Of a DNA stretch of 64,000 bases, positions 1-64,000 are shown piece after piece (position 1 is the first letter of the stretch; the number at the start of each line of letters is the position of its first letter). The translations under genes were made by a program, and so were the position numbers. Source of the DNA: Chloroflexota bacterium. Its GTDB lineage: Bacteria; Chloroflexota; Dehalococcoidia; GIF9; UBA5629. The DNA is taken from NCBI GenBank assembly GCA_016875875.1, contig VGOP01000003.1, forward strand, positions 98,687 to 162,686. The letters run 5' to 3'. Below the pieces are notes generated by a model. That model was not told the origin of the DNA. It saw nothing but the letters and a program-made list of their open reading frames with translations, and made no database searches.

Positions 1-1
1 G

Positions 2-196
2 GCAAGGTATGATAGGCTGGCGACAAGACCGATTCGACCACTGACAAAGGAAGAGGCTGCCAGTCGGGATATTGCCGAGTTGGAGAATACCAATAAAGGT
101 GGGCCAATAGCCATGGCCGACTTCACTATCGTAAACGAGTCCTCCTTGGAAAATCTAAAAAGGGAAACTGAAAAGGTTATCTCTGTATTGCAATGA
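2..196 (+). CDS. 3' end of an upstream gene entering the window (C-terminal ~63 aa, ...DIAELENTNKGGPIAMADFTIVNESSLENLKRETEKVISVLQ*); stop overlaps the dCMP deaminase ATG (ATGA)
   Basis: Open frame from the window edge to TGA at 194-196; 4-nt overlap with the next start suggests translational coupling. The tail loosely resembles C-termini of P-loop nucleotide kinases, which is unverified. Confidence 0.3.
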   Translation, partial: ARYDRLATRPIRPLTKEEAASRDIAELENTNKGGPIAMADFTIVNESSLENLKRETEKVISVLQ

Positions 197-675
197 AGAA
201 AGTAACTAGGCCGGAAGTTGATGAATATTTTCTGAAGATAGCGTCAGTAGTGGCGGAACGCTCAACATGCCGTCGGCACCATGTTGGAGCCGTGGCGGTG
301 AAGGACAAACACATATTAGCCACTGGATACAATGGTGCTGCCGCTGGGCTTAAGGACTGCCTTAAGCTCGGCTGTCTCAGGGACGAGATGAACATACCGT
401 CTGGGACGAGGCACGAGATATGCCGTGGTATTCATGCTGAGCAGAATGTAATCATACAGGCATCGCTTCACGGAGTCAGCCTCGAGGACGCCACGGTCTA
501 TGTCACCCATACTCCGTGCATACTCTGTGCCAAGATGCTGGTGAATGCCAAGATAAAGCGATTTGTTACTTTCGGAAAATATGCGGATGATTCTTTCTTG
601 GAGCTATTCAACGAGGCCAGGGTAAAATTCGAGGTGCGGGAGAGGCCACCTGCCAAGATAACCTATTTGGATTAA
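193..675 (+). CDS. dCMP (deoxycytidylate) deaminase, cytidine/deoxycytidylate deaminase zinc-binding family
   Basis: HAEQNVI (H-A-E zinc/catalytic motif) and PCILCAKML (PCxxC zinc ligands) in a 160-aa protein. Confidence 0.85.
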   Translation: MKKVTRPEVDEYFLKIASVVAERSTCRRHHVGAVAVKDKHILATGYNGAAAGLKDCLKLGCLRDEMNIPSGTRHEICRGIHAEQNVIIQASLHGVSLEDATVYVTHTPCILCAKMLVNAKIKRFVTFGKYADDSFLELFNEARVKFEVRERPPAKITYLD

Positions 676-705
676 GTTGCTGGTCTTAAGGAATCAAGCA
701 CATAT

Positions 706-2721
706 TCAATTAAGGATGTTTTCTGGCGGCGATGTCTGGAGCTTCGATGTCTTTCCGTTGAGCAGATTGGGAGGGGAATAAACGCTCTCGAAATATCTGG
801 CGACATCATCTTTGCTGGCGAAATCCTTTATCAGTAAACCAACCCGTTGCTTCTCATTGTTGTGACCATTGTTTTCACTGGTAACAACTGCGGTCAGCCT
901 GATCTTATGGTTGCCTCTTGCTAATGCACCTTGCCTTTTCACGGCAGATCTTCCGTTCTTGTGTATTCCGTTAGAGATAATTAGCTTTACACGGTCGCCG
1001 AGCTGCAGTTTGGGACCCGTGTTTTCTAATCCTATCCCTGTAGTACTGAAGTCAACGGAGCGCGCTGGATACCAGGCTTTATCTCCGATGACCTGCCAAT
1101 AAGAATCGGTGCTGACGGGGAAGCGGTACGTTGCGCGGCGGCTGACGCTTCTCATACGGAATACACTTGCTGCTAACAGAGCTAAATTAAAAGATGCCCA
1201 GCCTATGGCGACCAGCATCGGAAACGGGTTCGGTTGGTACCAGATAGGATGTATTAGATGTGCGACACCGACAGCAATAGCAACAAGAGACACACCCATC
1301 ATAACCCAATGTGGTGTGAATAGTGGTTGAAATGGCGACCGGTTGCCGTCTCCTGCTACTTTGGAGGTTACCCGGAAGCGACTGGTGCGACCGGTTATAA
1401 GCGTTCGAAGCGCAGAGGTGAAGGCAAACATCTTAATAGCGTCATACCGTAATATATCCCATATATTGTATATACCTCGGCCAAGAAGCCACAGTGCGCT
1501 GAAGGTAAGAATCATATAGGGTGTAAAACGCACCCAAAACGACCAACTCAGGGTGTTGATGGGCAGCACTCCCGTCAATAAAACAAGGATAGGTATAGCC
1601 AGAAGAGTGAGCTTCTGCAGCGCATCGAAGTAGGTCTCCATTGAGGCAAAAAAACTAATCCGCTGACCTAAAGTGAGGCCGCGACCCCACAGTGGGTTGT
1701 CTTTTCGAAGGACTTGCATCGCTCCCTGCGCCCAGCGAAAACGCTGAGCCAGGAAGTCCTTGAGAGTTGCCGGTGCCAGCCCGGATGCCAACGGGCGGTC
1801 AATGTAGACCACGCGGTAGCCGCGCCTTGCCAGGCGAATAGAAGTATGCAGGTCTTCTGTTACAGTTTCTTCGGCTATACCGCCGATATTGTCGATTGCC
1901 GAGCGGCGTAACACCGATGGAGTACCACACCAGAAGGCTGAGTTGGTGCGGTTCTTTCCCGGCAGAATTACATGAAAGAATAGCTTCTGCTCATGCCAGT
2001 CGGGGCTATCATGCTCGAATGAATCGAGGTTGTAGAATAGCTGCGGTCCTTGAACAACAGCTACGGTTGTGTCCTCAAAGAAGCCGATTGTCTCATCAAG
2101 AAAACCAGGGAGTGGTATGTGATCAGCATCCAAAGTTGCGATCAACTCTCCGGTAGTTCGGCTAAGTGCGTAGTTCAAGTTACCTGCTTTTGCTCCCTCA
2201 TGCGTGGGACGTGCCATGTACTCGCAGTTGAAGGCGGCGGCAAGGGCACGAACCTCCTCACGTCCACCGTCATCCAGAATGTAAGTCCGGTGAGGATAAC
2301 GTATTTTGGCACATCCGGCCAGTGTGGCACGGAGAACATCTACAGGCTCATTGTATGTGGGGATGAGTACATCAACGATAGTGTTACGCTTTGCCTTCGG
2401 GGGCACAGGATACACCAGTCGCCAGGCCATGAAGGCATATAGAAGAAATACCATCAGGCCATAGGCTTCTGCTGCCCACAGCAACCAGGAAAGGAGCATC
2501 GCCTCGGGATTCAGCGTTGACAATCGCCATATCAAATAGTAAAGGGTAAAGGCTACAGCAATAACGGTAACGCACTGTATAATGGGCTCAGCAATGCGCT
2601 TTGGCTGTCTTGCCTTGGCGGACTCTGGGCTCGCTTTGTTTTTGGCAATTACAAGAGCCAGAGCCAGTACGTATAGGCTTGCATAAATGATTATTATTAC
2701 GTAAATAAGCCACTCAGCCAT
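706..2721 (-). CDS. Family-2 glycosyltransferase, processive beta-glycan (cellulose-synthase BcsA-like) synthase with C-terminal PilZ c-di-GMP-binding domain
   Basis: GT2 motifs: ...ILDDGG..., ...TLDADH..., QGPQ, FWCGTPSVLRR, QRFRWAQG (QxxRW). Multiple TM helices. PilZ motifs RRATYR (RxxxR) and DFSTTG (DxSxxG) after the TM region. Low-complexity C-terminal tail. Confidence 0.8.
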   Translation of the reverse strand: MAEWLIYVIIIIYASLYVLALALVIAKNKASPESAKARQPKRIAEPIIQCVTVIAVAFTLYYLIWRLSTLNPEAMLLSWLLWAAEAYGLMVFLLYAFMAWRLVYPVPPKAKRNTIVDVLIPTYNEPVDVLRATLAGCAKIRYPHRTYILDDGGREEVRALAAAFNCEYMARPTHEGAKAGNLNYALSRTTGELIATLDADHIPLPGFLDETIGFFEDTTVAVVQGPQLFYNLDSFEHDSPDWHEQKLFFHVILPGKNRTNSAFWCGTPSVLRRSAIDNIGGIAEETVTEDLHTSIRLARRGYRVVYIDRPLASGLAPATLKDFLAQRFRWAQGAMQVLRKDNPLWGRGLTLGQRISFFASMETYFDALQKLTLLAIPILVLLTGVLPINTLSWSFWVRFTPYMILTFSALWLLGRGIYNIWDILRYDAIKMFAFTSALRTLITGRTSRFRVTSKVAGDGNRSPFQPLFTPHWVMMGVSLVAIAVGVAHLIHPIWYQPNPFPMLVAIGWASFNLALLAASVFRMRSVSRRATYRFPVSTDSYWQVIGDKAWYPARSVDFSTTGIGLENTGPKLQLGDRVKLIISNGIHKNGRSAVKRQGALARGNHKIRLTAVVTSENNGHNNEKQRVGLLIKDFASKDDVARYFESVYSPPNLLNGKTSKLQTSPPENILN

Positions 2722-2981
2722 CTTACTTATCCGCTGCTATACTTAGTTAACATAAATGTACAGCAGTAGTACTCTGGCGTCTATAAACTTTATGGCTAAT
2801 ATGCCTGCATACTTTATGACTAGGACGACTTAGTACTTCTATACTAAGTAAGCATTTGGCAATGTTTGCCGGGCTCTTTGGAAGTTACCCCTGCTTAAGC
2901 ACGTTGAATTTTAGACAGTCGATTCTTGTTTGCTTTTATGCAGTGTTTAAAGACAGGGTAGAATATCGGTAAGGTCAGTAG

Positions 2982-3085
2982 CAGGGATGAGGCGAGAACG
3001 AGGCACGAGATTTGCCGTGACGTTAATGCCGGCGGAATGTAATCGTACAGGCATCATTCCTGTGGTGAGCCTGGAGGGTAGCTCG
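2982..3085 (+). pseudogene. Degraded ~105-nt direct copy of an internal segment of the dCMP deaminase gene (matching approx. 378..490), frameshifted and non-coding
   Basis: By-eye alignment: acgaggcacgagat[a/t]tgccgtg...aatgtaatc[a/g]tacaggcatc... roughly 75-80% identical over ~100 nt. Translation gives TRHEICRDVNAGGM* versus TRHEICRGIHAEQNVIIQAS in the intact gene. Confidence 0.6.
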
Positions 3086-3110
3086 TTTGTCCAGGAATTA
3101 AAACTGAACC

Positions 3111-4382
3111 TTATTTCTGACCAGAAATGTTCTCAGGTTTATTATCCTTCTTGAGTACGTAATTCCGGACGATTTCGAGAGCTGCCTCGACCATTTCCGG
3201 CTCGATATGCTTGGTCAGGTCATTTGGGGTATGGTACACTATGCCCTGGCTGAACTTGCTGATATCAAAGCTGATGCCAGCCATATTGGTAGCCTCCACG
3301 CCGATTTTGCCGAATGCGGCCGCATCCGTGCTCCCGGCACCAAAAGGCATGCCTGAGATTCTGGCAGGGTAACCTAACGATTCTGCAATGCTGACGCAAT
3401 CCTGCGCCATTTGATGTGACAGTTTTACCGACCCATTTAAGTCATTCTCTAAAAAGGAGAGGTCTTCGACTTTGTAAAGTGTATCAATATTCAAGACATA
3501 GGTCTTGGTGTGGAGCAGTTTTTCACCGTGTTTTTTGCAGAACGCTCGGGCGCCACGGAGGCCAGCTTCTTCAGCATCAAAAGAGGCTACTATCAGCCGG
3601 GTATGACGCAGCGGATTTCTCCCTGCTTGCTTGGCCTGATGAAAAAGCTTTGCCGTCTCATTGGCAATTGCTACGGCAATCATGTTATCGCCAGCACCGG
3701 GGGATACTTGTCCGGTGGTGAAGAATGCCAGTGGAAGCAGGAAAACCCCACCGACTAGCAATATCACGGGTATCCAGGGATGCGTCCAGCCAGGAATGGG
3801 AATGTGAAATATGGTCAAGATGGTTCCTACCAAAGCAACGAGGAAACCAAGCAACAAAAATAGTACCCCTGTATTGATAAGCTTAGCATAGTATTTGGGA
3901 CAACGGGCAATGAGCTGAAACACATATGCCGCATCGTGATGTGCGCTTACGATGACCTGTTGCCTTACCTTCCCTTCTGGTTCAATGGAGCCGAAGACGT
4001 TATATCCGGTGGCTTTAGGGAACAATGGGTCGAGCAGTTTCCAATAGCGTGCGAATTGGGCGTAAAACACAAAGATCCCCAATGTGTACCCGATAAACGC
4101 CGGCACAGGAAGCCGCAAGCATAATAGAATGGTGCAGATAAAATAAAGCACCACCAGCCCGGGGATATACTTCAAGAAACTCTTGGGGTGGACTGTGAAA
4201 TCTTCTATTTTTACTGAACTAGGGTCACAATTCTTGATAAATTCCTCTTTTATCCGATTTGCCGTATTTCGGCAGGCCTCCGTCCCTGCCAGGCGATTGG
4301 GATATCGCTCTACGACTTCGTCAGTGAAATCGAAGGCATGTTGCATATAGCTTTTATTTATCTCTAAGTCAGACTTACCCAT
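3111..4382 (-). CDS. Membrane-embedded M28-family zinc peptidase (aminopeptidase-like) with internal TM segments
   Basis: Peptidase M28-like blocks (SAHHDAAY, ASFDAEEAGLRGARAF, NIDT, GAGSTD, YHTPND) interrupted by hydrophobic helices. Start moved to ATG (MGKSDLE) preceded by GGAGG. The track ORF begins at an upstream alternative start. Confidence 0.6.
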   Translation of the reverse strand: MGKSDLEINKSYMQHAFDFTDEVVERYPNRLAGTEACRNTANRIKEEFIKNCDPSSVKIEDFTVHPKSFLKYIPGLVVLYFICTILLCLRLPVPAFIGYTLGIFVFYAQFARYWKLLDPLFPKATGYNVFGSIEPEGKVRQQVIVSAHHDAAYVFQLIARCPKYYAKLINTGVLFLLLGFLVALVGTILTIFHIPIPGWTHPWIPVILLVGGVFLLPLAFFTTGQVSPGAGDNMIAVAIANETAKLFHQAKQAGRNPLRHTRLIVASFDAEEAGLRGARAFCKKHGEKLLHTKTYVLNIDTLYKVEDLSFLENDLNGSVKLSHQMAQDCVSIAESLGYPARISGMPFGAGSTDAAAFGKIGVEATNMAGISFDISKFSQGIVYHTPNDLTKHIEPEMVEAALEIVRNYVLKKDNKPENISGQK

Positions 4383-4452
4383 ATCAAACCTCCGCGTCCA
4401 TGTTAAAACCCCACTGCCCACTTGTCAATGCCCCGAATTATCCCCAACCTCT

Positions 4453-4481
4453 TGCCAACTCTCAAGTCCAAACATTACAAT
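4453..4481 (+). promoter_or_regulatory. Sigma70-like promoter candidate for the acyl-CoA synthetase gene (TTGCCA, 17-nt spacer, TACAAT)
   Basis: -35 TTGCCA and -10 TACAAT with a 17-nt spacer about 30 nt upstream of the ATG at 4514; RBS AAAGGGAGGA precedes the ATG. Confidence 0.35.
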
Positions 4482-4513
4482 GTCTGCAAATTGCTGAAAG
4501 GGAGGAACAAAAA

Positions 4514-6178
4514 ATGGCCGATTATCCGTGGTATAAAAGCTACGACCCAGGAGTTCCGTATACTCTGGAACCTTATCCCCAGTATAACGCCATAGACCTG
4601 TTGGACAATGTGGTAAAGTTGCATCCTGACCATCCCATGCTTATTTACCAGCACAGCTGCCTGTCCTGGAAGACTGTTAATGAGTTAAGCGATAAAATGG
4701 CTGCGGCGCTGGTTGCCAGCGGCGTTAAAAAAGGCGACCGTGTGGCGGTGCTATATATCAACATCCCCCAGACTTTTATCACCTACTACGCCATCTGGAA
4801 GGCGGGTGCCATAATAGTGCCCTTGAATCCCCTTTACACCCCGGCCGAATTGGAAAATGCTCTCAATGATGTCGGGGCTGAGGTAGCCTTTGTGTTGAAT
4901 TTCTGGTACCCCATGCTGGATGGGCTGAAACCAAAAACCAAACTGCGATTGCTTATTGTCACCGAACTGGACGAATATACATTGGGAAAAGACATGGATG
5001 CTCCACATGCCATGGAGCTTAAAAGCGGTGACTTGTGGTTCAGTGACCTGATGAAGAAATATGCCAAGGCGGCTCGTCCGAAGGTAAAAGTAGGCCCGAA
5101 AGATCTGGCTTCTATCATGTTCAGTGGAGGAACCACTGGTGTGCCTAAGGGGGTGATGGGCAACCACATCTCCTATACCATGACGGGGATGCAGATAAGG
5201 GCATGGATGGAAGGTGTAGGCCCGGAATGGGAAACCGTGATGCTACTCACACTGCCGTTGTTCCATACCATGGGGGTCTATTTCTGCTTTGCCATGACAC
5301 CGGTAGCACATATGACCATGGTGCTGGTAGCTGACCCGCGGAATGTTGATGTCATCCTGCAAACTGTTCGTGAGGTCAAGCCCACCATGCTCACTGGTAC
5401 TCCGACGATGTTCATCAAGCTACTCGAGCACCCTGACCTCAAGCCAGACGAGCTGAAATGTGTAAAGAATATAGGGACCGGGGCAGCACCGCTGATGGCA
5501 GAAACAAAGAAGAAAATAGATGAACGGATTAGCGGTTTTATCACTGAAGGCTATGCGCTCAGTGAGTCCACGATGGCCATGACCACCACGCCAGCCCGTG
5601 GAGTCTGGAAAGAAGGCTCTGTGGGCTGCCCGCTGCCGGATACCCTTATCCGCATTGTTGATGTGGAGACGGGGACGAAAGAGATGAAGACGGGTGAAGC
5701 CGGTGAGGTGTTAATCAAGGCACCTCAAATCATGGTTGGCTACTGGAACCGTCCCCAGGATACCGCTGAAGCAATTCGCAATGGCTGGCTACATACCGGC
5801 GATGTCGGTTACCTGGACGAGGATGGCTATTTGTTTTTAACTTCTCGTACAAAGGACGTGATAAAGCCGGGCGGTTTCCAGGTCTGGCCTCGGGAAGTTG
5901 AGGAGGTACTCATGACTTATCCAGCAGTATCCGAAGTCTGTGTAGCTGGCATACCTGACCCCCGCCAGATGGAAGCAGTGAAAGCCTGGATTATTCTGAA
6001 GGAAGGGGCGCAGGCTACACCGGAGGAGCTGCAAAACTATTGCCGCGAGAAACTGGCGGCTTATAAAGTGCCCCGGTTTTTTGAGTTCCGCACTGAGCTT
6101 CCCAAGACAATGGTGGGCAAGGTACTGCGCCGCGCTCTACAGGAAGAAGAGAGAGCCAAACAAAAAGAAGTCAAATAG
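4514..6178 (+). CDS. AMP-dependent synthetase/ligase (long-chain or medium-chain acyl-CoA synthetase, FadD-like)
   Basis: AMP-binding signature MFSGGTTGVPKGV, GYALSE, ...GWLHTGDVGYLDEDGYLFLTSRTKDVIK, C-terminal KVPR...LPKTMVGKVLRR. Start set at MADYPWYKSYD with a strong SD. Confidence 0.85.
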   Translation: MADYPWYKSYDPGVPYTLEPYPQYNAIDLLDNVVKLHPDHPMLIYQHSCLSWKTVNELSDKMAAALVASGVKKGDRVAVLYINIPQTFITYYAIWKAGAIIVPLNPLYTPAELENALNDVGAEVAFVLNFWYPMLDGLKPKTKLRLLIVTELDEYTLGKDMDAPHAMELKSGDLWFSDLMKKYAKAARPKVKVGPKDLASIMFSGGTTGVPKGVMGNHISYTMTGMQIRAWMEGVGPEWETVMLLTLPLFHTMGVYFCFAMTPVAHMTMVLVADPRNVDVILQTVREVKPTMLTGTPTMFIKLLEHPDLKPDELKCVKNIGTGAAPLMAETKKKIDERISGFITEGYALSESTMAMTTTPARGVWKEGSVGCPLPDTLIRIVDVETGTKEMKTGEAGEVLIKAPQIMVGYWNRPQDTAEAIRNGWLHTGDVGYLDEDGYLFLTSRTKDVIKPGGFQVWPREVEEVLMTYPAVSEVCVAGIPDPRQMEAVKAWIILKEGAQATPEELQNYCREKLAAYKVPRFFEFRTELPKTMVGKVLRRALQEEERAKQKEVK

Positions 6179-6221
6179 AATCCCAAAAGGGGAAGACAGG
6201 CTTGCTACAAAAGTAAGCTAG

Positions 6222-7004
6222 TCACTGCTGGGCGATGACGAAATTTTTCAGCGTGCCGATGTTTTCTATTCTGACTTCAACCACATCGCCCGTATTCATT
6301 GGGCCGATACCTGATGGTGTGCCTGTGGCTATGATATCGCCAGGGAGCAGCGTCATTACACCGGAAATAAAGCTGATGAGCTTGGATGTTCCGAAGATAA
6401 GGTCGCTGGTATAAGCCGACTGGCGCAGTTCGCCGTTGAGGTACGTTTCGAGTTTCAGGTTGTCTGGACTGGCTTCTGTCTCTATCCATGGGCCTATGGG
6501 GGCGAAGGTGTCATAACCCTTAGCTCTTGTCCACTGACCATCTTCAGCCTGATTATGGCGCTCGCTGACATCATTGACACAAGTATAACCAAGTACGTAT
6601 TCCTTTGCCTCTTCTTCTGGAACATCCTTTGCCTTCTTGCTGATGACTACACCCAGCTCACCTTCGTAGTCAACGCGCTTCCAGCCGCGGGGCAGGACGA
6701 TTTTGTCGTCGGGGCCGATGGCAGCAGTGGATGGTTTGAGGAAGATGAGCGGCACTGAAGGCATGGGCAGTTTCATCTCCTCAACGTGGCTGCGATAATT
6801 GAGTCCCAGGCAGATTATCTTGGAGGGGAGACAGGGGGCGAGCAGCCTGACCTCATCCAGTTTGTAGGTACTACCGTCAAGTGTAGATGTGCTGCTAAAA
6901 TGCTTAAAATGAGAAAAGGGGCTGCCGCGGAGTCCGCTTATGGTATTTTGGGCTAGCAGACCATATTTGGCTCTACCCTTGGCAACAAAGCGAACGATTC
7001 GCAA
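6222..7004 (-). CDS. Fumarylacetoacetate hydrolase (FAH) family protein (2-keto-4-pentenoate hydratase / HpcE-like)
   Basis: MRIVRF...KIICLGLNYRSHVEEM...PLIFLKP...DYEGELGVVI...TGTPSGIG, typical FAH-fold motifs. Confidence 0.8.
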   Translation of the reverse strand: MRIVRFVAKGRAKYGLLAQNTISGLRGSPFSHFKHFSSTSTLDGSTYKLDEVRLLAPCLPSKIICLGLNYRSHVEEMKLPMPSVPLIFLKPSTAAIGPDDKIVLPRGWKRVDYEGELGVVISKKAKDVPEEEAKEYVLGYTCVNDVSERHNQAEDGQWTRAKGYDTFAPIGPWIETEASPDNLKLETYLNGELRQSAYTSDLIFGTSKLISFISGVMTLLPGDIIATGTPSGIGPMNTGDVVEVRIENIGTLKNFVIAQQ

Positions 7005-7025
7005 ATCTGCCCCCTTATCCTAGTG

Positions 7026-7892
7026 TTACAATTTAGCAGCATCGAGAATTGCTGGCACCTTGGATTCCAGGCCGATAGCCATTATGTGTGTGCCCTGGCA
7101 CATGCCCTTCATCTCATTTATCAGGCGGGCAGCTATCTCCACACCCTTCTGCAATTTGTTCTCGGCTTTGTCCATCTCGTCAATAAGCTCATCCGGGACA
7201 TGTATACCGGCTACGTTCTTATTCATGAATTTGGCCATAGCTGCTGACCTGAGCACTACTATACCGACTAAAACTGGCACGCCGAATTTCTTAGCTTCTT
7301 TCATAAAGGCTTCGAACGTTTTGGGCTCGTAGATGGCCTGGGTCTGGAAGAACTGGGCGCCGGCCTTTACCTTTCTTTCCATTTTGATGAGCTGCGGTTC
7401 GACAGGGTCGGCTCCGGGAGTAACACAGGCGCCGAGAAAGAACTTGGGTGTGCCCTTTAGTTCTTTGCCAGCTAAATCCTTGCCCTGTTCCAGTTGCTGG
7501 GCAGCATGCAGCAAGGAGACGGAGTCGAGGTCGAAAACAGGTTTGGCATCAGGATGGTCTCCTAAAGTTACATAGTCTCCGGTGAGACAGAGAACATTCT
7601 CAACACCCATAACGTAAGCACTGAGCAAGTCCGATTGGAGGGCGATACGGTTGCGGTCTCGACAGGTCATCTGGAACACTGGCTCGACGCCTTTTTGGTT
7701 GAGCAAGTGACAAGCAACCAGTGACCCCAGCCTCATGACAGCGCTCTGCTGGTCGGTGCAGTTCACGGCATCCACTCTGCCTTTAAGTAATTCGGCATTC
7801 TCGTTGAACTCATGGATATCCACACCCTTAGCTGGGCCGATTTCAGCGGTGACCACAAACTTGCCGTTCTGAAGTTTTTCACGCAGACTCAT
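7026..7892 (-). CDS. metF: Methylenetetrahydrofolate reductase, MetF (acetogen/anaerobe type)
   Basis: MSLREKLQNGKFVVTAEIGPAKG...VDAVNCTDQQSAVMR...FQMTCRDRNRIALQSDLL...LCLTGDY. Start moved to ATG with GGAGGT SD; the track start lies upstream and in-frame. Confidence 0.8.
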   Translation of the reverse strand: MSLREKLQNGKFVVTAEIGPAKGVDIHEFNENAELLKGRVDAVNCTDQQSAVMRLGSLVACHLLNQKGVEPVFQMTCRDRNRIALQSDLLSAYVMGVENVLCLTGDYVTLGDHPDAKPVFDLDSVSLLHAAQQLEQGKDLAGKELKGTPKFFLGACVTPGADPVEPQLIKMERKVKAGAQFFQTQAIYEPKTFEAFMKEAKKFGVPVLVGIVVLRSAAMAKFMNKNVAGIHVPDELIDEMDKAENKLQKGVEIAARLINEMKGMCQGTHIMAIGLESKVPAILDAAKL

Positions 7893-7918
7893 AGTATGGT
7901 TACCTCCTTCAAGGATAG

Positions 7919-8602
7919 CTAAACTTTTGTTTCTTGTTGCTCCAGTGCCCACATTATGGTGGACCTTAGTTCCTTTGGCGGCTGCATTTTGGCGTAGTTC
8001 TTGACTATCGGCATGGTTTGCATTTTATCCAGCCGACCTAGTTTTTTCAGCCTCTCGTAGATTAAGTGCCAGCCGCAATCGCGTACATCGGGTTCAACCT
8101 CGCACTTGCCGTTTTTGGCACCGCCGCAAGGCCCGTTAATGAGCCATTTGGTGCAGGCGGTCAGAGGGCAAATGCCGCCGGTCAAATCGAGCACACAGTC
8201 GCCGCATTCACGGCAACGCTCGCTGCCCCGCCATTCCCCACGGCTACCACCAACATTGATGGTATTAGCCGCCGGATGGACCAGTTTGTTTACCACGGCA
8301 GCAGTAGCCTGGACTCCGATACCGCAGGTCATTACCAACAGGGAATCGGCAGCATCTATTTCATCCTCATGAGGAAACAGTCTGGTCTTAACCAGCGCTT
8401 TGTCACAGAGAAAATCGACAACGCAATAGCCGGTGACGGTCTTGCCTTCCTGCCCCAGTTTCTGCTTCATTTCCAGAACCTGAGGTTCATCGCCAGTCTG
8501 GCAGACCTCAGCACAACCTTTGCAGCCGACTATAAAGATTTTCTTGTCCCCGTCTAAATAGCCCAGGATTTCCGGAAGCGGCTTTAATTCAGAGATTATC
8601 AT
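7919..8602 (-). CDS. metV: MetV-like small subunit of methylene-THF reductase (Cys-rich, zinc-ribbon/Fe-S-like motifs)
   Basis: Cys-rich N- and C-terminal parts (CKGCAEVC, CRECGDC, CPLTAC, NGPCGG, CEVEPDVRDC). Immediately upstream of and co-oriented with metF, as in the acetogen metVF arrangement. Confidence 0.65.
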   Translation of the reverse strand: MIISELKPLPEILGYLDGDKKIFIVGCKGCAEVCQTGDEPQVLEMKQKLGQEGKTVTGYCVVDFLCDKALVKTRLFPHEDEIDAADSLLVMTCGIGVQATAAVVNKLVHPAANTINVGGSRGEWRGSERCRECGDCVLDLTGGICPLTACTKWLINGPCGGAKNGKCEVEPDVRDCGWHLIYERLKKLGRLDKMQTMPIVKNYAKMQPPKELRSTIMWALEQQETKV

Positions 8603-9117
8603 TTGTCTACCTCCATAGCTGTGGTTTCCTCTATCTCCTTGAGAACTAAATTGATTATTTTGGGTATTTTTTCTTCGACTTCTGGGGAGAGGTCAATTCC
8701 GAAGTCCATTGTTTTGGGTTCGATTCCGATGATGACCGTAGATTTTGGTTGTCTGTCAAACAAGGCCATCGTTCTCACGCTGTCTAAAACACCCATCTCG
8801 TGCAGGGAAATAGACGGTGCTGAGTCCAGGTCTACGTCATTTAAGCTGAACCGATAGATGGTACCTGGTCTATCGCCGGCCTTGACGGCATCGATGATGA
8901 TTAATTTGTCTGTGCTGTCATTTACCAGAGACAGGAAGTCGGGGTAAGTGCCAGCGTCAATTATATTGACATTGGCGTTGTCCACAACGCCGGCTAGTTT
9001 TTCAACCAGATGTACGCCTATACCTTCGTCTTTGAGCAACAGGTTGCCTATGCCAAGAACTGTGATTCTGGGACTGCGGCGAAGCGTTTGCGTCTCAGCG
9101 GACTTTGTGTATTCCAA
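8599..9117 (-). CDS. [NiFe]-hydrogenase maturation endopeptidase (HyaD/HycI/HoxM family)
   Basis: ITVLGIGNLLLKDEGIGVHLVEKL...IIDAVKAG...HEMGV. The track start is TTG. Overlaps the end of the large subunit gene. The stop abuts the metV start. Confidence 0.8.
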   Translation of the reverse strand: MEYTKSAETQTLRRSPRITVLGIGNLLLKDEGIGVHLVEKLAGVVDNANVNIIDAGTYPDFLSLVNDSTDKLIIIDAVKAGDRPGTIYRFSLNDVDLDSAPSISLHEMGVLDSVRTMALFDRQPKSTVIIGIEPKTMDFGIDLSPEVEEKIPKIINLVLKEIEETTAMEVDK

Positions 9118-10654
9118 GAGTTCTCCCTTTAAGTGTAATCACGTGTATGGCACAAGCCAGGCAGGGATCGAAGGAGCGGATAATACGCCCGAGCTCAAAG
9201 GGATTCTTTTCATCCTTTATCTTGGTACCGATAAGGGCTTGCTCTACCGGCCCTGGCTGCCCATTGTCATCTTTAGGAGACATATTCCAAGTGCTTGGCA
9301 CGACGCACTGATAATTGGCAATTTTCTTATCTTTAATCTCGATCCAGTGTCCCAGAGCACCTCGGGCACCGTCAACCAGCCCCATTCCGAAGGCTTCGTC
9401 GGGTAAGGTGTAATCTATGTAAGCTGGTTCGCCGGGCTTGAGCTGGAGCAGCCACTCGGGCATAGAATCGGCCAGGAACTTGGTGTAGAGGGCACGGGCA
9501 GCATGGCGGCCGAGTACTGAGAATAGAGCATTGGGGCTGGCGTTAAACTTGGAGAGCACGGAATCAACCAGTTGCTTTACCGTTGGCTCGCCGCTGGCAT
9601 AGGTAGCTGCTATACGGGCCAGCGGACCAACTTCATAGACTTTGCCATCGTACCGAGGAGCTTTCACCCATGAGTAGGCATCTTTCTTGCCCATCTGAGG
9701 CTCGGTCATACCTTTGGACGGATGCTTGCCGGTGCTCGACTCGGCATACCAGGAGTGTTTCACATACTCCATAATCTTGTTCGTGTCGATGGCACCAAGC
9801 TTGAGGTCGGTTGAAATCGTTCCCTGCTTCATAAACCTCTTCCTCTTGGTGTAGTCAGGATTATTGCCTTCGAGGTCGAAACTTCCGTAAGAAAGCAGAT
9901 TGCCGCAACCGGCGCCGATTTCGAAATAGTCAGGATAGGCTTCAGCTACTGCCAGGACATCAGGAATATAGACATTGTTGACGAAGTCCCTTAGCTCATT
10001 CAGCATCCACAGGAAAGAGGCTATTTTGTCTACGGTAACCGTCGCAGTGACTCCGCCCGGGATGACTGCCATATTGTGGGGCATTTTGCCGCCGAAAATA
10101 ACCAGCATTTCCTGCCCCTTGCGCCTCATCTCCAGAGCCTTGACATAATGAGCCAGGGCGCCTATGTTCATCTGGTCGCTGAGCCGGTAATCGCCTTCGT
10201 AGCGAGGCACAAATGGGGCCAGCTCTCCTCGCTTGGCAAATTCTTTGACTGAATTCAAATCTGGGTCGTTGCCATCGTACTTGAGCGCCTTGGTGACGTC
10301 CACGTAATCCAGAGCTGCCAGATGATAGAAGTGCAGTATGTGGTCGGAGACGTGGGCTGCTCCCAGTATGAGATTGCGGATAATCCGGCCGTTATCGGGT
10401 ATCTTATCGGCAAGACCAAAAGCGCTATCCAAATTCAGAGTGGCGGCTATAGAATGGCTTGTGGGACAGACGCCACAGATACGCTGAGTATACATTTGGG
10501 CATCACGGGGGTCTCTACCACGGAGGATGATTTCGAGGCCTCGGAACATCATGCCTGAACTGTGAGCCTCTTTTACCACACCATTCTCGGTGACAACTTC
10601 AACCTTAAAATGTCCTTCAATACGAGTGACAGGGTCAACTACAATCTTGCTCAA
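9095..10654 (-). CDS. [NiFe]-hydrogenase large subunit
   Basis: N-terminal VTRIEGH...RICGVCPTSHS (L1) and C-terminal DPCLACAIH followed by a short cleavable tail (VITLKGRTLGIHKVR). TTG start preceded by AAGGAG. Confidence 0.9.
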   Translation of the reverse strand: MSKIVVDPVTRIEGHFKVEVVTENGVVKEAHSSGMMFRGLEIILRGRDPRDAQMYTQRICGVCPTSHSIAATLNLDSAFGLADKIPDNGRIIRNLILGAAHVSDHILHFYHLAALDYVDVTKALKYDGNDPDLNSVKEFAKRGELAPFVPRYEGDYRLSDQMNIGALAHYVKALEMRRKGQEMLVIFGGKMPHNMAVIPGGVTATVTVDKIASFLWMLNELRDFVNNVYIPDVLAVAEAYPDYFEIGAGCGNLLSYGSFDLEGNNPDYTKRKRFMKQGTISTDLKLGAIDTNKIMEYVKHSWYAESSTGKHPSKGMTEPQMGKKDAYSWVKAPRYDGKVYEVGPLARIAATYASGEPTVKQLVDSVLSKFNASPNALFSVLGRHAARALYTKFLADSMPEWLLQLKPGEPAYIDYTLPDEAFGMGLVDGARGALGHWIEIKDKKIANYQCVVPSTWNMSPKDDNGQPGPVEQALIGTKIKDEKNPFELGRIIRSFDPCLACAIHVITLKGRTLGIHKVR

Positions 10655-10657
10655 TTT

Positions 10658-11554
10658 CTATTTCTCCTTTCCTCGGAGTTTGCCTATAGCGGGCATGTTG
10701 GCGTCGCTTAATTTCTGATAGACAGGAGCCACCAAATCGGGAAATCCGGGCTCGCAGCAGCCGATGCAGGGCGAACCGGCATCGATGCACCAGTTTGTTC
10801 CATGGTTCCATTTCCTCAATGGGCAATCTGCATGAGTAACCGGCCCCTTGCAGCCAAGCTCGTTGAGGCACCCAGGCTCCCCGAACTTCCTGGCAAATTT
10901 TCCTTCATCAAAATAGGCTCGTCTGGGACAATTCTCATGTATTAAATTACCGTAGAAAACCTTGGGGCGTTTAAGTTCATCTAAATCTTCTGGTTTAGGT
11001 AAGCCTAGAAGCAGCACGGAGGCGACCGTGCCTATGAACCAGTCGGGGTGGGGTGGGCAACCTGGTAGATTGACTAAGGGCTTGTTGATTTTGCACGATT
11101 TCAAAAATTTGTCGGTGCCGATATAACCACCGGGGTTAGGCTTGCCAGCAGCGATACCGCCGTAGGCAGCGCAGGTGCCCAGGGCGATGACTGCCAGAGC
11201 ATCCTTGGCTAAAGCTTCAACCCGCTCTGTCATGGGCACCGGTTTGTCGTTTTTCTCACCAAGTGCTCCGTAGATACCACCATCTTTGGTGGGTATGGCG
11301 CCTTCGACTACCAGAACATAGCCGCCTTTATTTGTCTCTGGCATATTTTCGAGGACATGAATTGCGGCTTCTCCTTCGCCAGCCATTACGGTCGCCTGGA
11401 ATTTCAGGCTTACATGTTTACCGGGTACAACTTCATCGATAAGGACATTCTTGATGTTTGGGCTAACTGTATTGAGGACTGTGACTGAACATCCGGTGCA
11501 AGTACCTGTCTGTATCCAGACAACCGGAATTTCTTGAACGTTTGCTTTAGGCAT
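10658..11554 (-). CDS. [NiFe]-hydrogenase small subunit, no Tat signal peptide (cytoplasmic type)
   Basis: MPKANVQEIPVVWIQTGTCTGCSV... proximal cluster motif right at the N-terminus; further Cys ligands (CAAYGG, GCPPHPDW, CPRRAYF, CLNELGCKGP, CIGCCEPGFPD). Start moved to ATG with AAGGGGG SD; the track start is an upstream TTG. No RRxFxK motif. Confidence 0.85.
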   Translation of the reverse strand: MPKANVQEIPVVWIQTGTCTGCSVTVLNTVSPNIKNVLIDEVVPGKHVSLKFQATVMAGEGEAAIHVLENMPETNKGGYVLVVEGAIPTKDGGIYGALGEKNDKPVPMTERVEALAKDALAVIALGTCAAYGGIAAGKPNPGGYIGTDKFLKSCKINKPLVNLPGCPPHPDWFIGTVASVLLLGLPKPEDLDELKRPKVFYGNLIHENCPRRAYFDEGKFARKFGEPGCLNELGCKGPVTHADCPLRKWNHGTNWCIDAGSPCIGCCEPGFPDLVAPVYQKLSDANMPAIGKLRGKEK

Positions 11555-11703
11555 TCGACCCCCTTTCTTTGCCAAGAGTTGCCAACCGCAAATTCTACAG
11601 GTTTGTGGCGATTAATGCAAGTAGATTCGGTGGCAATTTTTAGATAGGGGTAGCACTCCCTAAACTATACTGCCACTTCTCTTAGCAGAAGGACGAGGAA
11701 ATC

Positions 11704-12024
11704 TTATGGCAACTTGCCCCTCTTCTTCCTTCTTTCTACTATTCTATCCTCTCTCCTTTTGAGATAGCTCGTCCCGATTATACTGAGGGAAGTCAATGCT
11801 ATTGCTGCCCCTATAAGAATATAAAATGCAGTGAACAGGCGGCAGGCGTCAGAAGTCGGGTGCAAGTCTCCGTAACCGGTTGTGGTAAAGGTCGAAACAG
11901 AGAAATAGAAGCATTGAATCCATGTCCATCCCTCAAAATATCTATATGTCACCGTGCCCATTATAATAACCATTATTAACGCGAAAGAAGCGGATACTAT
12001 TTGTGCTCTTATGTTTGATAACAT
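11704..12024 (-). CDS. Minimal two-TM potassium channel (Ion_trans_2 / KcsA-like pore domain), 106 aa
   Basis: TM1, pore helix and canonical K+ selectivity filter TTTGYGD, then TM2 and a basic C-terminal tail (KRREDRIVERRKKRGK). ATG preceded by AAAGGGGAG. Confidence 0.7.
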   Translation of the reverse strand: MLSNIRAQIVSASFALIMVIIMGTVTYRYFEGWTWIQCFYFSVSTFTTTGYGDLHPTSDACRLFTAFYILIGAAIALTSLSIIGTSYLKRREDRIVERRKKRGKLP

Positions 12025-12050
12025 GGCTCCCCTTTCCTGAACGTACTTTC

Positions 12051-12082
12051 AATTAAAAACGTGCATTCTTTTTCATGCAAAG
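12051..12082 (-). terminator. Weak intrinsic-terminator-like hairpin downstream of hypE (TGCAT-loop-ATGCA followed by CGTTTTTAATTG on the minus strand)
   Basis: Short 5-6 bp stem with a T-tract on the minus strand; a second GC hairpin (GCCCTTG...CAAGGGC) lies nearby at ~12103-12124. Confidence 0.25.
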
Positions 12083-12187
12083 CATCAATAAGGCATACAG
12101 TATTGCCCTTGGCTCTTTACAAGGGCTGATAAACATAAGGTTTCGTTCTTCCCTGCTTAGCAAGGGAGGAGGGATGGGTTGCTAGAA

Positions 12188-13195
12188 CTAGCATATCCGG
12201 GGCAGAAGCTCTCCGCTAAGCATATCAACGATGCGGGATGCCCCGAGCCGCGTCTTCATTATCACCTTGCCTTTGTACTCATCGGTTACCTCACCGATGA
12301 TGGCAGCTTCGGCACCATATTGATTCCGTTTCATCTTGGCCAGAACCATTTGGGCATCGTCTGCGGTGACTATAGCTACCAGCTTGCCTTCATTAGCGAC
12401 ATAAAGCGGGTCGAAGCCGAGAAGCTCGCAGGCAGCTCGTACGCCATCATGTATAGGTATCTTTCCCTCTTCTATCCTGATGCCCACTTTGGACTGTTTG
12501 GCAAATTCGTTGAGTGTGGTGGCTAAGCCGCCTCGAGTTGGGTCACGCAGGGAATGAATTTGCGATGAGTCTTCCGCCATCTGCGACACCAGTTTGTTCA
12601 AGGGGGCGCAGTCGCTTTGAACTGGGACTGAGAACTTCAGCCCTTCGCGCTGGCTCATCACCGCAATGCCGTGGTCGCCGATGGTACCGCTGAGGATAAT
12701 TTTGTCGCCTACTTTGGCATTAGCCCCTGATATATCTATACCCTGTGGGACGATACCTATGCCCGAGGTGTTGATGAACAGTTTATCAGCACCGCCCCGG
12801 TTTACCACCTTGGTATCGCCGGTGACTATCTTCACTCCAGCTTCTTCAGCGGCAGCTTTTATTGAGCTGACTATCTTTTTCAGTTCGCCGAGCGTTAAGC
12901 CTTCTTCTATAATGAACGATAGGCTCAGGTACAGTGGTGTGGCTCCGCTCATGGCTATGTCGTTAATGGTGCCGCAGACAGCTAGCTTTCCAATGTCGCC
13001 GCCGGGGAAGAAGATGGGACTAACTACATAGCTGTCAGTGGTGAAGGCAAGGCGACCGCTGAGGTCGAAAACTGCCGAATCGTCCAGTTTGGCTAATAGC
13101 GGATTGGCTAGAGGCGGCAGGAAATTTTTCTCTATCAGCTCATGACTCAGCCGGCTGCCGCTGCCATGAGCCAGCAGGATTATTTCATCATCCAT
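12188..13195 (-). CDS. hypE: Hydrogenase maturation factor HypE (carbamoyl dehydratase)
   Basis: PurM-like fold, C-terminal PRIC motif ending the protein. Confidence 0.9.
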   Translation of the reverse strand: MDDEIILLAHGSGSRLSHELIEKNFLPPLANPLLAKLDDSAVFDLSGRLAFTTDSYVVSPIFFPGGDIGKLAVCGTINDIAMSGATPLYLSLSFIIEEGLTLGELKKIVSSIKAAAEEAGVKIVTGDTKVVNRGGADKLFINTSGIGIVPQGIDISGANAKVGDKIILSGTIGDHGIAVMSQREGLKFSVPVQSDCAPLNKLVSQMAEDSSQIHSLRDPTRGGLATTLNEFAKQSKVGIRIEEGKIPIHDGVRAACELLGFDPLYVANEGKLVAIVTADDAQMVLAKMKRNQYGAEAAIIGEVTDEYKGKVIMKTRLGASRIVDMLSGELLPRIC

Positions 13196-13222
13196 AATCA
13201 GCTCCGTACTTATAGTAGAGAA

Positions 13223-13281
13223 TGTAGGGCCAGGTCTTTAGACCTGTCCGAGGTGGACAGACCTGAAGGTCTGTCCCTACA
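13223..13281. repeat. 59-nt near-perfect palindrome between hypD and hypE (arms TGTAGGGCCAGGTCTTTAGACCTGTCC / GGACAGACCTGAAGGTCTGTCCCTACA), followed by GTTTTTCTCC
   Basis: Read directly; related half-elements (TGTAGGG..AGG[C/T]CTTTAG[A/G]CCTGTCC) at 42862..42888 and (GTAGGGACAGG) at 43305..43315. Confidence 0.5.
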
Positions 13282-13326
13282 GTTTTTCTCCTTACAAAGG
13301 AGAGGGGGATTAAGGGGGTGAGGTTG

Positions 13327-14412
13327 CTAAACAATTTCATATTGATAATAAGCGGCACAGGCACCTTCTGAAGATACCATGCATGGCCCTACAGGTTGCT
13401 CTGGAAAACAGGCCTTGCGGAATAGCTTGCACTCATTAGGAGTCTTTACACCGCGAAGGATATCGCCGCAGATGCAGCCCTTCGCTTCTCGGACCGGCTC
13501 CAGGGTTACTGAAAAGGCTAGCTCGGCGTCGAAACGTCCGTATTCCTTTCTCAGTTTCAGGCCGCTGGCTGGAACAACGCCTATACCTCTCCAATCGGCG
13601 CCACTGACTTCAAAAACGCTGTCCATTAGCTTTAAGGCTGTTATGTTACCTTCAGGCTTAACGCCACGGCGGTAGGCTATCTCCACCCGCGGCTTGCCGC
13701 TTTCGATTTGCTCCACCAGCATGGCTACGGACTGCAGAATATCCAGCGGCTCGAAGCCTGAGACTACGCAGGCAACGCCGTAGTCGCGGGGGATGAATTC
13801 GTAGTGACGAGAGCCAATTATGGCACTGACATGCCCAGGGCAAACGATGCCGTCCAGCTTGAGCTCACCCAAATCAAGGATAGCTTTCATTATTGGTGGG
13901 CATAGCTTCAGCAGGCAGAGGACGTAAAAGTTTCTGATTCCTTCATTTTCAGCCTGAAAAATGGAGGCGGCGATGGTTGGGCTGGTGGTCTCAAAGCCGA
14001 TGCCGATGAAGATAACCGACCGTGTTGGGTTGTCCCTGGCAATTTGCAGAGCATCTTGGGTGGAGTAGACAATGCGGATATCAGCCTCTTCTGCTCTGAC
14101 TTTCTGCAGGCTGGAATAGCTGCCGGGGACTTTCATCATATCGCCGAAGGTGGTGATAATGACATCGGGCAAGCGGGCCAGGGCAATAGCTTTATCTATA
14201 TCGGCGTTGGCGGTAACACACACCGGGCAGCCCGGGCCAGAGAGCATCTCTACAGTTGGGGGAAGAAGCTGGCGGATACCGTTTCTCATGATGGCTACGG
14301 TGTGCCCGCCGCAGAACTCCATCAGCCTGGCTGGCCTTTTCGACAGTTGCTCTATTCTGGCTACCAGCTTTTTGCCCAGCTCAACATCCCGGTATTCATC
14401 AATAAATTTCAC
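13327..14412 (-). CDS. hypD: Hydrogenase maturation factor HypD
   Basis: MKFIDEYRD..., GPGCPVC and CPVC... Fe-S/CxxC motifs; GTG start sharing a base with the upstream stop (TAGTG). Confidence 0.9.
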   Translation of the reverse strand: MKFIDEYRDVELGKKLVARIEQLSKRPARLMEFCGGHTVAIMRNGIRQLLPPTVEMLSGPGCPVCVTANADIDKAIALARLPDVIITTFGDMMKVPGSYSSLQKVRAEEADIRIVYSTQDALQIARDNPTRSVIFIGIGFETTSPTIAASIFQAENEGIRNFYVLCLLKLCPPIMKAILDLGELKLDGIVCPGHVSAIIGSRHYEFIPRDYGVACVVSGFEPLDILQSVAMLVEQIESGKPRVEIAYRRGVKPEGNITALKLMDSVFEVSGADWRGIGVVPASGLKLRKEYGRFDAELAFSVTLEPVREAKGCICGDILRGVKTPNECKLFRKACFPEQPVGPCMVSSEGACAAYYQYEIV

Positions 14413-15137
14413 TATTCGACTCTTTCTTCCAGGACAGTTTCACCAGCAAGCTTCCCGTTGGTTAGCTGCAACAACGCCTGCTCGGCTTGCTCGAGATTAT
14501 TTGCCAAATCTTCAAGAAGGCTTAGATACTCTGCAGACTTGTTTTTAAATTTATCCAGGTACTTCTGCTTTATCGCCGGGTCTGAGTTACCGATGCTGTC
14601 CCCAATGTTAGTGAGGACGTACTCATTAGTATTCTTGTAGCTCATGGCTAAGTGCTCTGCGCCATTCAGCGTCGACTGAAGCTGGTTGCACAGATCCAGC
14701 CACTGGGGCATGGTGGAATTATCGGACGGCCTTGTTGCTCGTACCTTTTCCGCCATCTCTAAAGACATATCGCAATAAAGCACTAGAGTCCCTGCCGATT
14801 CTGGCCGCGGCAGCATCTCGGGCAGGGGGATCCACTTACAGCCGCTGCTTTCATCAAATGACCCTTTTGTAGTCACATACTCACCCAGCTTACATACGTC
14901 ACTCGGCGGCACTTCCAGGCCAATAACGGAAAACTCATCCCAGGTGAAATCTTTGAGCTCCAAGGCTATACCACGAGTCTCCTCAATATAACCCTTCATC
15001 GCATCATAGGGGTCGACAGGCTTGCGTTCCTCAATTCGGTTGAGACTTCTGGGGACCCACAATAAAGCCAGGCCGGCGAGCAAAAGCACAACTCCAGCAA
15101 CCAAAGCGGCATGCAATACGTACCTATTCCGCTTCAT
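14412..15137 (-). CDS. Hypothetical N-terminally membrane-anchored protein embedded in the hyp operon (no recognisable family)
   Basis: KRNR followed by a hydrophobic helix (LHAALVAGVVLLLAGLALLW), then a ~200-aa soluble domain with scattered Cys and a C-terminal coiled-coil-like segment. Start overlaps the hypC 3' end and the stop overlaps the hypD start. Confidence 0.5.
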   Translation of the reverse strand: MKRNRYVLHAALVAGVVLLLAGLALLWVPRSLNRIEERKPVDPYDAMKGYIEETRGIALELKDFTWDEFSVIGLEVPPSDVCKLGEYVTTKGSFDESSGCKWIPLPEMLPRPESAGTLVLYCDMSLEMAEKVRATRPSDNSTMPQWLDLCNQLQSTLNGAEHLAMSYKNTNEYVLTNIGDSIGNSDPAIKQKYLDKFKNKSAEYLSLLEDLANNLEQAEQALLQLTNGKLAGETVLEERVE

Positions 15138-15354
15138 CGCCAAGCCTCACCATCTCCTCCAATATCTTCAGTGTCTCCTGGGCTTCGGCTTCGTCGATAA
15201 CGTTTATGGCATAGCCGGTGTGTAGCAGGACATAATCGCCGACCTTGGCCTCCGGGGTAAGCATTATGCTGACTCGGCGTTTTACACCGCCGATTTCCAC
15301 CTCAGCTTCATTGCCGTCTATCGAAGTAACCTGTACTGGAACAGCTAAACACAT
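15124..15354 (-). CDS. hypC: Hydrogenase maturation factor HypC
   Basis: N-terminal MCLAVP motif, 76 aa. Confidence 0.85.
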   Translation of the reverse strand: MCLAVPVQVTSIDGNEAEVEIGGVKRRVSIMLTPEAKVGDYVLLHTGYAINVIDEAEAQETLKILEEMVRLGDEAE

Positions 15355-15364
15355 AGTTTTCCTT

Positions 15365-17668
15365 TCAACTGAAATTGGCGATGACGGCCTGGCCTAAGGA
15401 GATACCGCCGTCATTACATGGCACCTGCTTATGGGTTAACACCGAAAAGTCGACAGATTCAAGCAAAGGCACGACTTTTCTTAGCAGCAACCGATTCTGG
15501 AAGACACCGCCGCTCAAGGCTACCCGGTTAATTCCGGTCTTCTTGGCTATCAATTGACACATCTTGCATATCATCTGGGCTGCGGTATTGTGAAATCGGG
15601 CTGATATTGTAGCTTTAGACACGTCTTGATATAAATCCTTGACTATGGCAGAAAGCAGCTCTTTGAGCTGGATGATATTTGTCCCATCATGCTCAACTAT
15701 AGAATATGGGTAACTGTCACTGCCGACTTCATCGCCAGCATCATAGGCTGCCATCTCAAGCTCGACAGCTGCCTGACCTTCATAATCTATCTCGCCCCTG
15801 ATGCCTAGCAAGGCTGATACGGCATCGAATAGACGCCCCATACTCGAAGACAATGGTGAGTTAAGTCCGGTCTGGATTTGCCGCTTGATAAGCTCAATTT
15901 CAACAGCATCAACTTGCTTCAAGAAACCTAGTTTGGGGCTGATGGAGTCCTCTCCCAGTAGCTTGAGAAGGTAGCCTATGGCAGTTCGGTACGGCCTTCT
16001 GATGGCAGCAGCTCCACCGGGCAAAGGGAGGTACTCAAGGTGCCCCATTCTCTGGAAACCTTTGTAATCAGCGGCCAGAAATTCTCCTCCCCAGATGCGC
16101 CCATCGCTACCATATCCCGTGCCGTCTAAAGCCACACCGATAACCGGCGACTCTACTCCATTGTCAACCATACAGCTAACGATGTGGGCATGATGGTGCT
16201 GAACCGGCACGAGCTTAAGATGGCTGAACTGGCTACCCAGCTCCAGCGCGTATTTGGTTGAAAGGTATTCCGGATGGAGGTCATAGGCAACGATTTCAGG
16301 CTCGATACGGAACAGCTTTTTATACAGAGCTAATGTGTTTTCGAAATGTTCCATGGTCTCCAGGTTTTCCATGTCGCCGATATGCTGGCTGATGAAGGCA
16401 TAATTGTCTTTGGTTAAACAGAAAGTGTTCTTCTCCTCAGCACCACAGCCGAGCACCTGCTTAGCTGTGAAAGGTAGGTGAATAGGATACGGTGCATAGC
16501 TGCGAGCACGCCGTGTAAGCTGGAGCTCGCCTCTTTCGATGACAGTCACACTGTCGTCATACCTGGCATGTATGTCACGGTTATGGACCAGGAAGCAATC
16601 AGCAATTCCCAAGAGCCGTCTGACAGCCTCATCGTTATCTTTGGCAATCGGCTCCTCGCTGATATTGCCGCTGGTCATTACCAACGGCAGTCCTATATCT
16701 CTGAGCAAGAGATGATGCAGTGGAGTGTATGGTAGCATCACACCAAGGTATTTAAGGTTTGGAGTTACTGCCTCGCATACCGTGGACTCTGGCTTCCACC
16801 CCATCAGCACTATTGGACTCTGCGCCGATGTAAGCAGCTTTTCTTCTATTTCAGATACGTAGCAATGTCTCTTAGCTTCCTCTATGTCGGCGACCATTAT
16901 GGCTAGTGGCTTGAATGGGCGTCTCTTTCTCTGGCGCAGCAGTTCAACAGCTTTCTCACTGGTGGCATCGCAGGCCAGGAGAAAACCACCCAGACCCTTG
17001 ATGGCAAGAATTTTTCCTTCTTTGAGAAGACGGCTGGCAATGACAATGACGTCGGATGTTTCGACATGATTTCCCTTGACATCGAGCAGTTCCAGCTCTG
17101 GCCCGCATTTGGGGCAGGCATTGGGCTGAGCGTGGAAACGGCGGTCTAAAGGGTTTTTGTACTCTATCTGGCAATCAGTGCACATCTGAAAGGAGCGCAT
17201 GGTGGTTTTGGGACGGTCGTAGGGAATGTCTTCTATAATGGTGAAGCGGGGGCCGCAATTGGTACAGTTAGTGAAGGGGTAATGGTAGCGTCTGTCTTCG
17301 GGGTTGAAGATTTCCTCAAGGCAGGCCAGGCAAGTAGCGATGTCCGGAGACACCAGTTGATATTTGTCTGCTTCGGCGATGCTACTACGGATTTCAAAGT
17401 TTGTGTAGTCTGTCGGCGGATGATAGGTAACAGTTATGCTTTCTATGCGAGCCAGCGGCGGTGCCTTATCTTGGAGGTCAAACAAGAAACGCTTCAGATC
17501 TTTGCTTTCACCTTGAACTTCAATTTTAACATCCTCGGAGGTATTGCAAACCCAGCCTTTCAGGTTGTATTTAGCAGCCAGCTGATAAACGAAAGGCCTG
17601 AAGCCAACCCCCTGAACCACGCCGCGAGTGCTTATTCGAGCTAATTCTACTGTTCCAACTCTAGCCAT
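15365..17668 (-). CDS. hypF: Carbamoyltransferase HypF
   Basis: Acylphosphatase domain (VQGVGFRPFVY), two Zn-finger CxxC pairs (CLACLEE...CTNCGPRF; CTDCQIEY...CPKCGP), YrdC-like and Kae1/YgjD-like domains. Track start is TTG; ATG two codons in (MARV...). Confidence 0.9.
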   Translation of the reverse strand: MARVGTVELARISTRGVVQGVGFRPFVYQLAAKYNLKGWVCNTSEDVKIEVQGESKDLKRFLFDLQDKAPPLARIESITVTYHPPTDYTNFEIRSSIAEADKYQLVSPDIATCLACLEEIFNPEDRRYHYPFTNCTNCGPRFTIIEDIPYDRPKTTMRSFQMCTDCQIEYKNPLDRRFHAQPNACPKCGPELELLDVKGNHVETSDVIVIASRLLKEGKILAIKGLGGFLLACDATSEKAVELLRQRKRRPFKPLAIMVADIEEAKRHCYVSEIEEKLLTSAQSPIVLMGWKPESTVCEAVTPNLKYLGVMLPYTPLHHLLLRDIGLPLVMTSGNISEEPIAKDNDEAVRRLLGIADCFLVHNRDIHARYDDSVTVIERGELQLTRRARSYAPYPIHLPFTAKQVLGCGAEEKNTFCLTKDNYAFISQHIGDMENLETMEHFENTLALYKKLFRIEPEIVAYDLHPEYLSTKYALELGSQFSHLKLVPVQHHHAHIVSCMVDNGVESPVIGVALDGTGYGSDGRIWGGEFLAADYKGFQRMGHLEYLPLPGGAAAIRRPYRTAIGYLLKLLGEDSISPKLGFLKQVDAVEIELIKRQIQTGLNSPLSSSMGRLFDAVSALLGIRGEIDYEGQAAVELEMAAYDAGDEVGSDSYPYSIVEHDGTNIIQLKELLSAIVKDLYQDVSKATISARFHNTAAQMICKMCQLIAKKTGINRVALSGGVFQNRLLLRKVVPLLESVDFSVLTHKQVPCNDGGISLGQAVIANFS

Positions 17669-17819
17669 AAACAAATGAATTGTACTTCAGGCGAGTGCCG
17701 AGGGCAAATTTGAAATCTTTTCTTCGCAGATTCGCCTACACCTGCTTGACAGCGATGATATATGGTGCTACGATAGCCTCGTTATCCGAGGCATAACACA
17801 TTATGTTAACTGGAAAGGC

Positions 17820-18692
17820 ATGACCAGCACCACTATTATCGCTGACAGCATTGCCTGCATTACAAAAAAGCAAGCCGAGGACTATGGGATTAGAATAATC
17901 CCGGTCAATATATTATTCAACGGCCACGTTTATCGAGACTTTATAGACCTGAGTTCAACTCAGGCCTATGAGTTTCTGGAAAAAGCTCCCGAATTCTGGA
18001 AAAGTTCCGCGCCTTCTCCTGAGGACTACCTTGAGGCCTACCGGGAACTCAGTAAGCATGCTCGTAGTATCCTAGTGGTCACCATATCCTCAAAACTGAG
18101 CATGTTCTACTGCAGTGCCCAAAATGCTAAAGAGATATTCAAGGAAGAGTCACCTCAAACTGCCATTGAAGTTCTTGACAGCGAAACCGTTGCCGCTGCT
18201 GAAGGTCTTATCGCTTTGGCAGCAGCCAGAGCAGCCGCCGAGGGTAAGTCTTTTGATGAAGTCATTTCCATAGCTAAAAAAGTTAAAGGACGGGTTAAAT
18301 TCGTTGGTCTTCTGGAAACCATTCGCCATGTCTATAGAACCGGAAGGATGCCTAAAGTTGCCTCTGAAATAGGCTCTATGCTTTCCATTAAGCCCATTCT
18401 AACCGGTTCCAATGGCAACATCCACTTCGCCGCCGCTGCTAGAACTAAACAGAGCGGGATTGAAAAAATGCTCAAGATAATGAGAAATCACGTAGTCAAT
18501 TCGGAGCCGGTCCACGTGGCGGTTATGCACGCTGACGCCTTGAAAGAAGCTGAAAAACTCAAGGAAAAGATAGCCGCTGAGTTCAACTGCGCTGAGCTCT
18601 TTATAACTGATTTCAGCCCCATTATGGGTTATGCCACCGGTCGGGGAACACTCGCTCTGGCTTATTACAAGGAAGACCGCTTTGATAAATGA
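17820..18692 (+). CDS. DegV family fatty-acid-binding protein
   Basis: DegV/EDD-fold sequence features (IIADSIACI..., ...SSKLS..., ...RHVYRTGRMPKV...). Confidence 0.8.
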   Translation: MTSTTIIADSIACITKKQAEDYGIRIIPVNILFNGHVYRDFIDLSSTQAYEFLEKAPEFWKSSAPSPEDYLEAYRELSKHARSILVVTISSKLSMFYCSAQNAKEIFKEESPQTAIEVLDSETVAAAEGLIALAAARAAAEGKSFDEVISIAKKVKGRVKFVGLLETIRHVYRTGRMPKVASEIGSMLSIKPILTGSNGNIHFAAAARTKQSGIEKMLKIMRNHVVNSEPVHVAVMHADALKEAEKLKEKIAAEFNCAELFITDFSPIMGYATGRGTLALAYYKEDRFDK

Positions 18693-19257
18693 GGTCATAG
18701 CAGTAGTTCTGGGTTATCTAATAGGCTCCATTCCTTCCGCTTACATTATCGGCCGTTTGATGGGGAAGATTGATGTGCGCCAGGAGGGTGATGGCCGTAT
18801 AAGCGCAGCGGCTGTCCACAGGAAGTTGGGTGTTGTTCCTTTTGTATTGGTTGTTGCAATGGATGTGGGCGAAGGAGCGCTAGCTGTATTGATTGCCAGT
18901 ATGCTCACTGAATCTCTTGTGGTAGTGATGATTGCCGGCTTTGCTGCAGTGGTCGGCCATAACTGGTCCGTCTTTTTGAAATTCAAAGGGGGGCTGGGGG
19001 CCACTACGATTTATGGAGTGCTTGTTTGCCTAGTATGGTGGCACTTTTTGATAGTGGCGGCGATAGCCTTCACACTCTTCTTGATCATACGAAAATCAGG
19101 GCTGAGCACTGCCATTTTAATTATTACGTTATCCATTGTTCTTTTGGTCCAGAGCTTGTTTCAGAACGCACCCCTTATTCTAGCAATATATCCTCTCATT
19201 CTTATTCTGCTCATGGTTCTAAAGCGTTTCCAGATAAGCAGAACAGGTCCCCGATGA
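18688..19257 (+). CDS. plsY: Glycerol-3-phosphate acyltransferase PlsY
   Basis: LGYLIGSIPSAYIIGRL...GHNWSVFLKFKGGLGATT, PlsY signature. The true start is probably a non-ATG codon just past the degV stop; the track ORF extends upstream in-frame. Confidence 0.75.
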   Translation, partial: NEVIAVVLGYLIGSIPSAYIIGRLMGKIDVRQEGDGRISAAAVHRKLGVVPFVLVVAMDVGEGALAVLIASMLTESLVVVMIAGFAAVVGHNWSVFLKFKGGLGATTIYGVLVCLVWWHFLIVAAIAFTLFLIIRKSGLSTAILIITLSIVLLVQSLFQNAPLILAIYPLILILLMVLKRFQISRTGPR

Positions 19258-19331
19258 CTCCTTACTGGAGAGATCAACTGAGAGGCCAGTTATTCAGTTA
19301 TTTCATGCCCCTCTATATCATGGTCTTAGCT

Positions 19332-21993
19332 CTAATAAGCCTGGCTGTAAATTTGCAGAACTTCATTCGGGTCACTGACAGGGCGCCCATTGAATAGGAC
19401 AGCCGTATCGGCAATAGCATGGAAGGCGCATATGGCCAGGTTCTCTTCCGGAACGCCCACGTCGCGCAGCCTCATCGGATGGCCCACTTTTGTCATCAGT
19501 GCTTCCACTGCGTCCGCTGCTGCCAGGGCGGCATCGCGCTCCGCCATGCCGCTGGTGTTAACGCCCAGGGCCTGTGCTACCTGAGCTAGTTTGTCAGCCG
19601 CGTGATCGACGTTGTACCGCATCACCTTCGGGAGCACTATGCCGCAAGCTGCCCCATGTGGGACATGGTATAGTGTCCCTATAGTATGCGCCATACCATG
19701 TGCCAGGCCGACCTGGGCCATGGTGAATGCCCAACCTGCCATGGTGGCTGCTAACTGCAAATTGAGCCGTGCCTTTTCATTCTCGCCATCGGCTACCACG
19801 AGCGGTAGGTTCTCGTGGATCAGGCGTATAGCCTGCAATGCTTGACCGTCACATATCTTGTTTGCCATGGTGCTTGTCATAGCCTCGATGGCATGTGTCA
19901 GGGCATCCATGGCGGTGGATACGGTTATATCCTTGGGGAAAAGACGTGGTGAAGCGCGGGTCCAGAATAGCCACATTTGGCATGATTCGTGTGTCGACTA
20001 TGAACAGTTTACGTCCCGCGCCTTTGCTTGTGAGTACGGCTATGCTTGTTACTTCACTGCCGGTTCCCGCTGTTGTTGGAATGGCGATATGAGGGGTTTG
20101 AGGCTCAGTGAGTACCAACATGTTCAGATGGTCATTCGCCTTGCCGCCGTTCTTTAAGGTCACACAGACCCCTTTGGCAGTATCGATAACGCTCCCACCA
20201 CCCACGCTTACGATACAGTCCGCCTTCAGTTCGCGGGCCATGGCAGTGGCCGCATCTACTGTTTCCAGATCGGGATCCGACGGGATATTGTCATAGATAC
20301 CCACGCAGAAATCCGCAAGGGCATTCTTCGCCAGCTCAGCCAGCCCGGCCTGCCTTACGCCGGGATCGGTAAGAATCAAAGCCCTGCGGCAGCCAAGATC
20401 CGCAACTGCCTTGTAGATTGAGCTCAGAGCTCCGTGGCCAGCGACTACATTAGTCGGACAGTTGTACGAAAAACCGTCTACCTTTTTATAGTCCGACATA
20501 AGTTGAAAGGAGATATTCGTCTTATGGTCGGCCAGGGCGGACACATGTATTCTCTTGATCTGGGTATATTCATGTAATCCCGCGAGCCCCAGCTCACGTC
20601 CTACGCCGGACTGCTTATACCCACCAAAGGGGCAGAAATCGGCAAAGACGTGGTAATTGTTTATCCACATTGTTCCGGTACGTACCCCGCGGGCTACACG
20701 CTCGGCCCTGGCGGTGTTAGAAGAAAATACCCCTCCTCCCAGGCCATAAATGGAGTCATTGGCAATTGCCACTGCTTCTTCATCGCTGTCGTATTTTATA
20801 ACACAGACAACTGGGCCAAAGATCTCTTCCTGCGCGATACGCATTTTGTTGTTCACGTTGGCGAAAATGGTGGGAGCATAGTAGAATCCGCCATTGATTC
20901 CTTTAACCTCGACGCGTTTTCCACCTGTGATCAGTTCCGCTCCCTCTTCATTACCCATTTTGACGTAACGTTCGACTGTGGCCAATTGCGTCTTGCTGAC
21001 AAGAGGCCCCATGTGCGAGTTAGGGTCCATCTGGTATCCGATGCGGATAGATTCAGCTCGCTTTTTCATCTTGTCGAGGAACTCATCATATATCTTTGAT
21101 GAGACTAGTACGCGTGTACCTGATTCGCATATCTGTCCCTGGTGGAAGAAGGTGCCGAAAACGGCGCCCTCTACGGCCAGGTCCATATCAGCATCGTCAA
21201 GTATGATATTGGCCGATTTACCGCCGAGCTCGAGTGTCACTTTTTTCACCGTGTCGGATGCCAGTCTCATGATTTCACGTCCGACTTCCGTGCTGCCGGT
21301 AAAGGCTATCTTGCCCACATCGGGGTGGGTACAGAGAATTTTGCCCAGCTCTCCCCCTGGTCCGGTTATGACATTTACCACCCCGTTGGGAATGCCGGCC
21401 GCTTTGGCGGCTTCAGCAATGATAAGTGCGCTCAATGGGGTTGCCGAAGCCGGTTTCAAAACGATGGTATTTCCCATTACGAGGGCAGGGGCGATTTTCC
21501 AGAAAGCCATGGTCATGGGGAAGTTCCAGGGAATGATTCCCACGCATACGCCAATTGGCTCCCTGCGGATAAATTCACGGCCCGGTGCAAATACATTCCC
21601 TGAGATCTGGATCTCTTCCTCCCAGGGAAATTTTGTGGCCGCTACTAGACTCAGATTGCGCAATAACCCGATGCCGAGCAAGGGCCCGAACTTGGCGAGT
21701 CCCATGATCTGGTCTGAATCCATGCATTCAGTTGCAGCCAGACGTAGCCCCTGCTGTGCTACCTGGTCGGCAAAATCCTGAATTTTTGCCATACGGGCCA
21801 CCGGGGACAACCCGCTCCAGCCCCCGCTGTCGAAAGCCTTACGTGAGGCGGCTATAGCCGCCTCTGCATCAGCCTTTCCCGCTTGTGCTACTGTTGCTAT
21901 AGGAGCTTCAGTGCCAGGGTCGATCGATTCGAAGGTCTTTCCGTCTGCGGCGTCGACAAATTCTCCATCAATAAACAGTTTATATTGCTCCAT
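19332..21993 (-). pseudogene. AdhE-like bifunctional aldehyde dehydrogenase / iron-containing alcohol dehydrogenase, interrupted by a frameshift
   Basis: N-terminal ~490 aa is NAD-ALDH superfamily. The Fe-ADH domain follows (GGGSVIDTAKG...), but the frame breaks at ~19930-19945 within a T4/C4 run (coding strand cgtcttttccccaagg). The downstream frame continues the ADH (DITVSTAMDALTHAIEA...HVPHGAACGIVLP...). Track ORFs 19849..21993 and 19332..19976. Confidence 0.6.
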
Positions 21994-22030
21994 TTGAACC
22001 CTCCCTATGATTTATTTTTTAAGTTTCAGG

Positions 22031-22372
22031 TCAAATCTTAATGTCACTGACACCGAAACCATCCCACTCGCTTATAGGTTTGCTTGATGTGAGAACAAAT
22101 CCTTTTCTCTCCCTTTCATCCACGTAGGAGATGGTTACTTCACCAACAAGCTGGTAAGTATCGGGATTGATAACGAATGTCAGGCCTTCTAATTCTACGG
22201 TCAAATCCGTCTCAAGGATATTGTCCACGCGCAGACATAGTGAGGCATCGCAGCATCCGCTAAAATTGGTATCGATGCGAATAGGCTGCTGGGTACCTTT
22301 ATCGGCTAGAAATGCTCTGATGGCATGGCTTACGCCTGGCTCCAGCTTGACTATGGAAATTTCTCTTTTCAC
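22031..22372 (-). CDS. HesB/IscA-like fold protein lacking the C-terminal CGC motif (hypothetical)
   Basis: IRIDTNFSGCCDASLCLRVDN resembles the IscA (L)RV.V.GGGCSGF.Y block, but the C-terminus (..GFGVSDIKI) has no Cys pair. Confidence 0.35.
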   Translation of the reverse strand: MKREISIVKLEPGVSHAIRAFLADKGTQQPIRIDTNFSGCCDASLCLRVDNILETDLTVELEGLTFVINPDTYQLVGEVTISYVDERERKGFVLTSSKPISEWDGFGVSDIKI

Positions 22373-22466
22373 TCCTTTTTTATACCATCAGGAGCAATTG
22401 TAGCACGTTATAGAGCGAACTTTAAGAGACTGTTTTCATCAGCACCACCAACTCTAAATACCAATA

Positions 22467-23465
22467 CTATTCTGATGCGTAGTGGCCATTTTTGATGGCT
22501 TCGACTATACCCTGTCGTGCAGCGTGATAGGCCAAGTATATAGCGCTTTTGATGGCTTTGGCCCGACTACGGCCATGAGCTATGACGATGTTTCCTTCTA
22601 GCCCCAGTAAACATCCTCCACCGTATTCTTTGTAGTCCAGATTCTTAACAGTCGCGGTCAGTTGTACATACTGTGCTAGGGCAGCTCCCGTGAGGTAACG
22701 GTCGATTTTAGCGGCTTGCCCCAGCTCCAGCAAACTCTGGACAACTTGCGAGTATCCTTCTATAGTCTTAATCAATACGTTCCCGGTGAAGCCATCAGTA
22801 ACAATTACATCAGCTTTCCCATGGAGGACATCAAAACCTTCTATATTGCCGATGAAATTCAAATCGGTCTTTTTTATGAGCTGATGGGCCTCTTTGGCCA
22901 GAGTGCTGCCCTTAAGTTCCTCTGAGCCAACGTTTAGTAATCCCACTCGTGGTGAGCTTATATCAAGAACCTGTTCAGCTAGAATGTTGGCGATCTGGGC
23001 AAATTGAACCAGAAAGATGGGGCGACAGTTGACATTGACCCCAGAATCAATAATTAGAGTCGGCTGAGGTTGGTTAAGGTAGGCTACGGCACACACTGCC
23101 AACCGCTGGACGCCCTCTACTGCCTTTAGATTGAGAAATGAGGCGACTACAGCGGCTCCCGTGCTACCAGCGGAGATGAAGCCGTCGGCGATACCATCTT
23201 TTACCAGCCTGGCTCCGACCACTACTGACGAATCCGGCTTATTTTGGACTCCCTGTATTGGATCCTCATCTTGCTCGACGACCTGGCTCGCCTCGATAAT
23301 GCTAATATTCGGTTTTCTTGAATAACGCCGAAGCAACATCTCAAGCACAGGTTTGTTACCGACTAGCGCGATATCTATCGGGAACTCTCTAGCTGCTTCT
23401 ATGGCCCCTTTAATCACTTCCCGGGGAGCGTAGTCACCGCCCATAGCATCTACAGCAATTAGCAA
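22467..23465 (-). CDS. plsX: Phosphate acyltransferase PlsX
   Basis: MLIAVDAMGGDYAP... and overall PlsX architecture. Confidence 0.85.
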   Translation of the reverse strand: MLIAVDAMGGDYAPREVIKGAIEAAREFPIDIALVGNKPVLEMLLRRYSRKPNISIIEASQVVEQDEDPIQGVQNKPDSSVVVGARLVKDGIADGFISAGSTGAAVVASFLNLKAVEGVQRLAVCAVAYLNQPQPTLIIDSGVNVNCRPIFLVQFAQIANILAEQVLDISSPRVGLLNVGSEELKGSTLAKEAHQLIKKTDLNFIGNIEGFDVLHGKADVIVTDGFTGNVLIKTIEGYSQVVQSLLELGQAAKIDRYLTGAALAQYVQLTATVKNLDYKEYGGGCLLGLEGNIVIAHGRSRAKAIKSAIYLAYHAARQGIVEAIKNGHYASE

Positions 23466-23639
23466 TTCATTTACCTCCTATATCAAAAGGCCATGATCTT
23501 CAGTGCCCTACTGGATGGTTGAAGACTTTAGCGAGTTCTCCCTGTTTTGTCAAGGACGGGCGTCCTACATTTTTGAAAAGCTGAAGGCAAAAGTCTATAA
23601 TTCACCAGGTTTTGGGATAAAGGTGCGAAAACTAAGACG

Positions 23640-23984
23640 GTGCACGAATTAGTCATAACGCAGAACATACTGGATATCGTCCTAAAAGAGGCAAAAGCAG
23701 CTCCGGCAAATAAGGTCACCAAGATAAATCTGGTCATCGGTGAGCTATCAGGGGTCGTCAGCGATTCCGTCCTTTTCTACTTCGATTTTCTCAAGAAAGG
23801 TAATGCAGCTGAGGGAGCCACCCTCGATTTTAAACTGGTGCCGGCAGAACTGCGGTGTCGAGACTGCCTGATTGCCTTTAATCCAAAAGACTCCGCATGG
23901 ATTTGTCCGGATTGCCAGGGAACCAATCTTGAGGTGATTAGCGGGCAAGAGTGCCGCGTAGAAAGTATAGAGGTCGAACAATGA
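23640..23984 (+). CDS. hypA: Hydrogenase nickel-insertion protein HypA
   Basis: MHE N-terminus (Ni site) and C-terminal zinc site CRDC...CPDC. Confidence 0.85.
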   Translation: MHELVITQNILDIVLKEAKAAPANKVTKINLVIGELSGVVSDSVLFYFDFLKKGNAAEGATLDFKLVPAELRCRDCLIAFNPKDSAWICPDCQGTNLEVISGQECRVESIEVEQ

Positions 23985-25129
23985 AGACACCGGATTTAAT
24001 AGTTAAGGGGAAAGATAATGGAGAAGGTATGGTCATCCATTATAAGACCACTAAAGGAACCGATGTCTTCGGATTGGCCATACCTAACATATACACCCAT
24101 GCCGATTGGGACCTTGGGCCTACCTGGTGTTATTTAGTCGTTGGCCAGAAGACTACCTTGATAGACACTGGCCGGCTCGGTAACTTCGAGGTTTTTGGGA
24201 TTCTTCTAAAGTCAATAGGCAAGGGATTTTCGGATATCGATAGAACCGTCGTCACCCACAGCCACGAAGACCATGATGGTAATGTGGTTGAAATAATCTC
24301 CGCAACGCAGACTGAATTATGGGCCCACGCAATTTACCGCCAGATGATTTCCTATCACCCCCACATAAAAGAAGGCGCCCTGCATCCTGAGCTGCCCGGT
24401 TCTTGCCGTTTCTGCAGAATGCCTGAAACCTTCTACAAGAACTGCTTACCATACCATAAGGCAAGAAGTTCGTTGAAAATTGACTTTAATATCGAGGATG
24501 ACCAAGAGCTGCCAGACGACGCCCTTAGCTTCGTCTTTACCCCGGGGCACACCCCCGACTCGATCTGCATCGTTTTGGAGGATGAGGCTATATTTACCGG
24601 TGATACCTTACTGCCTGACATCACCTCTCAGCCTTCCCTGGCATATGCCTTCGAAGTCAATCGCCGGATCTTACCAGAAGGGTATCGCCGAAGAAACAAT
24701 GTTTACGGGCTAATGAACTATATCAAATCTTTAAGCAAGATAGCCCATCTTGCCTCACAGCCCCTTAAAGCTACCTTTCCCGCCCATCGCCTGTTCTATA
24801 ACGGTCGGTTCAACCTTCTTGGTAGTGCCGAGCGAGCTAAGGAAATTATCCAGTTTCATATTGACCGCTGTGGCGATATCTTGGAAATTATTGATGACAA
24901 ACCGGCTGGCATAAAAGATATCGCCGTCCAGCATTTTCCTCCTTCGCGGCTTGCTGGCATGGGAAAAGCATTAGCGGAAAACGAAATCAGGGCTCATATC
25001 GAAATTATGGAGGCGTGTGGCGATATCTGTTGGACTGGCGAAAACAAAAAGCTAGTCCAGCGCACCGGGTCGAAAAATTCCCTAGATTCCATAGGGGCGT
25101 ATTTGCGCTCATCACCATCGAACCGCTAG
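23981..25129 (+). CDS. MBL-fold metallo-hydrolase
   Basis: HSHEDHDG motif (HxHxDH), downstream ...TPGHTPDS...; ATG overlaps the hypA stop (ATGA). Confidence 0.75.
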   Translation: MKTPDLIVKGKDNGEGMVIHYKTTKGTDVFGLAIPNIYTHADWDLGPTWCYLVVGQKTTLIDTGRLGNFEVFGILLKSIGKGFSDIDRTVVTHSHEDHDGNVVEIISATQTELWAHAIYRQMISYHPHIKEGALHPELPGSCRFCRMPETFYKNCLPYHKARSSLKIDFNIEDDQELPDDALSFVFTPGHTPDSICIVLEDEAIFTGDTLLPDITSQPSLAYAFEVNRRILPEGYRRRNNVYGLMNYIKSLSKIAHLASQPLKATFPAHRLFYNGRFNLLGSAERAKEIIQFHIDRCGDILEIIDDKPAGIKDIAVQHFPPSRLAGMGKALAENEIRAHIEIMEACGDICWTGENKKLVQRTGSKNSLDSIGAYLRSSPSNR

Positions 25130-26208
25130 GTCCACCTCTTAATAGTATGTACCGCAGTGGCTTTAAAGCTGGCGTAAACTTTCTTGCCGATGTCAAGGTC
25201 TAGCTCTTCCGCTGACATCTTTGTTACCACGCCCAGCAAATTAAAGCCGCAATCTACCTCGATTCTCAACAGCGGTCCCACCGGGGTCATTCTGGTTACC
25301 TTCCCTTGAAACGTGTTTCTGGCACTGGTCCTGCCTTTTGCCAGTGTGAAGGTTATGTCTTCGGGCCTGATGAGGGCATAAACCGCCTCGCCGATTTCAC
25401 AATCAGAGACAGCCTGGATGGTGCTATCATTCACTTGTATGGTTACCAGATTGTCATCTTTCTCCACTATTACTCCGTTCAGGATGTTTTCTACGCCAAC
25501 GAACTCAGCCACCTCCATATTCTTGGGGGCACAGAATATTTCGTTGGGGCTGCCTATTTGCAGTATCTCGCCACCTATGAGCACGCCGATTTTGTCGGCA
25601 AGGCGTTGCCCCTGTGACATATCGTGGGTAGCCATTATCACAGTTACTCTTTGCTCCTGGATGATGTTGCTTAAGACTTTCTCTACTTGTGATGCCGAGA
25701 CGGGGTCCAGGTTGGCGGTAGGCTCGTCCAAAAAGAGTACCTCCGGCTGTGTAACCAGAGCACGGGCTATGGCAACCCGCTGCGTCTCGCCTCCGGAGAG
25801 TGTTTTGGCGTTTCTGTTTTTGTATTCGGCCAGATTGACAAGCTCCAGCGCATTATCCACCTTCTTGCGGATAATATCATGCGCCTCCCGTCTCCATCTA
25901 AGGCCACAAGCGACATTATCGTAGACGCTCATGGTGAACACTATTGGCTTCTGCTGCACAAATGCCATCCTGCGGCGTGTCTCTAATCTGTGCTTCCCAG
26001 AAAGGGTCACATCCACGCCCTCGAAATAAATTTTTCCTGAAGTGGGCACCTCAAGAAAGTCTAACAGTCTGAGCAATGTCGTTTTGCCGGCACCTGTGGG
26101 ACCAATTAGACCAAAAGCTTCGCCCCTGTTGACCCCCAGGTTTGCATCTTTTAAGACCGGGCATCCATCGTATTTGTGCCCCAGGCTCACGGTTTCCAGT
26201 AAAGCCAT
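25126..26208 (-). CDS. ABC transporter ATP-binding protein with C-terminal TOBE domain (tungstate/molybdate type, TupC/ModC-like)
   Basis: Walker A GPTGAGKTT, signature LSGGETQR, Walker B LFLDEPT, C-terminal TOBE-like beta-rich domain. Confidence 0.8.
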   Translation of the reverse strand: MALLETVSLGHKYDGCPVLKDANLGVNRGEAFGLIGPTGAGKTTLLRLLDFLEVPTSGKIYFEGVDVTLSGKHRLETRRRMAFVQQKPIVFTMSVYDNVACGLRWRREAHDIIRKKVDNALELVNLAEYKNRNAKTLSGGETQRVAIARALVTQPEVLFLDEPTANLDPVSASQVEKVLSNIIQEQRVTVIMATHDMSQGQRLADKIGVLIGGEILQIGSPNEIFCAPKNMEVAEFVGVENILNGVIVEKDDNLVTIQVNDSTIQAVSDCEIGEAVYALIRPEDITFTLAKGRTSARNTFQGKVTRMTPVGPLLRIEVDCGFNLLGVVTKMSAEELDLDIGKKVYASFKATAVHTIKRWT

Positions 26209-26901
26209 CTATTTCCACCTCTGCTGCAGTCTACTGAAAGCGAAATTGATGATTAGCGCCAGACTGATCAGTATTATTCCGAGCGCGATAGACAGCACTA
26301 TATCTCCCTTCGACGTTTCCAAAGAAATAGCCGTGGTCATTACCCTGGTGTATCCACGTATGTTACCACCTACCATCAAAGCCAGACCGACTTCTGATAT
26401 AGCTCTCCCAAATCCCATTATTAGAGCAGAATAAATGGCATATCTGGCTTCTCGTATGACAATGGTTGTCGCCTGAAATTGACTGGCGCCGATGGCTACT
26501 GCCGTTTCATGTGCAGCTTTGTCCACACCACTTAAAGCAGCTATCACCAGCCCCAGCATTATCGGCGATATAAGTATTACTTGACCTATTATCATGACTT
26601 GAGGTGTGAATAGAAGCTCCAGGAAACCCAATGGTCCAGACCGAGAGAAAAGCAGAAATACAATTAAGCCGACCGCCACCGTGGGCACACTATAGAAAGT
26701 CTGTATCAAATTTATCAGAGTTCTCTTACCACGGAAATTGTTGAAATGAATCAGGCTACCCAGAGGTAAACACATTAAAGCGGCGATAATGGTTGAAGAA
26801 ATAGAGATGGCCAGCGTTCTGCCGGTTATCTCCAGGACTTCGGGGTCAAGCGTGACAATAAGCTGGATTGCTTTTAGAAATCCTTGCCATATTTCAGCCA
26901 A
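26209..26901 (-). CDS. ABC transporter permease (TupB/ModB-like)
   Basis: Six-TM permease with EAA-like loop; start coupled to the ATPase gene. Confidence 0.75.
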   Translation of the reverse strand: MAEIWQGFLKAIQLIVTLDPEVLEITGRTLAISISSTIIAALMCLPLGSLIHFNNFRGKRTLINLIQTFYSVPTVAVGLIVFLLFSRSGPLGFLELLFTPQVMIIGQVILISPIMLGLVIAALSGVDKAAHETAVAIGASQFQATTIVIREARYAIYSALIMGFGRAISEVGLALMVGGNIRGYTRVMTTAISLETSKGDIVLSIALGIILISLALIINFAFSRLQQRWK

Positions 26902-26975
26902 TTCGTACTACCACCTTGGATGTTTATACCATCTACGTAGTGAGGCAGACATGGCCCGGGCTCTCTGTAAACCTG

Positions 26976-27941
26976 TTACGGAACTGGTTTTGTATATTCT
27001 TCATGTGACGGGCAACCTTCTATCTTGCAGCCACCATCGGCCAGCGGGAAGAAAAGAGACCTGCCGTATTCGGCTTTGCCATAAGTCCCGATTAAATTCT
27101 GGATTTCGGCTGAAATGAGCCAGTTGATGAACTTGTTGGCAATATCTAGGTTAATAACCTTTGTCGTGTCAGGATTGGCGGCGATAGCTGCATATACGTT
27201 GAGGAACACAGGGTCTTCCTCTACTATTGGTACAATGGTTAAGTTAGTTTTTTTTGTATAGGCGAGAAATGTGGATATGTCCGCAAGTACATATGCCTGC
27301 TCTTCGTTAGACATCAGCAGGGTGGGCCCCATTCCTTTGCCAGCTTCTATATGCCATTTGCCAGACTTCTCAACATCCTCGTATTTGTACCCGGCTTTGC
27401 TCCAGATAAGTTTTTCCTTGGAGTGAGTCCCGGAGTTGTCACCTCTGGAAATAAACTTGACGGTGTTCGGGTCATTCATCCCTGCCTGATATATCTTCTT
27501 AAAGGCCTCGGTTGCTGTTGCGCCTTTAATTCCAGCCGGGTCACCGGCCGGGCCGGCAATAAGAAAGAAATTATAAGCAAAGTTCCTCCGGTTAATTCCG
27601 TAACCTTCAGCAATGAACTTGTCTTCAGCGGCACGGTCATGAACAATCACCGCGTCCACGTCACCTCTCCTGCCATATTCAAGTGCTATTCCTGTGCCCG
27701 CATAGATGATATCCATTTCTACATCAGCATATTCCTCAAACATGGGCTCTAAATAGTACCATAACCCCGTGTCGTATAGACTGGTCGTGGTAGCAATTTT
27801 GAACCTTGTTTCGGGGGCATGAACTGGATATTGCGGAGTTGGTGGTTCAGATTGGGTAGAAGGTGCACATCCAATCAACAGTGAGAGCAACACCGCTATT
27901 GTGGTAAAGATTGTTAATTTCCTGAAAAACCTTTTGTTCAT
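26976..27941 (-). CDS. Tungstate ABC transporter substrate-binding lipoprotein (TupA-like)
   Basis: Lipoprotein signal (..LLIGC), conserved TTTS motif (FKIATTTSLYDTGL) characteristic of TupA; strong SD AAGGAGGA. Confidence 0.7.
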   Translation of the reverse strand: MNKRFFRKLTIFTTIAVLLSLLIGCAPSTQSEPPTPQYPVHAPETRFKIATTTSLYDTGLWYYLEPMFEEYADVEMDIIYAGTGIALEYGRRGDVDAVIVHDRAAEDKFIAEGYGINRRNFAYNFFLIAGPAGDPAGIKGATATEAFKKIYQAGMNDPNTVKFISRGDNSGTHSKEKLIWSKAGYKYEDVEKSGKWHIEAGKGMGPTLLMSNEEQAYVLADISTFLAYTKKTNLTIVPIVEEDPVFLNVYAAIAANPDTTKVINLDIANKFINWLISAEIQNLIGTYGKAEYGRSLFFPLADGGCKIEGCPSHEEYTKPVP

Positions 27942-28570
27942 TGTCTATCCTCCTTATCACTTTTTTATAACTAGCTGTAATGCTTTCCGATACGAAGCTG
28001 ACACAGTTTGCTCCAATTTATGCCGAAGTGGAGGCGACTTATTAATGGCTAGCAGTTGTCCGTTGTGCCAGTGACAGCTAGATATTCTGTCATAGCCAAG
28101 ACAAAGAAGTGAACCTTGTAGAGTTGAAAGAGAGTCAGGGGCGAAAGCGTAAAAATATGAACGATTTCTGATCCAAAAATAAAACGCCACCGTTACCAGG
28201 GCGCTTTTAATATCAACGTAACTTAGTTTCAATTCGGCTCTCCTTTCCAAACATGGGAGGCGTCACCGTTTCCAGTGGCACCCTATCGGCCGATGCCCTT
28301 GGCTATTCCTTTAGGACAAAAGGCTCGGAAAGCTATTATTAAACTGGCGGCATTATAACATGAAATTTTTCAGCTTACAATTTCCCTTTTTAACTCCATA
28401 ACTGCAGGAGAGGGAGAGGCGATTTTCCCCTCCTGGATTTGAGAGACTAAGTGATGGTGCATTTTTTATAGAAATTCCAAAGTAAATACAGTGCGTCAAT
28501 CTCCATGCGATGATTGCCAAGCATTAAAGTTAGTGCTAATATTGTCGACAATATTCTTAATAGGATATTA

Positions 28571-29815
28571 ATGAGCTATAAGCCACCGGTAATATTACCA
28601 AAAGGCATGTGGTTCCGCGGGAAAGTGTTAAAATATTTTCTCGCTATATTTTTGTCTCTGGCAGCATTGGTGTGTGTGGTTCTGGCATTATTCTACTATC
28701 AGAATATTCCTTTCATTCCTTCAAGCTCTTTCCAGACTATCGCTGATTTGATATCTAGCACACCTCTTCTGGTGGCACTGGCAATTCTGCTTATCCCGGG
28801 GGGCGTGGGGTCATGGTTCTTGGCCTACATTATTAGCAGACATGAACTTTTAAAGGACCAGATGGAGTTCAATGCCCAGCTTTTCAGCGCCACCACCGAT
28901 TCAATCATGGTCCACGACTTGAACGGCAATTGCATATACGCAAATGAGGACGCCTGCAGGTCTCATGGTTACGAAAAAGAAGAGTTGGTGCGGATAAATT
29001 TTTATGAACTCAGCGCTCCAGATTATGCCAATACCGTTGAGGCAAAGATTAAAGAGCTAATCGAAAAAGGCCAGTTAACCTTCGAGTCAGTTCATATGCG
29101 TAAAGATAATTCTTTAATGCCAGTGGAGGTAAAGAGCCGCCTTATCGAGTCGAGTGGCCGTAAGCTGATACTAAGTGTTATCCTTGATATTACCGAGCGC
29201 AAACGGACTGAGGAAGAACTAAGGCAAACTTCAGCGAGATTACAAAGAGCTATCGAGGGAACCATCAATGCTGTTGCCTTGACAACTGAAATCAGAGACC
29301 CCTACACTGCTGGCCACCAGCACCGCGTGGCCAAGTTGGCCTGTGTTATCGCCAGAGAGCTTGGCCTTTCCGAAGGGCAGATCGAAGGGATACGCGTTGC
29401 CGGGACACTGCATGATATCGGAAAAATATACGTGCCCGCAGAGATTCTCAGCAGGCCAGGCCGTTTAAGAAAAAACGAGATTAATCTGGTCAAGGACCAC
29501 GCCCAGGTGGGTTATGACTTGCTTAGCACGATAGAATTTCCCTGGCCTATTGCCCGGATAGTTTTACAACACCACGAGCGGATGAATGGCTCTGGATATC
29601 CTTTCGGGGTTTCTGACGACGACATTCTGCTTGAGGCACAAATAATGAGTGTGGCTGATGTTGTTGAGGCTATGGCATCTCACAGACCTTACCGTCCAGC
29701 TCTCAGCATAGAAGAAGCCCTCTTAGAAATCTCACAGCAAAAGGGTGTCCTTTATTCTTCAGAGGTCGTGGATGCTTGCATAAAAGTCTTCACCAAGAAA
29801 GGCTTTACCTTCTAG
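28571..29815 (+). CDS. Membrane-anchored PAS sensor / HD-GYP c-di-GMP phosphodiesterase
   Basis: Two N-terminal TM helices, a PAS domain, then HD-GYP: ...TLHDIGK..., HHERMNGSGYPFG. Start ambiguous (28514, 28571 or 28607). Confidence 0.8.
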   Translation: MSYKPPVILPKGMWFRGKVLKYFLAIFLSLAALVCVVLALFYYQNIPFIPSSSFQTIADLISSTPLLVALAILLIPGGVGSWFLAYIISRHELLKDQMEFNAQLFSATTDSIMVHDLNGNCIYANEDACRSHGYEKEELVRINFYELSAPDYANTVEAKIKELIEKGQLTFESVHMRKDNSLMPVEVKSRLIESSGRKLILSVILDITERKRTEEELRQTSARLQRAIEGTINAVALTTEIRDPYTAGHQHRVAKLACVIARELGLSEGQIEGIRVAGTLHDIGKIYVPAEILSRPGRLRKNEINLVKDHAQVGYDLLSTIEFPWPIARIVLQHHERMNGSGYPFGVSDDDILLEAQIMSVADVVEAMASHRPYRPALSIEEALLEISQQKGVLYSSEVVDACIKVFTKKGFTF

Positions 29816-30632
29816 TAACTTGTAAAGAAAATTATTTCCCTGTATAAAATTACGTGATTAGACCATTGGAGCACGGGCAGGGGATAAAAATCTCTTCACT
29901 TATTGGGGTAATGGTACGTATTGGTGCGTTGCGAGGTTCCATAAGGCCACTACTAATATCATGGTACCTGCTATTACCTTAAGCCATGTTTCCGAAATGT
30001 TGAGGACTCATACCGAAGAAAGAGGTTGTCCAAAGAAATTAACCGAACTATCTATTGGATGGTTGCTGCCCTAATAATTGCTTTCGGCATAGGGACAACA
30101 TTTTTATGGTTTCATATAAATAGCTTGCTACCAACTCAGCCAGTTCCGGTGACAACACCTTAACCTTATGTCCAAATTGACCCACTACCGAGATTTGACA
30201 AATCAACCCGAAATGTGCTATTATTATAAAAGTCCCAAGCAGTCAAGCTTAGACCTGGCAGGGACGGGGAGGCGGTGAAGGCTGGAAGGTGTGTGGTACA
30301 CGACCGGGCACAAGGTAAGCCAAAACCGAGAGGAGAGGCAGAGGAAAAGCCGGGGACAAGTGAGGTTACTTGGGACGTTTCTATTTGTGGAGACGAGAAG
30401 GTCAGTTAACTGCTCGCCTTCAGCTACCCACCTTACAATAAGAAATCCTAAATACTAACCCCCAGAATTGCAAACAAACTCGAAATCTGAATTCCTATGC
30501 AACGTAGGTGCAGGTATCAATACCTATACCAGGCGGATAGACTTATCAACAGCTTCGGTTTTTCAAATTTTTCATCCATTGATTGAAAGGCATGGCTTCC
30601 CAGTGGTAAAGTAAAGCCAATCTGGCATAGCT

Positions 30633-31427
30633 ATGAAGATGTTTGCGATGAAAAACATTTTTGAGCGAATAAACACAACGTTCAGAAAAGCACTATCTAA
30701 AAGAGGCTCCATCTATTTTAATTATGCGGATGTCCTTTTTAAGTATCCTTGGCTGTGCTTACACAACACCTGCCTCATCTTAAGGTCAAAGCTATCTAAT
30801 GGCGCAATAGTTCACATTATAGGAGATAGCCATGTTAGGCCATTTGTGTTCAGAAGCCCTTTCATCATACACCACATATCACAGGCGACAGCATACAATC
30901 TTAATAAAGACAACAGCTTTTCTCAGTCAAAGAAATACCTGAACTCATTCCTGCCGCGAATAAACAGAGAAAGGGACGTTTTGCTTTTGGTTTTCGGAGA
31001 AATAGATGCCCGGGTTCATATTTACCTGCAATATAAAAAGCACAATGAGAAAGTGAGTATCGCGAAAATTGTAGAGGCTACTGTAGAAAAATATGGAGAG
31101 GTTATCAAGAGATTGAGAGATGACGGATTCGCCGTATGTGTTCATGGCATCCCACCGGCGGCAAGGAAGCGGTTTGTGTCTGACTTGCCTTTTCTGGGAA
31201 GTCCGGAACAGAGGAGTGAAATATCCAGAGAATTTAACGAGAGGCTTGGACAATTTTGCCAGATGAATGGCATTCCTTACATAGATGTGCAATTCATCTC
31301 AGCCGATGGAAACGGGTTCATTAAGAAGAAATATCTCGCTGACGAAGTACATCTCAACGGTAGAATAGTCTCTTTTGCTAGGGAAAGAATAGTCGCAGCA
31401 TTCAGAGATAGTAAGAATTTCAACTAG
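30633..31427 (+). CDS. SGNH/GDSL-like hydrolase family protein (hypothetical), markedly AT-rich gene
   Basis: HIIGDSHVRPF (GDS(H) block I) and C-terminal DEVHLN (DxxH catalytic block). Codon usage and GC clearly lower than neighbours. Confidence 0.5.
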   Translation: MKMFAMKNIFERINTTFRKALSKRGSIYFNYADVLFKYPWLCLHNTCLILRSKLSNGAIVHIIGDSHVRPFVFRSPFIIHHISQATAYNLNKDNSFSQSKKYLNSFLPRINRERDVLLLVFGEIDARVHIYLQYKKHNEKVSIAKIVEATVEKYGEVIKRLRDDGFAVCVHGIPPAARKRFVSDLPFLGSPEQRSEISREFNERLGQFCQMNGIPYIDVQFISADGNGFIKKKYLADEVHLNGRIVSFARERIVAAFRDSKNFN

Positions 31428-31444
31428 AGACTCAAGCTACCGCG

Positions 31445-32302
31445 CTAAAAAGCTGTCACCGGTTCGAGCTTGGTCTCCGGGTAAATCTGCTCTGGTTTTG
31501 GTGGCATGGGGCTATAGACCCACTTGACTGAGATACTACCGCACTGGATGCCACCTATCCGTTGTATTCCCTGGTAGGTTCCCCGCAGCAGGACGTCTTC
31601 CATATCGAAGGACATGCAGAAGAAAGCGACAGTCGTATTGATAGGTATTGCCCTGATATCTTCATTAAATGCTGAAGCTGCGAATATCACATGCTCGTTG
31701 TCGGAGGTCTGGGCTTGAATTACCGGGATAATCACAGGATAGCCATCTTTGCCGACATAAGCTAGGAATTTGAGGTTCGCAATTTTATCTATAAGTTGCC
31801 GGGTCCACAAGTTGAGGACTTCCTTTCTCCCCTTCTTGCGGGATATCATTTTTGCCACCAAGGTCTTTAAGGCTGCCTGTATAATGCTGCCCATCGGGAG
31901 AGGCTCTTTACCATACTGTTCGACCAAATCAAGGTAATAAACCGTATGTATGCCGAAATAGGCGTTGTAGCGGAACATAGGCAGATTGTTGAACAAGTCG
32001 AATTCTTTGCCGCTTCTTTCGGTGTGGGTAAATTTCGCCTTACCACGCCAGGTGTTCCTGTCCAGCGTCAGAATGAGAAAGCTGACCTTTGGGTTTTTCC
32101 TGATGTTGACTTTGCTCAATCCCTCAGCGAACTGACCAAAGACAACCTCCGTGGGTGAACTAGCTCGCAGCGTGGAGATTAAAGTTAGATGAGGCAGACC
32201 TTGTTCATTTATCGTGGCAAGCAGTCCCACCTTCATCTCGGGTTCGAAATCTTTTATGTCTGATTCTGAAAAGGATTTGTAGATGTTTCTTTGATTGCTC
32301 AT
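31445..32302 (-). CDS. Tandem FMN-binding split-barrel (pyridoxamine 5'-phosphate oxidase-like) domain protein
   Basis: Two repeats of a PNPOx-like pattern (GLLATINEQGLPHLTLISTL...NIRKNPKVSFLIL; LAYVGKDGYPVIIPV...VIFAAS). Start moved to ATG (MSNQRN...). Confidence 0.45.
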   Translation of the reverse strand: MSNQRNIYKSFSESDIKDFEPEMKVGLLATINEQGLPHLTLISTLRASSPTEVVFGQFAEGLSKVNIRKNPKVSFLILTLDRNTWRGKAKFTHTERSGKEFDLFNNLPMFRYNAYFGIHTVYYLDLVEQYGKEPLPMGSIIQAALKTLVAKMISRKKGRKEVLNLWTRQLIDKIANLKFLAYVGKDGYPVIIPVIQAQTSDNEHVIFAASAFNEDIRAIPINTTVAFFCMSFDMEDVLLRGTYQGIQRIGGIQCGSISVKWVYSPMPPKPEQIYPETKLEPVTAF

Positions 32303-32313
32303 TTCTCTATCTC

Positions 32314-33348
32314 CTATGAATCTTCCACTTTTGTGGCGCCAGTGACACTCACAATTTCCGGGTCCATGCCGGATAGTTTGGCACATTGTTCCAGTTCACG
32401 CACCGTGTCTTTGCCCATAAGCGGCATATTGGCATATTCCCAGGCGATACCTAGTCTGCGGTACTTATCGCGACAGAGATTGTTAAAGGCGCACAGTTCC
32501 CATCGCTCGACGACGCCCTGAAGGTTTTTGGCGATGAAAGCGCCGAGGCTGGTGATGTTATCACATGTGGCTGTTGCTTCAGGAATGAGTGGTGTTCTAA
32601 TCCACAGTACTTTTTCAGGAGCCCTATTCAGGATATAGTCACGAATATATAGAAGGTTGTCGAAAATCCTCTGGTTATACTGCCCGGTGAAATTGTAGTG
32701 CTTTTCTAGTTCTGCTTCCTTCAAATCAAACAGAACGATATCGGTATAGGGCAAAACTTTTTCCAGAGACCCGCTGGGACAAACGCCGCAGGTATCAAGA
32801 GCGGTGTTGATTCCTCTTTCCTTGAGGCGGCGGAGCAATGCAGCGGCAAAACCAGGTTGCATCATAGGTTCTCCACCGGAAAGGGTGACACCGCCGCCCG
32901 ACTTCTCAAAATATATCTGGTCTTTGAGCAACTCATCGAAAAGCTCAGCCAGGCTGACTCGCCTGCCCAGAAGCTCCATGGCATTCGCCGGACAGGCTTC
33001 AGCACATTCCCCACAGCCGTTGCAAACTTCGCGGTCAATCACAACTCCCTGTTCTGTCTTGCACAGACAACCTAGGAGGCATACTTTGATGCAGGTACCG
33101 CAGCCGATACACTTGTTTTCCAGCCACTGTATCTGTGGCTCTATCGATATGCTTTCGGGGTTGTGGCACCACAGGCATCTTAGCGGGCATCCCTTGAAGA
33201 ATACCGTGGTGCGTATACCGGGCCCGTCTTCAGTGGAGAACCTCTGCAAGTGCAGTATCAGCCCACTCTGGCTCTTGTCTATACCTTCCAGGGCTGCCTC
33301 TTGGGTTACCACCCGGTCATCAGATATAACGGTCTTTTTGCTTACCAT
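32314..33348 (-). CDS. Glycyl-radical enzyme activating enzyme (radical SAM; with two auxiliary ferredoxin-like 4Fe-4S motifs), AE1
   Basis: CPLRCLWCHNPES radical-SAM CxxxCxxC, plus CIGCGTCIKVC and CNGCGECAEACP. Confidence 0.85.
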   Translation of the reverse strand: MVSKKTVISDDRVVTQEAALEGIDKSQSGLILHLQRFSTEDGPGIRTTVFFKGCPLRCLWCHNPESISIEPQIQWLENKCIGCGTCIKVCLLGCLCKTEQGVVIDREVCNGCGECAEACPANAMELLGRRVSLAELFDELLKDQIYFEKSGGGVTLSGGEPMMQPGFAAALLRRLKERGINTALDTCGVCPSGSLEKVLPYTDIVLFDLKEAELEKHYNFTGQYNQRIFDNLLYIRDYILNRAPEKVLWIRTPLIPEATATCDNITSLGAFIAKNLQGVVERWELCAFNNLCRDKYRRLGIAWEYANMPLMGKDTVRELEQCAKLSGMDPEIVSVTGATKVEDS

Positions 33349-33369
33349 ACTTATACTTAAGCAGCCTTA

Positions 33370-35901
33370 TCAAATCTGGTGGCTTTCACGAGCTATAATC
33401 TCATTCTGCAGCTCTCTGCCTATGGCAGTGAAGTAGGCGTTATAGCCAGTAACGCGAACTAATAAATGCCGATAGTTCTCCGGGTGTTTCTGGGCATCCC
33501 GCAGTATATCTGCGTTAATCATGTTAACCTGGAGACAGGTGCCTCCGTTTTCCACATAGCCGCGCAAAAAGGCCTTGAACTTGCTCTTGTGCTCAGGGTC
33601 GCGGATAAGCGATGGGTTGAAGGTCATGGTATGACTGGCACCATTTGGCAGCAGGTTATAATATTCCAGCCAGTCACCATTGCCTTTGGGGTCTTTGCCA
33701 CCGATAACTTTCCCCACCGAGTTGACATTAGCTGTCGGCCCATTAATGTCAGCACCGTTTGAGGGACAGATGGCGTTTGACAGGAATTTGCCCTTGGGTC
33801 TGCCATCAGGACTTGCTGACAAAACATATCCATCGGAAATCCAGTAATTCCAGCTCAGCATGCCGGGCCGGAACTGCTTACCCGTGGGCTTGGACTTGTA
33901 TTTCCAGGTCTCCTGTGTCCACAGGCCCATCACCTTCTTTCCCAATTCATCGGCAACATCATCATCCCTGCCGTATTTGGGCGCTTTATTGAGGGCTTGG
34001 GCTTGCAGCACTTCATGGCCTGTCCAGTTAGCTTTCAAAGCATCAATTAACTCCCTCATGGTGCAAATATTCTTATCGAACACCAAATATTTGACTGCCA
34101 GCAGGGAATCAACCGTAGTGCCATAGGTCACCGCCTCCAGCGTGACAAAGCTGAGCTCGGCGCCGCCCTCATTGATGTCCTTACCCTTCTCGGCACATCC
34201 TTTGACCAGACAGGATAGATAAGGCGTTGGCAGAAACTTTGCCCGCACCTCGTCGGTTCTCTCGTAGAGCTCGGCAATCTTCTTGACGATATATTTTGTC
34301 TGGGCAACATAGGCATTCCAGAACTCCTCCCAGGTCTTGAAGGTCTCTGCATTGCCTGTATCGGCTCCCCACAGTTTACGAGGCTCCGTTTTACCCGTCA
34401 TCGGGTCGGTGTGGGGAATCAGGTCATATCCACCGATAAGTGCCAGCTCGACCGCTTTCAGGAGATTGAGGTTAATATCAACAGTACCAGAGCGGTCATT
34501 GCCGCACATCGTGTTTTCCAGACAGCCAACAGGGGCGTAATCATGTACATTGTCTTTATTAATGAGATGCTCAACGCCGGCTTTCTTGGCTTCCAGCATC
34601 ATTCCGGCAATGGAACGCTCGTCGAAGTTTATGAGGAACGGTGCTCCCTGGCTTGAGGAAATCATATCTATGACCTTGTCATAGAGCTTGTTGGGGGTGT
34701 TTCTGTGCAGTCTAACATTTGGCTTTGGCTCCAGAATGGGGGCCAGTTCATCTATGACCTCAAGCATAGCATAGGTAAGGTCATTGGTCATATCCTTGCC
34801 GCCGGGCCCCATGCCCGAGAGGGTAACAACCTGACCGAAGCCGGAGGTGATACCCTGATTGCCCCCGGTGCGAATCATGGCATCATAGGCTGTATTGGAA
34901 TGAATCCAGAAGCACTTCAATATCTCTTTGCCGAATTCTCTATCCATACCTTCATTGATGGATTTCTGCCACAGTTGGTACAGATATTGGTCTATTCTGC
35001 CGAAGGAGAGGCCGGGGCCAGGATAACTTTCATCGCTCATGACCAGCATGTGGGTCAGCCACAGAGACTGTACCCCCTCCCAGAATGTCCGCGCTGGTTC
35101 CCAAGGTACCCTCTTAAGCATTTCTGCCATTTGGAGCAGCTCACTTTTCCTGGTCTTATCAGTCTCTTTAGCAGCGAGACCAGTGCATACCTGGCTGTAT
35201 TTTGCTGCCACATCTCGAGCCATTGTGGCAGCGGTCAGCATAGCCCTGAGCTGTCCACCCTTTTTGCCTTTCTTACCACTTGAAGAAAGCGTTTCATGGT
35301 GCTTGTTGATATCGGCAAAAATGCTCTTCCAGCCTTTTTCAACTGCTGTTCCGTAATCGGGGATAAGATGGCCGCTGGTAGCTCCTACGTTTCCATAGCC
35401 ATGGTCATGAAACCATAAGATGGCGGCTCGGGCTCCGTTCTTGCCATAGACCAGCTTACGGTACTGTCTAGCCTCCTCTTTGGTGAGGCAGGTGGAGGCT
35501 TGTAAGTTGAAGCGTCCGCCAGCAATGAGGTCACCGGGCAAAATCTCGTGCGGCAGATAGTTCACCATCACTTCTCTAACAAACCAGGCAAGGCGCTCGG
35601 GCAGACTCCAGTTCCAGAAATCGGGGTGTAGCTTCACCTTTCTCGCCGTCTGCTTGAAGGCACCGGTGAAGGTTGAGAAAAAAGTGTAAGTCTCGGGCAC
35701 GATATAGTACTGCCCTTCGCGGAACTGGAAGTCCCACGGTGTTCCCGTGGTCCAGCCGGTAAATTCATTGTTCCACTTCCGTTTAAGGCCCTGGAAGTAA
35801 TAGTCGCGAAGCCATTTAATTCGCGGCGACAGGTTCTTCGGTTCCTTAATGGCGAATTTCGGTTTTTCAGGTATAGCTGTGGTCATAGTCTCACCCTCCA
35901 T
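33370..35901 (-). CDS. Glycyl radical enzyme, PFL2/glycerol-dehydratase/eliminase clade (GRE1, 843 aa)
   Basis: C-terminal glycyl radical motif RVTGYNAYF; single active-site Cys in a GCLE (GCxE) context. Confidence 0.85.
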   Translation of the reverse strand: MEGETMTTAIPEKPKFAIKEPKNLSPRIKWLRDYYFQGLKRKWNNEFTGWTTGTPWDFQFREGQYYIVPETYTFFSTFTGAFKQTARKVKLHPDFWNWSLPERLAWFVREVMVNYLPHEILPGDLIAGGRFNLQASTCLTKEEARQYRKLVYGKNGARAAILWFHDHGYGNVGATSGHLIPDYGTAVEKGWKSIFADINKHHETLSSSGKKGKKGGQLRAMLTAATMARDVAAKYSQVCTGLAAKETDKTRKSELLQMAEMLKRVPWEPARTFWEGVQSLWLTHMLVMSDESYPGPGLSFGRIDQYLYQLWQKSINEGMDREFGKEILKCFWIHSNTAYDAMIRTGGNQGITSGFGQVVTLSGMGPGGKDMTNDLTYAMLEVIDELAPILEPKPNVRLHRNTPNKLYDKVIDMISSSQGAPFLINFDERSIAGMMLEAKKAGVEHLINKDNVHDYAPVGCLENTMCGNDRSGTVDINLNLLKAVELALIGGYDLIPHTDPMTGKTEPRKLWGADTGNAETFKTWEEFWNAYVAQTKYIVKKIAELYERTDEVRAKFLPTPYLSCLVKGCAEKGKDINEGGAELSFVTLEAVTYGTTVDSLLAVKYLVFDKNICTMRELIDALKANWTGHEVLQAQALNKAPKYGRDDDVADELGKKVMGLWTQETWKYKSKPTGKQFRPGMLSWNYWISDGYVLSASPDGRPKGKFLSNAICPSNGADINGPTANVNSVGKVIGGKDPKGNGDWLEYYNLLPNGASHTMTFNPSLIRDPEHKSKFKAFLRGYVENGGTCLQVNMINADILRDAQKHPENYRHLLVRVTGYNAYFTAIGRELQNEIIARESHQI

Positions 35902-36006
35902 TCAATAACTAAGTCGTCTTGTAAACCATCAGTGAATTAGCTGCTATGGTGGAAAAACTATATCATAAGCAGGCTAAAACTACCAACCACCTGCTTCGCT
36001 CTTTAC

Positions 36007-36933
36007 CTAGTTCCCAACCACCTCAAAATCTTCGAATATAGCCAGACACTCTTTCACGCGTGACCGTGACATCCAGGTGGTCATTTTCGTGTCTTCGGTG
36101 TAGCTGTTGTGAACACCAAGCTTTTCTGATTTCTCAATCCATAAGGGATTGTAGTGGAGCAGGGCCACTTTTCTAACCTTATTTCCCTTCAAAAATGAGG
36201 CAACCGCTTCCAAATTCTCCCGCCTATCGGTGATGCCAGGAATAAGGGCAATGCGGGGTAAAATTTGAACACCGTCCTTTTTTTGGGAAGCCTGGTACAG
36301 CTCCTTGAAGTTATGCAATATACGCTCGTTGCTCACCCCGCAATATCTTTTGTGCTCCTGTGGCTCGATTAGCTTGATATCATAATAAATCGAGTCCAGG
36401 TAGGGGTACAGCAATTCGAAGAAGGCAGCGCAATCGAAGTGGCCACATGTTTCAATCAGCGTCTGGATATTGAGTGACCTCAGTTTTTTTAACAGGTCCG
36501 CAGTAAACCTCATAAATAGTGTCGGCTCCCCGCCTGACAAGGTTACGCCTCCACCCGAGGTAACAAAAAAGGGAACGTCCTTTGTTATTGTCTCGATGAC
36601 TTCTTCGATTTCCATGTCACGTCCTACCTTTGTCACGGCATCGGCAGGACAGACCTCGGCGCATTTGAAACAGAGAGTGCACTTGTGTCGGTCAATGAAA
36701 TCTGGGTTATCGCGTGAAAGCGCCTCGGGTTCACACACGTTTATGCAACTGTTGCAGCCAATGCATTCTTTTCTATCCCAGCCTAGTTCATGCCCCACAT
36801 ATTTGCATTCGGGGTTGTGGCACCAAACACAGGAAAGTGGGCATCCCTTAAAGAAGATCACCGTACGTATGCCCGGCCCGTCATCGAGCGAATTGCCCTT
36901 TATATCAAGGATGAGAGGTTTCTTAAATCCCAT
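36007..36933 (-). CDS. Glycyl-radical enzyme activating enzyme, AE2
   Basis: CPLSCVWCHNPE plus CIGCNSCINVC and CTLCFKCAEVCP. Start moved to ATG (MGFKKPLILDIKG...) giving a short overlap with the GRE2 stop; the track start lies within GRE2. Confidence 0.85.
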   Translation of the reverse strand: MGFKKPLILDIKGNSLDDGPGIRTVIFFKGCPLSCVWCHNPECKYVGHELGWDRKECIGCNSCINVCEPEALSRDNPDFIDRHKCTLCFKCAEVCPADAVTKVGRDMEIEEVIETITKDVPFFVTSGGGVTLSGGEPTLFMRFTADLLKKLRSLNIQTLIETCGHFDCAAFFELLYPYLDSIYYDIKLIEPQEHKRYCGVSNERILHNFKELYQASQKKDGVQILPRIALIPGITDRRENLEAVASFLKGNKVRKVALLHYNPLWIEKSEKLGVHNSYTEDTKMTTWMSRSRVKECLAIFEDFEVVGN

Positions 36934-39892
36934 ATTCGGCGCGCTCGATAAGCTCGACCTGCATGTCTTTGTTGAGCGTAACGAAATAGGCATTATAGCC
37001 GGAGATACGCACCAGCAAATTCCTGTAGTTTTCAGGGTGGGCCATGGCATCCCGCAGCATAGCCGAGGTAACCACATTCATCTGCATTTGCATACCGCCA
37101 AGCTCGAAATAAGTCTTGGCATAGGAGAACATGCTGTTGACCACCTCTTCACGCGTATCCCGTGCACTGGGCACAACCTTGATGTTGAAAGCTATGTTGT
37201 TATTCATATTTCTGGGATTCAGCCGAGCCACATCGCGGATATTTTCCAGAAGGTTCTTCGATGCATTTGGCTCAGGTGTTAGGCCTGGGGTAAATGCCTT
37301 GCCCGCAAGTCTACCGGAGGGGAGCGCACCGCTCAGAGTACCGAAAGCAACATGATTGGACATGGACCAGAATCCAGCTGTGTAACGCCCACCCCTGTAA
37401 TTCACATGGTTCCAATAGGTATCGCGGGCAAATTCAGTCACCCTGTTGGCGATGTCAACCGCTTCACCGTTGTCTGAACCGAAGAAAGGGACCTTCTTGG
37501 TTACCATGGCATGGAGCACAGAATTGTCAGCGAAGTTGTTATCAATCGCCCTCTTTAGCTCTTTAAATGTGACTTTCTTTTCATCGAACACCAGTCTCTT
37601 TATCACCATCAACGAATCGGTTACATCAGCCAGGCCGATGCAGGCAGAGCCAGATGAATTGTGTTTGGCGCCGCCCTTGGTAATATCTTTACCTTTCTTG
37701 ATGGGACCGTCAATAAGTGCCGACAGTAATGGAGTCGGACGCAACACACCATGCGCCTCACCAAGCATGTTGTTATACTCCACGGATTTGTCGATAAGGA
37801 ACTTGAACTGGGTTTTAAATGCGTCAAAGAAACCCTCAAATGTCTTGAAAGCTCCGTCTTCGATGCTACCTGTTCTCGGGCCGACTTCCCAATTCATGAG
37901 CGGATGTTTGCCATTATTCAGCGCCATCTCGAGTGCAGCAACCATATTCATCATCATACAGTTGGTGTGCCCCATGTGCTTACCGCAAAGGGTAGGCTCA
38001 ACACAACCTGTAGCCGACCAGTCTCTTAAGTCCTCGACGGGATAATTGAAACTTTCCAGCGATTTCATAACTACCTCATCGTTGTGCATCGAAGGGGTGG
38101 CGGCGGTAACCATATTCACCTCACAGAGGCGCTTGAGATAGGTGTCGCTGTTTTTTGCCCTGTTATATCGTGCGTTCACATTCGGGTCACGGATCCCTAG
38201 CATCTCGGTCACTTTGAGGAAGATGTAAGTCATGTCACAAACTGCATCCTCGCCAGCGGGAGTAACTCCGCCCAGTGTAATAACCTGGTCGGAAGAGCTG
38301 CCGCCAAAAAGGTAGTTGCCGATGTCAGGCACGAGTGGTAGATGGTCAGCGCAGCGCATATAGAGACAGCCCACCAGTTCGATTGCCTTTTTAATATACT
38401 CTTCTCTCTCCTTCTCGGTGGCAAGCTTCTTCATATCAGTGACAAAATAGGGCTGGAGCCACTGGTCGAGTCTGCCCAACGACAAACCGGCATTGGTGTT
38501 TTCCGTGTGAAGCCCAATCCAGGCTATCCACATAGCATTGATTGCCTCGTCAAGGGTTTCTGCTGGGTTCTCAGGTACCCTGGCGCAGATCGCGGCTAGC
38601 CGCTCAAGCTCAGCTTTCCTTTCGGCGTCTGATTCTAATTTAACCTCGGCTGCTGCCTGCTTGGAAAGATTCCTGGCATAAGCTGCAAGTCCCTGCAAAC
38701 AAAGTATCATCGCCTCAAGAGTATGCTTTTTCTGTGTGTCTGCTGATTTATCGCGCTTGAGTTCCTCTTTGATTTCTCGGATAATTCCTTTCGTACCGAG
38801 TGCTAGAAGTTTGGGGAAATTTGGTATGGTGTGTGACATGGCCACTGTCTTCCATAGGAAGTAGACGGCAAAGCGCTCATCAAGCATCTGGGAGAGCGGT
38901 CTGTTATATTTTTCCCTGACCCACTCACGGAAATTCCTCTTCATCCAGTATGGAAAGACATAATGATGCAGGATTTCAACCGTTTCAGGCGATATATCGT
39001 AGGGATTGAGTTGCCTGTCAGGAGTGGATAACAATTCCCCCCAGATCATGTTTGCGTGGGCATCGGGGTAAAGAATCACGCCGATTTCCTTAGTCGTAGT
39101 AGTCCCAGCAATGAGGTCGTCCTTACGGATGACGGGTTCTTTATTTTCCATTAAGTACCTAAACATATCTCCCTGGCGCAATTCCGGAACCCAGGTCTTC
39201 CCCGATTTGTCCACCTCAAAGCCGTTTGCTACGCACCAGTCGGTTACTAGCTTTGCGCGTTCATGACAAATTTCAGGTTTTGTTTCAAAATGGATGTCAA
39301 GGAACTTTTTTAACCTCGGGAAATCGTTTATGTCATATTGTGACAGGTAAGGCTCGGAAAGGTATTTAACGCCAGCATCTACCTTTTTACCTACCAGGCG
39401 TTCCTTTCTTCTCCGACTCATTTCCTGATGGAGTATTGGGGCAGACGGCGGCAATGCAGCCTTCTCTCTGGCATCTTCAGCTTTCTGCTTTTCCACCATC
39501 TTCTTGTGCTTTTTCCATAGTAGCAAGGACATTAGGAAGTTAAATAGTTGGACATAGTTCATATTTCCTTCTATCCGCAGTCTGCTCTTTAAGAGCATAT
39601 TCAATACTTCGTTGGGTGTTACCTTCAGCATTTCTTTGACCACTTCGTCCCCGGCGAAAATCAAGGTGGCGTCAACATTTTTGGGAATACTGGAGGAAAC
39701 TCTTGCTTTGCCGTCATTAAAGATGAGTGCTTTCTCGACAGTGTTGGTCTCCGTCCTTACACCGATGGAAAAATTGAGCCACCCGTGGCTACTTTTAAGA
39801 TATTTCCTCAATGATGGCCTGAGGTTGTAGTTTGCCGCCATCAGTAGAAGTAGAACCCGAGCCAGAAAATCTGTGGACGTTCGCTTAACCAT
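36923..39892 (-). CDS. Glycyl radical enzyme with N-terminal SCP2 sterol-carrier-like domain fusion (GRE2, 989 aa)
   Basis: Residues ~40-135 match the SCP2 C-terminal pattern (DATLIFAGDEVVKEMLKVTPNEVLNMLLKSRLRIEGNMNYVQLFNFLMSL). A Lys-rich linker follows, then a full GRE core with GCVE active-site Cys and C-terminal RISGYNAYF. Confidence 0.8.
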   Translation of the reverse strand: MVKRTSTDFLARVLLLLMAANYNLRPSLRKYLKSSHGWLNFSIGVRTETNTVEKALIFNDGKARVSSSIPKNVDATLIFAGDEVVKEMLKVTPNEVLNMLLKSRLRIEGNMNYVQLFNFLMSLLLWKKHKKMVEKQKAEDAREKAALPPSAPILHQEMSRRRKERLVGKKVDAGVKYLSEPYLSQYDINDFPRLKKFLDIHFETKPEICHERAKLVTDWCVANGFEVDKSGKTWVPELRQGDMFRYLMENKEPVIRKDDLIAGTTTTKEIGVILYPDAHANMIWGELLSTPDRQLNPYDISPETVEILHHYVFPYWMKRNFREWVREKYNRPLSQMLDERFAVYFLWKTVAMSHTIPNFPKLLALGTKGIIREIKEELKRDKSADTQKKHTLEAMILCLQGLAAYARNLSKQAAAEVKLESDAERKAELERLAAICARVPENPAETLDEAINAMWIAWIGLHTENTNAGLSLGRLDQWLQPYFVTDMKKLATEKEREEYIKKAIELVGCLYMRCADHLPLVPDIGNYLFGGSSSDQVITLGGVTPAGEDAVCDMTYIFLKVTEMLGIRDPNVNARYNRAKNSDTYLKRLCEVNMVTAATPSMHNDEVVMKSLESFNYPVEDLRDWSATGCVEPTLCGKHMGHTNCMMMNMVAALEMALNNGKHPLMNWEVGPRTGSIEDGAFKTFEGFFDAFKTQFKFLIDKSVEYNNMLGEAHGVLRPTPLLSALIDGPIKKGKDITKGGAKHNSSGSACIGLADVTDSLMVIKRLVFDEKKVTFKELKRAIDNNFADNSVLHAMVTKKVPFFGSDNGEAVDIANRVTEFARDTYWNHVNYRGGRYTAGFWSMSNHVAFGTLSGALPSGRLAGKAFTPGLTPEPNASKNLLENIRDVARLNPRNMNNNIAFNIKVVPSARDTREEVVNSMFSYAKTYFELGGMQMQMNVVTSAMLRDAMAHPENYRNLLVRISGYNAYFVTLNKDMQVELIERAEYGI

Positions 39893-40068
39893 AGAAAGAT
39901 TTCCTCCCCTCCAATGTTATGCTGAAACTGAAAACCAACATAGTCTTGCAATTAAACTGCTTCTATTGTAGCAGAAAATTTAGCAATTGGTTATGTACCG
40001 TTTAGATGTATTGCCATTGACACGCATTCAGGCAGATGCTACTCTTGCTTGCAAAAGGAGTCAGCTTC

Positions 40069-40290
40069 ATGAAACAGCAGACTGTTACTGACAAAGATAA
40101 GGCTATGGCACAGCGGTGTGTGGAGTGTCCTATGTGCGCCCAAGCCCGAAAAAAGCAAAAAGGATTTGCCTTCTGGGTAGTCAAAAACATTGAGGGTGGT
40201 ATATGCCCGTATTGCAAAGCGTATGAGAAGGTGTACGGTCGAAAGGCGCACGAGCCCGTGCCGGCGCACAGTAAGGTAGCGGGCAGATAA
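40069..40290 (+). CDS. Small zinc-ribbon protein (CxxCxxC ... CxxC), 73 aa, hypothetical
   Basis: CVECPMC and CPYC; ATG preceded by AAGGAG. Confidence 0.4.
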   Translation: MKQQTVTDKDKAMAQRCVECPMCAQARKKQKGFAFWVVKNIEGGICPYCKAYEKVYGRKAHEPVPAHSKVAGR

Positions 40291-40302
40291 AACTTGTTGG
40301 TA

Positions 40303-41439
40303 ATGGCCATGGGTTGGCAGTGGATAATACTAATCTTAATAATCCCTATCGTGCTTGTCGTAGTCCTGTTGACTAAGCCAGTCCAGACCGGTCTCAGAAC
40401 CATCGCTTTGCTAATAGATTTAGGTGTCAGCTATAGATGGAAAACCAACGCTATTCCCAAAAGCATAGTTATCTCTGAGGTAACATATCCCTGTGGCAAC
40501 CGGGATATTGTTGCCAATTTATATCGTCCCAATGACCGAGGCCGACACTCGGGCATAATCCTGGCTCATGGCGCTGTTAAAGATGGCAAAGATGATCCAG
40601 CCCTGCTGCTAGCAGGCCAAAGCTTGGCACGTGCTGGGTATATCGTTCTGGTGCCTCAACTTGATAACCTGGCTAAGTTTCGACTCCACCAGGGTGATAT
40701 CGAGGCTTTAGTCATCAGTTTTCAATATATCTCGGGACAAGAATTCACTAGCGGGAAAATAGGGATGATAGGCATCTGCCTAAGCGCGCCACTGGTGTTT
40801 CTTGCTGCCACCGAGCCGAGTATAAGCCATGATATATCCGTTATCGGCTACTGGGGTGGTTACTACAACATCAATGATTGGTTGGGGGCTGTGATTACAG
40901 GACACTACTTTGATGAAGGTGAAACCAAACCGTGGAAACCCCGCATTTTTTTGACGGAAGAACTCCCCAGGTGGCTCATCGAGCTTATGCCTGAATCTTC
41001 GGACAAGTCCTATCTTGAGGAGATGCTGAGAGGAGACTCCGTGGATTTTGCCAGGAGTGACCTCTCTCCCACAGGACAAGCTATGCATGAACTGCTTACC
41101 AATCGCGATCCCGCTCGAGCAGGAGACCTCTGGGCAGAGCTCGACCCAGAGATCCAGCAGACGCTTGATGGCTTATCGCCACACCTGAGGATTAATCAGC
41201 TCCAGACAAAGATAGCTATTATCCACACCTTTACCGACGATGTCATACCCTGGGTAGAGTCTAGCAAGCTGGCCGAAGTCATTGAGGATGAAAAAGAGAT
41301 TTACTTCAAGGTATTTCGCCAGTTCTACCACGTCAGCATCGAGGACTTGTTAAAGGCACGAATATCCAATCTCCACAATGCCACCTCAGAGGCTTTCCAG
41401 TTCTACCTCTACATGTGCCGTATTTTCTATCAGTTGTGA
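40303..41439 (+). CDS. Membrane-anchored alpha/beta-hydrolase-fold protein (dienelactone-hydrolase-like), hypothetical
   Basis: N-terminal TM helix; HGAVKDG...; candidate nucleophile elbow GICLSAP (Cys or Ser). Weak family assignment. Confidence 0.45.
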   Translation: MAMGWQWIILILIIPIVLVVVLLTKPVQTGLRTIALLIDLGVSYRWKTNAIPKSIVISEVTYPCGNRDIVANLYRPNDRGRHSGIILAHGAVKDGKDDPALLLAGQSLARAGYIVLVPQLDNLAKFRLHQGDIEALVISFQYISGQEFTSGKIGMIGICLSAPLVFLAATEPSISHDISVIGYWGGYYNINDWLGAVITGHYFDEGETKPWKPRIFLTEELPRWLIELMPESSDKSYLEEMLRGDSVDFARSDLSPTGQAMHELLTNRDPARAGDLWAELDPEIQQTLDGLSPHLRINQLQTKIAIIHTFTDDVIPWVESSKLAEVIEDEKEIYFKVFRQFYHVSIEDLLKARISNLHNATSEAFQFYLYMCRIFYQL

Positions 41440-41994
41440 ACAATAAGCCCACAAAGGATAACATAAATCTTGAGAAGGGGGTGCGAAAATATGGTCTAGA
41501 TATTGGGATGGACAACACCAGTTGGCCTAGGCATCTTTTTCGCCGGTCTGGGCATCTTGCTTTGGGGAGCTCAATCTAGCCAACGTGTCAGGCAGCCCAA
41601 GCAAAAGGAAGAGTAAAACTCTTTGCTATTTGCCTATCTCGCTAAAGTATGACGGTAGCCGCAATTGCTCGTCTCCTGTGCCAGGCCAAGCACTTGACAC
41701 GGCTTCTGCAGAAGTATTAATGTAATAGCTCATGAAGGTACGGAAGTTCGACTGGGTTGTATTTTACGCATTGTGGGTTCTCTGGGTTATCCTCTTGCCA
41801 TTCATGTATCTTTGGGCTGCTGTGAGAGCTCGGAAAAATTGAGAGATAGGAGTTCCAACCTTCAAAATAATGGCGTATTTTGTTAACAGAAGTGGGCAAC
41901 ACTGTGTAGGATTGAGCAACCTAGTCTGTCGGCTTAGCAGATACAGCAATAGTCATCGTGATTCGATAAATTGTGGGAAAAAGGAGGCAGGCAA

Positions 41995-42828
41995 ATGAAA
42001 CATAAAGAAGGTAAATTCAAAGGATATGAAGGGCTTACCATCTATTACCAGTGCTGGCTGCCAGACAAAAGCCCCAAGGCGGTATTGCTGGTTGCTCACG
42101 GCTTGGCTGAGCATAGCGGGCGCTACAAAAACTTGGTCAATTACTTCGTCCCCAAGGGCTATGCTGTCTATGCACTTGACTATCGCGGTCATGGCAAGTC
42201 AGAGGGCATACGCTCCTATGTTGACCGATTCTCTGATTACCTCGCTGACCTCAAAACTTTTTTCAACATGGTGCGCAAAGAGTATAAAAATGCCAAGATT
42301 TTCCTCGTTGGCCATAGTATGGGTGGAACGATTGCCACCGCCTATGCCATCGAGCACCAGAAGGAGCTAGCAGGTGTGATAACGTCTGCGGCACTTCTTG
42401 TGGCAAGTCCCACCGTTTCGCCGGCACTGCTTGCCATAGCCGGAGTAATCGCAGCGCTGGCACCGAAAATGCGTCTCACCGTCATTGATGCCTCTACCCT
42501 CAGCCGGGATAAGGCTGTGGTGGACGCCTACGACAGTGACCCGCTGGTATACCGCGGCAAGTTACCTGCTCGAATCGGTGCCGAGCTGGCCAAGATGTGG
42601 AAGAAGCTGCCCGAGCAGATGCCAGAGATAAACCTGCCCATGCTGATTATGCATGGAAGCGCCGACCAGTTGGCGGCCCCAGAAGGCAGCCAGCTGTTGT
42701 ATGAGCGGGCAGGCTCGAAAGATAAGACGCTGAAGCTTTACGACGGCTTCTATCACGAAATCTTCAATGAGCCGGAGCACAAACGTGTCATGGCCGATGT
42801 AGATGTCTGGCTAGCTAAACACGTCTGA
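41995..42828 (+). CDS. Alpha/beta hydrolase, lysophospholipase / monoacylglycerol-lipase-like
   Basis: HGLAEHSGRY, nucleophile elbow GHSMGG, C-terminal ...DGFYHEIFNE. Start at MKHKEGK with GGAGG SD. Confidence 0.7.
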   Translation: MKHKEGKFKGYEGLTIYYQCWLPDKSPKAVLLVAHGLAEHSGRYKNLVNYFVPKGYAVYALDYRGHGKSEGIRSYVDRFSDYLADLKTFFNMVRKEYKNAKIFLVGHSMGGTIATAYAIEHQKELAGVITSAALLVASPTVSPALLAIAGVIAALAPKMRLTVIDASTLSRDKAVVDAYDSDPLVYRGKLPARIGAELAKMWKKLPEQMPEINLPMLIMHGSADQLAAPEGSQLLYERAGSKDKTLKLYDGFYHEIFNEPEHKRVMADVDVWLAKHV

Positions 42829-42925
42829 TTGAGCCAGGCTTAGCTTTATATCCCCAATAAGTGTAGGGATAGGCCTTTAGGCCTGTCCAAAGTAATTGTG
42901 AATTCTGCAACAAAAGGAGGTAAAA

Positions 42926-43255
42926 ATGGCTGATTGTCACTATCATAAAGAGAGCATTGCTAAATTAGGCAAGTTGTATGAGCTGAAGCCTGAGCTTTTG
43001 CAGGCTTTTATGAATTTCGATGGCAAGGTCTTCGCTGACGGCGCCTTGAGCACTCGGATTAAAGAGCTGATTGCTGTGGCCTGCGCTCACATCACTCAGT
43101 GCCCTTACTGCATTGCCGCGCACACAAAGAAAGCAAAAACAGCAGGAGCAACGGATGGGGAGCTAGCAGAAGCAATATTTGTCGCTGCATCGCTACGTGC
43201 CGGCGGTACTCTAGCACATAGCTGCATAGCCATCGAGGCCTTAGAAGAGAAGTAG
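42926..43255 (+). CDS. Carboxymuconolactone decarboxylase (AhpD-like) family protein
   Basis: CPYCIAAH motif (CxxC..H of AhpD/CMD core) in a 109-aa protein. Confidence 0.75.
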   Translation: MADCHYHKESIAKLGKLYELKPELLQAFMNFDGKVFADGALSTRIKELIAVACAHITQCPYCIAAHTKKAKTAGATDGELAEAIFVAASLRAGGTLAHSCIAIEALEEK

Positions 43256-43588
43256 ACTGTACCGTTAGCTTTGTATCTAGCCCTTAGCGAGTCATATATG
43301 TGAAGTAGGGACAGGTTTTTAAAGGTTCCGTTTGCTCTTGATTGATTTCACATTCCAGTCTTTACAGAAATAGCATTTGGTGCCTTTATAAGTACCAAAC
43401 TTGGTAGTATTTATAGACTTGCAATTACTGGCAGGTTGATTATGAAGGGAAAATATAGTTCTCTCAGTTGGTGGGGATGTAACCGTCTTGTTGTTTGATG
43501 TGTCACTAGTGTACTAGACGAGTACAAGGATTTGACTTCTTAGTTGAAAAACACTATTCTTTATCCTTCGGTCTAAGTAGAAATTGCT

Positions 43589-43657
43589 TGTCACACTGAG
43601 CAATAGCTAAGGGTCTCCAGATTCTTCGCTCTGCTCAGAATGACACTGAGGATCTGG
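43589..43657. repeat. Intergenic inverted-repeat element of the CACTGTCATTCTGAGCGAAG family (locus 1), upstream of rplY
   Basis: TGTCACACTGAGC ...(~30 nt)... GCTCAGAATGACACTGAG, nested in CCAGAT...ATCTGG. Related copies at 53330..53425 and 54421..54456. Confidence 0.4.
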
Positions 43658-43689
43658 ACAATCTCGGCAGACCAAAGAGAGGTAACAAT

Positions 43690-44364
43690 ATGAAACGACA
43701 TGAACTCGAAGTTTCCAAAAGAGACATAACCGGCAAGAAAGTAAGATTTCTACGCCGCCAAGGTATCACTCCAGGTAATATCTATGGGCACGGAATTGAC
43801 TCCACCGCGGTAAAGATGGATGCCAAAAGTTTGAAGCATTTGCTGGCCCATGTAGGCGGAACCGACCTTATCTCCCTAAAAATCGACAATTCAAAGACCC
43901 CAGTACTAGTCCTAGTTCGCGATGTGCAAAGAAACCCGCTCACTGATGAGCTTCTCCACGTGGACTTCTATCAGGTCAAGATGACCGAAAAGATAAAGGC
44001 AGACGTTGCTCTGGTATTCGTCGGAGAGGCACCGGTGCTTGATAAAATCAAGAAAGCCTCCGTCCTTCCTCTAATTGATTCCCTGCACATTGAAGCTTTG
44101 CCCGATGACTTACCTCACAGCCTCGAGGTAGACCTGTCAAGCCTTGAAGAGCTTGACAGTACAATCCACGTCAAAGACATCCATCTCGGCGATGGCATAA
44201 CCCTCCTCAGCGACCCAGAACAGATGGTGGTCAAAGTAGCCGAGGCACGCAAAGAAGAGGTTGAGGTGGTGCCTGAGGTGGTTGAGGCGGAGCTTAAGGA
44301 AGGGGTTGAGGAAGTGGCAGAAGAGGCTGAAGCCGAGGCTGAACCTGGTGCCGAGGAAGAGTAG
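43690..44364 (+). CDS. rplY: 50S ribosomal protein L25 / general stress protein Ctc, with acidic C-terminal extension
   Basis: MKRHELEVSKRDITGKKVRFLRRQGITPGNIYGHG... L25 N-terminus; Glu/Ala-rich tail. Confidence 0.8.
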   Translation: MKRHELEVSKRDITGKKVRFLRRQGITPGNIYGHGIDSTAVKMDAKSLKHLLAHVGGTDLISLKIDNSKTPVLVLVRDVQRNPLTDELLHVDFYQVKMTEKIKADVALVFVGEAPVLDKIKKASVLPLIDSLHIEALPDDLPHSLEVDLSSLEELDSTIHVKDIHLGDGITLLSDPEQMVVKVAEARKEEVEVVPEVVEAELKEGVEEVAEEAEAEAEPGAEEE

Positions 44365-44372
44365 ACCGCGGG

Positions 44373-45170
44373 CTAGCTATATGCCGAAATGAAGTCCCGC
44401 AATGCTTTAATGTATTGTTCCATGCCACCTGAGAAAATGGTGTTGTGGTCGACCCCAGGGATTATGAGCAAGCGTTTGTCTTTGGCAGCAATACTGTCAT
44501 AAAGCGCCTTGCCTTCCTCAACGGGCACTATCTGGTCATACTCACCATGCATAACTAAGGTGGGAAGAGAAATTTTCCGAATAAGTTTAAGGCTGGAAGG
44601 CGTCTTCGGCACATAGATACCAAGAGCTTCGAGCGGAAAGCCTAAATATACAAATAGGTTGAATACATTGGCAAAGCCGCTCTCTATAATCAGACCACTG
44701 AGCTGATTCTGGTAATGCGAGGCCAGCTCAATAGCAGAAGCACTGCCTAGAGAGCGACCCATAAGAAAGAGGTTTCCTGAAAACCCCTTCTCTTTCAATA
44801 CTCGCTTAAAGCCCTCAAATATAGGATGGGCATCCTTCATCATGCTGGTGAGCGTGGGCTTGCCTCCACTCCTACCATAGCCTCTGTAATCAGCTACAAA
44901 AAGATTAAGCCCAATCTGGTTATAAATAGAGCCAATGGGCTCGTAATCGCTGGCTATCTCACCGTTACCATGAAAGAACAGAACATTTGGGTATTTCTTA
45001 TCACCAAAATAGAAGCAATAGGAAACGGAGGTCGCCTTATCAACCAGAACGGTGTCAGCAATGACATTAGCTGCTGCTGATATCTCAAAGGAGTCTTTTC
45101 GAGGGTAAAAAATAAATTGCAAAATTTCCGGTTTATCTAGCGCTTCAAGCTCATGCCAAGGCTCAGCCAT
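44373..45170 (-). CDS. Alpha/beta hydrolase (S9/BAAT-like), hypothetical
   Basis: Nucleophile elbow GRSLGS, HGEYDQIVP, C-terminal VDHN. Start moved to ATG (MAEPWHE...) preceded by TAGGAGG; the track ORF extends upstream through a hairpin region. Confidence 0.6.
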   Translation of the reverse strand: MAEPWHELEALDKPEILQFIFYPRKDSFEISAAANVIADTVLVDKATSVSYCFYFGDKKYPNVLFFHGNGEIASDYEPIGSIYNQIGLNLFVADYRGYGRSGGKPTLTSMMKDAHPIFEGFKRVLKEKGFSGNLFLMGRSLGSASAIELASHYQNQLSGLIIESGFANVFNLFVYLGFPLEALGIYVPKTPSSLKLIRKISLPTLVMHGEYDQIVPVEEGKALYDSIAAKDKRLLIIPGVDHNTIFSGGMEQYIKALRDFISAYS

Positions 45171-45228
45171 GATACCTCCTAATACTGTTGACTTTTGTTG
45201 CTCATTACAATTTTGCCATATGTAGCGC

Positions 45229-45270
45229 GACCCTTTGGGGTCGCTTTTTGAAGCGAGGCTAAAGCCTCGC
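45229..45270 (+). terminator. Tandem GC-rich hairpins (GCGACCC-TTTG-GGGTCGC followed by TTTTTG; GCGAGGC-TAAA-GCCTCGC)
   Basis: Read directly. Looks like an intrinsic terminator on the + strand although no + strand gene ends nearby. Lies between two minus-strand genes. Confidence 0.3.
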
Positions 45271-45303
45271 AACTACACAACCGAAATCCAACAGTGCCTA
45301 TCG

Positions 45304-45759
45304 CTAAATCTTTATTATCTCCCCTTTAACATCTTCCCCAATTGTCAGGATACCAAAGGACTGCCATCCTGGCCCGGGATTAAAAAAGAGAACTCCTCCA
45401 ATGTGTTCAATCTTGGCCCGGTGACTATGTCCGTATATGATGATATCTACATCGTCAAATAGCTCCCTCACCCTGTGCTCTATGCCTTCCGGGCCACCCC
45501 ACCCGTGGGTAAGCCCGATTTTCCTGCCTCCGACCACCAAAAGCTCCTTATCTGGTAGCAAGCTTCTGAGTTTCATCGAATCCACGTTACCGTGTACCGC
45601 CTTCACCCCACCCAGCCGTTGCAGCCCTTCAAGGACCGATGAGCCAACAAAGTCACCAGCGTGGACGATCAAATCAATATTTGAAAACGCCCTGATGATC
45701 TCCTGGGGTATCTCTTCTGCCAGATGAATGTGGGTATCAGAAAGCACACCGATTCTCAT
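45304..45759 (-). CDS. Metallophosphoesterase (YfcE/MJ0936-like phosphodiesterase)
   Basis: MRIGVLSDTHIH...HAGDF...GNVD...GHSH motif series. Confidence 0.75.
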   Translation of the reverse strand: MRIGVLSDTHIHLAEEIPQEIIRAFSNIDLIVHAGDFVGSSVLEGLQRLGGVKAVHGNVDSMKLRSLLPDKELLVVGGRKIGLTHGWGGPEGIEHRVRELFDDVDIIIYGHSHRAKIEHIGGVLFFNPGPGWQSFGILTIGEDVKGEIIKI

Positions 45760-45789
45760 GGAGAATCTCCGACAAGCTAAAGCAAGATC

Positions 45790-46479
45790 CTAAAGGTCTT
45801 TCAAAAACTCTTTAATATCACGGTTCACTTCGCCGGGCTTCTCCATGAAGACTAAGTGAGAGCCGCCGTCAATGATGAGCAGCTTGGCACCAGCGACTTT
45901 GTTGGCCAAATATTGGGAATACTTGACTGGCGTCATATCATCCTCAGTGCCACAAATAACCAATGTGGGAGCTGTAATCTGGTGAACTTTATCCATGATG
46001 TCAAACTTGTCACAGCATCTGAAATCGTTGAGCTGCACAGCAATGCCTACCTCGATCACTCTATTTATTACTTTTTCTCCTACTTCAGGAGCTACCCGGC
46101 TATAAAGTGGCTCAAGCATATTTCTCACCCAGTCAGCAGGGGCATCGATGCCGGCTCCCAACAAACTTAAAAAATCTGGCCTCACCCTTAATCTGGCTCC
46201 TGTGCCGACAAGTACAAGGGCCTTGACATCCGCGGGATAGTTCAGGGCATACATCTGGGCCACAGCGCCGCCCATAGAATGTCCCACTAATACAGGCTGC
46301 GAATAACCTTTATCCAGAACATATCGGTGAAGCCATTCGGCATAATCGTCGATGCTGGTGCAGGGCTTGCCTTCTGGATGACCAGGAAGGCTGATAGCAT
46401 CAGAATCGGCAAAATACTTGGTTTGATAATGCCAGACTAGGCCGGTATTGCCAGCACCATGAATAAAGATGAGCGTCAT
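45790..46479 (-). CDS. Alpha/beta hydrolase
   Basis: LIFIHGAG..., nucleophile elbow GHSMGG, ...GTEDDMTP..., ...GGSHL... Confidence 0.7.
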   Translation of the reverse strand: MTLIFIHGAGNTGLVWHYQTKYFADSDAISLPGHPEGKPCTSIDDYAEWLHRYVLDKGYSQPVLVGHSMGGAVAQMYALNYPADVKALVLVGTGARLRVRPDFLSLLGAGIDAPADWVRNMLEPLYSRVAPEVGEKVINRVIEVGIAVQLNDFRCCDKFDIMDKVHQITAPTLVICGTEDDMTPVKYSQYLANKVAGAKLLIIDGGSHLVFMEKPGEVNRDIKEFLKDL

Positions 46480-47081
46480 CCTAACACCTGCAAGACGCCC
46501 TGGCGAATCATTTTTATGGCGATAGCTGCTAAAAAGAGGCTCACTATTTTGGATGTGGCTCTGACCCCTCCCTGCCCCAGGAAAGCCACTACCCGGTTAG
46601 CTTGCGCAAAAAGCAACCAAGCTATTGCCAGATTTAGGATGAAAGAAACTATTACAATGATAATCGAGTACTGGTCGACCAGTATCAGCAGCGTGGTAAG
46701 CACTGCCGGCCCAACTACCAGAGGGGTGCCCAACGGGACAACGCCCAGCATATCAGCACCAACTGAAGCTTGAGCTTCAACCATCTTGCCGGTTATTAAA
46801 TCCCTGGCAGCCAAGAGGAAAAGGATGAGTCCGCCGGCGACCAGAAAGTCGGACACCTCGATGCCCAAAAAGATGAAAATGCCCTTGCCGATAGCAACAA
46901 AGCCTAAGCCTAATCCCAGAGCTGTAACTACCGCCAGGCGCACTGTTCGACTGCGCTCTTTGGCCTTAATATCCTGTGTCAAGGGAACCAATATGGGCAA
47001 GACACCAATTGCATCCATAGCCACAAATAGGGGAACAAAGGTCAAGCCGAACTCTTGCACAATTTGCAGCACTTTTTCCAT
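46476..47081 (-). CDS. MarC family (UPF0056) integral membrane protein
   Basis: FVPLFVAMDAIGVLPI... N-terminus and 6-TM pattern typical of MarC. Confidence 0.7.
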   Translation of the reverse strand: MEKVLQIVQEFGLTFVPLFVAMDAIGVLPILVPLTQDIKAKERSRTVRLAVVTALGLGLGFVAIGKGIFIFLGIEVSDFLVAGGLILFLLAARDLITGKMVEAQASVGADMLGVVPLGTPLVVGPAVLTTLLILVDQYSIIIVIVSFILNLAIAWLLFAQANRVVAFLGQGGVRATSKIVSLFLAAIAIKMIRQGVLQVLG

Positions 47082-47105
47082 GGCTAGCAGATAGGAAAGG
47101 CGCCC

Positions 47106-49565
47106 CTACTCAGCCTTAGCCTTGTCGCCTCCCTTATCATCCCCCTGATGGACACAGGCAATTGAGACCACACTGTCATCCTGTTCCAGTCTCTTCAAAT
47201 GTACCCCTTGGGTAGCTCTGCCCTGAAGCGAAACTTCTTCATCAACAGAGATACGGATGACAATGCCCTTGGCTGAAATGATAATAACGTGCTGATTTGG
47301 AGGGACAAGGTTAGCTGCAATAACCTTGCCTGTCTTTTCATTGACTCGATGAGCAATTACCCCTTTGCCACCCCGAGAGTAGAGAGGAAAGTTCCGCACG
47401 CGGCTACGCTTGCCAAAGCCTTTCTCCGTAACCGTAAGCAGAGCAGCCTCACGAAAGATGGCACCCATCGCCACCAGACGGTCACCAGGGCCGAGCCTGA
47501 TACCACGCACTCCACCACTAGTCCGAGAGGCCGGTCGCAAGCCCTTTACAGCAAACCTGATACCTTGGCCGTTTTGAGTTACCAAAATGACTTCACCTTT
47601 TTGGGTCACTACCTCAGCCGCGACCAACTCTTCATCACCTCGAAGTTTCATGGCAATAAGCCCGCTGCTTCTGACCGAAGCAAATTTGTCAAAGCTTGTC
47701 TTCTTCACTACGCCTTTCGAAGTAGCCATAACCATAAACAAGCCGGGGGTAAAATCTTTTACCACCACCAAGGCGGTTATTTGTTCCCTTGGGTCAACAG
47801 GCACCAAGTTAGCCAGAGCTGTTCCTTTCGTCGTTCGCGATAAATCCTGGGAGATATCATAACATCTAAGCCGGTAAACCTTACCCCGATTGGTAAACAG
47901 CAGTAAATTATCATGAGTATCAGCCACCACAAGATGTTTCACCATATCAGTTTCCCGGGTGACCATTCCCGTAACGCCCACGCCTCCTCTATGCTGTTTA
48001 TGATAAGTTATAGCCGGTATTCTCTTTATGTACCCCTGTTCGCTCAGCGTAATCGCCACATCCTGATGGGGGATAAGGTCCTCGTCCTGAAATTCCTCAG
48101 CCTCTTCCCGCTTAATCGCAGTACGCCGACCATCACCATACCCCTTCTTAAGCTCGGTGACATCCTGCTTAATAAGAAAGAGTATTTTCTTCGGATTCAC
48201 CAGAAGGTCTTCGAGATAAGCGATGTTCTTTACCACCTCGCTATACTCGTCGACTATTTTCTTCTGCTCCAGCTGTGCCAACCGACGTAGCTGCATATCA
48301 AGGATGGCCTGGGCTTGAATCTGTGATAGCCCAAACTTCTCCATTAAATTGGATCGAGCTGAATCGGCGGTCTCCGCCTTTCGGATGGTCTGAATAACCT
48401 CATCCAGGCGGTCAAGGGCAATTCTGAAGCCTTCAAGAATATGGGCTCGGTCCTTCGCCTTCTGGAGGTCAAACTGGGAGCGGCGAGCAATAACCACCCG
48501 GCGAAAATCTATGTAGCAAGTCAAAGTTTCTTTAAGATTAATGACTCGAGGCTGCCCATCAACCAGAGCCAGCATGTTAATGAAGAAAGACGATTGCATA
48601 GATGTATACTTGTAGAGATTGTTGGACACTTTGATAGGTTGAGCATCCTTTCTCAGCCCTATAACTACCCTCATACCATGGCGGTCTGATTCATCGCGAA
48701 CCTCACTTATCCCCTCGATCCGCCTTTCCCTTGCCAGTTCAGCTATCCTTTCCACCAAAGCGGCTTTATTGGTCTGATAAGGAAGTTCGGTTATGACCAA
48801 TTGCTGACGTCCGCCTCTCAGGTTTTCATCGGTGACTTTAGCCCGAACCACGACCTTACCTTGTCCACTGACATAAGCGCTCTTAATACCCTGCCGGCCT
48901 AAAATAATGCCTCCGGTGGGGAAATCCGGCCCCTTCACAATCTTCATCAAATCATCGACATCAGCCTCAGGGTTATCTATAAGATAATTAATAGCGTCAC
49001 ATACCTCACTGAGGTTATGAGGCGGTATGTTGGTAGCCATACCCACAGCGATACCTGATGAGCCATTCACCAGCAGATTGGGTGATCTGGCTGGTAAAAC
49101 CGTTGGCTCCTTCAAGCTATCATCAAAATTAGGCATGAAATCAACGGTATCTTTATCAATATCAACCAGCATTTCCTCGGCAATTTTCCCCAGGCGAGCT
49201 TCGGTATAACGCATAGCGGCTGGTGGGTCATCGTCCATACTGCCAAAATTGCCCTGTCCGTCAACAAGTCTATACCTCATGGAAAAATCCTGCGCCATTC
49301 TCACCATGGCCTCATATACAGGGGCATCTCCGTGAGGATGATACTTACCAAGAACCTCACCGACTATGCGAGCGCTCTTTTTATACGAACTGGTATGCCG
49401 GAGACCCAGCCCATCCATAGCATAGAGGATTCGCCGATGTACCGGTTTCAAGCCATCGCGCACATCCGGCAGGGCTCGGGAGACTATGACACTCATGGCA
49501 TAGTCAAGGTAGGAGCTCTTCATCTCCTCTTCAATGATAACTGGCTTAACTACTCCAACTTCCAT
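47106..49565 (-). CDS. gyrA: DNA gyrase subunit A
   Basis: [40 protein letters not shown], catalytic Tyr region, C-terminal beta-pinwheel repeats. Confidence 0.95.
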
Positions 49566-49608
49566 TTAGTCATCTCCTGAAAATTCGCTCGCTTCAGGGG
49601 GTAATTAA

Positions 49609-50445
49609 CTACTCCTCCATGAATTCTTCTTCTACCGTCGTTTCCTCATCAGGGGCAACCCCCTCAAATATGGAGAAGCCTTCGGGTATGAGTTCGCCCT
49701 CCTCTAATTCGATATCCTCTGCCTCCTCCAGGGCTTCCTCCCCCACAGCCTCATGTCTAAGCAAGGTATCTCGAACATGAGGTTGAAAGCCTTCAACTGC
49801 TTTAACTGGAAAGGAAAGACGTCCAATTTGGTTCGGGTGCTGAAATACCTCTCTGATGATAACCCTTGCACTGTCATTATCGATGCTGACAATGGCCGCA
49901 GTGTACTTATTCCCACCTTCCATCAATCTAGCCAGGCGCAAACCGTGAGGCGGCTCAACTAGTCCCAGATACTCCCCTTGGTCATTCTCAACTACAAGCT
50001 GCTTTCCCTTAACTTTCAAGTGAACTTGATTACCAGCAGCCATCCTGGCCAACAACTCACGAGGTGCCAGGCTTTGTAGGTTTACCACCCCAGCCTTTCC
50101 CATCTCGCCGATGAAAAGGTCCGGGGAAACCTCGCGGCGTTCCTCCTTTACTTTAACCTGGGAATCCGGCAACAAAGACAGCCGCTGGAGGTTTTTTTGA
50201 GCAATAGAGTTATAAGGGTCAAGGCCTAAAGCACGACTATAGGCTTCTTTAGCTTTGGCGAATTCACCAAGCTCCATAAATGCTCTACCCAGCCGGTTGT
50301 AGGCATCGATGTCTGTAGGAAAAAGCTCAATTATGCTCTGATTGACAGTTATTGCTTCCTGCCACCTACTCTGCATAGCCAAGGCAATAGCTTCTTGACT
50401 CGCTTTTCGTCTCAGTCTAGCCTTATCTTCTTCACGATCTGGCAT
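49609..50445 (-). CDS. Tetratricopeptide-repeat protein with acidic C-terminus
   Basis: TPR-like helices (AYNRLGRAFMELGEFAKAKEAYSRALGLDP...). Confidence 0.55.
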   Translation of the reverse strand: MPDREEDKARLRRKASQEAIALAMQSRWQEAITVNQSIIELFPTDIDAYNRLGRAFMELGEFAKAKEAYSRALGLDPYNSIAQKNLQRLSLLPDSQVKVKEERREVSPDLFIGEMGKAGVVNLQSLAPRELLARMAAGNQVHLKVKGKQLVVENDQGEYLGLVEPPHGLRLARLMEGGNKYTAAIVSIDNDSARVIIREVFQHPNQIGRLSFPVKAVEGFQPHVRDTLLRHEAVGEEALEEAEDIELEEGELIPEGFSIFEGVAPDEETTVEEEFMEE

Positions 50446-50625
50446 TGCTTTTCCTCTGTATTACCTCTCCAGTATAACCTTACTATTTTACCGCAGTCAC
50501 TGTGGCAAAAAAAGTGAACATTGTCAAGTATCTCAAGCTAAGTCGAAAGGTAATTTTGACAAAAAAAGCTGATTATGTTAGCTTACTACCACAGTAAATT
50601 CAAGTGAAAGCAAGAGGGAGAATCT

Positions 50626-50844
50626 GTGAAAGAGAAGGTACAAGAAGTCCTGAACAATATTAGACCGAGCCTACAAGCCGACGGGGGAGATGTAGAATTA
50701 GTTGACGTTAAAGAAGGCATAGTCAGCCTGAGACTTAAGGGGGCCTGCGCTGGTTGCCCTATGTCAACCATGACCCTCAAGAACGGCATCGAGCGAGTCC
50801 TGAAACAAGAGATATCGGGTATAAAAGAAGTTGTCGCTGTATAG
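50626..50844 (+). CDS. NifU-like (Nfu) Fe-S cluster assembly domain protein
   Basis: [13 protein letters not shown]...GACAGCPMS (CxxC) NifU C-terminal domain; GTG start with GAGGGAG SD. Confidence 0.75.
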
Positions 50845-50846
50845 CG

Positions 50847-52070
50847 TTAAATTGCATCTTGCTCCAAGTCAAAAGCCTTATGTAATGCCTTAACAGCGTC
50901 CTTCACCTTATCCTCAGCAATAATACAGGTTATCCTTATTTCAGAAGTAGTAATCAACTGGATATTGATGCCCTGTTCAGAAAGAGCCCGAAACATATTA
51001 GACGCATAGCCCGGCGTATTCACCATGCCGGTGCCAACAACGCTCACTTTGGCTAATGTCGAATCGCTGACACACTTCTTAGCCCCGATAGACTTGGCTA
51101 TCGGTTGCACCAGAGCCATTGCCTTATCTAAATCACCTTTAGCTACGGTAAAGGTTAAGTCAGTAATATTGTCGATACTGGCATTCTGAACGATAGTGTC
51201 CACGCTTATATTTGCTTTAGCTAACGATTCAAAGATTGCTGAAGCTATACCCGGTCGGTCAGGCACACCGACCACAGTAACCTTAGCCACATTAAGGTCA
51301 TGAGCGATACCCCGCGCTTTGTTTCTTACTTCCATCGGAATCCCTCCATGAATAATAGTACCAGGTTTATCACTAAAGCTGGAAGCCACCATTATCGGCA
51401 TGTTGTAAACCTGGCCCAACTCCACCGCCCGAGAGTGCATCACTTTGGCACCTAATGTCGCCAGCTCCAGCATTTCCTCATAGCCGATTTCCTCAAGCTT
51501 ACGGGCCTCAGGCACAAGTCGAGGGTCAGCAGTAAACACACCCTCAACATCTGTATATATCTGGCATATCTGAGCCCTAAGAGCAGCAGCCAAAGCTACA
51601 GCCGTGGTATCCGAGCCACCTCGACCCAGGGTAGTGATGTCCATATCCTTAGTTATTCCCTGGAATCCAGCTACAATTACAATATTGCCCTTTTCCAACT
51701 CTTCAACAACTCGTTTGGGTTCAATACGCAGTATGCGAGCTTTGCTGTAGATAGCATCAGTCTCGATGCCCGCCTGGGCACCTGTCAAGCTCACCGCCTT
51801 ATGGCCCATTTCATGCAAAGCCATAGCCAGGAGGGTGCTGGAAACTATCTCGCCAGTGGACAATAAGACATCAAGCTCCCGTTCATGAGGCTTAGGATTA
51901 ATCTTCCTGGCCAGTTCTATCAGTTCATCGGTAGTTTTGCCCATGGCAGACACAATTACAACCACCTCATTACCTTTTTCTTTGGTGGCAACTATGCGCC
52001 GAGCCACATTCTTTATTTTCTCGGCATCAGCCACCGAGCTGCCGCCATATTTCTGGACTATCAGTGCCAT
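50847..52070 (-). CDS. Aspartate kinase
   Basis: [13 protein letters not shown]... AAK fold and two C-terminal ACT domains. Confidence 0.9.
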
Positions 52071-52119
52071 CTCTCTTTCCTGCCTATTCTAAACTATCTG
52101 GAAAGCGGTTTCCACTTGC

Positions 52120-53307
52120 CTATACACGTGTCAGCTTGCTCATAATATTATACCCGTCTTCAATAAAAATGCCAGTGCTTTTAGCCTCGGCCTCGGTGAA
52201 CTTTTTCGCCCCGCTGGAGGCGACCCCAGAACCCCAGAGCACAAATGGAACCGGCTCATCAGTATGGGTCTGAATCTTTATCGGCGTTGGATGGTCGGGC
52301 AACACCAGAACTCTAAGTACATCGAGATTCCAGGAGCGTATCCGGCCGACAACTTCTTTATCCACCATCTGGATGGCCTCTACCTTATCATCAATCGAGC
52401 CGGCATGAGCCGCCTCATCCGGCGCTTCAACGTGGATGGCAACCAAGTCGTACTTCTCCAGCGCCTTCAAAGTTCCAGCTGCCTGAGCAGCATAATCATT
52501 ATCCAGGCCATCGGTCACACCCGGTATATCCAGCACTGTCATATCCGCCATCTGGGCTAAGCCGCGGAGAAGGTCAACGCCGGATGTCATAGCCGCCCCG
52601 AGGCCATAAACTCGCTTAAAAGACGGCATCTCAGGTATTTTGCCACTGCCCCAGAATAGCCAAATCATAGTCGCCGGGATATCGCCGCGAGCTTTCCGCT
52701 CCACATTCACCGGATGCTCCTTAAGCACAGCTTTCGACCTTTCCATAAGGTCCCGTAACAGGTCACTGCCCGGTCCCTGGGGCAGAAAATCAGCAATAGG
52801 CTTATCCGGTATATCGTGTGGCGGTGTGCAGTTAGCCAAAAGTGCATCATCATGCCCTTTTATCTTGCATATGTGCCGATAGCGAACACCGGGATAAAAA
52901 TGTATTTTATCACTGCCAAACTTTTCATTCAGAGCAGCGATAAGTGCATGGGCTTCGTCGGTGTCGATATGTCCTGAGCTATAGCTCCACATCTTTCCGT
53001 CACGAACGGCGACCAAATTGCAGCGAAAAACGACCTCGTTATCGGCAACAGGAATGCCCATACTCTTAGCCTCGATACCGCTCCTCCCCCGGTAATAGAC
53101 CTTTGGGTCATAGCCGAGAACCGACATGCAGGCACAGGCGCTGCTGGGCTCCATTCCCTGCGGCACAGTTCGAACCAGCCCGACAACACCTTCCTGCGCC
53201 ATTGCCTCCAGATTCGGGACGCGGGCAAGCTCCAGGCAAGTCTTACCATCACGCTCCGGCAGTGCCCAGCCGGCAGCACCGTCAATTATAAGAACACAGT
53301 ATTTCAT
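52120..53307 (-). CDS. 2,3-bisphosphoglycerate-independent phosphoglycerate mutase, archaeal-type (ApgM family)
   Basis: MKYCVLIIDGAAGW..., metal-binding Asp/His/Ser pattern of the ApgM family. Confidence 0.8.
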   Translation of the reverse strand: MKYCVLIIDGAAGWALPERDGKTCLELARVPNLEAMAQEGVVGLVRTVPQGMEPSSACACMSVLGYDPKVYYRGRSGIEAKSMGIPVADNEVVFRCNLVAVRDGKMWSYSSGHIDTDEAHALIAALNEKFGSDKIHFYPGVRYRHICKIKGHDDALLANCTPPHDIPDKPIADFLPQGPGSDLLRDLMERSKAVLKEHPVNVERKARGDIPATMIWLFWGSGKIPEMPSFKRVYGLGAAMTSGVDLLRGLAQMADMTVLDIPGVTDGLDNDYAAQAAGTLKALEKYDLVAIHVEAPDEAAHAGSIDDKVEAIQMVDKEVVGRIRSWNLDVLRVLVLPDHPTPIKIQTHTDEPVPFVLWGSGVASSGAKKFTEAEAKSTGIFIEDGYNIMSKLTRV

Positions 53308-53329
53308 TATGTTCTACCTACAGTAACTT

Positions 53330-53425
53330 TCACTGTCATCGCGAGGGGCATCAACCCCGTGGCGATCTCGGGGTGGCTGGGAAAGGCAATCAGACTGCTT
53401 CGCTTCGCTCGCAATGACACATAAA
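53330..53425. repeat. Intergenic inverted-repeat element of the CACTGTCATTCTGAGCGAAG family (locus 3), between the pgm start and tRNA-Pro
   Basis: CACTGTCATCGCGAGGGG ...(~50 nt)... CTTCGCTTCGCTCGCAATGACACA. Confidence 0.35.
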
Positions 53426-53493
53426 ACGTGCCAACGTCTCCATAGTTTACAATGCTTGCCCCAAAAGTTAAAGCCGCTTATAATAGGCGGTGG

Positions 53494-53570
53494 CGGGGCG
53501 TAGCGCAGTCTGGTAGCGCGCAGCGTTCGGGACGCTGAGGTCGGAGGTTCGAACCCTCTCGCCCCGACCA
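53494..53570 (+). tRNA. tRNA-Pro (anticodon CGG)
   Basis: Acceptor stem CGGGGCG/CGCCCCG, D-arm TAGCGCAGTCTGGTAGCGC, anticodon loop TTCGGGA (CGG), T-arm GGTTCGAACCC, discriminator A and encoded CCA; 77 nt. Confidence 0.9.
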
Positions 53571-53572
53571 GA

Positions 53573-54352
53573 TTATTTTACCCTACGCTTGGCCTCTTCC
53601 CACAAGGCGTTTTGCTCATCCAAAGACAGGCTGCCGAGGTTGATACCACGCTCACGGCAGACTTTTTCCATATAGGCAAAGCGACAGGAGAAGTGCTGAT
53701 TCGCCGAGCGGAGCGCCATCTCCAGGTCTATATCCAACCGGCGAGCCACGTTGACCAGCGTAAAAAGCAAATCGCCGAACTCTTTAACTTTTTCCTGCTG
53801 GTCGGGTGCCTGTTTAATCTCAGCCACCTCTTCAGCCAGCTTATCTATGATTTCCTCCACTTTCTCCCAGTCAAAACCGACTCTGGCTACTCGTCGCTGA
53901 ATAGATTGGCTGTAGGCCAGGGCTGGCATTTGTTCAGGTACGCCGGCTAAAAGCGATTCTCCCTCCTCCCGCTCTTCCTGCTTTAAAGCCTCCCAGTTTA
54001 CCTCCACCTCCCCGGCATCACGTACTTTCTGCCCACCGAAGACATGGGGATGGCGATGGATCAGCTTGTTGCTTATGCCCTGGACAACATCATCGATACT
54101 GAATTGCCCCGCTTCAGCAGCAATTTGGGCATGAAGCATAATCTGAAGCAGGAGGTCTCCTAACTCGTCACGGAGCTTTTGCGGAGTCTCTTCCTCCAGA
54201 GCCTGTAAGACCTCGTAGCACTCCTCAATTAAGTACGGTTTCAACGAGGCGTGAGTTTGCTTTTTATCCCAAGGGCAGCCATCTGGACCACGCAGCCTGG
54301 TAATAATCTCCTTAAGTGCAGCGAAGCTGTCCAGTCTCTCCTTCTTAGGCAA
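53573..54352 (-). CDS. mazG: MazG nucleoside triphosphate pyrophosphohydrolase
   Basis: [29 protein letters not shown]... tandem MazG EExxE motifs. Confidence 0.85.
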
Positions 54353-54420
54353 AATATAACCCCAGTGAGAATTTGCTTGTTCCGGCGCAATTATAATAGG
54401 GGCGGATATAAATTAGCAAT

Positions 54421-54456
54421 CCCAGAGATTCTTCGCTCAGAATGACAGTGGGCGGG
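54421..54456. repeat. Copy of the CACTGTCATTCTGAGCGAAG-family motif (locus 2, reverse orientation), upstream of mazG
   Basis: CCCAGAGATTCTTCGCTCAGAATGACAGTGGG read directly. Confidence 0.35.
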
Positions 54457-54469
54457 TTCTAAATAATAA

Positions 54470-54497
54470 ACCCCCTGAAAAAAGGTTTTTCAGGGGG
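54470..54497 (-). terminator. Intrinsic terminator downstream of the YugP-like peptidase gene (CCCCCTGAAAAA.AGG.TTTTTCAGGGGGG, T-run on the minus strand)
   Basis: 12-bp GC-capped stem with a U-tract on the minus strand. Confidence 0.5.
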
Positions 54498-54521
54498 GCT
54501 GAGAAAAGCAGAATCCAGAGT

Positions 54522-55229
54522 TTACCTTCGACCCATGCCCAAGGCAATCAAAACAAAATAGAAAAGCTGAGCCACCGCCTGGAGTGTAGCAGCGACATAC
54601 GTCAAAGCCGCAGCCGATAGAACAGCACTGGCTCCGTCATACTCCTGAGTAGAAACCATGCCGGTGCTGCGTAACATTTGCCTCGCCCGATTGCTGGCAT
54701 TATATTCCACAGGCAAGGTAATCAGGCTGAAAATCACCGCTAATGAAAAGAGAAAAACGCCGGCCCAGACTACAGTCATACCGAACTTGGCACTAAACAT
54801 AACCAATAATAAACCCAGGATGACAAAGATATAACCGAGAGTACTACCCACATTAGCCGCCGGCACTAAAGACGTTCGAAATTTCAGAAAGGCATAGCCA
54901 GTCTTATCTTGAACGGCATGCCCTACTTCGTGAGCCACTATCCCTAATGCAGCCACAGATGGAGTATTAGCTACTGCCGGGGAAAGGCGCAACACCTTTT
55001 TGCTCGGGTCATAGTGGTCACCCAGCCGGCTTTTCACCCCTTCAACTCTAACATCATTCAAGCCGTTGGCACGAAGCAACCTTTCGGCTGCTTCAGCCCC
55101 GGTGACACGCTGTGAATTAGCCATCTTGGAATACTTTTTAAATGCTGAATTCACCTTTGCCTGAGCGTAAATCATAAAAATAAAAGGTGGCAGCATAATG
55201 AGAAACCACATTGGGTCAAAGAAAAACAT
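54522..55229 (-). CDS. Zinc metallopeptidase, YugP/Zn_peptidase_2 family (membrane-associated)
   Basis: HEVGHAVQD (HExxH) motif, flanking TM helices. Confidence 0.7.
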   Translation of the reverse strand: MFFFDPMWFLIMLPPFIFMIYAQAKVNSAFKKYSKMANSQRVTGAEAAERLLRANGLNDVRVEGVKSRLGDHYDPSKKVLRLSPAVANTPSVAALGIVAHEVGHAVQDKTGYAFLKFRTSLVPAANVGSTLGYIFVILGLLLVMFSAKFGMTVVWAGVFLFSLAVIFSLITLPVEYNASNRARQMLRSTGMVSTQEYDGASAVLSAAALTYVAATLQAVAQLFYFVLIALGMGRR

Positions 55230-55282
55230 CTTCTACATCCCTCCTGAATAACACTCTATTCTAGTCAAAATATAAAGTCATG

Positions 55283-56227
55283 TCAAAGTAAGCGGCTGCC
55301 GATAAAATCACGCTGCCCGCGCACAAACTCCTCTGCTGACACCTCACGCTTCCCCTCCAATTGGACTCTCAGCAGCCCTAGAGCTCCATCTCCAGTTTCA
55401 ACTCCAACTATCGCCGGCGCTGATGGAGACAAGGCTATCACCTTGCCAGGTTCGCCAGACTTCTCGCCATACAGCGGCACGGCCTTACAAATTTTCAATC
55501 GCTTACCGTGCCACCAGGCATAGCACCCCGGCCAGGGGTCAAAGGCGCGGATTCGTCGCCATAATTCCAAAGTTGAAAGCCGCCAGCCTATCTCTCCATC
55601 GCCTTTAGAGATGACTTTACTATAACTAGCCCGGCTTTCGTCTTGAGGTTGCGGCTTAATTCGCCCATCAATCCACAAAGGCAACGTCTCCATGAGCAAT
55701 TGTGCCCCAACTTGAGCTAACTTAACGGCGAGTAAACGAGTAGTATCATCAGCCGATATAGAGACTTCCCTCTGGCTCAAAATGGGGCCGCTATCCAAAC
55801 CAACGTCCAGCAACATAATTGTGACACCCGTAATTTCATCACCTTGTAAAATGGCCGTGGCTATTGGGGAAGCACCCCGATGCCTAGGTAGAAGGGAAGG
55901 GTGGACATTAAGGCAGCCGAATTTGGGTAAAGCCAATACTTCTGGCGGTAGAATATGCCCAAAAGCTGCCACCACAATCAAGTCAGGAGCAAAACTATTT
56001 AACTGGTCAATGGCGCTACTGGTCTTCAAGTTGTCCGGCTGAATCACCTGCAGCCCATTAGATAGAGCCAGCTGTTTTACCGGAGAGGACATAACCGCCT
56101 GTCCTCTTCCAGCCTTACTATCTGGCCGCGTATATACGGCAACCACCTGGTAAGTGCTGCGAATCAAAGCCTCCAAACTGGGAACAGCGAACTCCGGAGT
56201 GCCCATAAAAATGATGTTTTTTGCCAT
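55283..56227 (-). CDS. fmt: Methionyl-tRNA formyltransferase
   Basis: MAKNIIFMGTPEFAVPSLEAL...HPSLLPRHRGASPI... Confidence 0.9.
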   Translation of the reverse strand: MAKNIIFMGTPEFAVPSLEALIRSTYQVVAVYTRPDSKAGRGQAVMSSPVKQLALSNGLQVIQPDNLKTSSAIDQLNSFAPDLIVVAAFGHILPPEVLALPKFGCLNVHPSLLPRHRGASPIATAILQGDEITGVTIMLLDVGLDSGPILSQREVSISADDTTRLLAVKLAQVGAQLLMETLPLWIDGRIKPQPQDESRASYSKVISKGDGEIGWRLSTLELWRRIRAFDPWPGCYAWWHGKRLKICKAVPLYGEKSGEPGKVIALSPSAPAIVGVETGDGALGLLRVQLEGKREVSAEEFVRGQRDFIGSRLL

Positions 56228-56480
56228 GACAAATAAATTTTACCAACTTTCTCCATTATGTCAAAAAACCCCTTGACACCCAAACAGACCGCTGTGTTAC
56301 TCTTAAGGAGTTGTGGTGCGGGTCCTCGGTCTATTTTTTTACTAATCTTTTTTTAATAATCCGCTAAATATCGCTTGCGGTCCAGCATATAGACTCTGGG
56401 ACTCAAAAGCTCGAAAATACCTCTGGGTGGGGGGTTGTTTCATTTGCGGGGATTTTCAAACTAAATTTGGCAGGAATGAG

Positions 56481-57851
56481 TTGAAGTCAGCACAAGAAAT
56501 CTGGGAAGCCGCTCTAGGAGAACTTCAACTCCAAGTCAGTAAGCCGAATTATGATACTTGGCTTAAGGACACCACCGGTATAAGCTATAAAGAAGACGTC
56601 TTTGTTATCGGTGTCCCTAATATCTTCATCGCCGAATGGCTAAGAAGTCGCCTACATTCTCTGATTAAAAGGACTTTAACCGGCGTTACTGGCAAGACCA
56701 TTGACGTCCAATTTGCAATTCGGCCTCTCAACCAGGCTATCTGCTCAACAGCCGCTTACCAGGCTGACGGCGGGATAAGCGCCAGGCTTAAGGAACCAGT
56801 AACAGCAGCATTCAGGCTCAATCCAAAGTACACCTTTGACAGCTTTGTAGTCGGGGAATGCAACCGCCTGGCTTACTCAGCAGCTTTAGAGATTTCCGAA
56901 GATCCCGGGAATAGATACAATCCCCTCTTTATCTACGGTGACACCGGCACAGGCAAGACTCATCTGCTGCATGCCATTGGACACACAGTTAAAGCTAAGG
57001 GCTTGCGCATGCTTCTGGCTAGCGCCGAGCAGTTTACTAACCAATTTGTAATCGCCCTCAAGAACAACAGGATCGATGACTTCCACCGTAAGTTCAGGAG
57101 TGCCGACTGCTTGCTGGTCGATGATATTCAATTCCTGAGTGGCAAAGCGCAAACCCAGGAATGCTTGTTATACATTTTCAACGACCTATATGAAAATAAC
57201 TGCCAAATTGTAGTTACCAGCGACCGACCACCAAGAGCCATATCCTCGGTCACCAAGAAATTAAGGTCCCGGCTTGAGTGGGGGCTAATCGCTGATTTTG
57301 GACCACCAGATTTGGAAACGCGCTTGGCCATCCTGAGAGTTAAAGCGAAGCAATTTAACATGTCCCTTCCACCGGAAGTTCTACGGTTTCTAGCAACAGA
57401 GTTCCAGCACAATATCCGGGAATTAGAAGGTGCTCTTAATAGAGTAGTCACTTACTCAAGGCTGAGCGGCACAAAATTAGATATGCACTTAACCACACAG
57501 TCACTGGCAGACATAATACCGAAAGACGGTAGGCAAGAAGCCACGCTTACACCAAAGCGCATAATGACCGCTGTGGCTAACTACTACGGCATTGACCTTG
57601 AAGGACTAACAGGCAAACGGAGAGATAAGAAAACCGCATTAGCCCGTCAGGTCACCATGTACCTATTACGCGAGCAAAACCACTGCGGCCTGGCTGAAAT
57701 CGGCAAAATATTAGGAGGCCGAGACCACACAACAATAATGCACGGCTGCGAAAAAATCGCTGCGGAAATAGACGTTAATCCCCAGCTCCACAATTCAATC
57801 AAAGAGATCCGCCAAAAATTAACCCCCAAAAGAACCTCATCCGCATTTTGA
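56481..57851 (+). CDS. dnaA: Chromosomal replication initiator DnaA
   Basis: AAA+ Walker A GDTGTGKTHLL, Walker B LLVDDIQF, sensor/arginine finger region, C-terminal DNA-binding HTH (..HTTIMHGCEKI..). Start uncertain: in-frame GTG at 56427 (track) or TTG at 56481, preceded by AGGA. Confidence 0.9.
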   Translation: MKSAQEIWEAALGELQLQVSKPNYDTWLKDTTGISYKEDVFVIGVPNIFIAEWLRSRLHSLIKRTLTGVTGKTIDVQFAIRPLNQAICSTAAYQADGGISARLKEPVTAAFRLNPKYTFDSFVVGECNRLAYSAALEISEDPGNRYNPLFIYGDTGTGKTHLLHAIGHTVKAKGLRMLLASAEQFTNQFVIALKNNRIDDFHRKFRSADCLLVDDIQFLSGKAQTQECLLYIFNDLYENNCQIVVTSDRPPRAISSVTKKLRSRLEWGLIADFGPPDLETRLAILRVKAKQFNMSLPPEVLRFLATEFQHNIRELEGALNRVVTYSRLSGTKLDMHLTTQSLADIIPKDGRQEATLTPKRIMTAVANYYGIDLEGLTGKRRDKKTALARQVTMYLLREQNHCGLAEIGKILGGRDHTTIMHGCEKIAAEIDVNPQLHNSIKEIRQKLTPKRTSSAF

Positions 57852-57859
57852 TTTAGGCG

Positions 57860-58042
57860 CTTGTGGAAAAACAGCACTGGATAGTGGATAATTCTGCCAA
57901 CTCTGTTGATAAACATCGCAGATTGCAATACCAATTTTTTCCATTCATAATATATTTCCATCCACATAATAGTGTAACTTACATATTATTATTAGCTTAC
58001 CTATATAATAGAAGATAAAAGATTTATAAGGACATTACTTTA
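57860..58042. other. Putative oriC segment: AT-rich block with clustered DnaA-box-like 9-mers between dnaA and obg
   Basis: TGTGGAAAA (57862), TAGTGGATAA (57882), TGTTGATAA (57904), CCATCCACA (57958), TAGTGGATAG (58041), each 7-8/9 versus TTATCCACA/TGTGGATAA; about 70% AT from 57890 onward. Confidence 0.5.
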
Positions 58043-59101
58043 GTGGATAGAGTAGACATTTTAGTATGTGGAGGAGATGGTGGAGATGGAATAGTCAGCT
58101 TTCGGCATGAGAAGTTTGTACCGCTTGGTGGTCCTGATGGTGGGGATGGTGGGAAGGGTGGAAGCATCTACATTATTGCTGATAGGAGCGCTAACACTTT
58201 GGATTACTTTAAACGTAAGAAGCGTTTTAAGGCGGCATCCGGCAAGAGCGGAGGGAAGCAGAAAAAACATGGTGCCAAGGGTGATGACCTTATAATTAAA
58301 GTGCCTTTAGGGACAATGGTATTTCTTAAAGAAGAGGAACAGGAAGGGCTGCTGGCTGATTTGAGCCAACAAGGACAAAAAGTTCTGGTGGCTAAAGGTG
58401 GTCGTGGTGGGTTGGGTAATGTCCATTTTGCTACATCTAGGAATCAGGCTCCTAAAACGTCTACTAAGGGTGAGCCTGGCGAAGAACGCCGTCTTACCCT
58501 TGACCTCAAACTTATTGCCGATGTTGGCATTATTGGCTATCCCAGCGTAGGTAAATCCACCCTTTTGGCTGCCGTATCTGAAGCCAAGCCGAAAATAGCT
58601 AATTATCCTTTCACCACTCTTGAGCCAGCTCTTGGCGTGGTTGAAGTGGATATGAAGACATTCGTTTTGGCGGAGATCCCCGGGCTTGTGGATGGCGCTC
58701 ATCTAGGTAGAGGGCTGGGGCACGAGTTTCTGCGCCATGCTGAGAGGACTAAGGTTTTGCTTCACCTGATTGATGGTAGCTCGCCGAATATAGCTGATAA
58801 CATAAATAATCTGAACACGGAGCTGGCTTTATATAAGCCAGGGATGGCTCAAAAGCCTCAGCTTGTGGTGGTAAACAAAGTGGATTTACCGGAGGTTCAA
58901 GCTCAGTTGCCAGAGATTAGACAGCTTTTCAGCTCTCTGGGGATAAAGGCCTTCTTTATATCAGCGATTACTAAGCAGGGTTTGTCTGAGCTTATATCAG
59001 AAATAATCAGGATGTTGGATATGGTTCAAGAAGAGGTGGCTGCTCTAGAGGCGCCAATAGCTGTTTTTCGACCTGAGCCCAAGGTTAGGCGGGACAAATG
59101 A
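58043..59101 (+). CDS. obg: GTPase Obg
   Basis: Gly-rich Obg fold (GGDGGDGIVSFRHEKF...GGPDGGDGGKGG), G1 GYPSVGKST, G3 DIPG, G4 NKVD; GTG start. Confidence 0.9.
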   Translation: MDRVDILVCGGDGGDGIVSFRHEKFVPLGGPDGGDGGKGGSIYIIADRSANTLDYFKRKKRFKAASGKSGGKQKKHGAKGDDLIIKVPLGTMVFLKEEEQEGLLADLSQQGQKVLVAKGGRGGLGNVHFATSRNQAPKTSTKGEPGEERRLTLDLKLIADVGIIGYPSVGKSTLLAAVSEAKPKIANYPFTTLEPALGVVEVDMKTFVLAEIPGLVDGAHLGRGLGHEFLRHAERTKVLLHLIDGSSPNIADNINNLNTELALYKPGMAQKPQLVVVNKVDLPEVQAQLPEIRQLFSSLGIKAFFISAITKQGLSELISEIIRMLDMVQEEVAALEAPIAVFRPEPKVRRDK

Positions 59102-59706
59102 ACATAGGTGTATTAGGCGGCACTTTTGACCCTATTCATTTGGGACATCTTGTCATAGCTGAAGAAGCCAGATTGAGGCTCAGCCTGGCCAAGATTTTCT
59201 TTGTTCCCGCAGGGCAACCGTGGCTTAAAACAGGTAGGACCATTACCCCAGCAGTGCACCGTGTAGAGATGGTGAAGCGGGCTATTACTACCAACCCTTA
59301 TTTTGAGCTTTCGGCTATCGAGGTAGACCGCCCCGGGCCTTCTTATAGTGTGGAGACCATAAATATTTTGCGGCAGCAATTAGGTGCCGAGGCAAGGATT
59401 TTCTTCTTAGTAGGCTGGGATAGCTTGCCTGAGCTCCCGGAGTGGAAGGAGCCGACCAAATTGATTCAGCTCTGTAAGTTGGTGGTTGTTACCAGACCGG
59501 GTTTTAGCCGCCCGGATTTAAAGACTTTGGAATCAGCTGTTCCTGGAATAACTCAGAGTGTGATCTGGCTGGATATATCGCCAGTTGACATCAGTTCCTC
59601 GGACATACGGAGGAGATTAGCTCAGGGGCTATCTATTCACGGCTTTGTGCCTGATGAGGTGGAGAGTTATATAGAAGAGCAGAAGCTATACCTGAAATGG
59701 AGATAA
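59098..59706 (+). CDS. nadD: Nicotinate-nucleotide adenylyltransferase
   Basis: MNIGVLGGTFDPIHLGHL (HxGH nucleotidyltransferase motif); ATGA overlap with obg. Confidence 0.85.
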   Translation: MNIGVLGGTFDPIHLGHLVIAEEARLRLSLAKIFFVPAGQPWLKTGRTITPAVHRVEMVKRAITTNPYFELSAIEVDRPGPSYSVETINILRQQLGAEARIFFLVGWDSLPELPEWKEPTKLIQLCKLVVVTRPGFSRPDLKTLESAVPGITQSVIWLDISPVDISSSDIRRRLAQGLSIHGFVPDEVESYIEEQKLYLKWR

Positions 59707-59717
59707 AGCCTGATGAG

Positions 59718-61652
59718 CTAGATATCCAGGTTTCTTACATTTCTGGCGTGGGCTTGGATGAACGATTTTCGTGGTGGGACTTCACTGCCCATCAACATAT
59801 GGAATATCCTGTCAGCGGATATGGCATCCTCGATTTCCACCTTGAGCAGAGTTCGTGATACCGGGTTCATGGTAGTCTCCCATAGCTGCTCAGCGCTCAT
59901 TTCTCCCAATCCTTTATAGCGCTGTATCTCCACTTTGTTACTTTTGAGCTCCTTAAGTTTGGCTTCCTTTTCCTTCTCCGAGTAAATCCAGCATAGTTCC
60001 TTTCCTGCTTGAATGCGATAGAGAGGCGGCTGGGCAATGAACAGGTGACCTTGACTTATTAGCTCTGTCATGTTGCGGTAGAAAAAGGTAAGAAGAAGCG
60101 TTCGGATGTGGGAGCCGTCGACATCAGCATCAGTCATAATGATTATGCGGTGGTAGCGCAGTCGGGAAAAGTCGAGCTGGTCACCGATGCCGGCTCCTAC
60201 CGCGGTGATAATGGCCCGGATTTCTTCATGGTCCAGAATCTTATCTTTAGGGGCCTTTTCTACATTAAGTATTTTACCTCGTAGTGGTAAGATGGCTTGG
60301 AAACGGCGGTCTCGACCCTGCTTGGCTGAACCTCCGGCTGAGTCACCCTCAACCAGGTAAAGCTCACACTCGCGAGGGTCAGTCTCTGAACAGCTAGCTA
60401 GCTTTCCGGGCAGAGTGCCGGCTTCTAATCCGCTTCTCTTGAAGATAAGGTCGCGAGCCTTTCGGGCTGCCTCTCTAGCTTTGGCCGAAATTAGGCACTT
60501 ATCTATGATTGATTTGGCATCATCGGGGTGCTGCTCCAAATACAGGGAAAGTCCATCAGCTACTATGGCTTCGACCTGGGTTTTTATTTCGGGATTGCCT
60601 AGTTTGGCTTTGGTTTGCCCCTCAAACTGGGGTTCAACGAGCTTGACACTGATGACTGATGTCAGCCCATCACGAACGTCATCACCTATCAGATTGGGAT
60701 CGGAGTCCTTTAACAGCTTGTTTTTCCGTGCATAGTCATTGAGGACACGGGTTAGTGCTGAGCGGAACCCGGTAAGATGGCTGCCGCCGTCTATGGTATT
60801 GACGCAGTTGGCAAAGCTAAGTGTAGACTCGGAAAAGCCATCGTTGTATTGAAGAGCTACTTCTACAACGGTGCTGTTCGTTATGCCGGATATGTAGACG
60901 GGCTGGCGATGGAGGACTTGCCGGTCTTTATTGAACCGACTGACAAGGCTAGCTATGCCACCTTCAAATAGGAATGTTGCCTCTTGGTCAGTTCTCTCAT
61001 CTTTGAGACTTATTTCCAGGTTCTTGTTCAAAAAGGCTAGCTCTTTTAGGCGCTGGCGGATTGTATCGAATTCATAATTAATCTCACTGAAGATTTCAGT
61101 GTCAGCCAGGAAAGTGATGGTAGTCCCCGTTTCATCGGTATCGCCGATAGTTTCTAAATCGCAGGTAGGATCACCCCGTTGATATTTTTGGCGATAGATT
61201 TTACCCTGGCGTTTGACTTCGGCATTGAGCCAGGAAGATAGGGCATTTACTACTGAAGCGCCAACACCATGCAATCCGCTGGATACTGTATAGGTGCGAC
61301 CGCCGAATTTAGCTCCGGCGTGGAGTCTGGTCATGACTGCTTCCAATGCTGAGGTGTTGGTTGCCGGGTGGACGTCCACCGGTATGCCCCGGCCATTGTC
61401 GATAACTGTTACCGAGTTGTCTTCATGAATTATTACCTCGGTTTTGTCACAGTAGCCGGCCATTGCCTCGTCTATGCTGTTGTAGACAATCTCATAGATC
61501 AGATGGTGCAGCCCATGTTCGTCAGTGCTGCCAATATACATGCCCGGGCGACGTCGCACCGCCTCCAGGCCATCGAGAATACGGATATCCTCGGCAGTAT
61601 AGTCTTCGAATGTATTGTTGGTTGTATTATTATTGTTAGCTTGTTGTGGCAT
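59718..61652 (-). CDS. gyrB: DNA gyrase subunit B
   Basis: GHKL ATPase motifs, Toprim EGDSAGGSAKQGRDR, ...PLRGKILNVEKA... Confidence 0.95.
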   Translation of the reverse strand: MPQQANNNNTTNNTFEDYTAEDIRILDGLEAVRRRPGMYIGSTDEHGLHHLIYEIVYNSIDEAMAGYCDKTEVIIHEDNSVTVIDNGRGIPVDVHPATNTSALEAVMTRLHAGAKFGGRTYTVSSGLHGVGASVVNALSSWLNAEVKRQGKIYRQKYQRGDPTCDLETIGDTDETGTTITFLADTEIFSEINYEFDTIRQRLKELAFLNKNLEISLKDERTDQEATFLFEGGIASLVSRFNKDRQVLHRQPVYISGITNSTVVEVALQYNDGFSESTLSFANCVNTIDGGSHLTGFRSALTRVLNDYARKNKLLKDSDPNLIGDDVRDGLTSVISVKLVEPQFEGQTKAKLGNPEIKTQVEAIVADGLSLYLEQHPDDAKSIIDKCLISAKAREAARKARDLIFKRSGLEAGTLPGKLASCSETDPRECELYLVEGDSAGGSAKQGRDRRFQAILPLRGKILNVEKAPKDKILDHEEIRAIITAVGAGIGDQLDFSRLRYHRIIIMTDADVDGSHIRTLLLTFFYRNMTELISQGHLFIAQPPLYRIQAGKELCWIYSEKEKEAKLKELKSNKVEIQRYKGLGEMSAEQLWETTMNPVSRTLLKVEIEDAISADRIFHMLMGSEVPPRKSFIQAHARNVRNLDI

Positions 61653-61872
61653 GGCTACAGAAAATCCTTCAATAAACTTTGTGATTCATCGGTAATTCTA
61701 GATTGGACATAATGGGAAAGCAGACAACCTGTCAATCCCACATTTAGTGCCTGCCAACCCCAACTGTACAAGGGATTGCATTGCCTTAATTTTACCACAT
61801 CTTCCCGGAAACTGAAAGGCCAAGATGGTTGTCTTGCTGGCCTAGCTGGCGAATAAGTGATTTTGATTCGGA

Positions 61873-62157
61873 CTAATGCAAACTGTCGTGCTTGCAGGCG
61901 TTCTGGAGAAGCTTGATTATGCTTGGGCCCTTAAGGTCTGTGGAGCCGCAACTCTCGCTGTCGAAATAGCGGCACACGGTGCAGGTCACGCTGTATTTGT
62001 TTACCTCGCTTATGTTTACGAAGAGGTCACAGTTCTCAGCGCTGCGGTCATACCACTCCTCAAGGACTTCGGCGGTCTGTGGGAAGTGAGACCTGAAGCT
62101 TTTGGAGATGAAGAAGCCGTAGCCAGCGGAGTCGCTTAAGGAGAGATAAATGCGCAT
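61873..62157 (-). CDS. Small Cys-containing hypothetical protein (94 aa), last gene of a 4-gene Cys-rich operon
   Basis: ORF only; Cys at ...NCDLF..., ...CTVCRY...SESCGS...ACKHD; 14 nt after the upstream gene. Confidence 0.3.
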   Translation of the reverse strand: MRIYLSLSDSAGYGFFISKSFRSHFPQTAEVLEEWYDRSAENCDLFVNISEVNKYSVTCTVCRYFDSESCGSTDLKGPSIIKLLQNACKHDSLH

Positions 62158-62171
62158 TTGCAGCCTCTTGG

Positions 62172-62762
62172 CTATATTGAGATGTGGAACTCACACATAC
62201 CGTTCTGTGGCAGTGTCTTCGGCATCTCGATATTTATGTGGTCGCCAGTCTTCTCTGCGGCAGCCTCAAAGCAGGCGAAGCAGAATCCTTTGCAAGGAAG
62301 GCCCTTTATGCCGACCTCCTCAAGCACCTTGTGTACCGCACAGGCAGAGACCTGAAGCACCAGTTCCTTGGTAGTTGCCCTGGATATATTCCAGCGGTCG
62401 GTAGGCCTCAGGCCAAAGATGGATAGCTCTACATATCTACTCAGGCGATGGGGGAAAGAGATACCTGTCTGCTTATACACCTTCTCCACCATCTCCCCGG
62501 TGCGGTCCTGGTATTTGGTGTCAGCTAGCTCGATGGTGAGCTTCATCAACTTCTTGCCCAAATCTTCGAGGGCCTTGTATGCCTCCTTCTCGTCCTTGCC
62601 TTGCAGGCTACTGACTACAGCTCCTATATCGAACTTTTGAGTAATTTCCTCTACCAGACCTTTATCTGCATCGAAGGGAAGGACTTTCCCTGGCTCTTCC
62701 AGGGTCAGCAATCTTTCCTTTAGTATCTTGCCATATTTCCAACCAGTGGTCATTTCTTTCAT
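62172..62762 (-). CDS. Hypothetical protein (196 aa) with C-terminal Cys cluster (CKGFCFACFE...GMCEFH)
   Basis: ORF, co-oriented and closely spaced with the ferredoxin gene. Confidence 0.35.
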   Translation of the reverse strand: MKEMTTGWKYGKILKERLLTLEEPGKVLPFDADKGLVEEITQKFDIGAVVSSLQGKDEKEAYKALEDLGKKLMKLTIELADTKYQDRTGEMVEKVYKQTGISFPHRLSRYVELSIFGLRPTDRWNISRATTKELVLQVSACAVHKVLEEVGIKGLPCKGFCFACFEAAAEKTGDHINIEMPKTLPQNGMCEFHISI

Positions 62763-62770
62763 ACCTCCGT

Positions 62771-63007
62771 TCAGAAGCTCACCTGAATGGCGCTCTTGGG
62801 ACAGACACTAACGCAGTCCATGCAGCCGGTGCATTTTTCGAAGCGGACCCCGGCCACGATGAACTGACTCGGGTCCATTTCTCTAAACTTTTGGGGACCC
62901 ACCTTGGTGGCAAGGCCCAAGACATGGGTTGGGCAAATGCGGAGGCACTTATGGCAGGAAAGTGGGTCAGTGCATTTCTTGTCATCTACGGTGATTGTTG
63001 GCAGCAT
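62771..63007 (-). CDS. 2x[4Fe-4S] ferredoxin (78 aa)
   Basis: CTDPLSCHKCLRICP and CTGCMDCVSVCP motifs. Start moved to ATG (MLPTITVDD) with GAGGG SD; the track ORF extends upstream. Confidence 0.7.
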   Translation of the reverse strand: MLPTITVDDKKCTDPLSCHKCLRICPTHVLGLATKVGPQKFREMDPSQFIVAGVRFEKCTGCMDCVSVCPKSAIQVSF

Positions 63008-63030
63008 GTTTAATCCCTCTCTGTAAGGTT

Positions 63031-63861
63031 TTACCAAGCATCGGCTAGGGCGGGTAGGCTGGCCCGTTCCACCAAGGTGATGGCATCCTGGGGGCATTCA
63101 GAGACACAAAGCCCACAACCAAAGCACTGGAACGAGTCAATATAAGCTTTATTCTGGCTGGGGGAGAAGCTGAGTGCTTTGAACTGGCAGCGGTGGATGC
63201 ATGAAGCGCAGCCACTACAAAGTTCAGTATCAACACGGGCCACATGGTGCCCTTTCCATAGGACACGTACATTGTAGTCCAGTGTGGTTCTTATGAAACT
63301 ACAATCGGGATAATCGCAGTTGCAAATTCCGCCTAGGTATGGGGTACCGAAGGTAGCCAGAGTCTGCACTAAGCCCCTCTTGTTCAGCTTGGTGACGATA
63401 TCTTTGGCTTCATCAGGGGTGAGGAACTGGATTCCACCTCGGTAGGTCTCAGGCCATCGCTCCCACTTATACATCCCTGACCCCATACCTATACAGGTGA
63501 AGTTCTCCTCGTCCGCCAGACCCAGCATGGAGCGGCGGCAGGCGCAGGTCATAATGGCGATGGGATAGATGGTATCAATGACCTTAAGGACATCCTCTAG
63601 GGTCACAACCTGCCCGAAGTGTGCAGTCCAGGAAAGCTGTTCCACATCGTGCTTGACCTTGGCAATGGCCTCATGGTCATTTCTGTCTAAAGCTTCCAGG
63701 AAGTCTCGGGTCAATAAAGACATTCCTCCAGCAGCTTGTGGGCCGGGCTCGAGACCTGCGGCCTCCTCTTTTCTGATTCTATATAGCTTTCTGGCGTAAT
63801 TTGCCGGGTTGAAATACCATCTCTCATAGCCTTCGGCGTAGCGCTCACACCATACACACAT
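63031..63861 (-). CDS. Fe-S protein of unknown family with C-terminal 2x[4Fe-4S] ferredoxin-like domain and N-terminal Cys motifs (MCVWCERY..., TCACRR..., CNCDYPDC)
   Basis: C-terminal CSGCASCIHRC ... CFGCGLCVSECP; the N-terminal domain is not recognised. Confidence 0.45.
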   Translation of the reverse strand: MCVWCERYAEGYERWYFNPANYARKLYRIRKEEAAGLEPGPQAAGGMSLLTRDFLEALDRNDHEAIAKVKHDVEQLSWTAHFGQVVTLEDVLKVIDTIYPIAIMTCACRRSMLGLADEENFTCIGMGSGMYKWERWPETYRGGIQFLTPDEAKDIVTKLNKRGLVQTLATFGTPYLGGICNCDYPDCSFIRTTLDYNVRVLWKGHHVARVDTELCSGCASCIHRCQFKALSFSPSQNKAYIDSFQCFGCGLCVSECPQDAITLVERASLPALADAW

Positions 63862-64000
63862 ATTTATTGGCCTCCTTGTTTCAAACTTCGTAGCAGATAG
63901 AGGATTGTTTTTAATGGCATCACTGTAACAGTGGGGGTCGTCTACTATGTAGATAGTCTAGATTAGGCTAGGCGAAATTGTCAACTTTGACGGTGTTTCT

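Follow-up and report, generated by a model that had tools for sequence, protein, structure and literature searches.

The hyp operon and its inserted gene

The window, that is, the whole 64-kb stretch of DNA analysed here, also contains dnaA, gyrB, and gyrA, which places it on the chromosome, near the origin of replication. The open reading frames listed on its minus strand follow the order hypF-hypC-X-hypD-hypE (Table 1), in which HypF, HypC, HypD, and HypE are all identified by strong and unambiguous Pfam matches, while X is the subject of the present analysis. The first-pass annotation of this DNA had described X as embedded in the operon through overlaps on both sides, and this arrangement stands, given that X shares 14 nt with hypC and its TAG stop has one base in common with the GTG start of hypD. 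The ATG is taken as the start of X, rather than the alternative TTG listed two codons upstream, because the homologues begin with MKRN.

No promoter-like or terminator-like site was found on the coding strand between hypC and hypD. The GC content of X (0.50) and its GC3 (0.58) are the same as those of the adjacent genes, and this native composition rules out a recent horizontal acquisition. A gene for a hydrogenase small subunit, the product of which has no twin-arginine signal, lies beside the hyp genes of the window.

The canonical hyp operon is hypA-hypB-hypF-hypC-hypD-hypE in Dehalococcoides mccartyi and hypABCDE in Escherichia coli. The window resembles these operons in its full-length HypF, HypC, HypD, and HypE, encoded in the usual order and with hypA nearby, but differs from them in the additional gene for a predicted membrane-tethered protein between hypC and hypD, and in the deletion of hypB next to hypA.

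Table 1. Genes and features of the window, with their positions and the basis of each assignment.
Feature	Position	Strand	Basis
hypF	15365-17674	-	Pfam HypF domains
hypC	15124-15354	-	Pfam HupF_HypC, 5e-29
Shine-Dalgarno-like GGTGAGG	15145-15151	-	7 nt upstream of the X ATG, within the 3' end of hypC
hypC/X overlap, 14 nt	15124-15137	-	End of hypC against the X ATG at 15137
X coding sequence, 241 aa	14412-15137	-	ATG 15137, TAG 14412-14414; full-length homologues, dN/dS 0.15
Predicted signal-anchor transmembrane helix, residues 6-28	15054-15122	-	Hydrophobicity, flank charges, AF2 helix 4-26, alignment with signal peptides of the relatives
Predicted acidic four-helix bundle, residues 43-225	14463-15011	-	AF2, pLDDT 89.9, pTM 0.76; net charge -16
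Predicted three-stranded beta insert, residues 72-104, with C82 and C100	14826-14924	-	AF2 model and cysteine pattern
hypD, GTG start	13327-14412	-	Pfam HypD, 7e-152
hypE	12188-13195	-	Pfam AIRS and AIRS_C
hypA	23640-23984	+	Pfam HypA; TGA stop overlaps the ATG of the metallo-beta-lactamase-fold (MBL) gene (~23981)

The X family, its predicted membrane anchor, and its predicted fold

The lack of any recognised family for X, as first annotated, is borne out by the searches. The sequence of X has no match above noise in Pfam and none in NCBIfam, and scans of X and its relatives against Pfam, NCBIfam, and PADLOC return no meaningful match. The models of the known Hyp/Hup families (HypA, C, D, E, F, and others) match neither X nor any of the family members (37 of 37 unmatched), and a search of the PDB sequences with the family-profile HMM recovers nothing below E = 0.05. 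A search of 5.8 billion proteins does recover close homologues of X, in 24 clusters of 53-100% identity, all of them from metagenome bins of Chloroflexi/Dehalococcoidia, and either unnamed or annotated as “hypothetical”. When 1.84 billion representatives are searched with a profile, the family widens to 47 representatives at E<=1e-3, 37 of which are at E<=1e-10, and X itself matches the profile significantly across the bundle region (alignment A2). This family, which is newly defined here, is limited to uncultured Dehalococcoidia and related Chloroflexi.

The full-length homologues of X are 228-256 aa in length, and in pairwise comparisons among nine loci dN/dS has a median of 0.15 for X, as against approximately 0.065 for HypC, HypD, HypE, and HypF, with a median dN of 0.26 for X and approximately 0.10 for the Hyp proteins. 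Given the full-length homologues and this dN/dS, X is a genuine gene and not a chance open reading frame, and the same evidence rules out a frameshifted fragment of a known gene, an outcome that the first-pass annotation had allowed for. X is under purifying selection, yet it changes much faster than the Hyp proteins, by a factor of 3-5, and its pairwise identity across the loci is 27-81% where that of HypD is 70-93%.

The protein begins with a basic N-terminus (MKRNR), which is followed by a stretch of 23 hydrophobic residues (6-28), as expected of the membrane-anchored protein with a single transmembrane helix that had been proposed. The charges of the flanks, +3 on the N side and +1 on the C side, provide a moderate positive-inside signal, and in nearly all the full-length members of the family the N-flank has a net charge of +2 to +4, with the C-flank being about neutral. 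Approximately 30 of the 33 full-length members outside the X clade have a lipobox-type signal peptide (…ACGQP, …ACSQP, …AAGC), the cysteine of which aligns with the end of the hydrophobic helix of X, and members linked to the hyp genes (P0019, P0025, P0026, P0027, and P0030) are also of the lipoprotein type. There is no lipobox cysteine in X, where the first cysteine is residue 82, and its clade appears to have turned a cleavable lipoprotein signal into a predicted uncleaved signal anchor. Proteins with a lipobox are encoded in the genome of X, as can be seen from the ABC substrate-binding protein of the window, which has a classic LLIGC lipobox.

The mature domains of lipoproteins are always exported and, since the relatives of X are lipoproteins, we infer with considerable confidence that its bundle domain lies on the outer side of the cytoplasmic membrane. 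The extracytoplasmic C-terminal domain that had been predicted for X is therefore in agreement with both the flank charges and the signal peptides of the relatives.

In the AlphaFold (AF2) model of X, which was built on an alignment of 37 sequences, the four helices of the bundle span residues 43-62, 112-134, 140-183, and 187-225, and three short strands (72-76, 87-90, and 101-104) are placed between helices 1 and 2, forming an insert that is missing from some of the distant family members. What had been described as a coiled-coil-like tail is, in this model, the fourth helix of the bundle, followed by approximately 16 disordered residues. Structure comparison of the model returns only generic helical bundles. 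The residues that are near-invariant in the whole family (L61, W66, P110, L153, L157, and F197) all belong to the hydrophobic core, and no polar residue is invariant across the family. This conservation of the core hydrophobics alone points to a protein of the scaffold or binding type, and not to an enzyme.

The cysteine motifs noted in the first reading are present, with C82 in CKLGEY, C100 in SGCKW, and C122 in YCDM, together with C150. Every member of the X clade keeps C82, C122, and C150, in addition to C100 and/or C125, while some or all of these cysteines are missing from the distant members of the family; the single histidine of X is not conserved. With this lack of family-wide conservation, we reject the idea that the cysteines form a functional metal site, and in the X clade they would act as optional disulfide staples, which may join C122 to C150, and C82 to either C100 or C125.

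Among the known systems, the closest analogues of X are the lineage-specific surface lipoproteins and signal-anchored envelope proteins, given the lipobox signal peptides of its relatives, the rapid divergence, the lack of conserved catalytic residues, and the presence of paralogues among proteins with PKD, lamin-tail, and FN3 domains. X differs from these lipoproteins in the replacement of the lipobox cysteine by a predicted uncleaved-helix anchor, in the absence of any Pfam, NCBIfam, or PDB-sequence match for its family, and in its conserved place in a cytoplasmic maturation operon, which is unusual. The resemblance to the four-helix bundles of the pectin methylesterase/invertase inhibitors (PMEI, PF04043) is generic and purely structural, there being no Pfam match, and the family sequence match with four conserved cysteines by which a PMEI is recognised is not found in X. 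A further family considered for comparison is that of the ClyA-type alpha pore-forming toxins (AhlB, NheA, and Hbl), which are marked by a long bundle of helices and a head formed by a hydrophobic beta-tongue. The nickel permeases HupE/UreJ and HoxN/NixA are polytopic membrane proteins encoded in hydrogenase accessory clusters. Like them, X is a membrane-located product of a gene found among those for hydrogenase accessory proteins, but it has only one helix and a soluble bundle, with no Pfam match to a transporter.

The hypC-hypD slot and the loss of hypB

The order hypF-hypC-X-hypD-hypE is found in every locus in which X is at least 53% identical to that of the window, that is, in approximately 24 loci (L001-L007, L009-L013, L020, L021, and L027-L033); a metagenome scan contributed seven loci. 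The co-occurrence with hypC and hypD, which the first-pass annotation had proposed to look for across genomes, is thus general at this level of identity, and X is not a gene with homologues only in unrelated contexts, as its closest relatives are also found in the hyp context. X lies directly downstream of hypC and/or upstream of hypD in the window and in L001-L013, L020-L023, and L026-L033, and the overlap with hypC measures 11-14 nt in L001, L004, L007, and L020, and 4 nt in L022. The linkage extends to lipoprotein-type members of only 30-42% identity, in which the order is hypC-X-Phd/ParE-hypD (P0026), hypC-X-hypD (P0027), or X-hypD-hypE (P0030), or X is followed by two small ORFs and then hypD (P0025).

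In the neighbor-joining tree of X, all the members linked to the hyp genes form one clade, as would be expected if X had entered the operon once and then been inherited with it, although this tree and that of HypD are each based on a single protein, without support values. The identities of X and HypD are correlated (Spearman 0.69), which suggests mostly vertical descent. In the sister clade (P0028-like, L014-L019), there is no hyp gene within 10 kb, and the conserved neighbours encode cell-surface proteins with PKD domains, lamin-tail domains, or zinc-ribbon/FN3 domains. Two distant members of the X family have a C-terminal 3-keto-disaccharide-hydrolase domain.

The contents of the gap between hypC and hypD, or of the sequence beside it, vary among the loci, and include a 157-aa ORF (L001), an insert of approximately 2 kb with a duplicated fragment of hypD (L010), and Phd/ParE toxin-antitoxin modules (L008, L020, and L022). 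In L034, the only related contig sampled through HypD (84% identical), independently of X, the gap holds two lipoprotein genes of 297 and 468 aa, with an LPAC lipobox and a weak match to CARDB, which are unrelated to X, and in the HypD tree this contig nests among the carriers of X. In the cultured D. mccartyi, the accessions of hypC and hypD follow directly upon one another, which leaves no gene in between. As the slot is occupied by unrelated proteins in L034, and the two genes are adjacent in D. mccartyi, X is not a general requirement of HypCD function. In L022, the HypD nests among the lineages with the transmembrane type of X, whereas the X is placed outside that clade, and the identities (37% for X, and 87% for HypD) are also discordant, which hints at an exchange of cassettes through the conserved hypC and hypD flanks.

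The absence of hypB from the window, reported in the first-pass annotation, is confirmed by a tblastn search with a related HypB sequence, which found no match in the 64 kb. The annotation had hypA 9 kb away from X, beside a tungstate transporter. The distance holds, at approximately 8.5 kb, and the neighbour is an ABC transporter with a TOBE-domain ATPase. In four loci that carry X (L007, L010, L011, and L020), an intact hypA-hypB pair is found upstream of plsX-hypF. The window is collinear with L020 in this region, except for 717 bp that contain hypB, and the site of hypB in the relatives corresponds to the junction of hypA and the MBL gene in the window, where hypB was lost through a recent, clean deletion of these 717 bp. 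In L031, in which X is 77% identical, hypB is also absent, with a different junction of 62 nt, so the gene has probably been lost twice, separately in the lineage of the window and in L031. X is far older than these deletions.

Possible roles of X

X is probably a cell-surface protein riding in a hydrogenase-maturation operon, and nothing about it suggests a new mechanism, or anything beyond an ordinary envelope protein of a single lineage. In the account that we favour, and consider rather probable, X is a rapidly evolving protein on the outer side of the membrane, of lipoprotein-family origin. A single capture would have brought it into the hyp operon, with which it would now be co-expressed, and it would have no direct role in the cytoplasmic steps of maturation. 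X would be a bitopic protein of the cell envelope, in which a basic cytoplasmic N-terminus of five residues, the signal-anchor helix, and a short linker display the acidic bundle and its cysteine-bearing beta insert on the outer face. Most of the other members of its family are lipoproteins, and one branch of the family would have been captured between hypC and hypD, and then inherited together with the operon. X may be transcribed from the hyp promoter, its translation being coupled to that of hypC and hypD, and outside the cell it may serve as a surface protein with a binding or structural function, and not an enzymatic one. It would take no part in the assembly of Fe(CN)2CO or the insertion of nickel, and its tie to the hyp genes would be one of shared expression, and not of chemistry.

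A possible refinement of this account, which we hold with less confidence than the account itself and regard as somewhat improbable, is that the hypC-hypD gap is a hot-spot for recombination or insertion, with X being an exchangeable surface-protein cassette that has no functional tie to the hyp genes. The varied cargo of the gap, the CARDB lipoproteins of L034, and the discordant positions of X and HypD in L022 are all consistent with this possibility, while the correlated identities of X and HypD argue for mostly vertical descent, and the trees that place L022 have no support values. The stable linkage of hypC, X, and hypD across deep divergence, mostly with translational coupling, speaks for the main rival account, an outward-facing accessory of hydrogen metabolism, which might capture or hand over nickel or iron at the cell surface, or tether or organise an outward-facing hydrogenase or electron-transfer complex. 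The occupation of the L034 slot by lipoproteins also fits an accessory of this type, as do the very acidic domain, the cysteines kept throughout the X clade, and the flanks of the operon in L001, which encode ZnuABC, Fur, FeoAB, and a TOBE-type ABC transporter. An accessory of this kind is nevertheless unlikely, given the lack of family-wide cysteines, of any invariant polar residue, and of a conserved histidine, the replacement of X by unrelated proteins in L034, the rapid evolution of X relative to the Hyp proteins, and the paralogues in unrelated surface-protein clusters. The hydrogenases speak against it as well, as the window, L006, L007, and L034 have small-subunit genes close to those of the hyp operon, and the product of the one in the window is without a twin-arginine signal. 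The proposal in the first-pass annotation of a novel maturation or targeting accessory is weakened by the rapid evolution of X, by its paralogues, by the unrelated lipoproteins of L034, and by the predicted position of the domain, which the membrane would separate from the assembly of Fe(CN)2CO and the insertion of nickel.

Were the domain to face the cytoplasm, X could serve as a membrane tether for HypC and HypD, or for the nascent large subunit, and the start/stop overlaps with hypC and hypD, which suggest matched synthesis, and the moderate positive-inside signal of X would be compatible with this role. We consider it very doubtful, however, as the relatives, including those linked to the hyp genes, are lipoproteins with exported mature domains, throughout the family it is the N-flank that carries the greater positive charge, and rapid divergence is atypical of a partner of the slowly evolving HypCD. 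The other role suggested for X in the first-pass annotation, that of a non-orthologous replacement of the nickel-inserting GTPase HypB, was prompted by the absence of hypB and the position of X inside the hyp operon, and can be set aside almost entirely. X and hypB are not mutually exclusive, as the four loci with an intact hypA-hypB pair demonstrate, and X cannot replace HypB, because it coexists with this pair and long predates the deletions of hypB, of which that at the hypA locus of the window is recent, and that of L031 probably separate. Nor does the protein itself resemble HypB, as there is no match in X to PF02492 (the CobW/HypB/UreG G3E GTPases) at E<=1, no Walker A GK[ST] motif of a P-loop (GxxxxGK[ST]) in its sequence, and a predicted N-in/C-out topology, which would place the domain outside the cell, and not in the cytoplasm with HypA. 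X is probably not a new Hyp factor, and it is no substitute for HypB, which corrects two tempting misreadings of the locus.

Two features of the locus count against the favoured account of a co-expressed envelope protein. The product of a single capture has stayed in the one slot, mostly with start/stop overlaps, across a clade in which the identity of HypD falls to approximately 70-74%, and a neutral passenger would not be expected to persist for so long. In addition, the one related operon that lacks X has lipoproteins in the slot, which may point to the need for a partner on the outer side. In the boldest reading, which is a long shot, the hyp operon of this Dehalococcoidia clade would reserve a slot for lipoproteins that face outwards (those of the X family, or the CARDB proteins of L034), functionally coupled to the biogenesis or use of [NiFe]-hydrogenase. 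The slot proteins might then supply metal from the cell surface, or arrange a partner of hydrogen metabolism outside the cell, and hydrogenase maturation would have an extracytoplasmic arm that was not known before. The two apparently separate losses of hypB in lineages with X would then suggest that the canonical insertion of nickel is less strictly required.

In the literature searched, there is nothing relevant on lipoproteins in hyp operons or the loss of hypB in Dehalococcoidia, and no report of a lipoprotein slot between hypC and hypD. The locus adds a new family of orphan envelope proteins, from uncultured Dehalococcoidia, and an unusual layout of the hyp operon, in which hypC and hypD are separated by a slot for lipoproteins with variable contents. 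If the slot proteins are tied to the hydrogenase, they would represent an extracytoplasmic component of [NiFe]-hydrogenase biogenesis that is found in no current model. If they are not, the locus would provide an example of a conserved operon that hosts fast-evolving genes for surface proteins, and a caution against the inference of function from operon position alone.

Loss of hypB and the genes around hypA

The comparison of the window with the related locus L020 reveals a clean deletion of hypB, in which 717 bp are gone and the TGA of hypA overlaps the ATG of the downstream gene, which encodes a protein of the metallo-beta-lactamase (MBL) fold. The hypB gene is likewise absent from another related locus, L031, and two separate losses probably occurred within the clade, given that the junction in L031, which consists of 62 nt with a hairpin, differs from that of the window. 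An MBL gene is also found downstream of hypA-hypB in L010 and L020, with a weak match in L033, and may be a member of the hypA-hypB operon.

Features of the window and of the related loci
Feature	Locus	Coordinates	Strand	Position or remark
[NiFe]-hydrogenase-MetVF string	window	7026-11575	-	co-directional
Ion_trans_2 protein, 106 aa	window	11704-12024	-	between hypE and hydrogenase small-subunit gene
hypD-hypE spacer, 131 bp	window	13196-13326
AdhE-like aldehyde/alcohol dehydrogenase	window	19332-21993	-
hypA/MBL region	window	23640-25129		junction at about 23981
Two tandem glycyl-radical enzyme and activase pairs	window	32314-39892	-
Class-V aminotransferase/cysteine-desulfurase-like gene	L022	2900-4075		between hypF and hypC
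Phd/ParE-type toxin-antitoxin module	L022	5208-5742		between X and hypD
Phd/ParE-type toxin-antitoxin module	L008	1156-1422		between X and hypD
Phd/ParE-type toxin-antitoxin module	L020	9323-9767		between hypF and hypC
Two paralogous lipoprotein genes	L034 (L035 too)	5637-7995		hypC-hypD gap

The hydrogenase and MetVF genes

The [NiFe]-hydrogenase string of the window, which comprises the small subunit (with no twin-arginine signal), the large subunit, a HycI-type protease, MetV (DUF5981/MTHFR_C), and MetF (MTHFR), may represent a hydrogenase-linked methylene-tetrahydrofolate reductase. L007 carries this string as well, and in L006 it can be followed up to MetV, where the locus ends. Clusters of the hdrABD-mvhD-metVF type were described in marine Chloroflexi in a 2017 paper, and the arrangement of small and large subunits, HycI, MetV, and MetF is not among them.

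Variation within the hyp operons

The hypC-hypD gap of L034, a locus recovered through its HypD (84% identity), is occupied by lipoproteins of 297 and 468 aa, with the lipobox LPAC and a weak CARDB match, which have no kinship with X, the membrane-anchored protein of the window. Upstream of this operon lies a Mvh-type hydrogenase, represented by FlpD and by both its small and its large subunit.

The insertion points of the Phd/ParE-type modules vary among the relatives, and the aminotransferase-like gene is found in L022, the lineage of the lipoprotein-type X (P0026). An insert of roughly 2 kb, with a duplicated 5' fragment of hypD, is observed in L010, and an additional ORF of 157 aa in L001.

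The hypD-hypE spacer of the window contains an inverted repeat, GGGACAGACC-TTCA-GGTCTGTCC, together with a related half-site. The two genes overlap in several relatives or are separated by no more than a few bases. The Ion_trans_2 protein is small, two-transmembrane, and potassium-channel-like.

Other genes of the window

The AdhE-like dehydrogenase is apparently divided into two ORFs (714 and 214 aa) in differing frames; the gene could be a pseudogene, or the split could stem from a frameshift or from an error in sequencing. One glycyl-radical pair consists of an 843-aa enzyme and a 344-aa activase, and the other of a 989-aa PFL-like enzyme and a 356-aa radical-SAM activase.

Follow-up and report, generated by a model that had tools for sequence, protein, structure and literature searches.

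The stretch of DNA analysed here is 64 kb long (hereafter the window) and carries a shared palindromic motif at three intergenic loci that neighbour the genes for L25/Ctc (rplY), cofactor-independent phosphoglycerate mutase (apgM), tRNA-Pro(CGG) and MazG (Table 1). These gene names, proposed in a first-pass annotation, were upheld by NCBIfam for the three proteins and by ARAGORN and Rfam for the tRNA. All five arm sequences reported in that annotation were recovered and share the motif, and its description of the loci as promoter-proximal was right for all three, a promoter-like site standing near each. The rplY 5'UTR contains locus 1. Locus 3 occupies the apgM/tRNA-Pro spacer and stops 37 nt short of the tRNA-Pro -35, and locus 2 lies upstream of the mazG -35 at a distance of about 6 nt. 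Several other features of the window were recorded in passing. A Moco (molybdenum/tungsten cofactor) riboswitch aptamer (Rfam RF01055) lies at 28224-28342(-) with 70.7 bits against a gathering score of 36, and a small AhpD-like ORF at 42926-43255(+) has as its best match TIGR04169 ('arsenosugar biosynthesis-associated peroxidase-like protein') at 98.8 bits, short of the 120-bit cut-off. Upstream of tRNA-Pro(CGG), a 45-nt block (TAGTTTACAATGCTTGCCCCAAAAGTTAAAGCCGCTTATAATA, window 53440-53490) is almost invariant in four Dehalococcoidia relatives (L123, L125, L130 and L184), as against 66-79% L25 identity among the same relatives.

Table 1. Coordinates of genes, promoter-like sites, repeat arms and repeat units at the three loci; P1 and P2 are the outer stem and the apical part of the unit, and E-values are from nhmmer with profiles built from units of unrelated contigs.
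Feature	Position	Strand	Description
L25/Ctc (rplY)	43690-44364		NCBIfam
Cofactor-independent phosphoglycerate mutase (apgM)	52120-53307	-	NCBIfam
tRNA-Pro(CGG)	53494-53570		ARAGORN, Rfam
MazG	53573-54352	-	NCBIfam
rplY promoter-like site	43532..43560	+	TTGACT-17-TATTCT; conserved in relatives; element begins 29 nt downstream
tRNA-Pro promoter-like site	53456..53484	+	TTGCCC-17-TATAAT; within block nearly invariant among relatives
mazG promoter-like site	54390..54419	-	TTGCTA-18-TATAAT
Terminator-like hairpin	54471-54497	-	Of the gene upstream of mazG
Locus 1 arm (upstream of rplY)	43589-43601		TGTCACACTGAGC
Locus 1 arm (upstream of rplY)	43633-43650		GCTCAGAATGACACTGAG
Locus 3 arm (apgM/tRNA-Pro spacer)	53331-53346		CACTGTCATCGCGAGG
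Locus 3 arm (apgM/tRNA-Pro spacer)	53403-53421		CTTCGCTCGCAATGACACA
Locus 2 arm (upstream of mazG)	54431-54452		CTTCGCTCAGAATGACAGTGGG
Whole locus 1 insert, rplY 5'UTR	43580..43672	.	~90 nt; between conserved -10 region and ribosome-binding site; boundaries +/-5 nt
Locus 1 left unit, decayed	43589..43615	+	T-GTC-ACACT-GAG-CAATAGCTA-AGGGT-C; inverted-repeat arm
Locus 1 right unit, short form	43617..43648	-	Reads GTCATTCTGAGCAGAGCGAAGAATC on - strand; profile match 43614-43650(-), E = 2.8e-9
Locus 1 insert, 3' remainder	43649..43672	+	GAGGATCTGGACAATCTCGGCAGACC; inside inserted segment; inverted-repeat arm AGGATCTGGA
Locus 3 left unit, long form	53334..53369	+	T-GTC-ATCGC-GAG-[GGGG catcaa CCCC]-GTG-GCGAT-C-TC; profile match 53329-53373(+), E = 1.5e-4
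Locus 3 right unit, short form	53393..53419	-	T-GTC-ATTGC-GAG-CGAAGC-GAA-GCAGT-C, with GCGAAGC mini-hairpin; profile match 53387-53424(-), E = 6.2e-9
Locus 2 solo unit	54424..54447	-	T-GTC-ATTCT-GAG-CG-A-AGAAT-C-TCT; 5-nt internal deletion; profile match 54423-54452(-), E = 2.6e-5

The three right-hand arms, all on the + strand, align as AGAYT[CG]CTTCGCT(0-4 nt)CTC[AG][GC]AATGACA, and a left arm starting TGTCA is present at loci 1 and 3. Inverted pairs at two of the loci had been reported with a spacing of 30-55 nt; the pairs are real but the spacing was approximate. At locus 1, the 14-nt segments 43589-43602 and 43632-43645 are 86% complementary and separated by 29 nt, and at locus 3 the 12-nt segments 53334-53345 and 53408-53419 are 92% complementary and separated by 62 nt. 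An inverted-repeat search for a partner arm at locus 2 found none. Loci 1 and 3 are inverted doublets arranged tail-to-tail, a long unit with a short one at locus 3 and a decayed unit with a short one at locus 1, and locus 2 is a truncated solo unit. In the decayed left unit of locus 1, P1 pairs at 4 of 5 positions; in the left unit of locus 3, P1 (ATCGC/GCGAT) is complementary throughout and the P2 hairpin is visible in the sequence. The arm AGGATCTGGA in the 3' remainder of the locus 1 insert is complementary to 43616-43625, and this remainder is possibly a fragment of a third unit. When folded, the doublets at loci 1 and 3 were better than shuffled sequences (z = -1.9 to -2.9) and locus 2 was no better.

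Searched with a 16-mer at up to 3 mismatches, the motif is weakly enriched in the window (3 matches against 0.54 expected), and as 3 of 100 shuffles equal this count the test is weak. Profile HMMs were therefore made solely from units of unrelated contigs, and they settle the question. Run on the 64 kb with nhmmer, they matched four window units and gave no further significant match; the fifth arm, 43589-43615(+), had no significant score alone, its decay being too advanced. Chance similarity among three intergenic stretches of mixed AT/GC composition, to which the weakly enriched 16-mer might lend itself, is refuted by E-values as low as 2.8e-9 and by the right unit of locus 1, whose 26-nt core (GTCATTCTGAGCAGAGCGAAGAATCT) is identical in alignment to that of a unit in an unrelated viral contig. 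The repeat observation is confirmed.

The anatomy of the family was derived from 95 full elements and about 340 units. On its sense strand the unit spans 26-45 nt and reads (T/C)GTC - P1 5' half - GAG(GA) - P2 - (GAC)G(A/T)(A/G) - P1 3' half - C(T/C)C. The tag is unpaired, TGTC in the window units and TGTC or CGTC in external ones. P1 is a 5-bp stem that starts with A-T and T-A pairs, and its halves are complementary in every flavour: ATTGC/GCAAT (156 units), ATTCT/AGAAT (89), ATCCT/AGGAT (25), ATTCC/GGAAT (7) and further ones such as ATCGC/GCGAT, ATCCC/GGGAT and ACTGC/GCAGT, with mixed combinations rare. This pairing was counted by script because the MAFFT alignment displaced the two main flavours by one column relative to each other. 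The internal loop is purine-rich (GAG...GAA/GTG), and G.A pairs are possible in it. The apical part takes one of two forms. In the short form P2 is GCGNAGC, closed by a GNA triloop in which N is A in 39 cases, C in 8, T in 4 and G in 4; in the long form its place is taken by unrelated, perfectly paired stem-loops, e.g. GGCTGActgcaTCAGCC, TCCCGAtttaTCGGGA and GCCAGTgcgcacACTGGC, so that this part varies as a stem-loop of 10-40 nt. The tails that follow P1 are CTC, CCA, CCG or CTG. Neighbouring units (68 pairs) are arranged as tails-in inverted doublets in 44 cases, in tandem in 14 and heads-in in 10; long+short heterodimers make up 29 of the 44 doublets, and spacers are mostly 10-30 nt.

DNA mini-hairpins of the GCGNAGC/GCGNNAGC kind were reportedly characterized by Hirao et al. 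The short-form apical hairpin of the unit is exactly GCGNAGC, with A, C, T or G at N. The mini-hairpin, unlike the unit, is a structural motif and no repeat family, and it is known in nature from primase recognition sites and the hairpin promoters of phage N4. GCGNAGC is the consensus of an extraordinarily stable DNA mini-hairpin, with a Tm of 76.5 C as DNA and much lower stability in the RNA version (PMC13037366). On inspection, two RNA motifs were considered for the unit and rejected: a hammerhead, suggested by CUGAGGA...GAA of the TTCT flavour, since CUGA is missing from the GC flavour and the three-stem core is lacking, and a kink-turn in the GAG/GAA internal loop, since the short form is without the 3-nt bulge and tandem G.A geometry. 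As a separate observation, complete units are preceded at various loci (e.g. L032 10090-10138, L120 11989-12077, L052 166-340) by truncated unit heads in tandem array, each made of GTCATYSYGAGC and about 10 further nt, for example CCTTCGCCTTCT, with a period of 20-24 nt; the CTTCGCC segment of these heads is complementary to GCGAAG in the unit that follows.

The family is widespread, occurring in several phyla and in phage contigs with almost unchanged sequence. A pattern scan of viral contigs with CTTCGCTN{0,5}CTCRSAATGACA found the unit in at least 120 contigs. It is also present in MAGs of other Dehalococcoidia and of Patescibacteria/Saccharibacteria, on plasmids of cyanobacteria (Aulosira, Calothrix, Planktothrix) and proteobacteria (Methylosinus, Methylocystis, Novosphingobium, Halomonas), and in human-gut phage records; the unit pattern had no match in 5,426 E. 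coli genomes. The family is patchily distributed: a unit is present in only 14 of 144 rplY-centred related loci (1.57 Mb), and local density reaches 7 units in 20 kb in one of the relatives (L125), with 4-5 units in the 64 kb of the window. Two phage-like viral contigs (L006 3339-12744 and L091 688-11276) were observed to carry a unit in nearly every intercistronic gap, in a single orientation per contig; each unit of L006 is followed by a conserved ...CAGGGCTAAAGAAG ribosome-binding-site region, and L091 holds long- and short-form units as direct tandem pairs. Some long predicted ORFs of viral contigs read through units (L091 2241-2942(+), L101 2312-3163(+), L093 795-1946(-), L057 3602-4003(-)) and contain the unit translations VIARSEATKQ, CHCERSVAIS and VASLLAMT, which recalls the in-frame palindromic elements of Rickettsia.

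Comparison with related genomes showed the element to be polymorphic in presence and absence, both at the rplY leader and in the apgM/tRNA-Pro spacer. The comparison covers loci 1 and 3, as the loci of the compared relatives stop short of mazG. The nearest L25 homologues come from uncultured Dehalococcoidia; those in GTDB genomes are 77-79% identical, and a single metagenome contig (L185) has one at 94%. In an alignment of the rplY upstream region with 16 relatives, the promoter (TTGACT...-10) is conserved in all 16. In 11 of them ...TTCGGACTTAAT joins GAAAGAGGTAAC directly, with no insert between the -10 region and the ribosome-binding site, and the ~90-nt insert of the window is common to L185 only. 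In the remaining four relatives this spot is occupied by other inserts, of which two are GTAG-tagged palindromes. The L185 and window inserts differ at 8 positions, a density about that of the flanking non-coding DNA, with no compensatory pattern. In the apgM/tRNA-Pro spacer, L125 has a doublet of another flavour, L123 has a decayed unit, L184 has an unrelated sequence and L130 has nothing; the adjoining tRNA-Pro promoter block is nearly invariant in the relatives compared. The window copies arrived via insertion into intergenic DNA and now drift like the surrounding non-coding DNA, and the ortholog data, which contradict an operator, fit a history in which permissive intergenic sites were entered repeatedly and the copies then decayed. 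Regarding the other inserts of the rplY leader, the GTAG-tagged ones read GTAGTTGCG...CGCAACTAC and GTAGTGACA...TGTCACTAC (L125 about 9870-9990; L187 about 330-400), and L121 and L122 have still different inserts at this position. This position appears to be a hotspot for repeats of the hairpin type.

The orientation of units is predicted by GC skew and not by the direction of transcription. Of 215 non-redundant solo units, 163 have a locally C-rich sense strand (negative GC skew; 163 vs 52, p = 1.6e-14), and counted per locus the same is true of 83 of 110 loci (p = 8e-8; loci L001-L264), both counts being partly non-independent as the viral contigs include related phages. The bias is kept in each gene class (55:30 for co-oriented, 22:1 for anti-oriented and 86:19 for mixed), and it is not a composition artefact because the unit itself is G-rich on its sense strand. 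The window copies go against the trend, with a GC skew of +0.06 on their own strand. Relative to genes the orientation is weakly biased, with 52 solo units in the same direction and 38 in the opposite direction between co-directional genes; all 9 units of L006 are antisense to the genes and all 11-13 of L091 are sense. The skew bias and the DNA-specific GCGNAGC hairpin together point to a step involving single-stranded DNA that is probably linked to replication, the strand being judged from local GC skew and not from a mapped replication direction. This candidate step could be insertion, or the selective loss of one orientation. We found no description of such a strand asymmetry with GC skew in the repeat literature consulted on tagged REPs.

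We consider it probable that the three window loci are copies of a non-autonomous REP-like palindromic repeat. Of the two identities offered in the first-pass annotation, the 'miniature mobile/REP-like element' is borne out by the multi-phylum and phage distribution of the family, by presence and absence at orthologous sites and by the tagged, imperfectly palindromic unit with its inverted doublets. Two inverted units with facing tails form the long hairpins of loci 1 and 3, and locus 2 is a truncated singleton. By analogy with REP/RAYT and IS200/IS605 systems, propagation would pass through a single-stranded DNA stage at which the hairpin is recognised, and a putative mobilising enzyme, presumably of the single-strand type, would act in trans. 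A phmmer search with an approximate IS608 TnpA query found no IS200/TnpA-like ORF in ~2 Mb of unit-bearing loci and the window, which is a weak negative, and when the ORFs beside units were clustered the recurrent neighbours were phage structural genes only. No target-site duplication was legible, the empty-site relatives being too divergent to place the junctions. Likely local effects of the copies are that the rplY 5'UTR gains a stable hairpin and the tRNA-Pro and mazG promoters some adjoining spacer DNA; these effects are probably incidental.

Among tagged REPs the family is a variant that has been poorly described. Its nearest counterpart in the literature is the CGTC-tagged REP superfamily (families CGTC-1 to -4; Di Nocera, De Gregorio and Rocco 2013, BMC Genomics 14:522, PMC3733652), which includes Neisseria dRS3 and Rickettsia RPE-4/RPE-6. 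According to that paper (PMC3733652), these repeats have the tag CGTC, often TGTC (also the variant CCTC), a stem whose 8-9 bp are contiguous and open with A-T pairs, a loop of 4-5 nt and a 3-nt tail of approximately CCA; they are mostly dimers, often heterodimers, occur in five phyla and sometimes inside genes, and 'apparently lack a dedicated transposase'. Back-translation of the peptides given there yields GTCATTCCCGC..GCGGGAATC for CGTC-1 (VIPAKAGI) and GTCATTGCCGGG..CCCGGCAATC for CGTC-3 (VIAGLDPAIH). On this description the unit resembles the superfamily in its TGTC/CGTC tag, in an outer stem of ATT(G/C)C...G(C/G)AAT (ATTGC...GCAAT in CGTC-3 as back-translated), in a short unpaired tail, in its dimer habit (44/68 tails-in, 29/44 heterodimers), in its occurrence in several phyla and sometimes inside genes, and in that no flanking transposase was found beside it. 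It differs in its stem, as P1 has only 5 contiguous bp, beyond which come a G/A internal loop and, as a distinct hairpin, the free-form P2, and in departing from the 4-5-nt loop. Moreover, Chloroflexi/Chloroflexota, Patescibacteria and phages are absent from the CGTC host list, and the unit peptides (VIAS.., ..LAMT, ..ARND) from the supplementary lists, of that paper (PMC3733652). There may be a partial overlap with the variable-loop CGTC-3 repeats of Thermotogae (Kosmotoga/Mesotoga), as judged from their description in words. Full-text literature searches with unit DNA strings returned unrelated primer matches only, those with six unit-encoded peptides returned nothing, and nothing specific was found on such repeats in Dehalococcoidia.

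REPs tied to RAYTs are usually lineage-specific. GTAG-tagged REP, BIME and REPIN sequences are reportedly mobilised by RAYT (TnpA_REP) Y1 transposases, in work attributed to Nunvar (2010), Bertels and Rainey (2011) and Ton-Hoang (2012). Compared with these systems as reviewed in PMC6006769, the unit is likewise a short imperfect palindrome with an unpaired 5' tag, intergenic and patchy in abundance; as in REPINs, inverted doublets yield a longer hairpin (loci 1 and 3 and 44 external doublets) alongside decayed singletons, and a single-strand mechanism is plausible. The unit is not a GTAG/RAYT REP because its tag is (T/C)GTC, where theirs is GTAG/GGAG. It also differs in being nearly the same across phyla and not lineage-specific, with no match in the E. 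coli genomes, and no RAYT-like gene was seen near units in the window and ~2 Mb of loci with the approximate query. The IS200/IS605 elements and their miniature derivatives (PATEs) are similar in having sub-terminal hairpins recognised as single-stranded DNA and an orientation bias tied to the replication strand, the latter established for IS608/ISDra2 (PMC6006769). Their end hairpins, in contrast, are direct, lie on one strand and flank tnpA/tnpB, whereas the units here are inverted doublets or singletons without a gene.

A bolder reading makes the unit an orphan single-stranded DNA replicator or signal. Here a hairpin built on the hyper-stable GCGNAGC DNA mini-hairpin, near-identical across Chloroflexota, Patescibacteria, Cyanobacteria, Proteobacteria and phages and oriented by replication strand, would be served by a putative trans-acting copying enzyme or by a universal host function (priming, lagging-strand processing), with phages as the carriers between phyla. 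We regard this as unlikely; if true, it would supply the 'missing transposase' or mechanism for the CGTC-type REP superfamily.

It is improbable that the unit or doublet acts as a structured RNA, i.e. as an mRNA stabiliser, processing site or translational modulator in 5'UTRs and intercistronic regions. P1 covaries, P2 consists of compensatory stem-loops, and the complementarity of both fits RNA equally well; the doublets fold as RNA better than shuffles (z = -2.0 to -2.9), locus 1 is within the transcribed rplY 5'UTR, and some phage contigs have a unit in nearly every intercistronic gap just before the ribosome-binding site. However, orientation to transcription is unfixed (52 same vs 38 anti, with L006 all antisense and L091 all sense) and follows GC skew instead, G.U pairs in P1 are not favoured over A.C mismatches, and the GCGNAGC stability motif is DNA-specific. 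No Rfam family was matched by window or canonical copies: a gathering scan of the window, E-value scans of locus 1 and a scan of the unit-rich loci L024, L125, L172 and L052 with canonical copies gave only tRNA, the Moco riboswitch and chance miRNA-like matches. The rplY insert is, in addition, absent in most relatives, and substitution between L185 and the window is about at the flanking level.

We likewise give little credence to a classical MITE, in which the doublet would be an internally deleted DDE-transposon with terminal inverted repeats TGTCAT...ATGACA and would be mobilised by a parent IS that shares these ends. The TG...CA termini are those of many DDE elements, and the size (45-150 nt) and the presence/absence polymorphism would suit such an element. 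Against this, each arm is self-complementary and occurs also alone, in tandem and heads-in, and a target-site duplication is not visible in the 95 full elements. The loci analysed hold no arm-flanked transposase gene and no parent IS with the same termini, and the strand asymmetry of solo units is unexpected for double-stranded cut-and-paste.

The second identity offered in the first-pass annotation, a palindromic operator through which one regulator would control rplY, apgM/tRNA-Pro and mazG, does not hold and is very improbable. The copies are palindromic, intergenic and close to three promoter-like sites, but their position relative to the promoter is different at each locus, and at loci 1 and 3, where relatives were compared, they are missing from orthologous promoters that are otherwise conserved. 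The same sequence occurs in phage contigs and unrelated phyla, locus 2 is merely a half-site, and the divergence from the L185 copy is about that of the flanking non-coding DNA and shows no compensatory pattern.

The REP-like reading leaves the window copies as ordinary decaying passengers, relics of a small hairpin-forming selfish repeat, which should be annotated as repeats and not as regulatory sites, and the short ORFs created there should not be annotated as genes. For the family as a whole, near-identity across phyla and phages is unusual for a REP-like unit, and the skew asymmetry together with the DNA-specific mini-hairpin provides a testable lead to a single-strand, replication-linked mechanism. 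The family also yields many spurious peptides in metagenome protein catalogues, e.g. CHCEERSDEAIS, VIARSEATKQS and RLLRRFAPRND (translated from the consensus), and a model of the unit family would help to clean these catalogues.

Follow-up and report, generated by a model that had tools for sequence, protein, structure and literature searches.

A predicted DnaA-dependent chromosomal replication origin in the dnaA-obg spacer of an uncultured Dehalococcoidales bacterium

Introduction

The locus described here raises the question of whether the short AT-rich spacer between the initiator gene dnaA and obg is the chromosomal replication origin (oriC) of an uncultured Dehalococcoidales lineage, or whether its DnaA-box-like sequences serve some other role. 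The window, meaning the whole 64,000-nt stretch of DNA that was analyzed (GCA_016875875.1, contig VGOP01000003.1, positions 98,687 to 162,686), has a GC content of ~0.49. The preliminary description of the locus had proposed a candidate oriC between dnaA and obg, a proposal now supported by conserved boxes, unstable AT-rich DNA, a local skew flip, and a match to a DoriC prediction. As judged from sequence comparison, there is good reason to regard the dnaA-obg spacer (~57852-58050) as a DnaA-dependent chromosomal oriC, predicted to lie on one side of dnaA only.

Gene neighborhood and assembly

The genes that frame the spacer are as follows.

47106-49565, minus strand: gyrA, 8 kb to the left
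55283-56227, minus strand: fmt
56481-57851, plus strand: dnaA, the initiator gene (TIGR00362 DnaA, E=5e-145)
58043-59101, plus strand: obg, with a GTG start
59098-59706, plus strand: nadD
58043-59706, plus strand: obg-nadD operon, right of the predicted origin and co-oriented with a rightward fork
59718-61652, minus strand: gyrB

Thus, fmt, nadD, gyrB, and gyrA, which had been named as neighbors of dnaA, were all recovered from the window ORFs. Read from left to right, three minus-strand genes (mazG, a Zn-peptidase gene, and fmt) are followed by the plus-strand genes dnaA, obg, and nadD (the nadD start overlapping the obg stop) and then by gyrB, again on the minus strand. The scanned window ORFs included no dnaN, the few left unscanned all being <125 aa, in line with the earlier remark that dnaN is not adjacent to dnaA. 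The further remark that this is slightly unusual did not hold, since dnaA and obg are adjacent in 22 of the 80 loci compared, all of them Dehalococcoidia or Chloroflexota by label, and the arrangement is therefore normal for Dehalococcoidia. The only tRNA gene in the 64 kb, tRNA-Pro(CGG) at 53494-53570 on the plus strand, lies between the minus-strand genes apgM and mazG and would be head-on to a leftward fork.

The closest DnaA proteins (82-86% identity) come from uncultured Dehalococcoidales MAGs. A contig from an independent JGI assembly (L081; Ga0194113_10010787, metagenome 3300020074) is 100% identical to window positions 56625-64000, indicating that the origin region is not an assembly artefact. 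Two of the relatives compared below, L007 and L014, come from this metagenome as well. This contig adds 3.5 kb rightward, comprising two more genes followed by rpsL and rpsG on the plus strand; as a short-read contig, it ends inside dnaA, at window position 56625.

The dnaA gene and its upstream region

The longest dnaA ORF opens at GTG 56427. The true start is probably TTG 56481, which follows an AGGA ribosome-binding site and yields the N-terminus KSAQEIWEAAL; a TTG or GTG start at ...KSAQEIW is kept in relatives, and an ATG at 56476 runs into an in-frame TGA. Domain IV of the encoded protein can be aligned with DnaA proteins of known structure (8BTG and 1J1V) and retains KRR...RQ...GGRDHTT..H, with Ala at the position of E. 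coli P423. The assignment of base-contacting residues in this domain follows the 1J1V literature. Its DNA-binding domain IV being canonical, the window DnaA is regarded here as the predicted cognate initiator.

The preliminary description had also allowed for a stronger box cluster at another dnaA-adjacent site (56228-56426), which was contradicted by a scan at ≤2 mismatches that returned no boxes there. The entire fmt-dnaA spacer (56228-56480) has 0 boxes at ≤2 mismatches in the window and 0-2 weak ones in relatives, and was likewise rejected, both as an origin and as one half of a bipartite origin. What it contains instead are conserved divergent TTGACA promoters. In the window it forms a highly conserved block with back-to-back promoters: an fmt promoter on the minus strand (TTGACA-16-TAAAAT, 11/12, with TG) and a dnaA promoter on the plus strand (CCCTTGACAC...TGTGTTACTCT). 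Downstream of the dnaA promoter are ~30 conserved nt (GGAGTTGTGGTGCGGGTCCTCGGTCTATT), and a G-run (GGGTGGGGGG) precedes the dnaA ribosome-binding site. The conserved block before dnaA may be a conserved dnaA leader element; it has no match in Rfam.

An Rfam search of 55000-60000 returned nothing in the dnaA-obg spacer. A weak hit to AsdA, an antisense RNA of dnaA mRNA, inside dnaA (56934-56999, minus strand; E=0.39) was dismissed as most likely due to chance, its 21.7 bits being far below the gathering score of 52. An intrinsic terminator was not detected 3′ of dnaA.

A cluster of DnaA boxes in the dnaA-obg spacer

The dnaA-obg spacer (57852-58042) is 191 bp long with a GC content of 0.30. Scanning of both strands with the 9-mer TTATCCACA located the following elements.

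57852-58050, no strand assigned: candidate oriC as a whole, comprising the dnaA-obg spacer and the first obg codons
57862-57870, minus strand: DnaA box 1, TTTTCCACA, 8/9, 10 nt past the dnaA stop codon
57883-57891, minus strand: DnaA box 2, TTATCCACT, 8/9, 21 bp from box 1
57904-57912, minus strand: DnaA box 3, TTATCAACA, 8/9, 21 bp from box 2
57958-57966, plus strand: DnaA box 4, CCATCCACA, 7/9, with its TTATCCACA form directed toward the AT-rich region, unlike that of any other box
58042-58050, minus strand: DnaA box 5, CTATCCACT, 7/9, overlapping the obg GTG start

The scan thus reproduced the five box-like 9-mers reported earlier with 7-8/9 matches in both orientations, three of them at 8/9 and two at 7/9. 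The extent assigned to the cluster (57860-58042) needed a small correction: the ~70% AT content was confirmed, but the last box extends 8 nt past the end coordinate. The AT-rich stretch is flanked by boxes 4 and 5, arranged as an inverted pair. Box 5 shares TAGTGGATA with box 2 and is matched to box 4 through inverted repeat I2; its role as a DnaA box is nonetheless uncertain, because its conservation may be purely coding (V/M-D-R-V).

The box cluster exceeds chance expectation (P<1/3000 at local composition). Three boxes with ≤1 mismatch fall within 60 bp, and 0 of 60 Markov-1 simulations of 64 kb reached three. At the composition of the spacer itself, the simulated mean for such boxes was 0.09 against 3 observed, with 0 of 3000 simulations reaching 3; for boxes with ≤2 mismatches, the simulated mean was 1.0 against 5 observed (P=0.0017). 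The spacer is also the top-scoring 200-bp box window of the 64 kb. The second-best (41172-41371) was rejected as an origin, being located inside an ORF (40294-41439) of normal GC content. Perfect TTATCCACA boxes occur in the window only at 20661-20669 and 41219-41227, both within ORFs (an adhE-like gene at 19849-21993 and the unknown ORF 40294-41439, respectively), the latter being part of the second-best box window, and are probably chance occurrences or minor DnaA-titrating sites.

Predicted unwinding element and candidate DnaA-trio array

Nearest-neighbor free energies place the least stable DNA of the entire 64 kb in the obg-proximal part of the spacer at each of three scales: 57943-58042 for 100 bp (z=5.1), 57966-58025 for 60 bp (z=4.7), and 57980-58009 for 30 bp (z=3.9). 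Within the 64 kb, GC content falls below 0.32 over 150 bp in the dnaA-obg spacer only. On thermodynamic prediction, therefore, an AT-rich unwinding element directly flanks the boxes. Two features were delineated in this part of the spacer.

57966-58042, no strand assigned: predicted DNA-unwinding element, AT-rich, the least stable duplex of the window
57983-57994, minus strand: candidate DnaA-trio array, top strand ATA TTA TTA TTA, bottom strand 3′-TAT AAT AAT AAT-5′

A published search rule for such elements (PMC8287927) calls for a box with ≤2 mismatches, an interval of 0-16 bp, and then three or more NAN trinucleotides when the strand is read 3′→5′. The trio consensus given there is 3′-GAT-5′, strongest at the box-proximal trio, and the commonest, not obligatory, arrangement is a tandem box pair separated from the trios by a short GC-rich spacer. 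The box orientation rule was taken from the supplementary BUS tables of the same paper, in which the B. subtilis top strand reads 5′-TTATCCACA AATCCACA GGCC CTACTATTACTTCTACTA. In the window, the candidate array begins 16 nt after box 4, and box 4 (7/9) with its 16-nt interval and four trios agrees with the search rule at the upper limit of the spacer length. No second tandem box follows box 4 in TAATAGTGTAACTTAC, and the 16-nt interval is AT-rich, not GC-rich. Inspection by eye for trio arrays flanking boxes 1-3 in their own orientation gave none that was convincing, leaving box 4 as the only one to qualify; box 5 agrees weakly with the loose NAN rule.

A perfect (NTA)x4 was found in 10 of 15 spacers (per-sequence shuffle P 0.007-0.04). 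Its position is 51-67 nt upstream of obg in the window as well as in the eight array-carrying close relatives. Position 1 of the triplets varies while TA is kept, as in L013 (GTA CTA CTA). The first trio base in the window is A or T, and A and T are conserved; CTA (GAT) trios occur in L013 and L005 only. The NTA block thus fits a DnaA-trio array, an assignment that is inferred because the array also overlaps a -10-like TATTAT.

Promoter-like elements within the spacer

A promoter scan gave two sigma-70-like hexamer pairs in the spacer.

57923-57951, plus strand: TTGCAA-17 nt-CATAAT, 9/12, a possible obg promoter with its start near box 4
57961-57989: TCCACA-17-TATTAT, overlapping box 4 and the NTA block

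Both ATTG(C/A)AA and CATAATAT are conserved in a 12-sequence spacer alignment (A1, described below). With two conserved hexamer pairs in the spacer, an obg promoter is likely to lie inside the predicted origin, a function predicted here from sequence. The NTA block could accordingly be a -10 element, either instead of or besides a trio array.

A local switch in strand composition at the spacer

Across the window, cumulative GC skew reaches its lowest value at 57.85-58.0 kb, about 57.9 kb. Left of the spacer, plus-strand GC3 skew is negative in 10 of 11 genes between 45.3 and 57.85 kb, including dnaA (-0.28), which is read toward the site. Right of it, the skew is positive in obg (+0.32), nadD (+0.23), the minus-strand gene gyrB (+0.30), and ORF 61873-62157, as well as in rpsL and rpsG (from L081), with values close to zero or weakly negative in three other right-side genes. 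The glycine-rich (GGN) N-terminus of Obg accounts for some of the steep increase at 58.0-58.4 kb. GC3 skew changes from negative in dnaA to positive in obg, two genes of the same strand, in the window and again in 22 of 22 related loci, among them a clade whose DnaA is 47% identical and whose third positions are saturated. Such recurrence indicates that a persistent mutational or selective asymmetry changes sign at the spacer. Within the window and the 22 related loci, the local switch in strand composition falls exactly at the spacer.

Window positions 1-45 kb show no replication-type skew, the coding strand being C3-rich in either gene orientation; strong skew is therefore shown only for ~12 kb to the left and ~9 kb to the right, where the sequence covered comprises 6 kb of the window and 3.5 kb from L081. 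The behavior changes abruptly between a hydrolase gene (44373-45272) and a phosphoesterase gene (45304-45759), and from 45.3 kb to the predicted origin minus-strand genes are G3-rich. In the protein-position index, the genes 44373-45272 and 45304-45759 gave no record, with the right-hand gene on record. The 1-45 kb portion carries genes for hydrogenase, glycyl-radical enzymes, adhE, and similar functions. Regions 32314-39892 and 8599-17674 together encode a tandem pair of glycyl-radical enzymes (843 and 989 aa) plus their neighboring radical-SAM activase, and a NiFe hydrogenase with HycI, HypD, HypE-like, and HypF maturation genes. This portion may be a recently acquired or rearranged segment near the origin, or it may reflect an assembly join; the plasticity regions that flank the Dehalococcoides origin offer a possible parallel.

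Conservation in related genomes

The mazG-peptidase-fmt(-)/dnaA-obg-nadD(+)/gyrB(-) synteny is retained in close relatives. A more distant Dehalococcoidia clade keeps the dnaA-obg-nadD core, with mazG, the peptidase gene, and fmt absent within the flank compared. In the related loci, the best box window overlaps the dnaA-obg spacer in 20 of 22 cases, and the least stable 100 bp lies in the obg-proximal half of the spacer in 19 of 22.

Alignment A1 comprises 12 spacer sequences plus ~30 bp of coding flank on each side. Its mean column identity is only 61%, with invariant columns in boxes 1-3 (including the box 2 core GTG..AA), the ATTG..AA/CATAAT pair, box 4, the CTTA..TTATTA block, and the obg start. 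Box 1 occupies the same position in L001 (a relative with a closed genome, CP070642.1), L002, L003, L004, L008, L011, and L014. Closed genomes among the relatives are CP070642.1, with dnaA at ~1.691 Mb, and CP070630.1. The sequence and 21-bp spacing of boxes 1-3 are kept in L001, L002, L004, and L008, with partial retention in another five loci, and box 4 is conserved as ATCCACAT in most relatives. In the relatives that keep the boxes, the spacing, and the NTA block, the DnaA, Obg, NadD, Fmt, and MazG proteins are ~64-87% identical to those of the window. Taken together, these comparisons indicate that both the site and the architecture of the predicted origin are conserved in related genomes.

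Two groups of relatives depart from the window layout. In L007 (7354-7574) and L016 (7431-7725), TGTGGATAA-type boxes are replaced by TGTTCATAA / TGTTAATAA copies, with a spacing of ~11 bp in L007, showing lineage-specific drift of the box sequence inside the same putative origin slot. In the more distant clade, the spacers of L018, L019, L021, and L023 (e.g., L018:7432-7804) are GC-rich (0.53-0.64). Members of this clade (L018-L023) carry TTATCCNNN-CAAACCACC, a GC-rich spacer, and CTACGACGGCTACTAC, oriented toward obg as box 4 is. In L018, L019, L021, and L023, the block reads TTATCCNNN-CAAACCACC-spacer-CCTACGACGGCTACTAC, followed by GTATAATG before obg. On its sequence, this layout appears to be a more canonical box/box/trio arrangement with a separate putative -10 element.

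Comparison with known origins

In the literature searched, no experimentally mapped origin was found for Dehalococcoidia, predictions only; both origins compared here are predictions. DoriC lists a predicted oriC for Dehalococcoides mccartyi strain 195 (ORI10010023) and for strain CBDB1 (ORI10010158), both used in PMC8287927, where the DoriC-based elements are placed at 1629-1661 in strain 195 and at 1888-1913 in CBDB1. When metagenome contigs were searched with the 195 32-mer from that paper, it was located in the dnaA-obg spacer of L082, a D. mccartyi-like contig with the same synteny as the window (mazG-peptidase-fmt(-)/dnaA-obg(+)), indicating that the window site is the orthologue of an already predicted origin type. 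As in the window, the L082 spacer is AT-rich (GC 0.32); it carries a CTTATTATTAGTA block and two TTTCGATAA boxes, 20 bp apart and oriented as window boxes 1-3. The two sites differ in spacer length (191 bp in the window versus 332 bp), and the DnaA proteins are only 42% identical. They differ also in box sequence. Ori-Finder proposes the box TTATCGAAA for Dehalococcoides, and L082 has two matches to it, whereas 57840-58050 of the window has 0 matches at ≤1 mismatch, its boxes being near the E. coli consensus instead.

The predicted origin shares with the B. subtilis type (the dnaA-dnaN incC region) a position immediately downstream of dnaA, with dnaA read toward the unwinding site. Its layout also resembles the B. 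subtilis basal unwinding system (boxes 6/7, DnaA-trios, and an AT-rich region) in having a TTATCCACA-oriented box followed by period-3 3′-NAT-5′ repeats on the bottom strand and then AT-rich DNA. In contrast to B. subtilis, the downstream gene is obg rather than dnaN, and the predicted window origin is not bipartite, since no box cluster lies upstream of dnaA. The box that faces the candidate trios is a single 7/9 box instead of a tandem pair, and it is followed by a 16-nt AT-rich spacer, where B. subtilis has ~4 GC-rich bases after the second box. In addition, the candidate trios are AAT/TAT and not GAT, and the boxes with the best matches (1-3) point in the direction opposite to the unwinding element.

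The E. coli oriC consists of a DNA-unwinding element (DUE) and left and right DnaA-oligomerization regions, with two oppositely oriented groups of boxes, one of which faces the DUE. The window site is similar in having a box cluster beside an AT-rich element and two box groups of opposite orientation. The outward orientation of boxes 1-3 is reminiscent of E. coli oriC, on which two DnaA sub-complexes assemble in opposite orientations. The window site has none of the 13-mer repeats of E. coli oriC. Unlike the E. coli origin, it is located next to dnaA and not between gidA and mioC, and its boxes are 21 bp apart rather than in 11-bp arrays.

Alternative explanations

The box-like 9-mers might be considered a by-product of base composition, since AT-rich DNA yields more partial TTATCCACA matches and two of the five boxes reach only 7/9. 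This explanation is hardly credible, given that none of the 3000 simulations produced three boxes at ≤1 mismatch, that the phasing is exactly 21 bp, and that the boxes are conserved position by position in relatives. It is also very improbable that the spacer is a datA/DARS-type locus that titrates or recycles DnaA without origin activity. A compact box cluster adjoining dnaA is compatible with such a locus and is the one specific point in its favor; however, loci of this type need no adjacent unwinding element and would not be expected to coincide with a skew switch, and the 64 kb hold no second, better origin candidate.

An explanation with more in its favor, though still unlikely, is that the spacer is a DnaA-regulated promoter or leader of obg-nadD and/or a 3′ control region of dnaA, with the true oriC elsewhere. 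DnaA bound at boxes 1-3, upstream of the -35 element, and at box 4, at the transcription start, would then tune obg expression. In B. subtilis, clusters of DnaA boxes are found also at promoters outside the origin. The spacer contains two conserved sigma-70-like hexamer pairs, these -35/-10-like hexamers could alone explain several of the conserved blocks, and dnaA is followed by no detected terminator. The 1-45 kb portion, which lacks replication-type skew, further allows that the local skew might not derive from replication. However, a regulatory role leaves unexplained both the least stable DNA of the 64 kb and the exact skew flip in the window and 22 relatives, and the whole-genome-based DoriC predictions for closed Dehalococcoides genomes choose the orthologous spacer. 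The two roles are, moreover, compatible, promoters within oriC being common. An origin that may contain an obg promoter is thus the preferred reading of the spacer.

Proposed mechanism

In the proposed mechanism, DnaA would bind the three near-consensus boxes (57862, 57883, and 57904) right after its own gene, the 21-bp phasing placing them on one helix face. Box 4 (57958-57966), in the opposite orientation, would point toward the AT-rich half, and a DnaA-ATP oligomer could extend from it onto the NTA block (57983-57994) and open the unstable stretch 57966-58042, where the helicase would be loaded. Replication forks would then leave leftward through dnaA and rightward through obg-nadD, and obg transcription would start within the origin, from the promoter-like hexamers.

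A more tentative suggestion, which we consider possible but rather doubtful, is that in Dehalococcoidia the unwinding element doubles as the obg promoter, 5′ leader, and start codon, such that DnaA occupancy couples initiation to Obg. If so, the putative transcription start would coincide with box 4 and the GTG codon with box 5, and initiation would be mechanically coupled to the growth-rate GTPase Obg. Such coupling would also be the reason why a conserved dnaA-oriC-obg order replaces the usual dnaA-oriC-dnaN.

Conclusions

The general understanding of bacterial origins is unchanged by this analysis, which yields a sound but ordinary annotation. As a prediction, it places the replication origin of an uncultured freshwater Dehalococcoidales lineage and points to the dnaA-obg spacer as a conserved origin slot across the class. 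Since its boxes are near-consensus TTATCCACA and not TTATCGAAA, the site may help to refine the DnaA-box motif used by origin finders for this group. The predicted position would be of use in rotating and checking closed MAGs, in coverage-based estimates of growth rate (peak-to-trough ratio), and in annotating Dehalococcoidia genomes.

Follow-up and report, generated by a model that had tools for sequence, protein, structure and literature searches.

A conserved three-gene iron-sulfur module with an undescribed cysteine-rich domain and a V4R/H-NOX/Bet3-fold protein in Dehalococcoidia and other bacteria

Ferredoxin:thioredoxin reductase (FTR) contains a small, helical catalytic subunit in which a [4Fe-4S] cluster lies beside a redox-active disulfide, and each motif of the series CPC...CPC...CHC splits its two cysteines between the cluster and the disulfide. 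Polyferredoxin-type subunits such as FwdF, FwdG, MvhB, RnfB and the C-terminal domain of HdrA are built on CxxCxxCxxxCP repeats. A different kind of protein, the sigma-54 activators PoxR, DmpR, MopR and XylR, senses phenol and other aromatic compounds and combines an XylR_N with a V4R domain, the latter belonging to the V4R/H-NOX/Bet3 fold; in DmpR the zinc site of this domain is formed by Cys151, Glu172, Cys177 and Cys185. V4R domains also act as sensors in CorR (PMC6557876).

Here we describe a locus, compared below with these systems, in a 64,000-nucleotide stretch of Chloroflexota DNA (the window, meaning the whole stretch analysed). It consists of four genes, A to D, on the minus strand upstream of gyrB, all of them with ribosome-binding sites (Table 1). 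We found no experimental study of the module or of any of its members in the literature. An earlier sequence-only reading of the locus had described its four frames, which are present at the coordinates it gave, and the motifs MCVWCERY, TCACRR, CNCDYPDC and CKGFCFACFE...GMCEFH, every one of which was found in the window sequence. It had also assigned 196 aa to protein C. A frame of this length exists, but its Shine-Dalgarno sequence, GGAGGT, is only 2 nt from the first ATG and 11 nt from the second, and a length of 193 aa is found in the homologues of C as well as in the gene call of JGI. Given this spacing and these lengths, translation most likely starts at the second ATG (62753). With this start the intergenic gaps are 23, 17 and 14 nt, reproducing the spacing of 14-23 nt reported earlier, while the first ATG would leave 8 nt between B and C. 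Four promoter-like sites were found in the region against 2.3 expected by chance, and the one upstream of A is called from its consensus match alone.

Table 1. Positions of the genes, domains and signals in the window.
Feature	Position	Strand	Details
Gene A	63031..63861	-	276 aa
A residues 1-205	63247..63861	-	cysteine-rich alpha/beta domain, undescribed
A residues 206-276 + stop	63031..63246	-	2x[4Fe-4S] ferredoxin domain
Gene B	62771..63007	-	78 aa; start internal to a 108-aa ORF
Gene C, as ORF	62172..62762	-	196 aa
Gene C, preferred start	62172..62753	-	193 aa
Gene D	61873..62157	-	94 aa
gyrB	59718..61652		next after gene D
Shine-Dalgarno of A	63871..63877	-	AAGGAGG, 9 nt ahead of ATG; read from sequence
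Promoter-like site upstream of A	63955..63984	-	TTGACA, 18 nt, TAGACT; consensus scan 10/12

To assess coding status, dN/dS was computed against 15 related loci, yielding 0.04-0.14 for A, 0.05-0.16 for B, 0.08-0.23 for C and 0.10-0.33 for D, and substitutions in all four genes fall mainly on third codon positions. These low ratios and the third-position bias demonstrate that A, B, C and D are genuine coding genes under purifying selection; this includes the two small frames, B and D, whose being non-coding had been named as an outcome that would speak against the earlier interpretation. No transmembrane-like segment was found in any of the four proteins (the highest Kyte-Doolittle mean over 19 residues is 1.34) and Fer4 domains are present in A and B, in agreement with the description of the locus as a soluble cysteine-rich redox module.

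The ferredoxin domain of A (residues 208-264) scores above the Pfam gathering thresholds for Fer4 (45.5 bits, cut-off 21.1) and Fer4_21 (40.8 bits, cut-off 35), carries the two CxxCxxCxxxCP motifs of the Fer4 clan (C215/218/221/225 and C246/249/252/256) and is followed by a conserved tail in which W276 is the last residue. Protein B is a 2x[4Fe-4S] ferredoxin too, scoring 40.5 bits for Fer4_6 (cut-off 25) and 39 bits for Fer4_7 (cut-off 27), so that both ferredoxin assignments made previously hold. Its first motif is unusual, with Cx5C in place of CxxC (C12-x5-C18-x2-C21-x3-C25-P), and is separated by 33 residues from a canonical second one (C59-x2-C62-x2-C65-x3-C69-P). The best sequence and Foldseek matches of B and of the C-terminal domain of A are FwdF, FwdG, MvhB, RnfB and the HdrA C-terminal domain, a likeness that is limited to about 60 residues.

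The remaining 205 residues of A, predicted to adopt an alpha/beta structure, contain eight further cysteines: C2 and C5 in an N-terminal MCxxC, C106 and C108 in a CxC, C123, and C180, C182 and C187 in a CxCx4C. Conservation extends to each of the 16 cysteines of A, and these eight are invariant among homologues at 28-38% identity. Family scans and PDB searches with the sequence and with a profile gave no match for this domain in Pfam, NCBIfam or the PDB, and Foldseek found no counterpart (TM-score on the query ≤0.24). The domain thus matches no described family, as had been claimed. Several candidate identities for A were considered and rejected. It is not a polyferredoxin of the FwdF/MvhB type, since just two CxxCxxCxxxCP motifs are present (residues 215-256) and the N-terminal 205 residues, which use CxxC, CxC and CxCx4C where polyferredoxin-type subunits use their repeats, have no ferredoxin match. 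Neither FTR catalytic subunits nor HdrB CCG domains were matched in Pfam or NCBIfam at E values up to 1, and no chain of either type matched the N-domain in PDB sequence searches. The likeness to FTR is one of analogy only: A has the paired CxC motifs TCACRR and CNCDYPDC plus further cysteines, and its domain is predicted as alpha/beta, in contrast to the helical FTR subunit. As for the other comparators, PFOR domains III and V and the delta subunit of oxalate oxidoreductase, A did not show the sequence match to POR (PF01558) combined with structural similarity extending well past its ferredoxin part that membership would require.

Protein C had likewise been considered unassignable, together with the N-domain of A and with D. 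This judgement stands for the latter two, whereas C is assignable to the V4R/H-NOX/Bet3 fold at superfamily level, as a distant relative of ATC_hydrolase and DUF6125. It shows the helical N-terminal part and the beta-hairpin/helix ligand-binding part of this fold, and the structures that match it best are the effector-binding domains of PoxR and DmpR, both sigma-54 activators, at 8-12% identity. Membership in either Pfam family was rejected, C being at most distantly related to ATC_hydrolase, because the scores remain below the gathering thresholds: 17.9-18.0 bits for ATC_hydrolase (PF14196; E about 0.006, threshold 28.1) and 12.1 bits for DUF6125 (PF19620; threshold 27). Sub-threshold matches to these families recur in 20/70 (best E 5.8e-4) and 30/70 (best E 7.6e-5) members of the C family, respectively. 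Neither C nor any of the 70 homologues scanned matched V4R (PF02830) in Pfam, even with E values as high as 0.1, and PDB sequence searches with C, as a single sequence or a profile, returned nothing meaningful. In these searches and those with the N-domain of A, the sole low-E match, the designed PPR protein 4wsl_A, had no significant aligned stretch. Across the four proteins, a match to a well-characterised family, which would have contradicted the earlier interpretation, was looked for and not found. Relatives of C within the fold are sensors, carriers or scaffolds, none of them enzymes, an observation that counts against an oxidoreductase role.

Four of the five cysteines of C are conserved (C138, C154, C158 and C187, with the near-invariant E188), and C161 is variable. 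Their spacing, C-x15-C-x3-C-x28-C, differs from the three cysteines and one glutamate of DmpR; they lie in the corresponding C-terminal part of the protein. These residues most likely correspond to the known metal site of the superfamily and not to a new Fe-S motif, and by analogy with DmpR a metal bound there may be a purely structural zinc. In contrast to the V4R domains of PoxR and DmpR, which are parts of a regulator, C is free-standing and tied to two Fe-S proteins.

Comparison of related loci shows that the conserved unit is made of three genes, not four. A, B and C adjoin one another in an unchanging order in all 81 informative loci (those long enough to show it), in hosts from two phyla, with anaerobic Chloroflexota and Firmicutes, plus Ca. 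Abyssobacteria (Dehalococcoidia, Desulfosporosinus, Desulfofundulus and Ca. Abyssobacteria). In Desulfosporosinus orientis the C homologue is Desor_0861, preceded by the other two genes. D, in contrast, is confined to 33 of 83 loci, all in the wider Dehalococcoidia group of the window, with 53-85% identity. It matches no family in Pfam or NCBIfam, and is recognised by four conserved cysteines (C43, C59, C62 and C70) and by the motifs DR.A..C..F.NISEV..YS.TCT.C..F....C and LL.....HD; small proteins found at the same position elsewhere (81 aa, cysteine-rich; 78 aa, histidine-rich) have no detectable similarity to it. The four-gene module of the sequence-only reading is hence reduced to A-B-C, and the adjacency to gyrB that it had pointed out, kept only in the window's own clade, is uninformative on function. 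Divergent A-like proteins lack C altogether (0/80 loci), and when a neighbourhood common to them was sought as a clue to function, only the B-like ferredoxin, separate or fused, was found to recur (31/68). C is hence the defining member of the trio subfamily among A-like proteins.

B immediately follows A in 83/83 related loci (in L004 and L008, after a second copy of A). Fused A-B proteins were found in five metagenome loci as well as in P0323 and P0373, where the C-terminus shares 38% identity with full-length B. Fusion of B with C was observed in a single case, L078, a contig assembled from a metagenome. Because B can be fused to either partner, depending on the genome, it probably bridges the two instead of being the electron input ferredoxin proposed before, and the fusions point to a single complex.

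Genes for CoA-type metabolism are frequent around the trio, being present in 22/26 Firmicutes-type loci (among which the numerous Desulfosporosinus loci are not phylogenetically independent) and in 14/26 other Dehalococcoidia loci, and in none of 16 control loci encoding A-like proteins without C. They include MaoC hydratase pairs, enoyl-CoA hydratase, acyl-CoA dehydrogenases, AMP-ligase, family III CoA-transferase pairs, thiolase and SCP2. No such neighbour was found in the 14 loci of the window's own clade (A-B-C-D-gyrB synteny), so that any inference on substrate is borrowed from other lineages. A PHP phosphoesterase directly adjoins the trio in three separate lineages outside this clade; within the window, the only tblastn match to this gene, a weak one (49275-49601, plus strand), lies antisense inside gyrA and is spurious.

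We tentatively propose, at somewhat less than an even chance, that A-B-C works as a soluble oxidoreductase with several clusters, connecting the cysteine-rich site of A to the ligand pocket of C by electron transfer. The proposal that the three proteins assemble into one cytoplasmic iron-sulfur complex draws on the fixed trio, the fusions, the conserved cysteines, the C-specific subfamily, the CoA neighbourhoods and the PHP partner. The N-domain of A would hold two further Fe-S clusters, or one cluster and redox-active cysteines; its 2x[4Fe-4S] domain would serve as a relay and B as a second one, bridging A to C. In C, a putative metal bound by the four cysteines would sit beside a pocket that in structural relatives binds small hydrophobic ligands. 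Electrons would pass, in a direction that we can only infer, through four ferredoxin-type clusters between the cysteine-rich site and whatever ligand C binds. As substrates, hydrophobic carboxylic acids or their CoA thioesters would be the likeliest class. D would be a lineage-specific small cysteine-rich accessory protein. A bolder version, which we regard as quite unlikely, is that A founds a new class of Fe-S enzyme acting with a V4R-fold substrate-binding subunit in a low-potential reduction. Here the invariant cysteines of the MCxxC, CxC, single-C and CxCx4C motifs would build a catalytic [4Fe-4S] centre flanked by redox-active thiols, following the logic of FTR and supplied via the four ferredoxin-type clusters. 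The bond reduced might be a disulfide, a persulfide, a thioester or C-X, in a metabolite of strictly anaerobic Chloroflexota and Firmicutes that is hydrophobic or linked to CoA.

The trio could instead have no catalytic site of its own and act purely as an electron-transfer adaptor, A-B(-C) forming a polyferredoxin-like wire from the ferredoxin pool to separate enzymes, such as nearby acyl-CoA dehydrogenases or hydratase/dehydratases, with C as docking subunit. Ferredoxin-type clusters do make up most of the recognisable content, the A-B pair is found without C in many other contexts, and the trios of L084 and Desulfosporosinus are flanked by acyl-CoA dehydrogenases and hydratases, which require electron partners. 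This is nonetheless unlikely in our view, as a wire would not need eight invariant cysteines outside the ferredoxin motifs together with a conserved alpha/beta domain some 200 residues long, and the window's clade keeps the trio with no candidate partner enzyme close by.

A sensory role, in which C would detect small molecules as a free-standing V4R-type protein and A-B would signal the redox state, all of them together modulating a regulator such as a sigma-54 activator, would fit the structural matches to PoxR and DmpR, the role of V4R in CorR, and the presence of a sigma-54 activator near 16 of the first 83 loci and L084. We hold it to be very unlikely: the window's clade lacks a linked sigma-54 activator or other regulator, Pfam and NCBIfam reveal no DNA-binding or output domain in the four proteins, and at least six Fe-S clusters would be excessive for sensing. 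The housekeeping surroundings of the window's clade (gyrB, nadD and obg, with rpsL/rpsG/EF-G upstream) bring to mind a factor for cofactor or Fe-S maturation or repair, devoted to metallocofactor biogenesis or reductive repair and not to catabolism. DUF3786 upstream in nine loci, and a 365-aa paralogue of A side by side with a ParA/CbiA-type P-loop ATPase in L001 and L006, just past the window's end, agree with such a role. But A-D carry no known maturation-family domain in Pfam or NCBIfam, the catabolic-operon setting in other lineages favours a metabolic role, and a core maturation system would be universal, not patchy in distribution, all of which makes this highly improbable.

Dehalococcoidia and their anaerobic relatives are dominant in many anoxic sediments and aquifers, yet much of their redox metabolism lacks assignment. 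The module has a recognisable signature, namely a 16-cysteine protein whose 205-residue N-domain falls outside the searched databases, a dedicated ferredoxin and a subunit with a ligand-binding fold, and its conservation across phyla together with its cultured hosts (Desulfosporosinus species) makes it experimentally tractable. The names that its proteins bear in public records (ATP-binding protein, PreA subunit, RnfB, histone H3/H4) are wrong, inconsistent or too general, and annotation would benefit even if the trio were merely an electron-transfer adaptor. If it is catalytic, it would represent a new type of Fe-S enzyme and give the V4R/H-NOX fold its first enzymatic partner.

The four minus-strand ORFs that the sequence-only reading had placed next to gyrB are present, and encode A (Cys-rich, with a ferredoxin domain), B (a ferredoxin), C (V4R/H-NOX/Bet3-fold) and D (small, Cys-containing). 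Comparison with 15 related loci yielded dN/dS values of 0.04-0.14 for A, 0.05-0.16 for B, 0.08-0.23 for C and 0.10-0.33 for D, with substitutions concentrated at third codon positions. This demonstrates that all four are real genes and excludes the possibility, raised by that reading, that the small ORFs are non-coding. Each gene is preceded by a Shine-Dalgarno-like sequence. For C, GGAGGT leaves 2 nt to the first ATG and 11 nt to the second (62753); as homologues, like the public gene call, have 193 aa, C most likely starts at 62753. With this start the intergenic gaps are 23, 17 and 14 nt (A-B, B-C and C-D). No terminator-like site was found between the four genes, and no membrane-spanning stretch in any of their products. 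The region is identical to Lake Tanganyika metagenome contig Ga0194113_10010787, and its nearest genome relatives are Chloroflexota/Dehalococcoidia metagenome-assembled genomes (MAGs).

Features of the window around the A-B-C-D genes
Feature	Position	Strand	Remarks
gene A	63031..63861	-	ORF, 276 aa
gene B	62771..63007	-	ORF, 78 aa
gene C	62172..62762	-	ORF, 196 aa from first ATG
gene D	61873..62157	-	ORF, 94 aa
gyrB	59718..61652	-	four ORFs A-D lie upstream
promoter-like site TTGACA-18-TAGACT	63984..63955	-	consensus match
gyrA	47106..49565	-	~10 kb from gyrB, same strand
tRNA-Pro(CGG)	53494..53570	+	between gyrA and gyrB
Moco riboswitch (molybdenum/tungsten cofactor)	28224..28342	-	full-length match, 70.7 bits vs gathering score 36

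Scanning a single genome for each species, we recovered 161 stretches with a gene for a relative of A. The 80 best belong to MAGs of Dehalococcoidia, to numerous cultured Desulfosporosinus species, to further Bacillota and to Ca. Abyssobacteria; Desulfofundulus also carries relatives. B follows A in 83 of 83 loci, and C follows B in all 81 of these whose contig extends far enough. D was found in only 33 of the 83, all of them Dehalococcoidia with an A at least ~64% identical to that of the window, its position being taken in other clades by small unrelated proteins. Our results thus show that the conserved unit is A-B-C, rather than the four genes originally proposed, and that D, with four conserved cysteines (C43, C59, C62 and C70), is a lineage-specific addition. 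In two sister MAGs from the same lake (L004 4487-6181 and L008), A is tandemly duplicated: two copies of 278 aa, with 21 nt between them, precede B-C-D, so that B follows the second copy. Seven loci of a second Dehalococcoidia clade (L038 10357-10659, L039, L042, L046, L051, L052, L054) carry in D's position, after C or a PHP gene, an 81-aa Cys-rich protein unrelated to D (MHEPFxPxCxxCxxFxxCF...WGYC...DDGC), and Desulfosporosinus carries there a 78-aa His-rich protein.

B is a 2x[4Fe-4S] ferredoxin whose first motif is spaced Cx5CxxCxxxCP and whose two cluster motifs are separated by a 33-residue insert. In some genomes A carries B as a C-terminal fusion, as in the proteins P0323 and P0373 (these parts being 38% identical to full-length B) and in five metagenome loci, and in L078 B is fused to the N-terminus of C in a single 294-aa ORF. 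These fusions are the main evidence that A, B and C would operate as a single complex in which B takes the central place.

The C-terminal 70 residues of A form a standard 2x[4Fe-4S] ferredoxin domain. Residues 1-205 (the N-domain) matched no Pfam or NCBIfam family and no PDB sequence, profile search included, bearing out the earlier failure to assign this part. All 16 cysteines of A are conserved, and the eight of the N-domain are invariant among members only 28-38% identical: C2 and C5 at the extreme N-terminus, a CxC (C106/C108), C123, and a CxCx4C (C180/C182/C187). Their invariance in a predicted alpha/beta domain implies metal-cluster or redox-thiol chemistry, whether as two cubane sites or as one cluster plus reactive cysteines. 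The N-domain profile retrieved 328 clusters from 1.84 billion representative proteins; almost all measure 260-295 aa and so share the architecture of A. In a divergent set of 80 metagenome loci, whose A-like proteins share 40-67% identity with a member that in turn shares 32% with A, no C homologue was found (0/80), a B-like ferredoxin lay downstream or was fused in 31 of the 68 loci with room to tell, and no other neighbour recurred. Hence A and B make up the older pair, with C defining the window's subfamily. A 365-aa paralogue lies, in divergent orientation to A, ~300 nt past the window end at 64000 (L001 2242-3339), adjoining a 306-aa ParA/CbiA-type P-loop ATPase (L001 1306-2226), a pair also found in L006. 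Over residues 85-263 its identity to A is 30%; it has in common with A the CxC...C...CxC...C core (in the paralogue HCGCKR and CNCHYCCC) and the 2x[4Fe-4S] domain, and differs in its helix-turn-helix-like N-terminus.

C, which the sequence-only reading could not place, is placeable at superfamily level by its structure model (pLDDT 85) and by recurrent sub-threshold Pfam matches (DUF6125 in 30 of 70 members, ATC_hydrolase in 20 of 70); above threshold it belongs to no Pfam family. Published analysis links HNOB, V4R and ATC-hydrolase domains and points out a cysteine cluster that they have in common (PMC5847659), a site which in DmpR binds zinc via Cys151, Glu172, Cys177 and Cys185 beside an enclosed phenol pocket (PMC7264223). 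Given these precedents, the four conserved cysteines of C (C138, C154, C158 and C187) are probably the superfamily's metal site, putatively for Zn or Fe. The CFACFE motif noticed earlier holds in part, its C161 being a fifth, non-conserved cysteine.

Loci of the window's clade keep the order A-B-C-D-gyrB-nadD-obg and show no informative neighbour. Elsewhere, the trio is part of catabolic operons. The Desulfosporosinus operon contains a PHP phosphoesterase, A-B-C, two MaoC-type hydratase subunits, an AMP-ligase and a sigma-54 activator, together with an enoyl-CoA hydratase, a 4-hydroxybutyryl-CoA-dehydratase/HpaB-family protein, acyl-CoA dehydrogenases and a thiolase. L084 carries on one strand an ABC transporter, two MaoC, enoyl-CoA hydratase, A-B-C, an NMO-family protein, two acyl-CoA dehydrogenases, a ligase and a sigma-54 activator. 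In L086 and L087, A-B-C is followed by PHP, whose start overlaps the stop of C, and two family III CoA-transferases; the second Dehalococcoidia clade has paired CoA-transferases, DUF3786, A-B-C-(PHP)-D and SCP2 proteins. In a count restricted to loci of 8 kb or more, CoA-type families were seen in 22 of 26 Firmicutes-type loci (those of Desulfosporosinus not being mutually independent) and 14 of 26 other Dehalococcoidia loci, against 0/14 in the window's clade and 0/16 control loci (A-like proteins without C). The ~215-aa PHP + PHP_C phosphoesterase, absent from the window, directly adjoins the trio in three separate lineages (for example L002 9770-10408, L022 9700-10332, L055 7331-8017 and L086 3453-4097), on its upstream side in Desulfosporosinus and on its downstream side in the others. 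In 9 Dehalococcoidia loci (including L022 6332-6937, L023, L028, L034 and L036) the gene directly preceding A encodes a protein with DUF3786 (E 2.7e-50 to PF12654), a domain for which we found no functional literature.

Best supported, if still tentative, is the picture of a soluble A-B-C complex acting as an oxidoreductase. Fusions and synteny would place the three proteins in one complex, and cysteine conservation suggests two ferredoxin-type clusters in each of A and B, forming a chain of four that would link the N-domain of A to the putative metal site and ligand pocket of C, that is, an oxidoreductase with its own built-in wire. Gene neighbourhoods in other clades than the window's point to a hydrophobic acid or CoA thioester as substrate class. 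The redox module first proposed (ferredoxin, Fe-S enzyme, accessory proteins) survives in its solubility and ferredoxin parts, but not in including D. A rival reading is a non-catalytic electron-transfer adaptor, which we consider unlikely. It is quite improbable that the trio is a ligand or redox sensor, even with sigma-54 activators as frequent neighbours and sensor domains as the nearest structural relatives of C; the housekeeping context in the window's clade would fit cofactor maturation or repair, a role we regard as very improbable.

The ferredoxin parts of A and B are unremarkable, C constitutes a new family, as yet unnamed, inside a known fold superfamily, and none of the family and structure libraries searched contains the N-domain of A. 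We found no paper on the trio, and in public databases these proteins go by generic or erroneous names (for example 'ATP-binding protein', 'PreA subunit', 'RnfB', 'histone H3/H4'). Uncharacterised Fe-S proteins are common in such anaerobe genomes, and the trio would be a further example of the multi-subunit Fe-S redox proteins of anaerobes, with a predicted function and a signature that is clean, cross-phylum and open to experiment.
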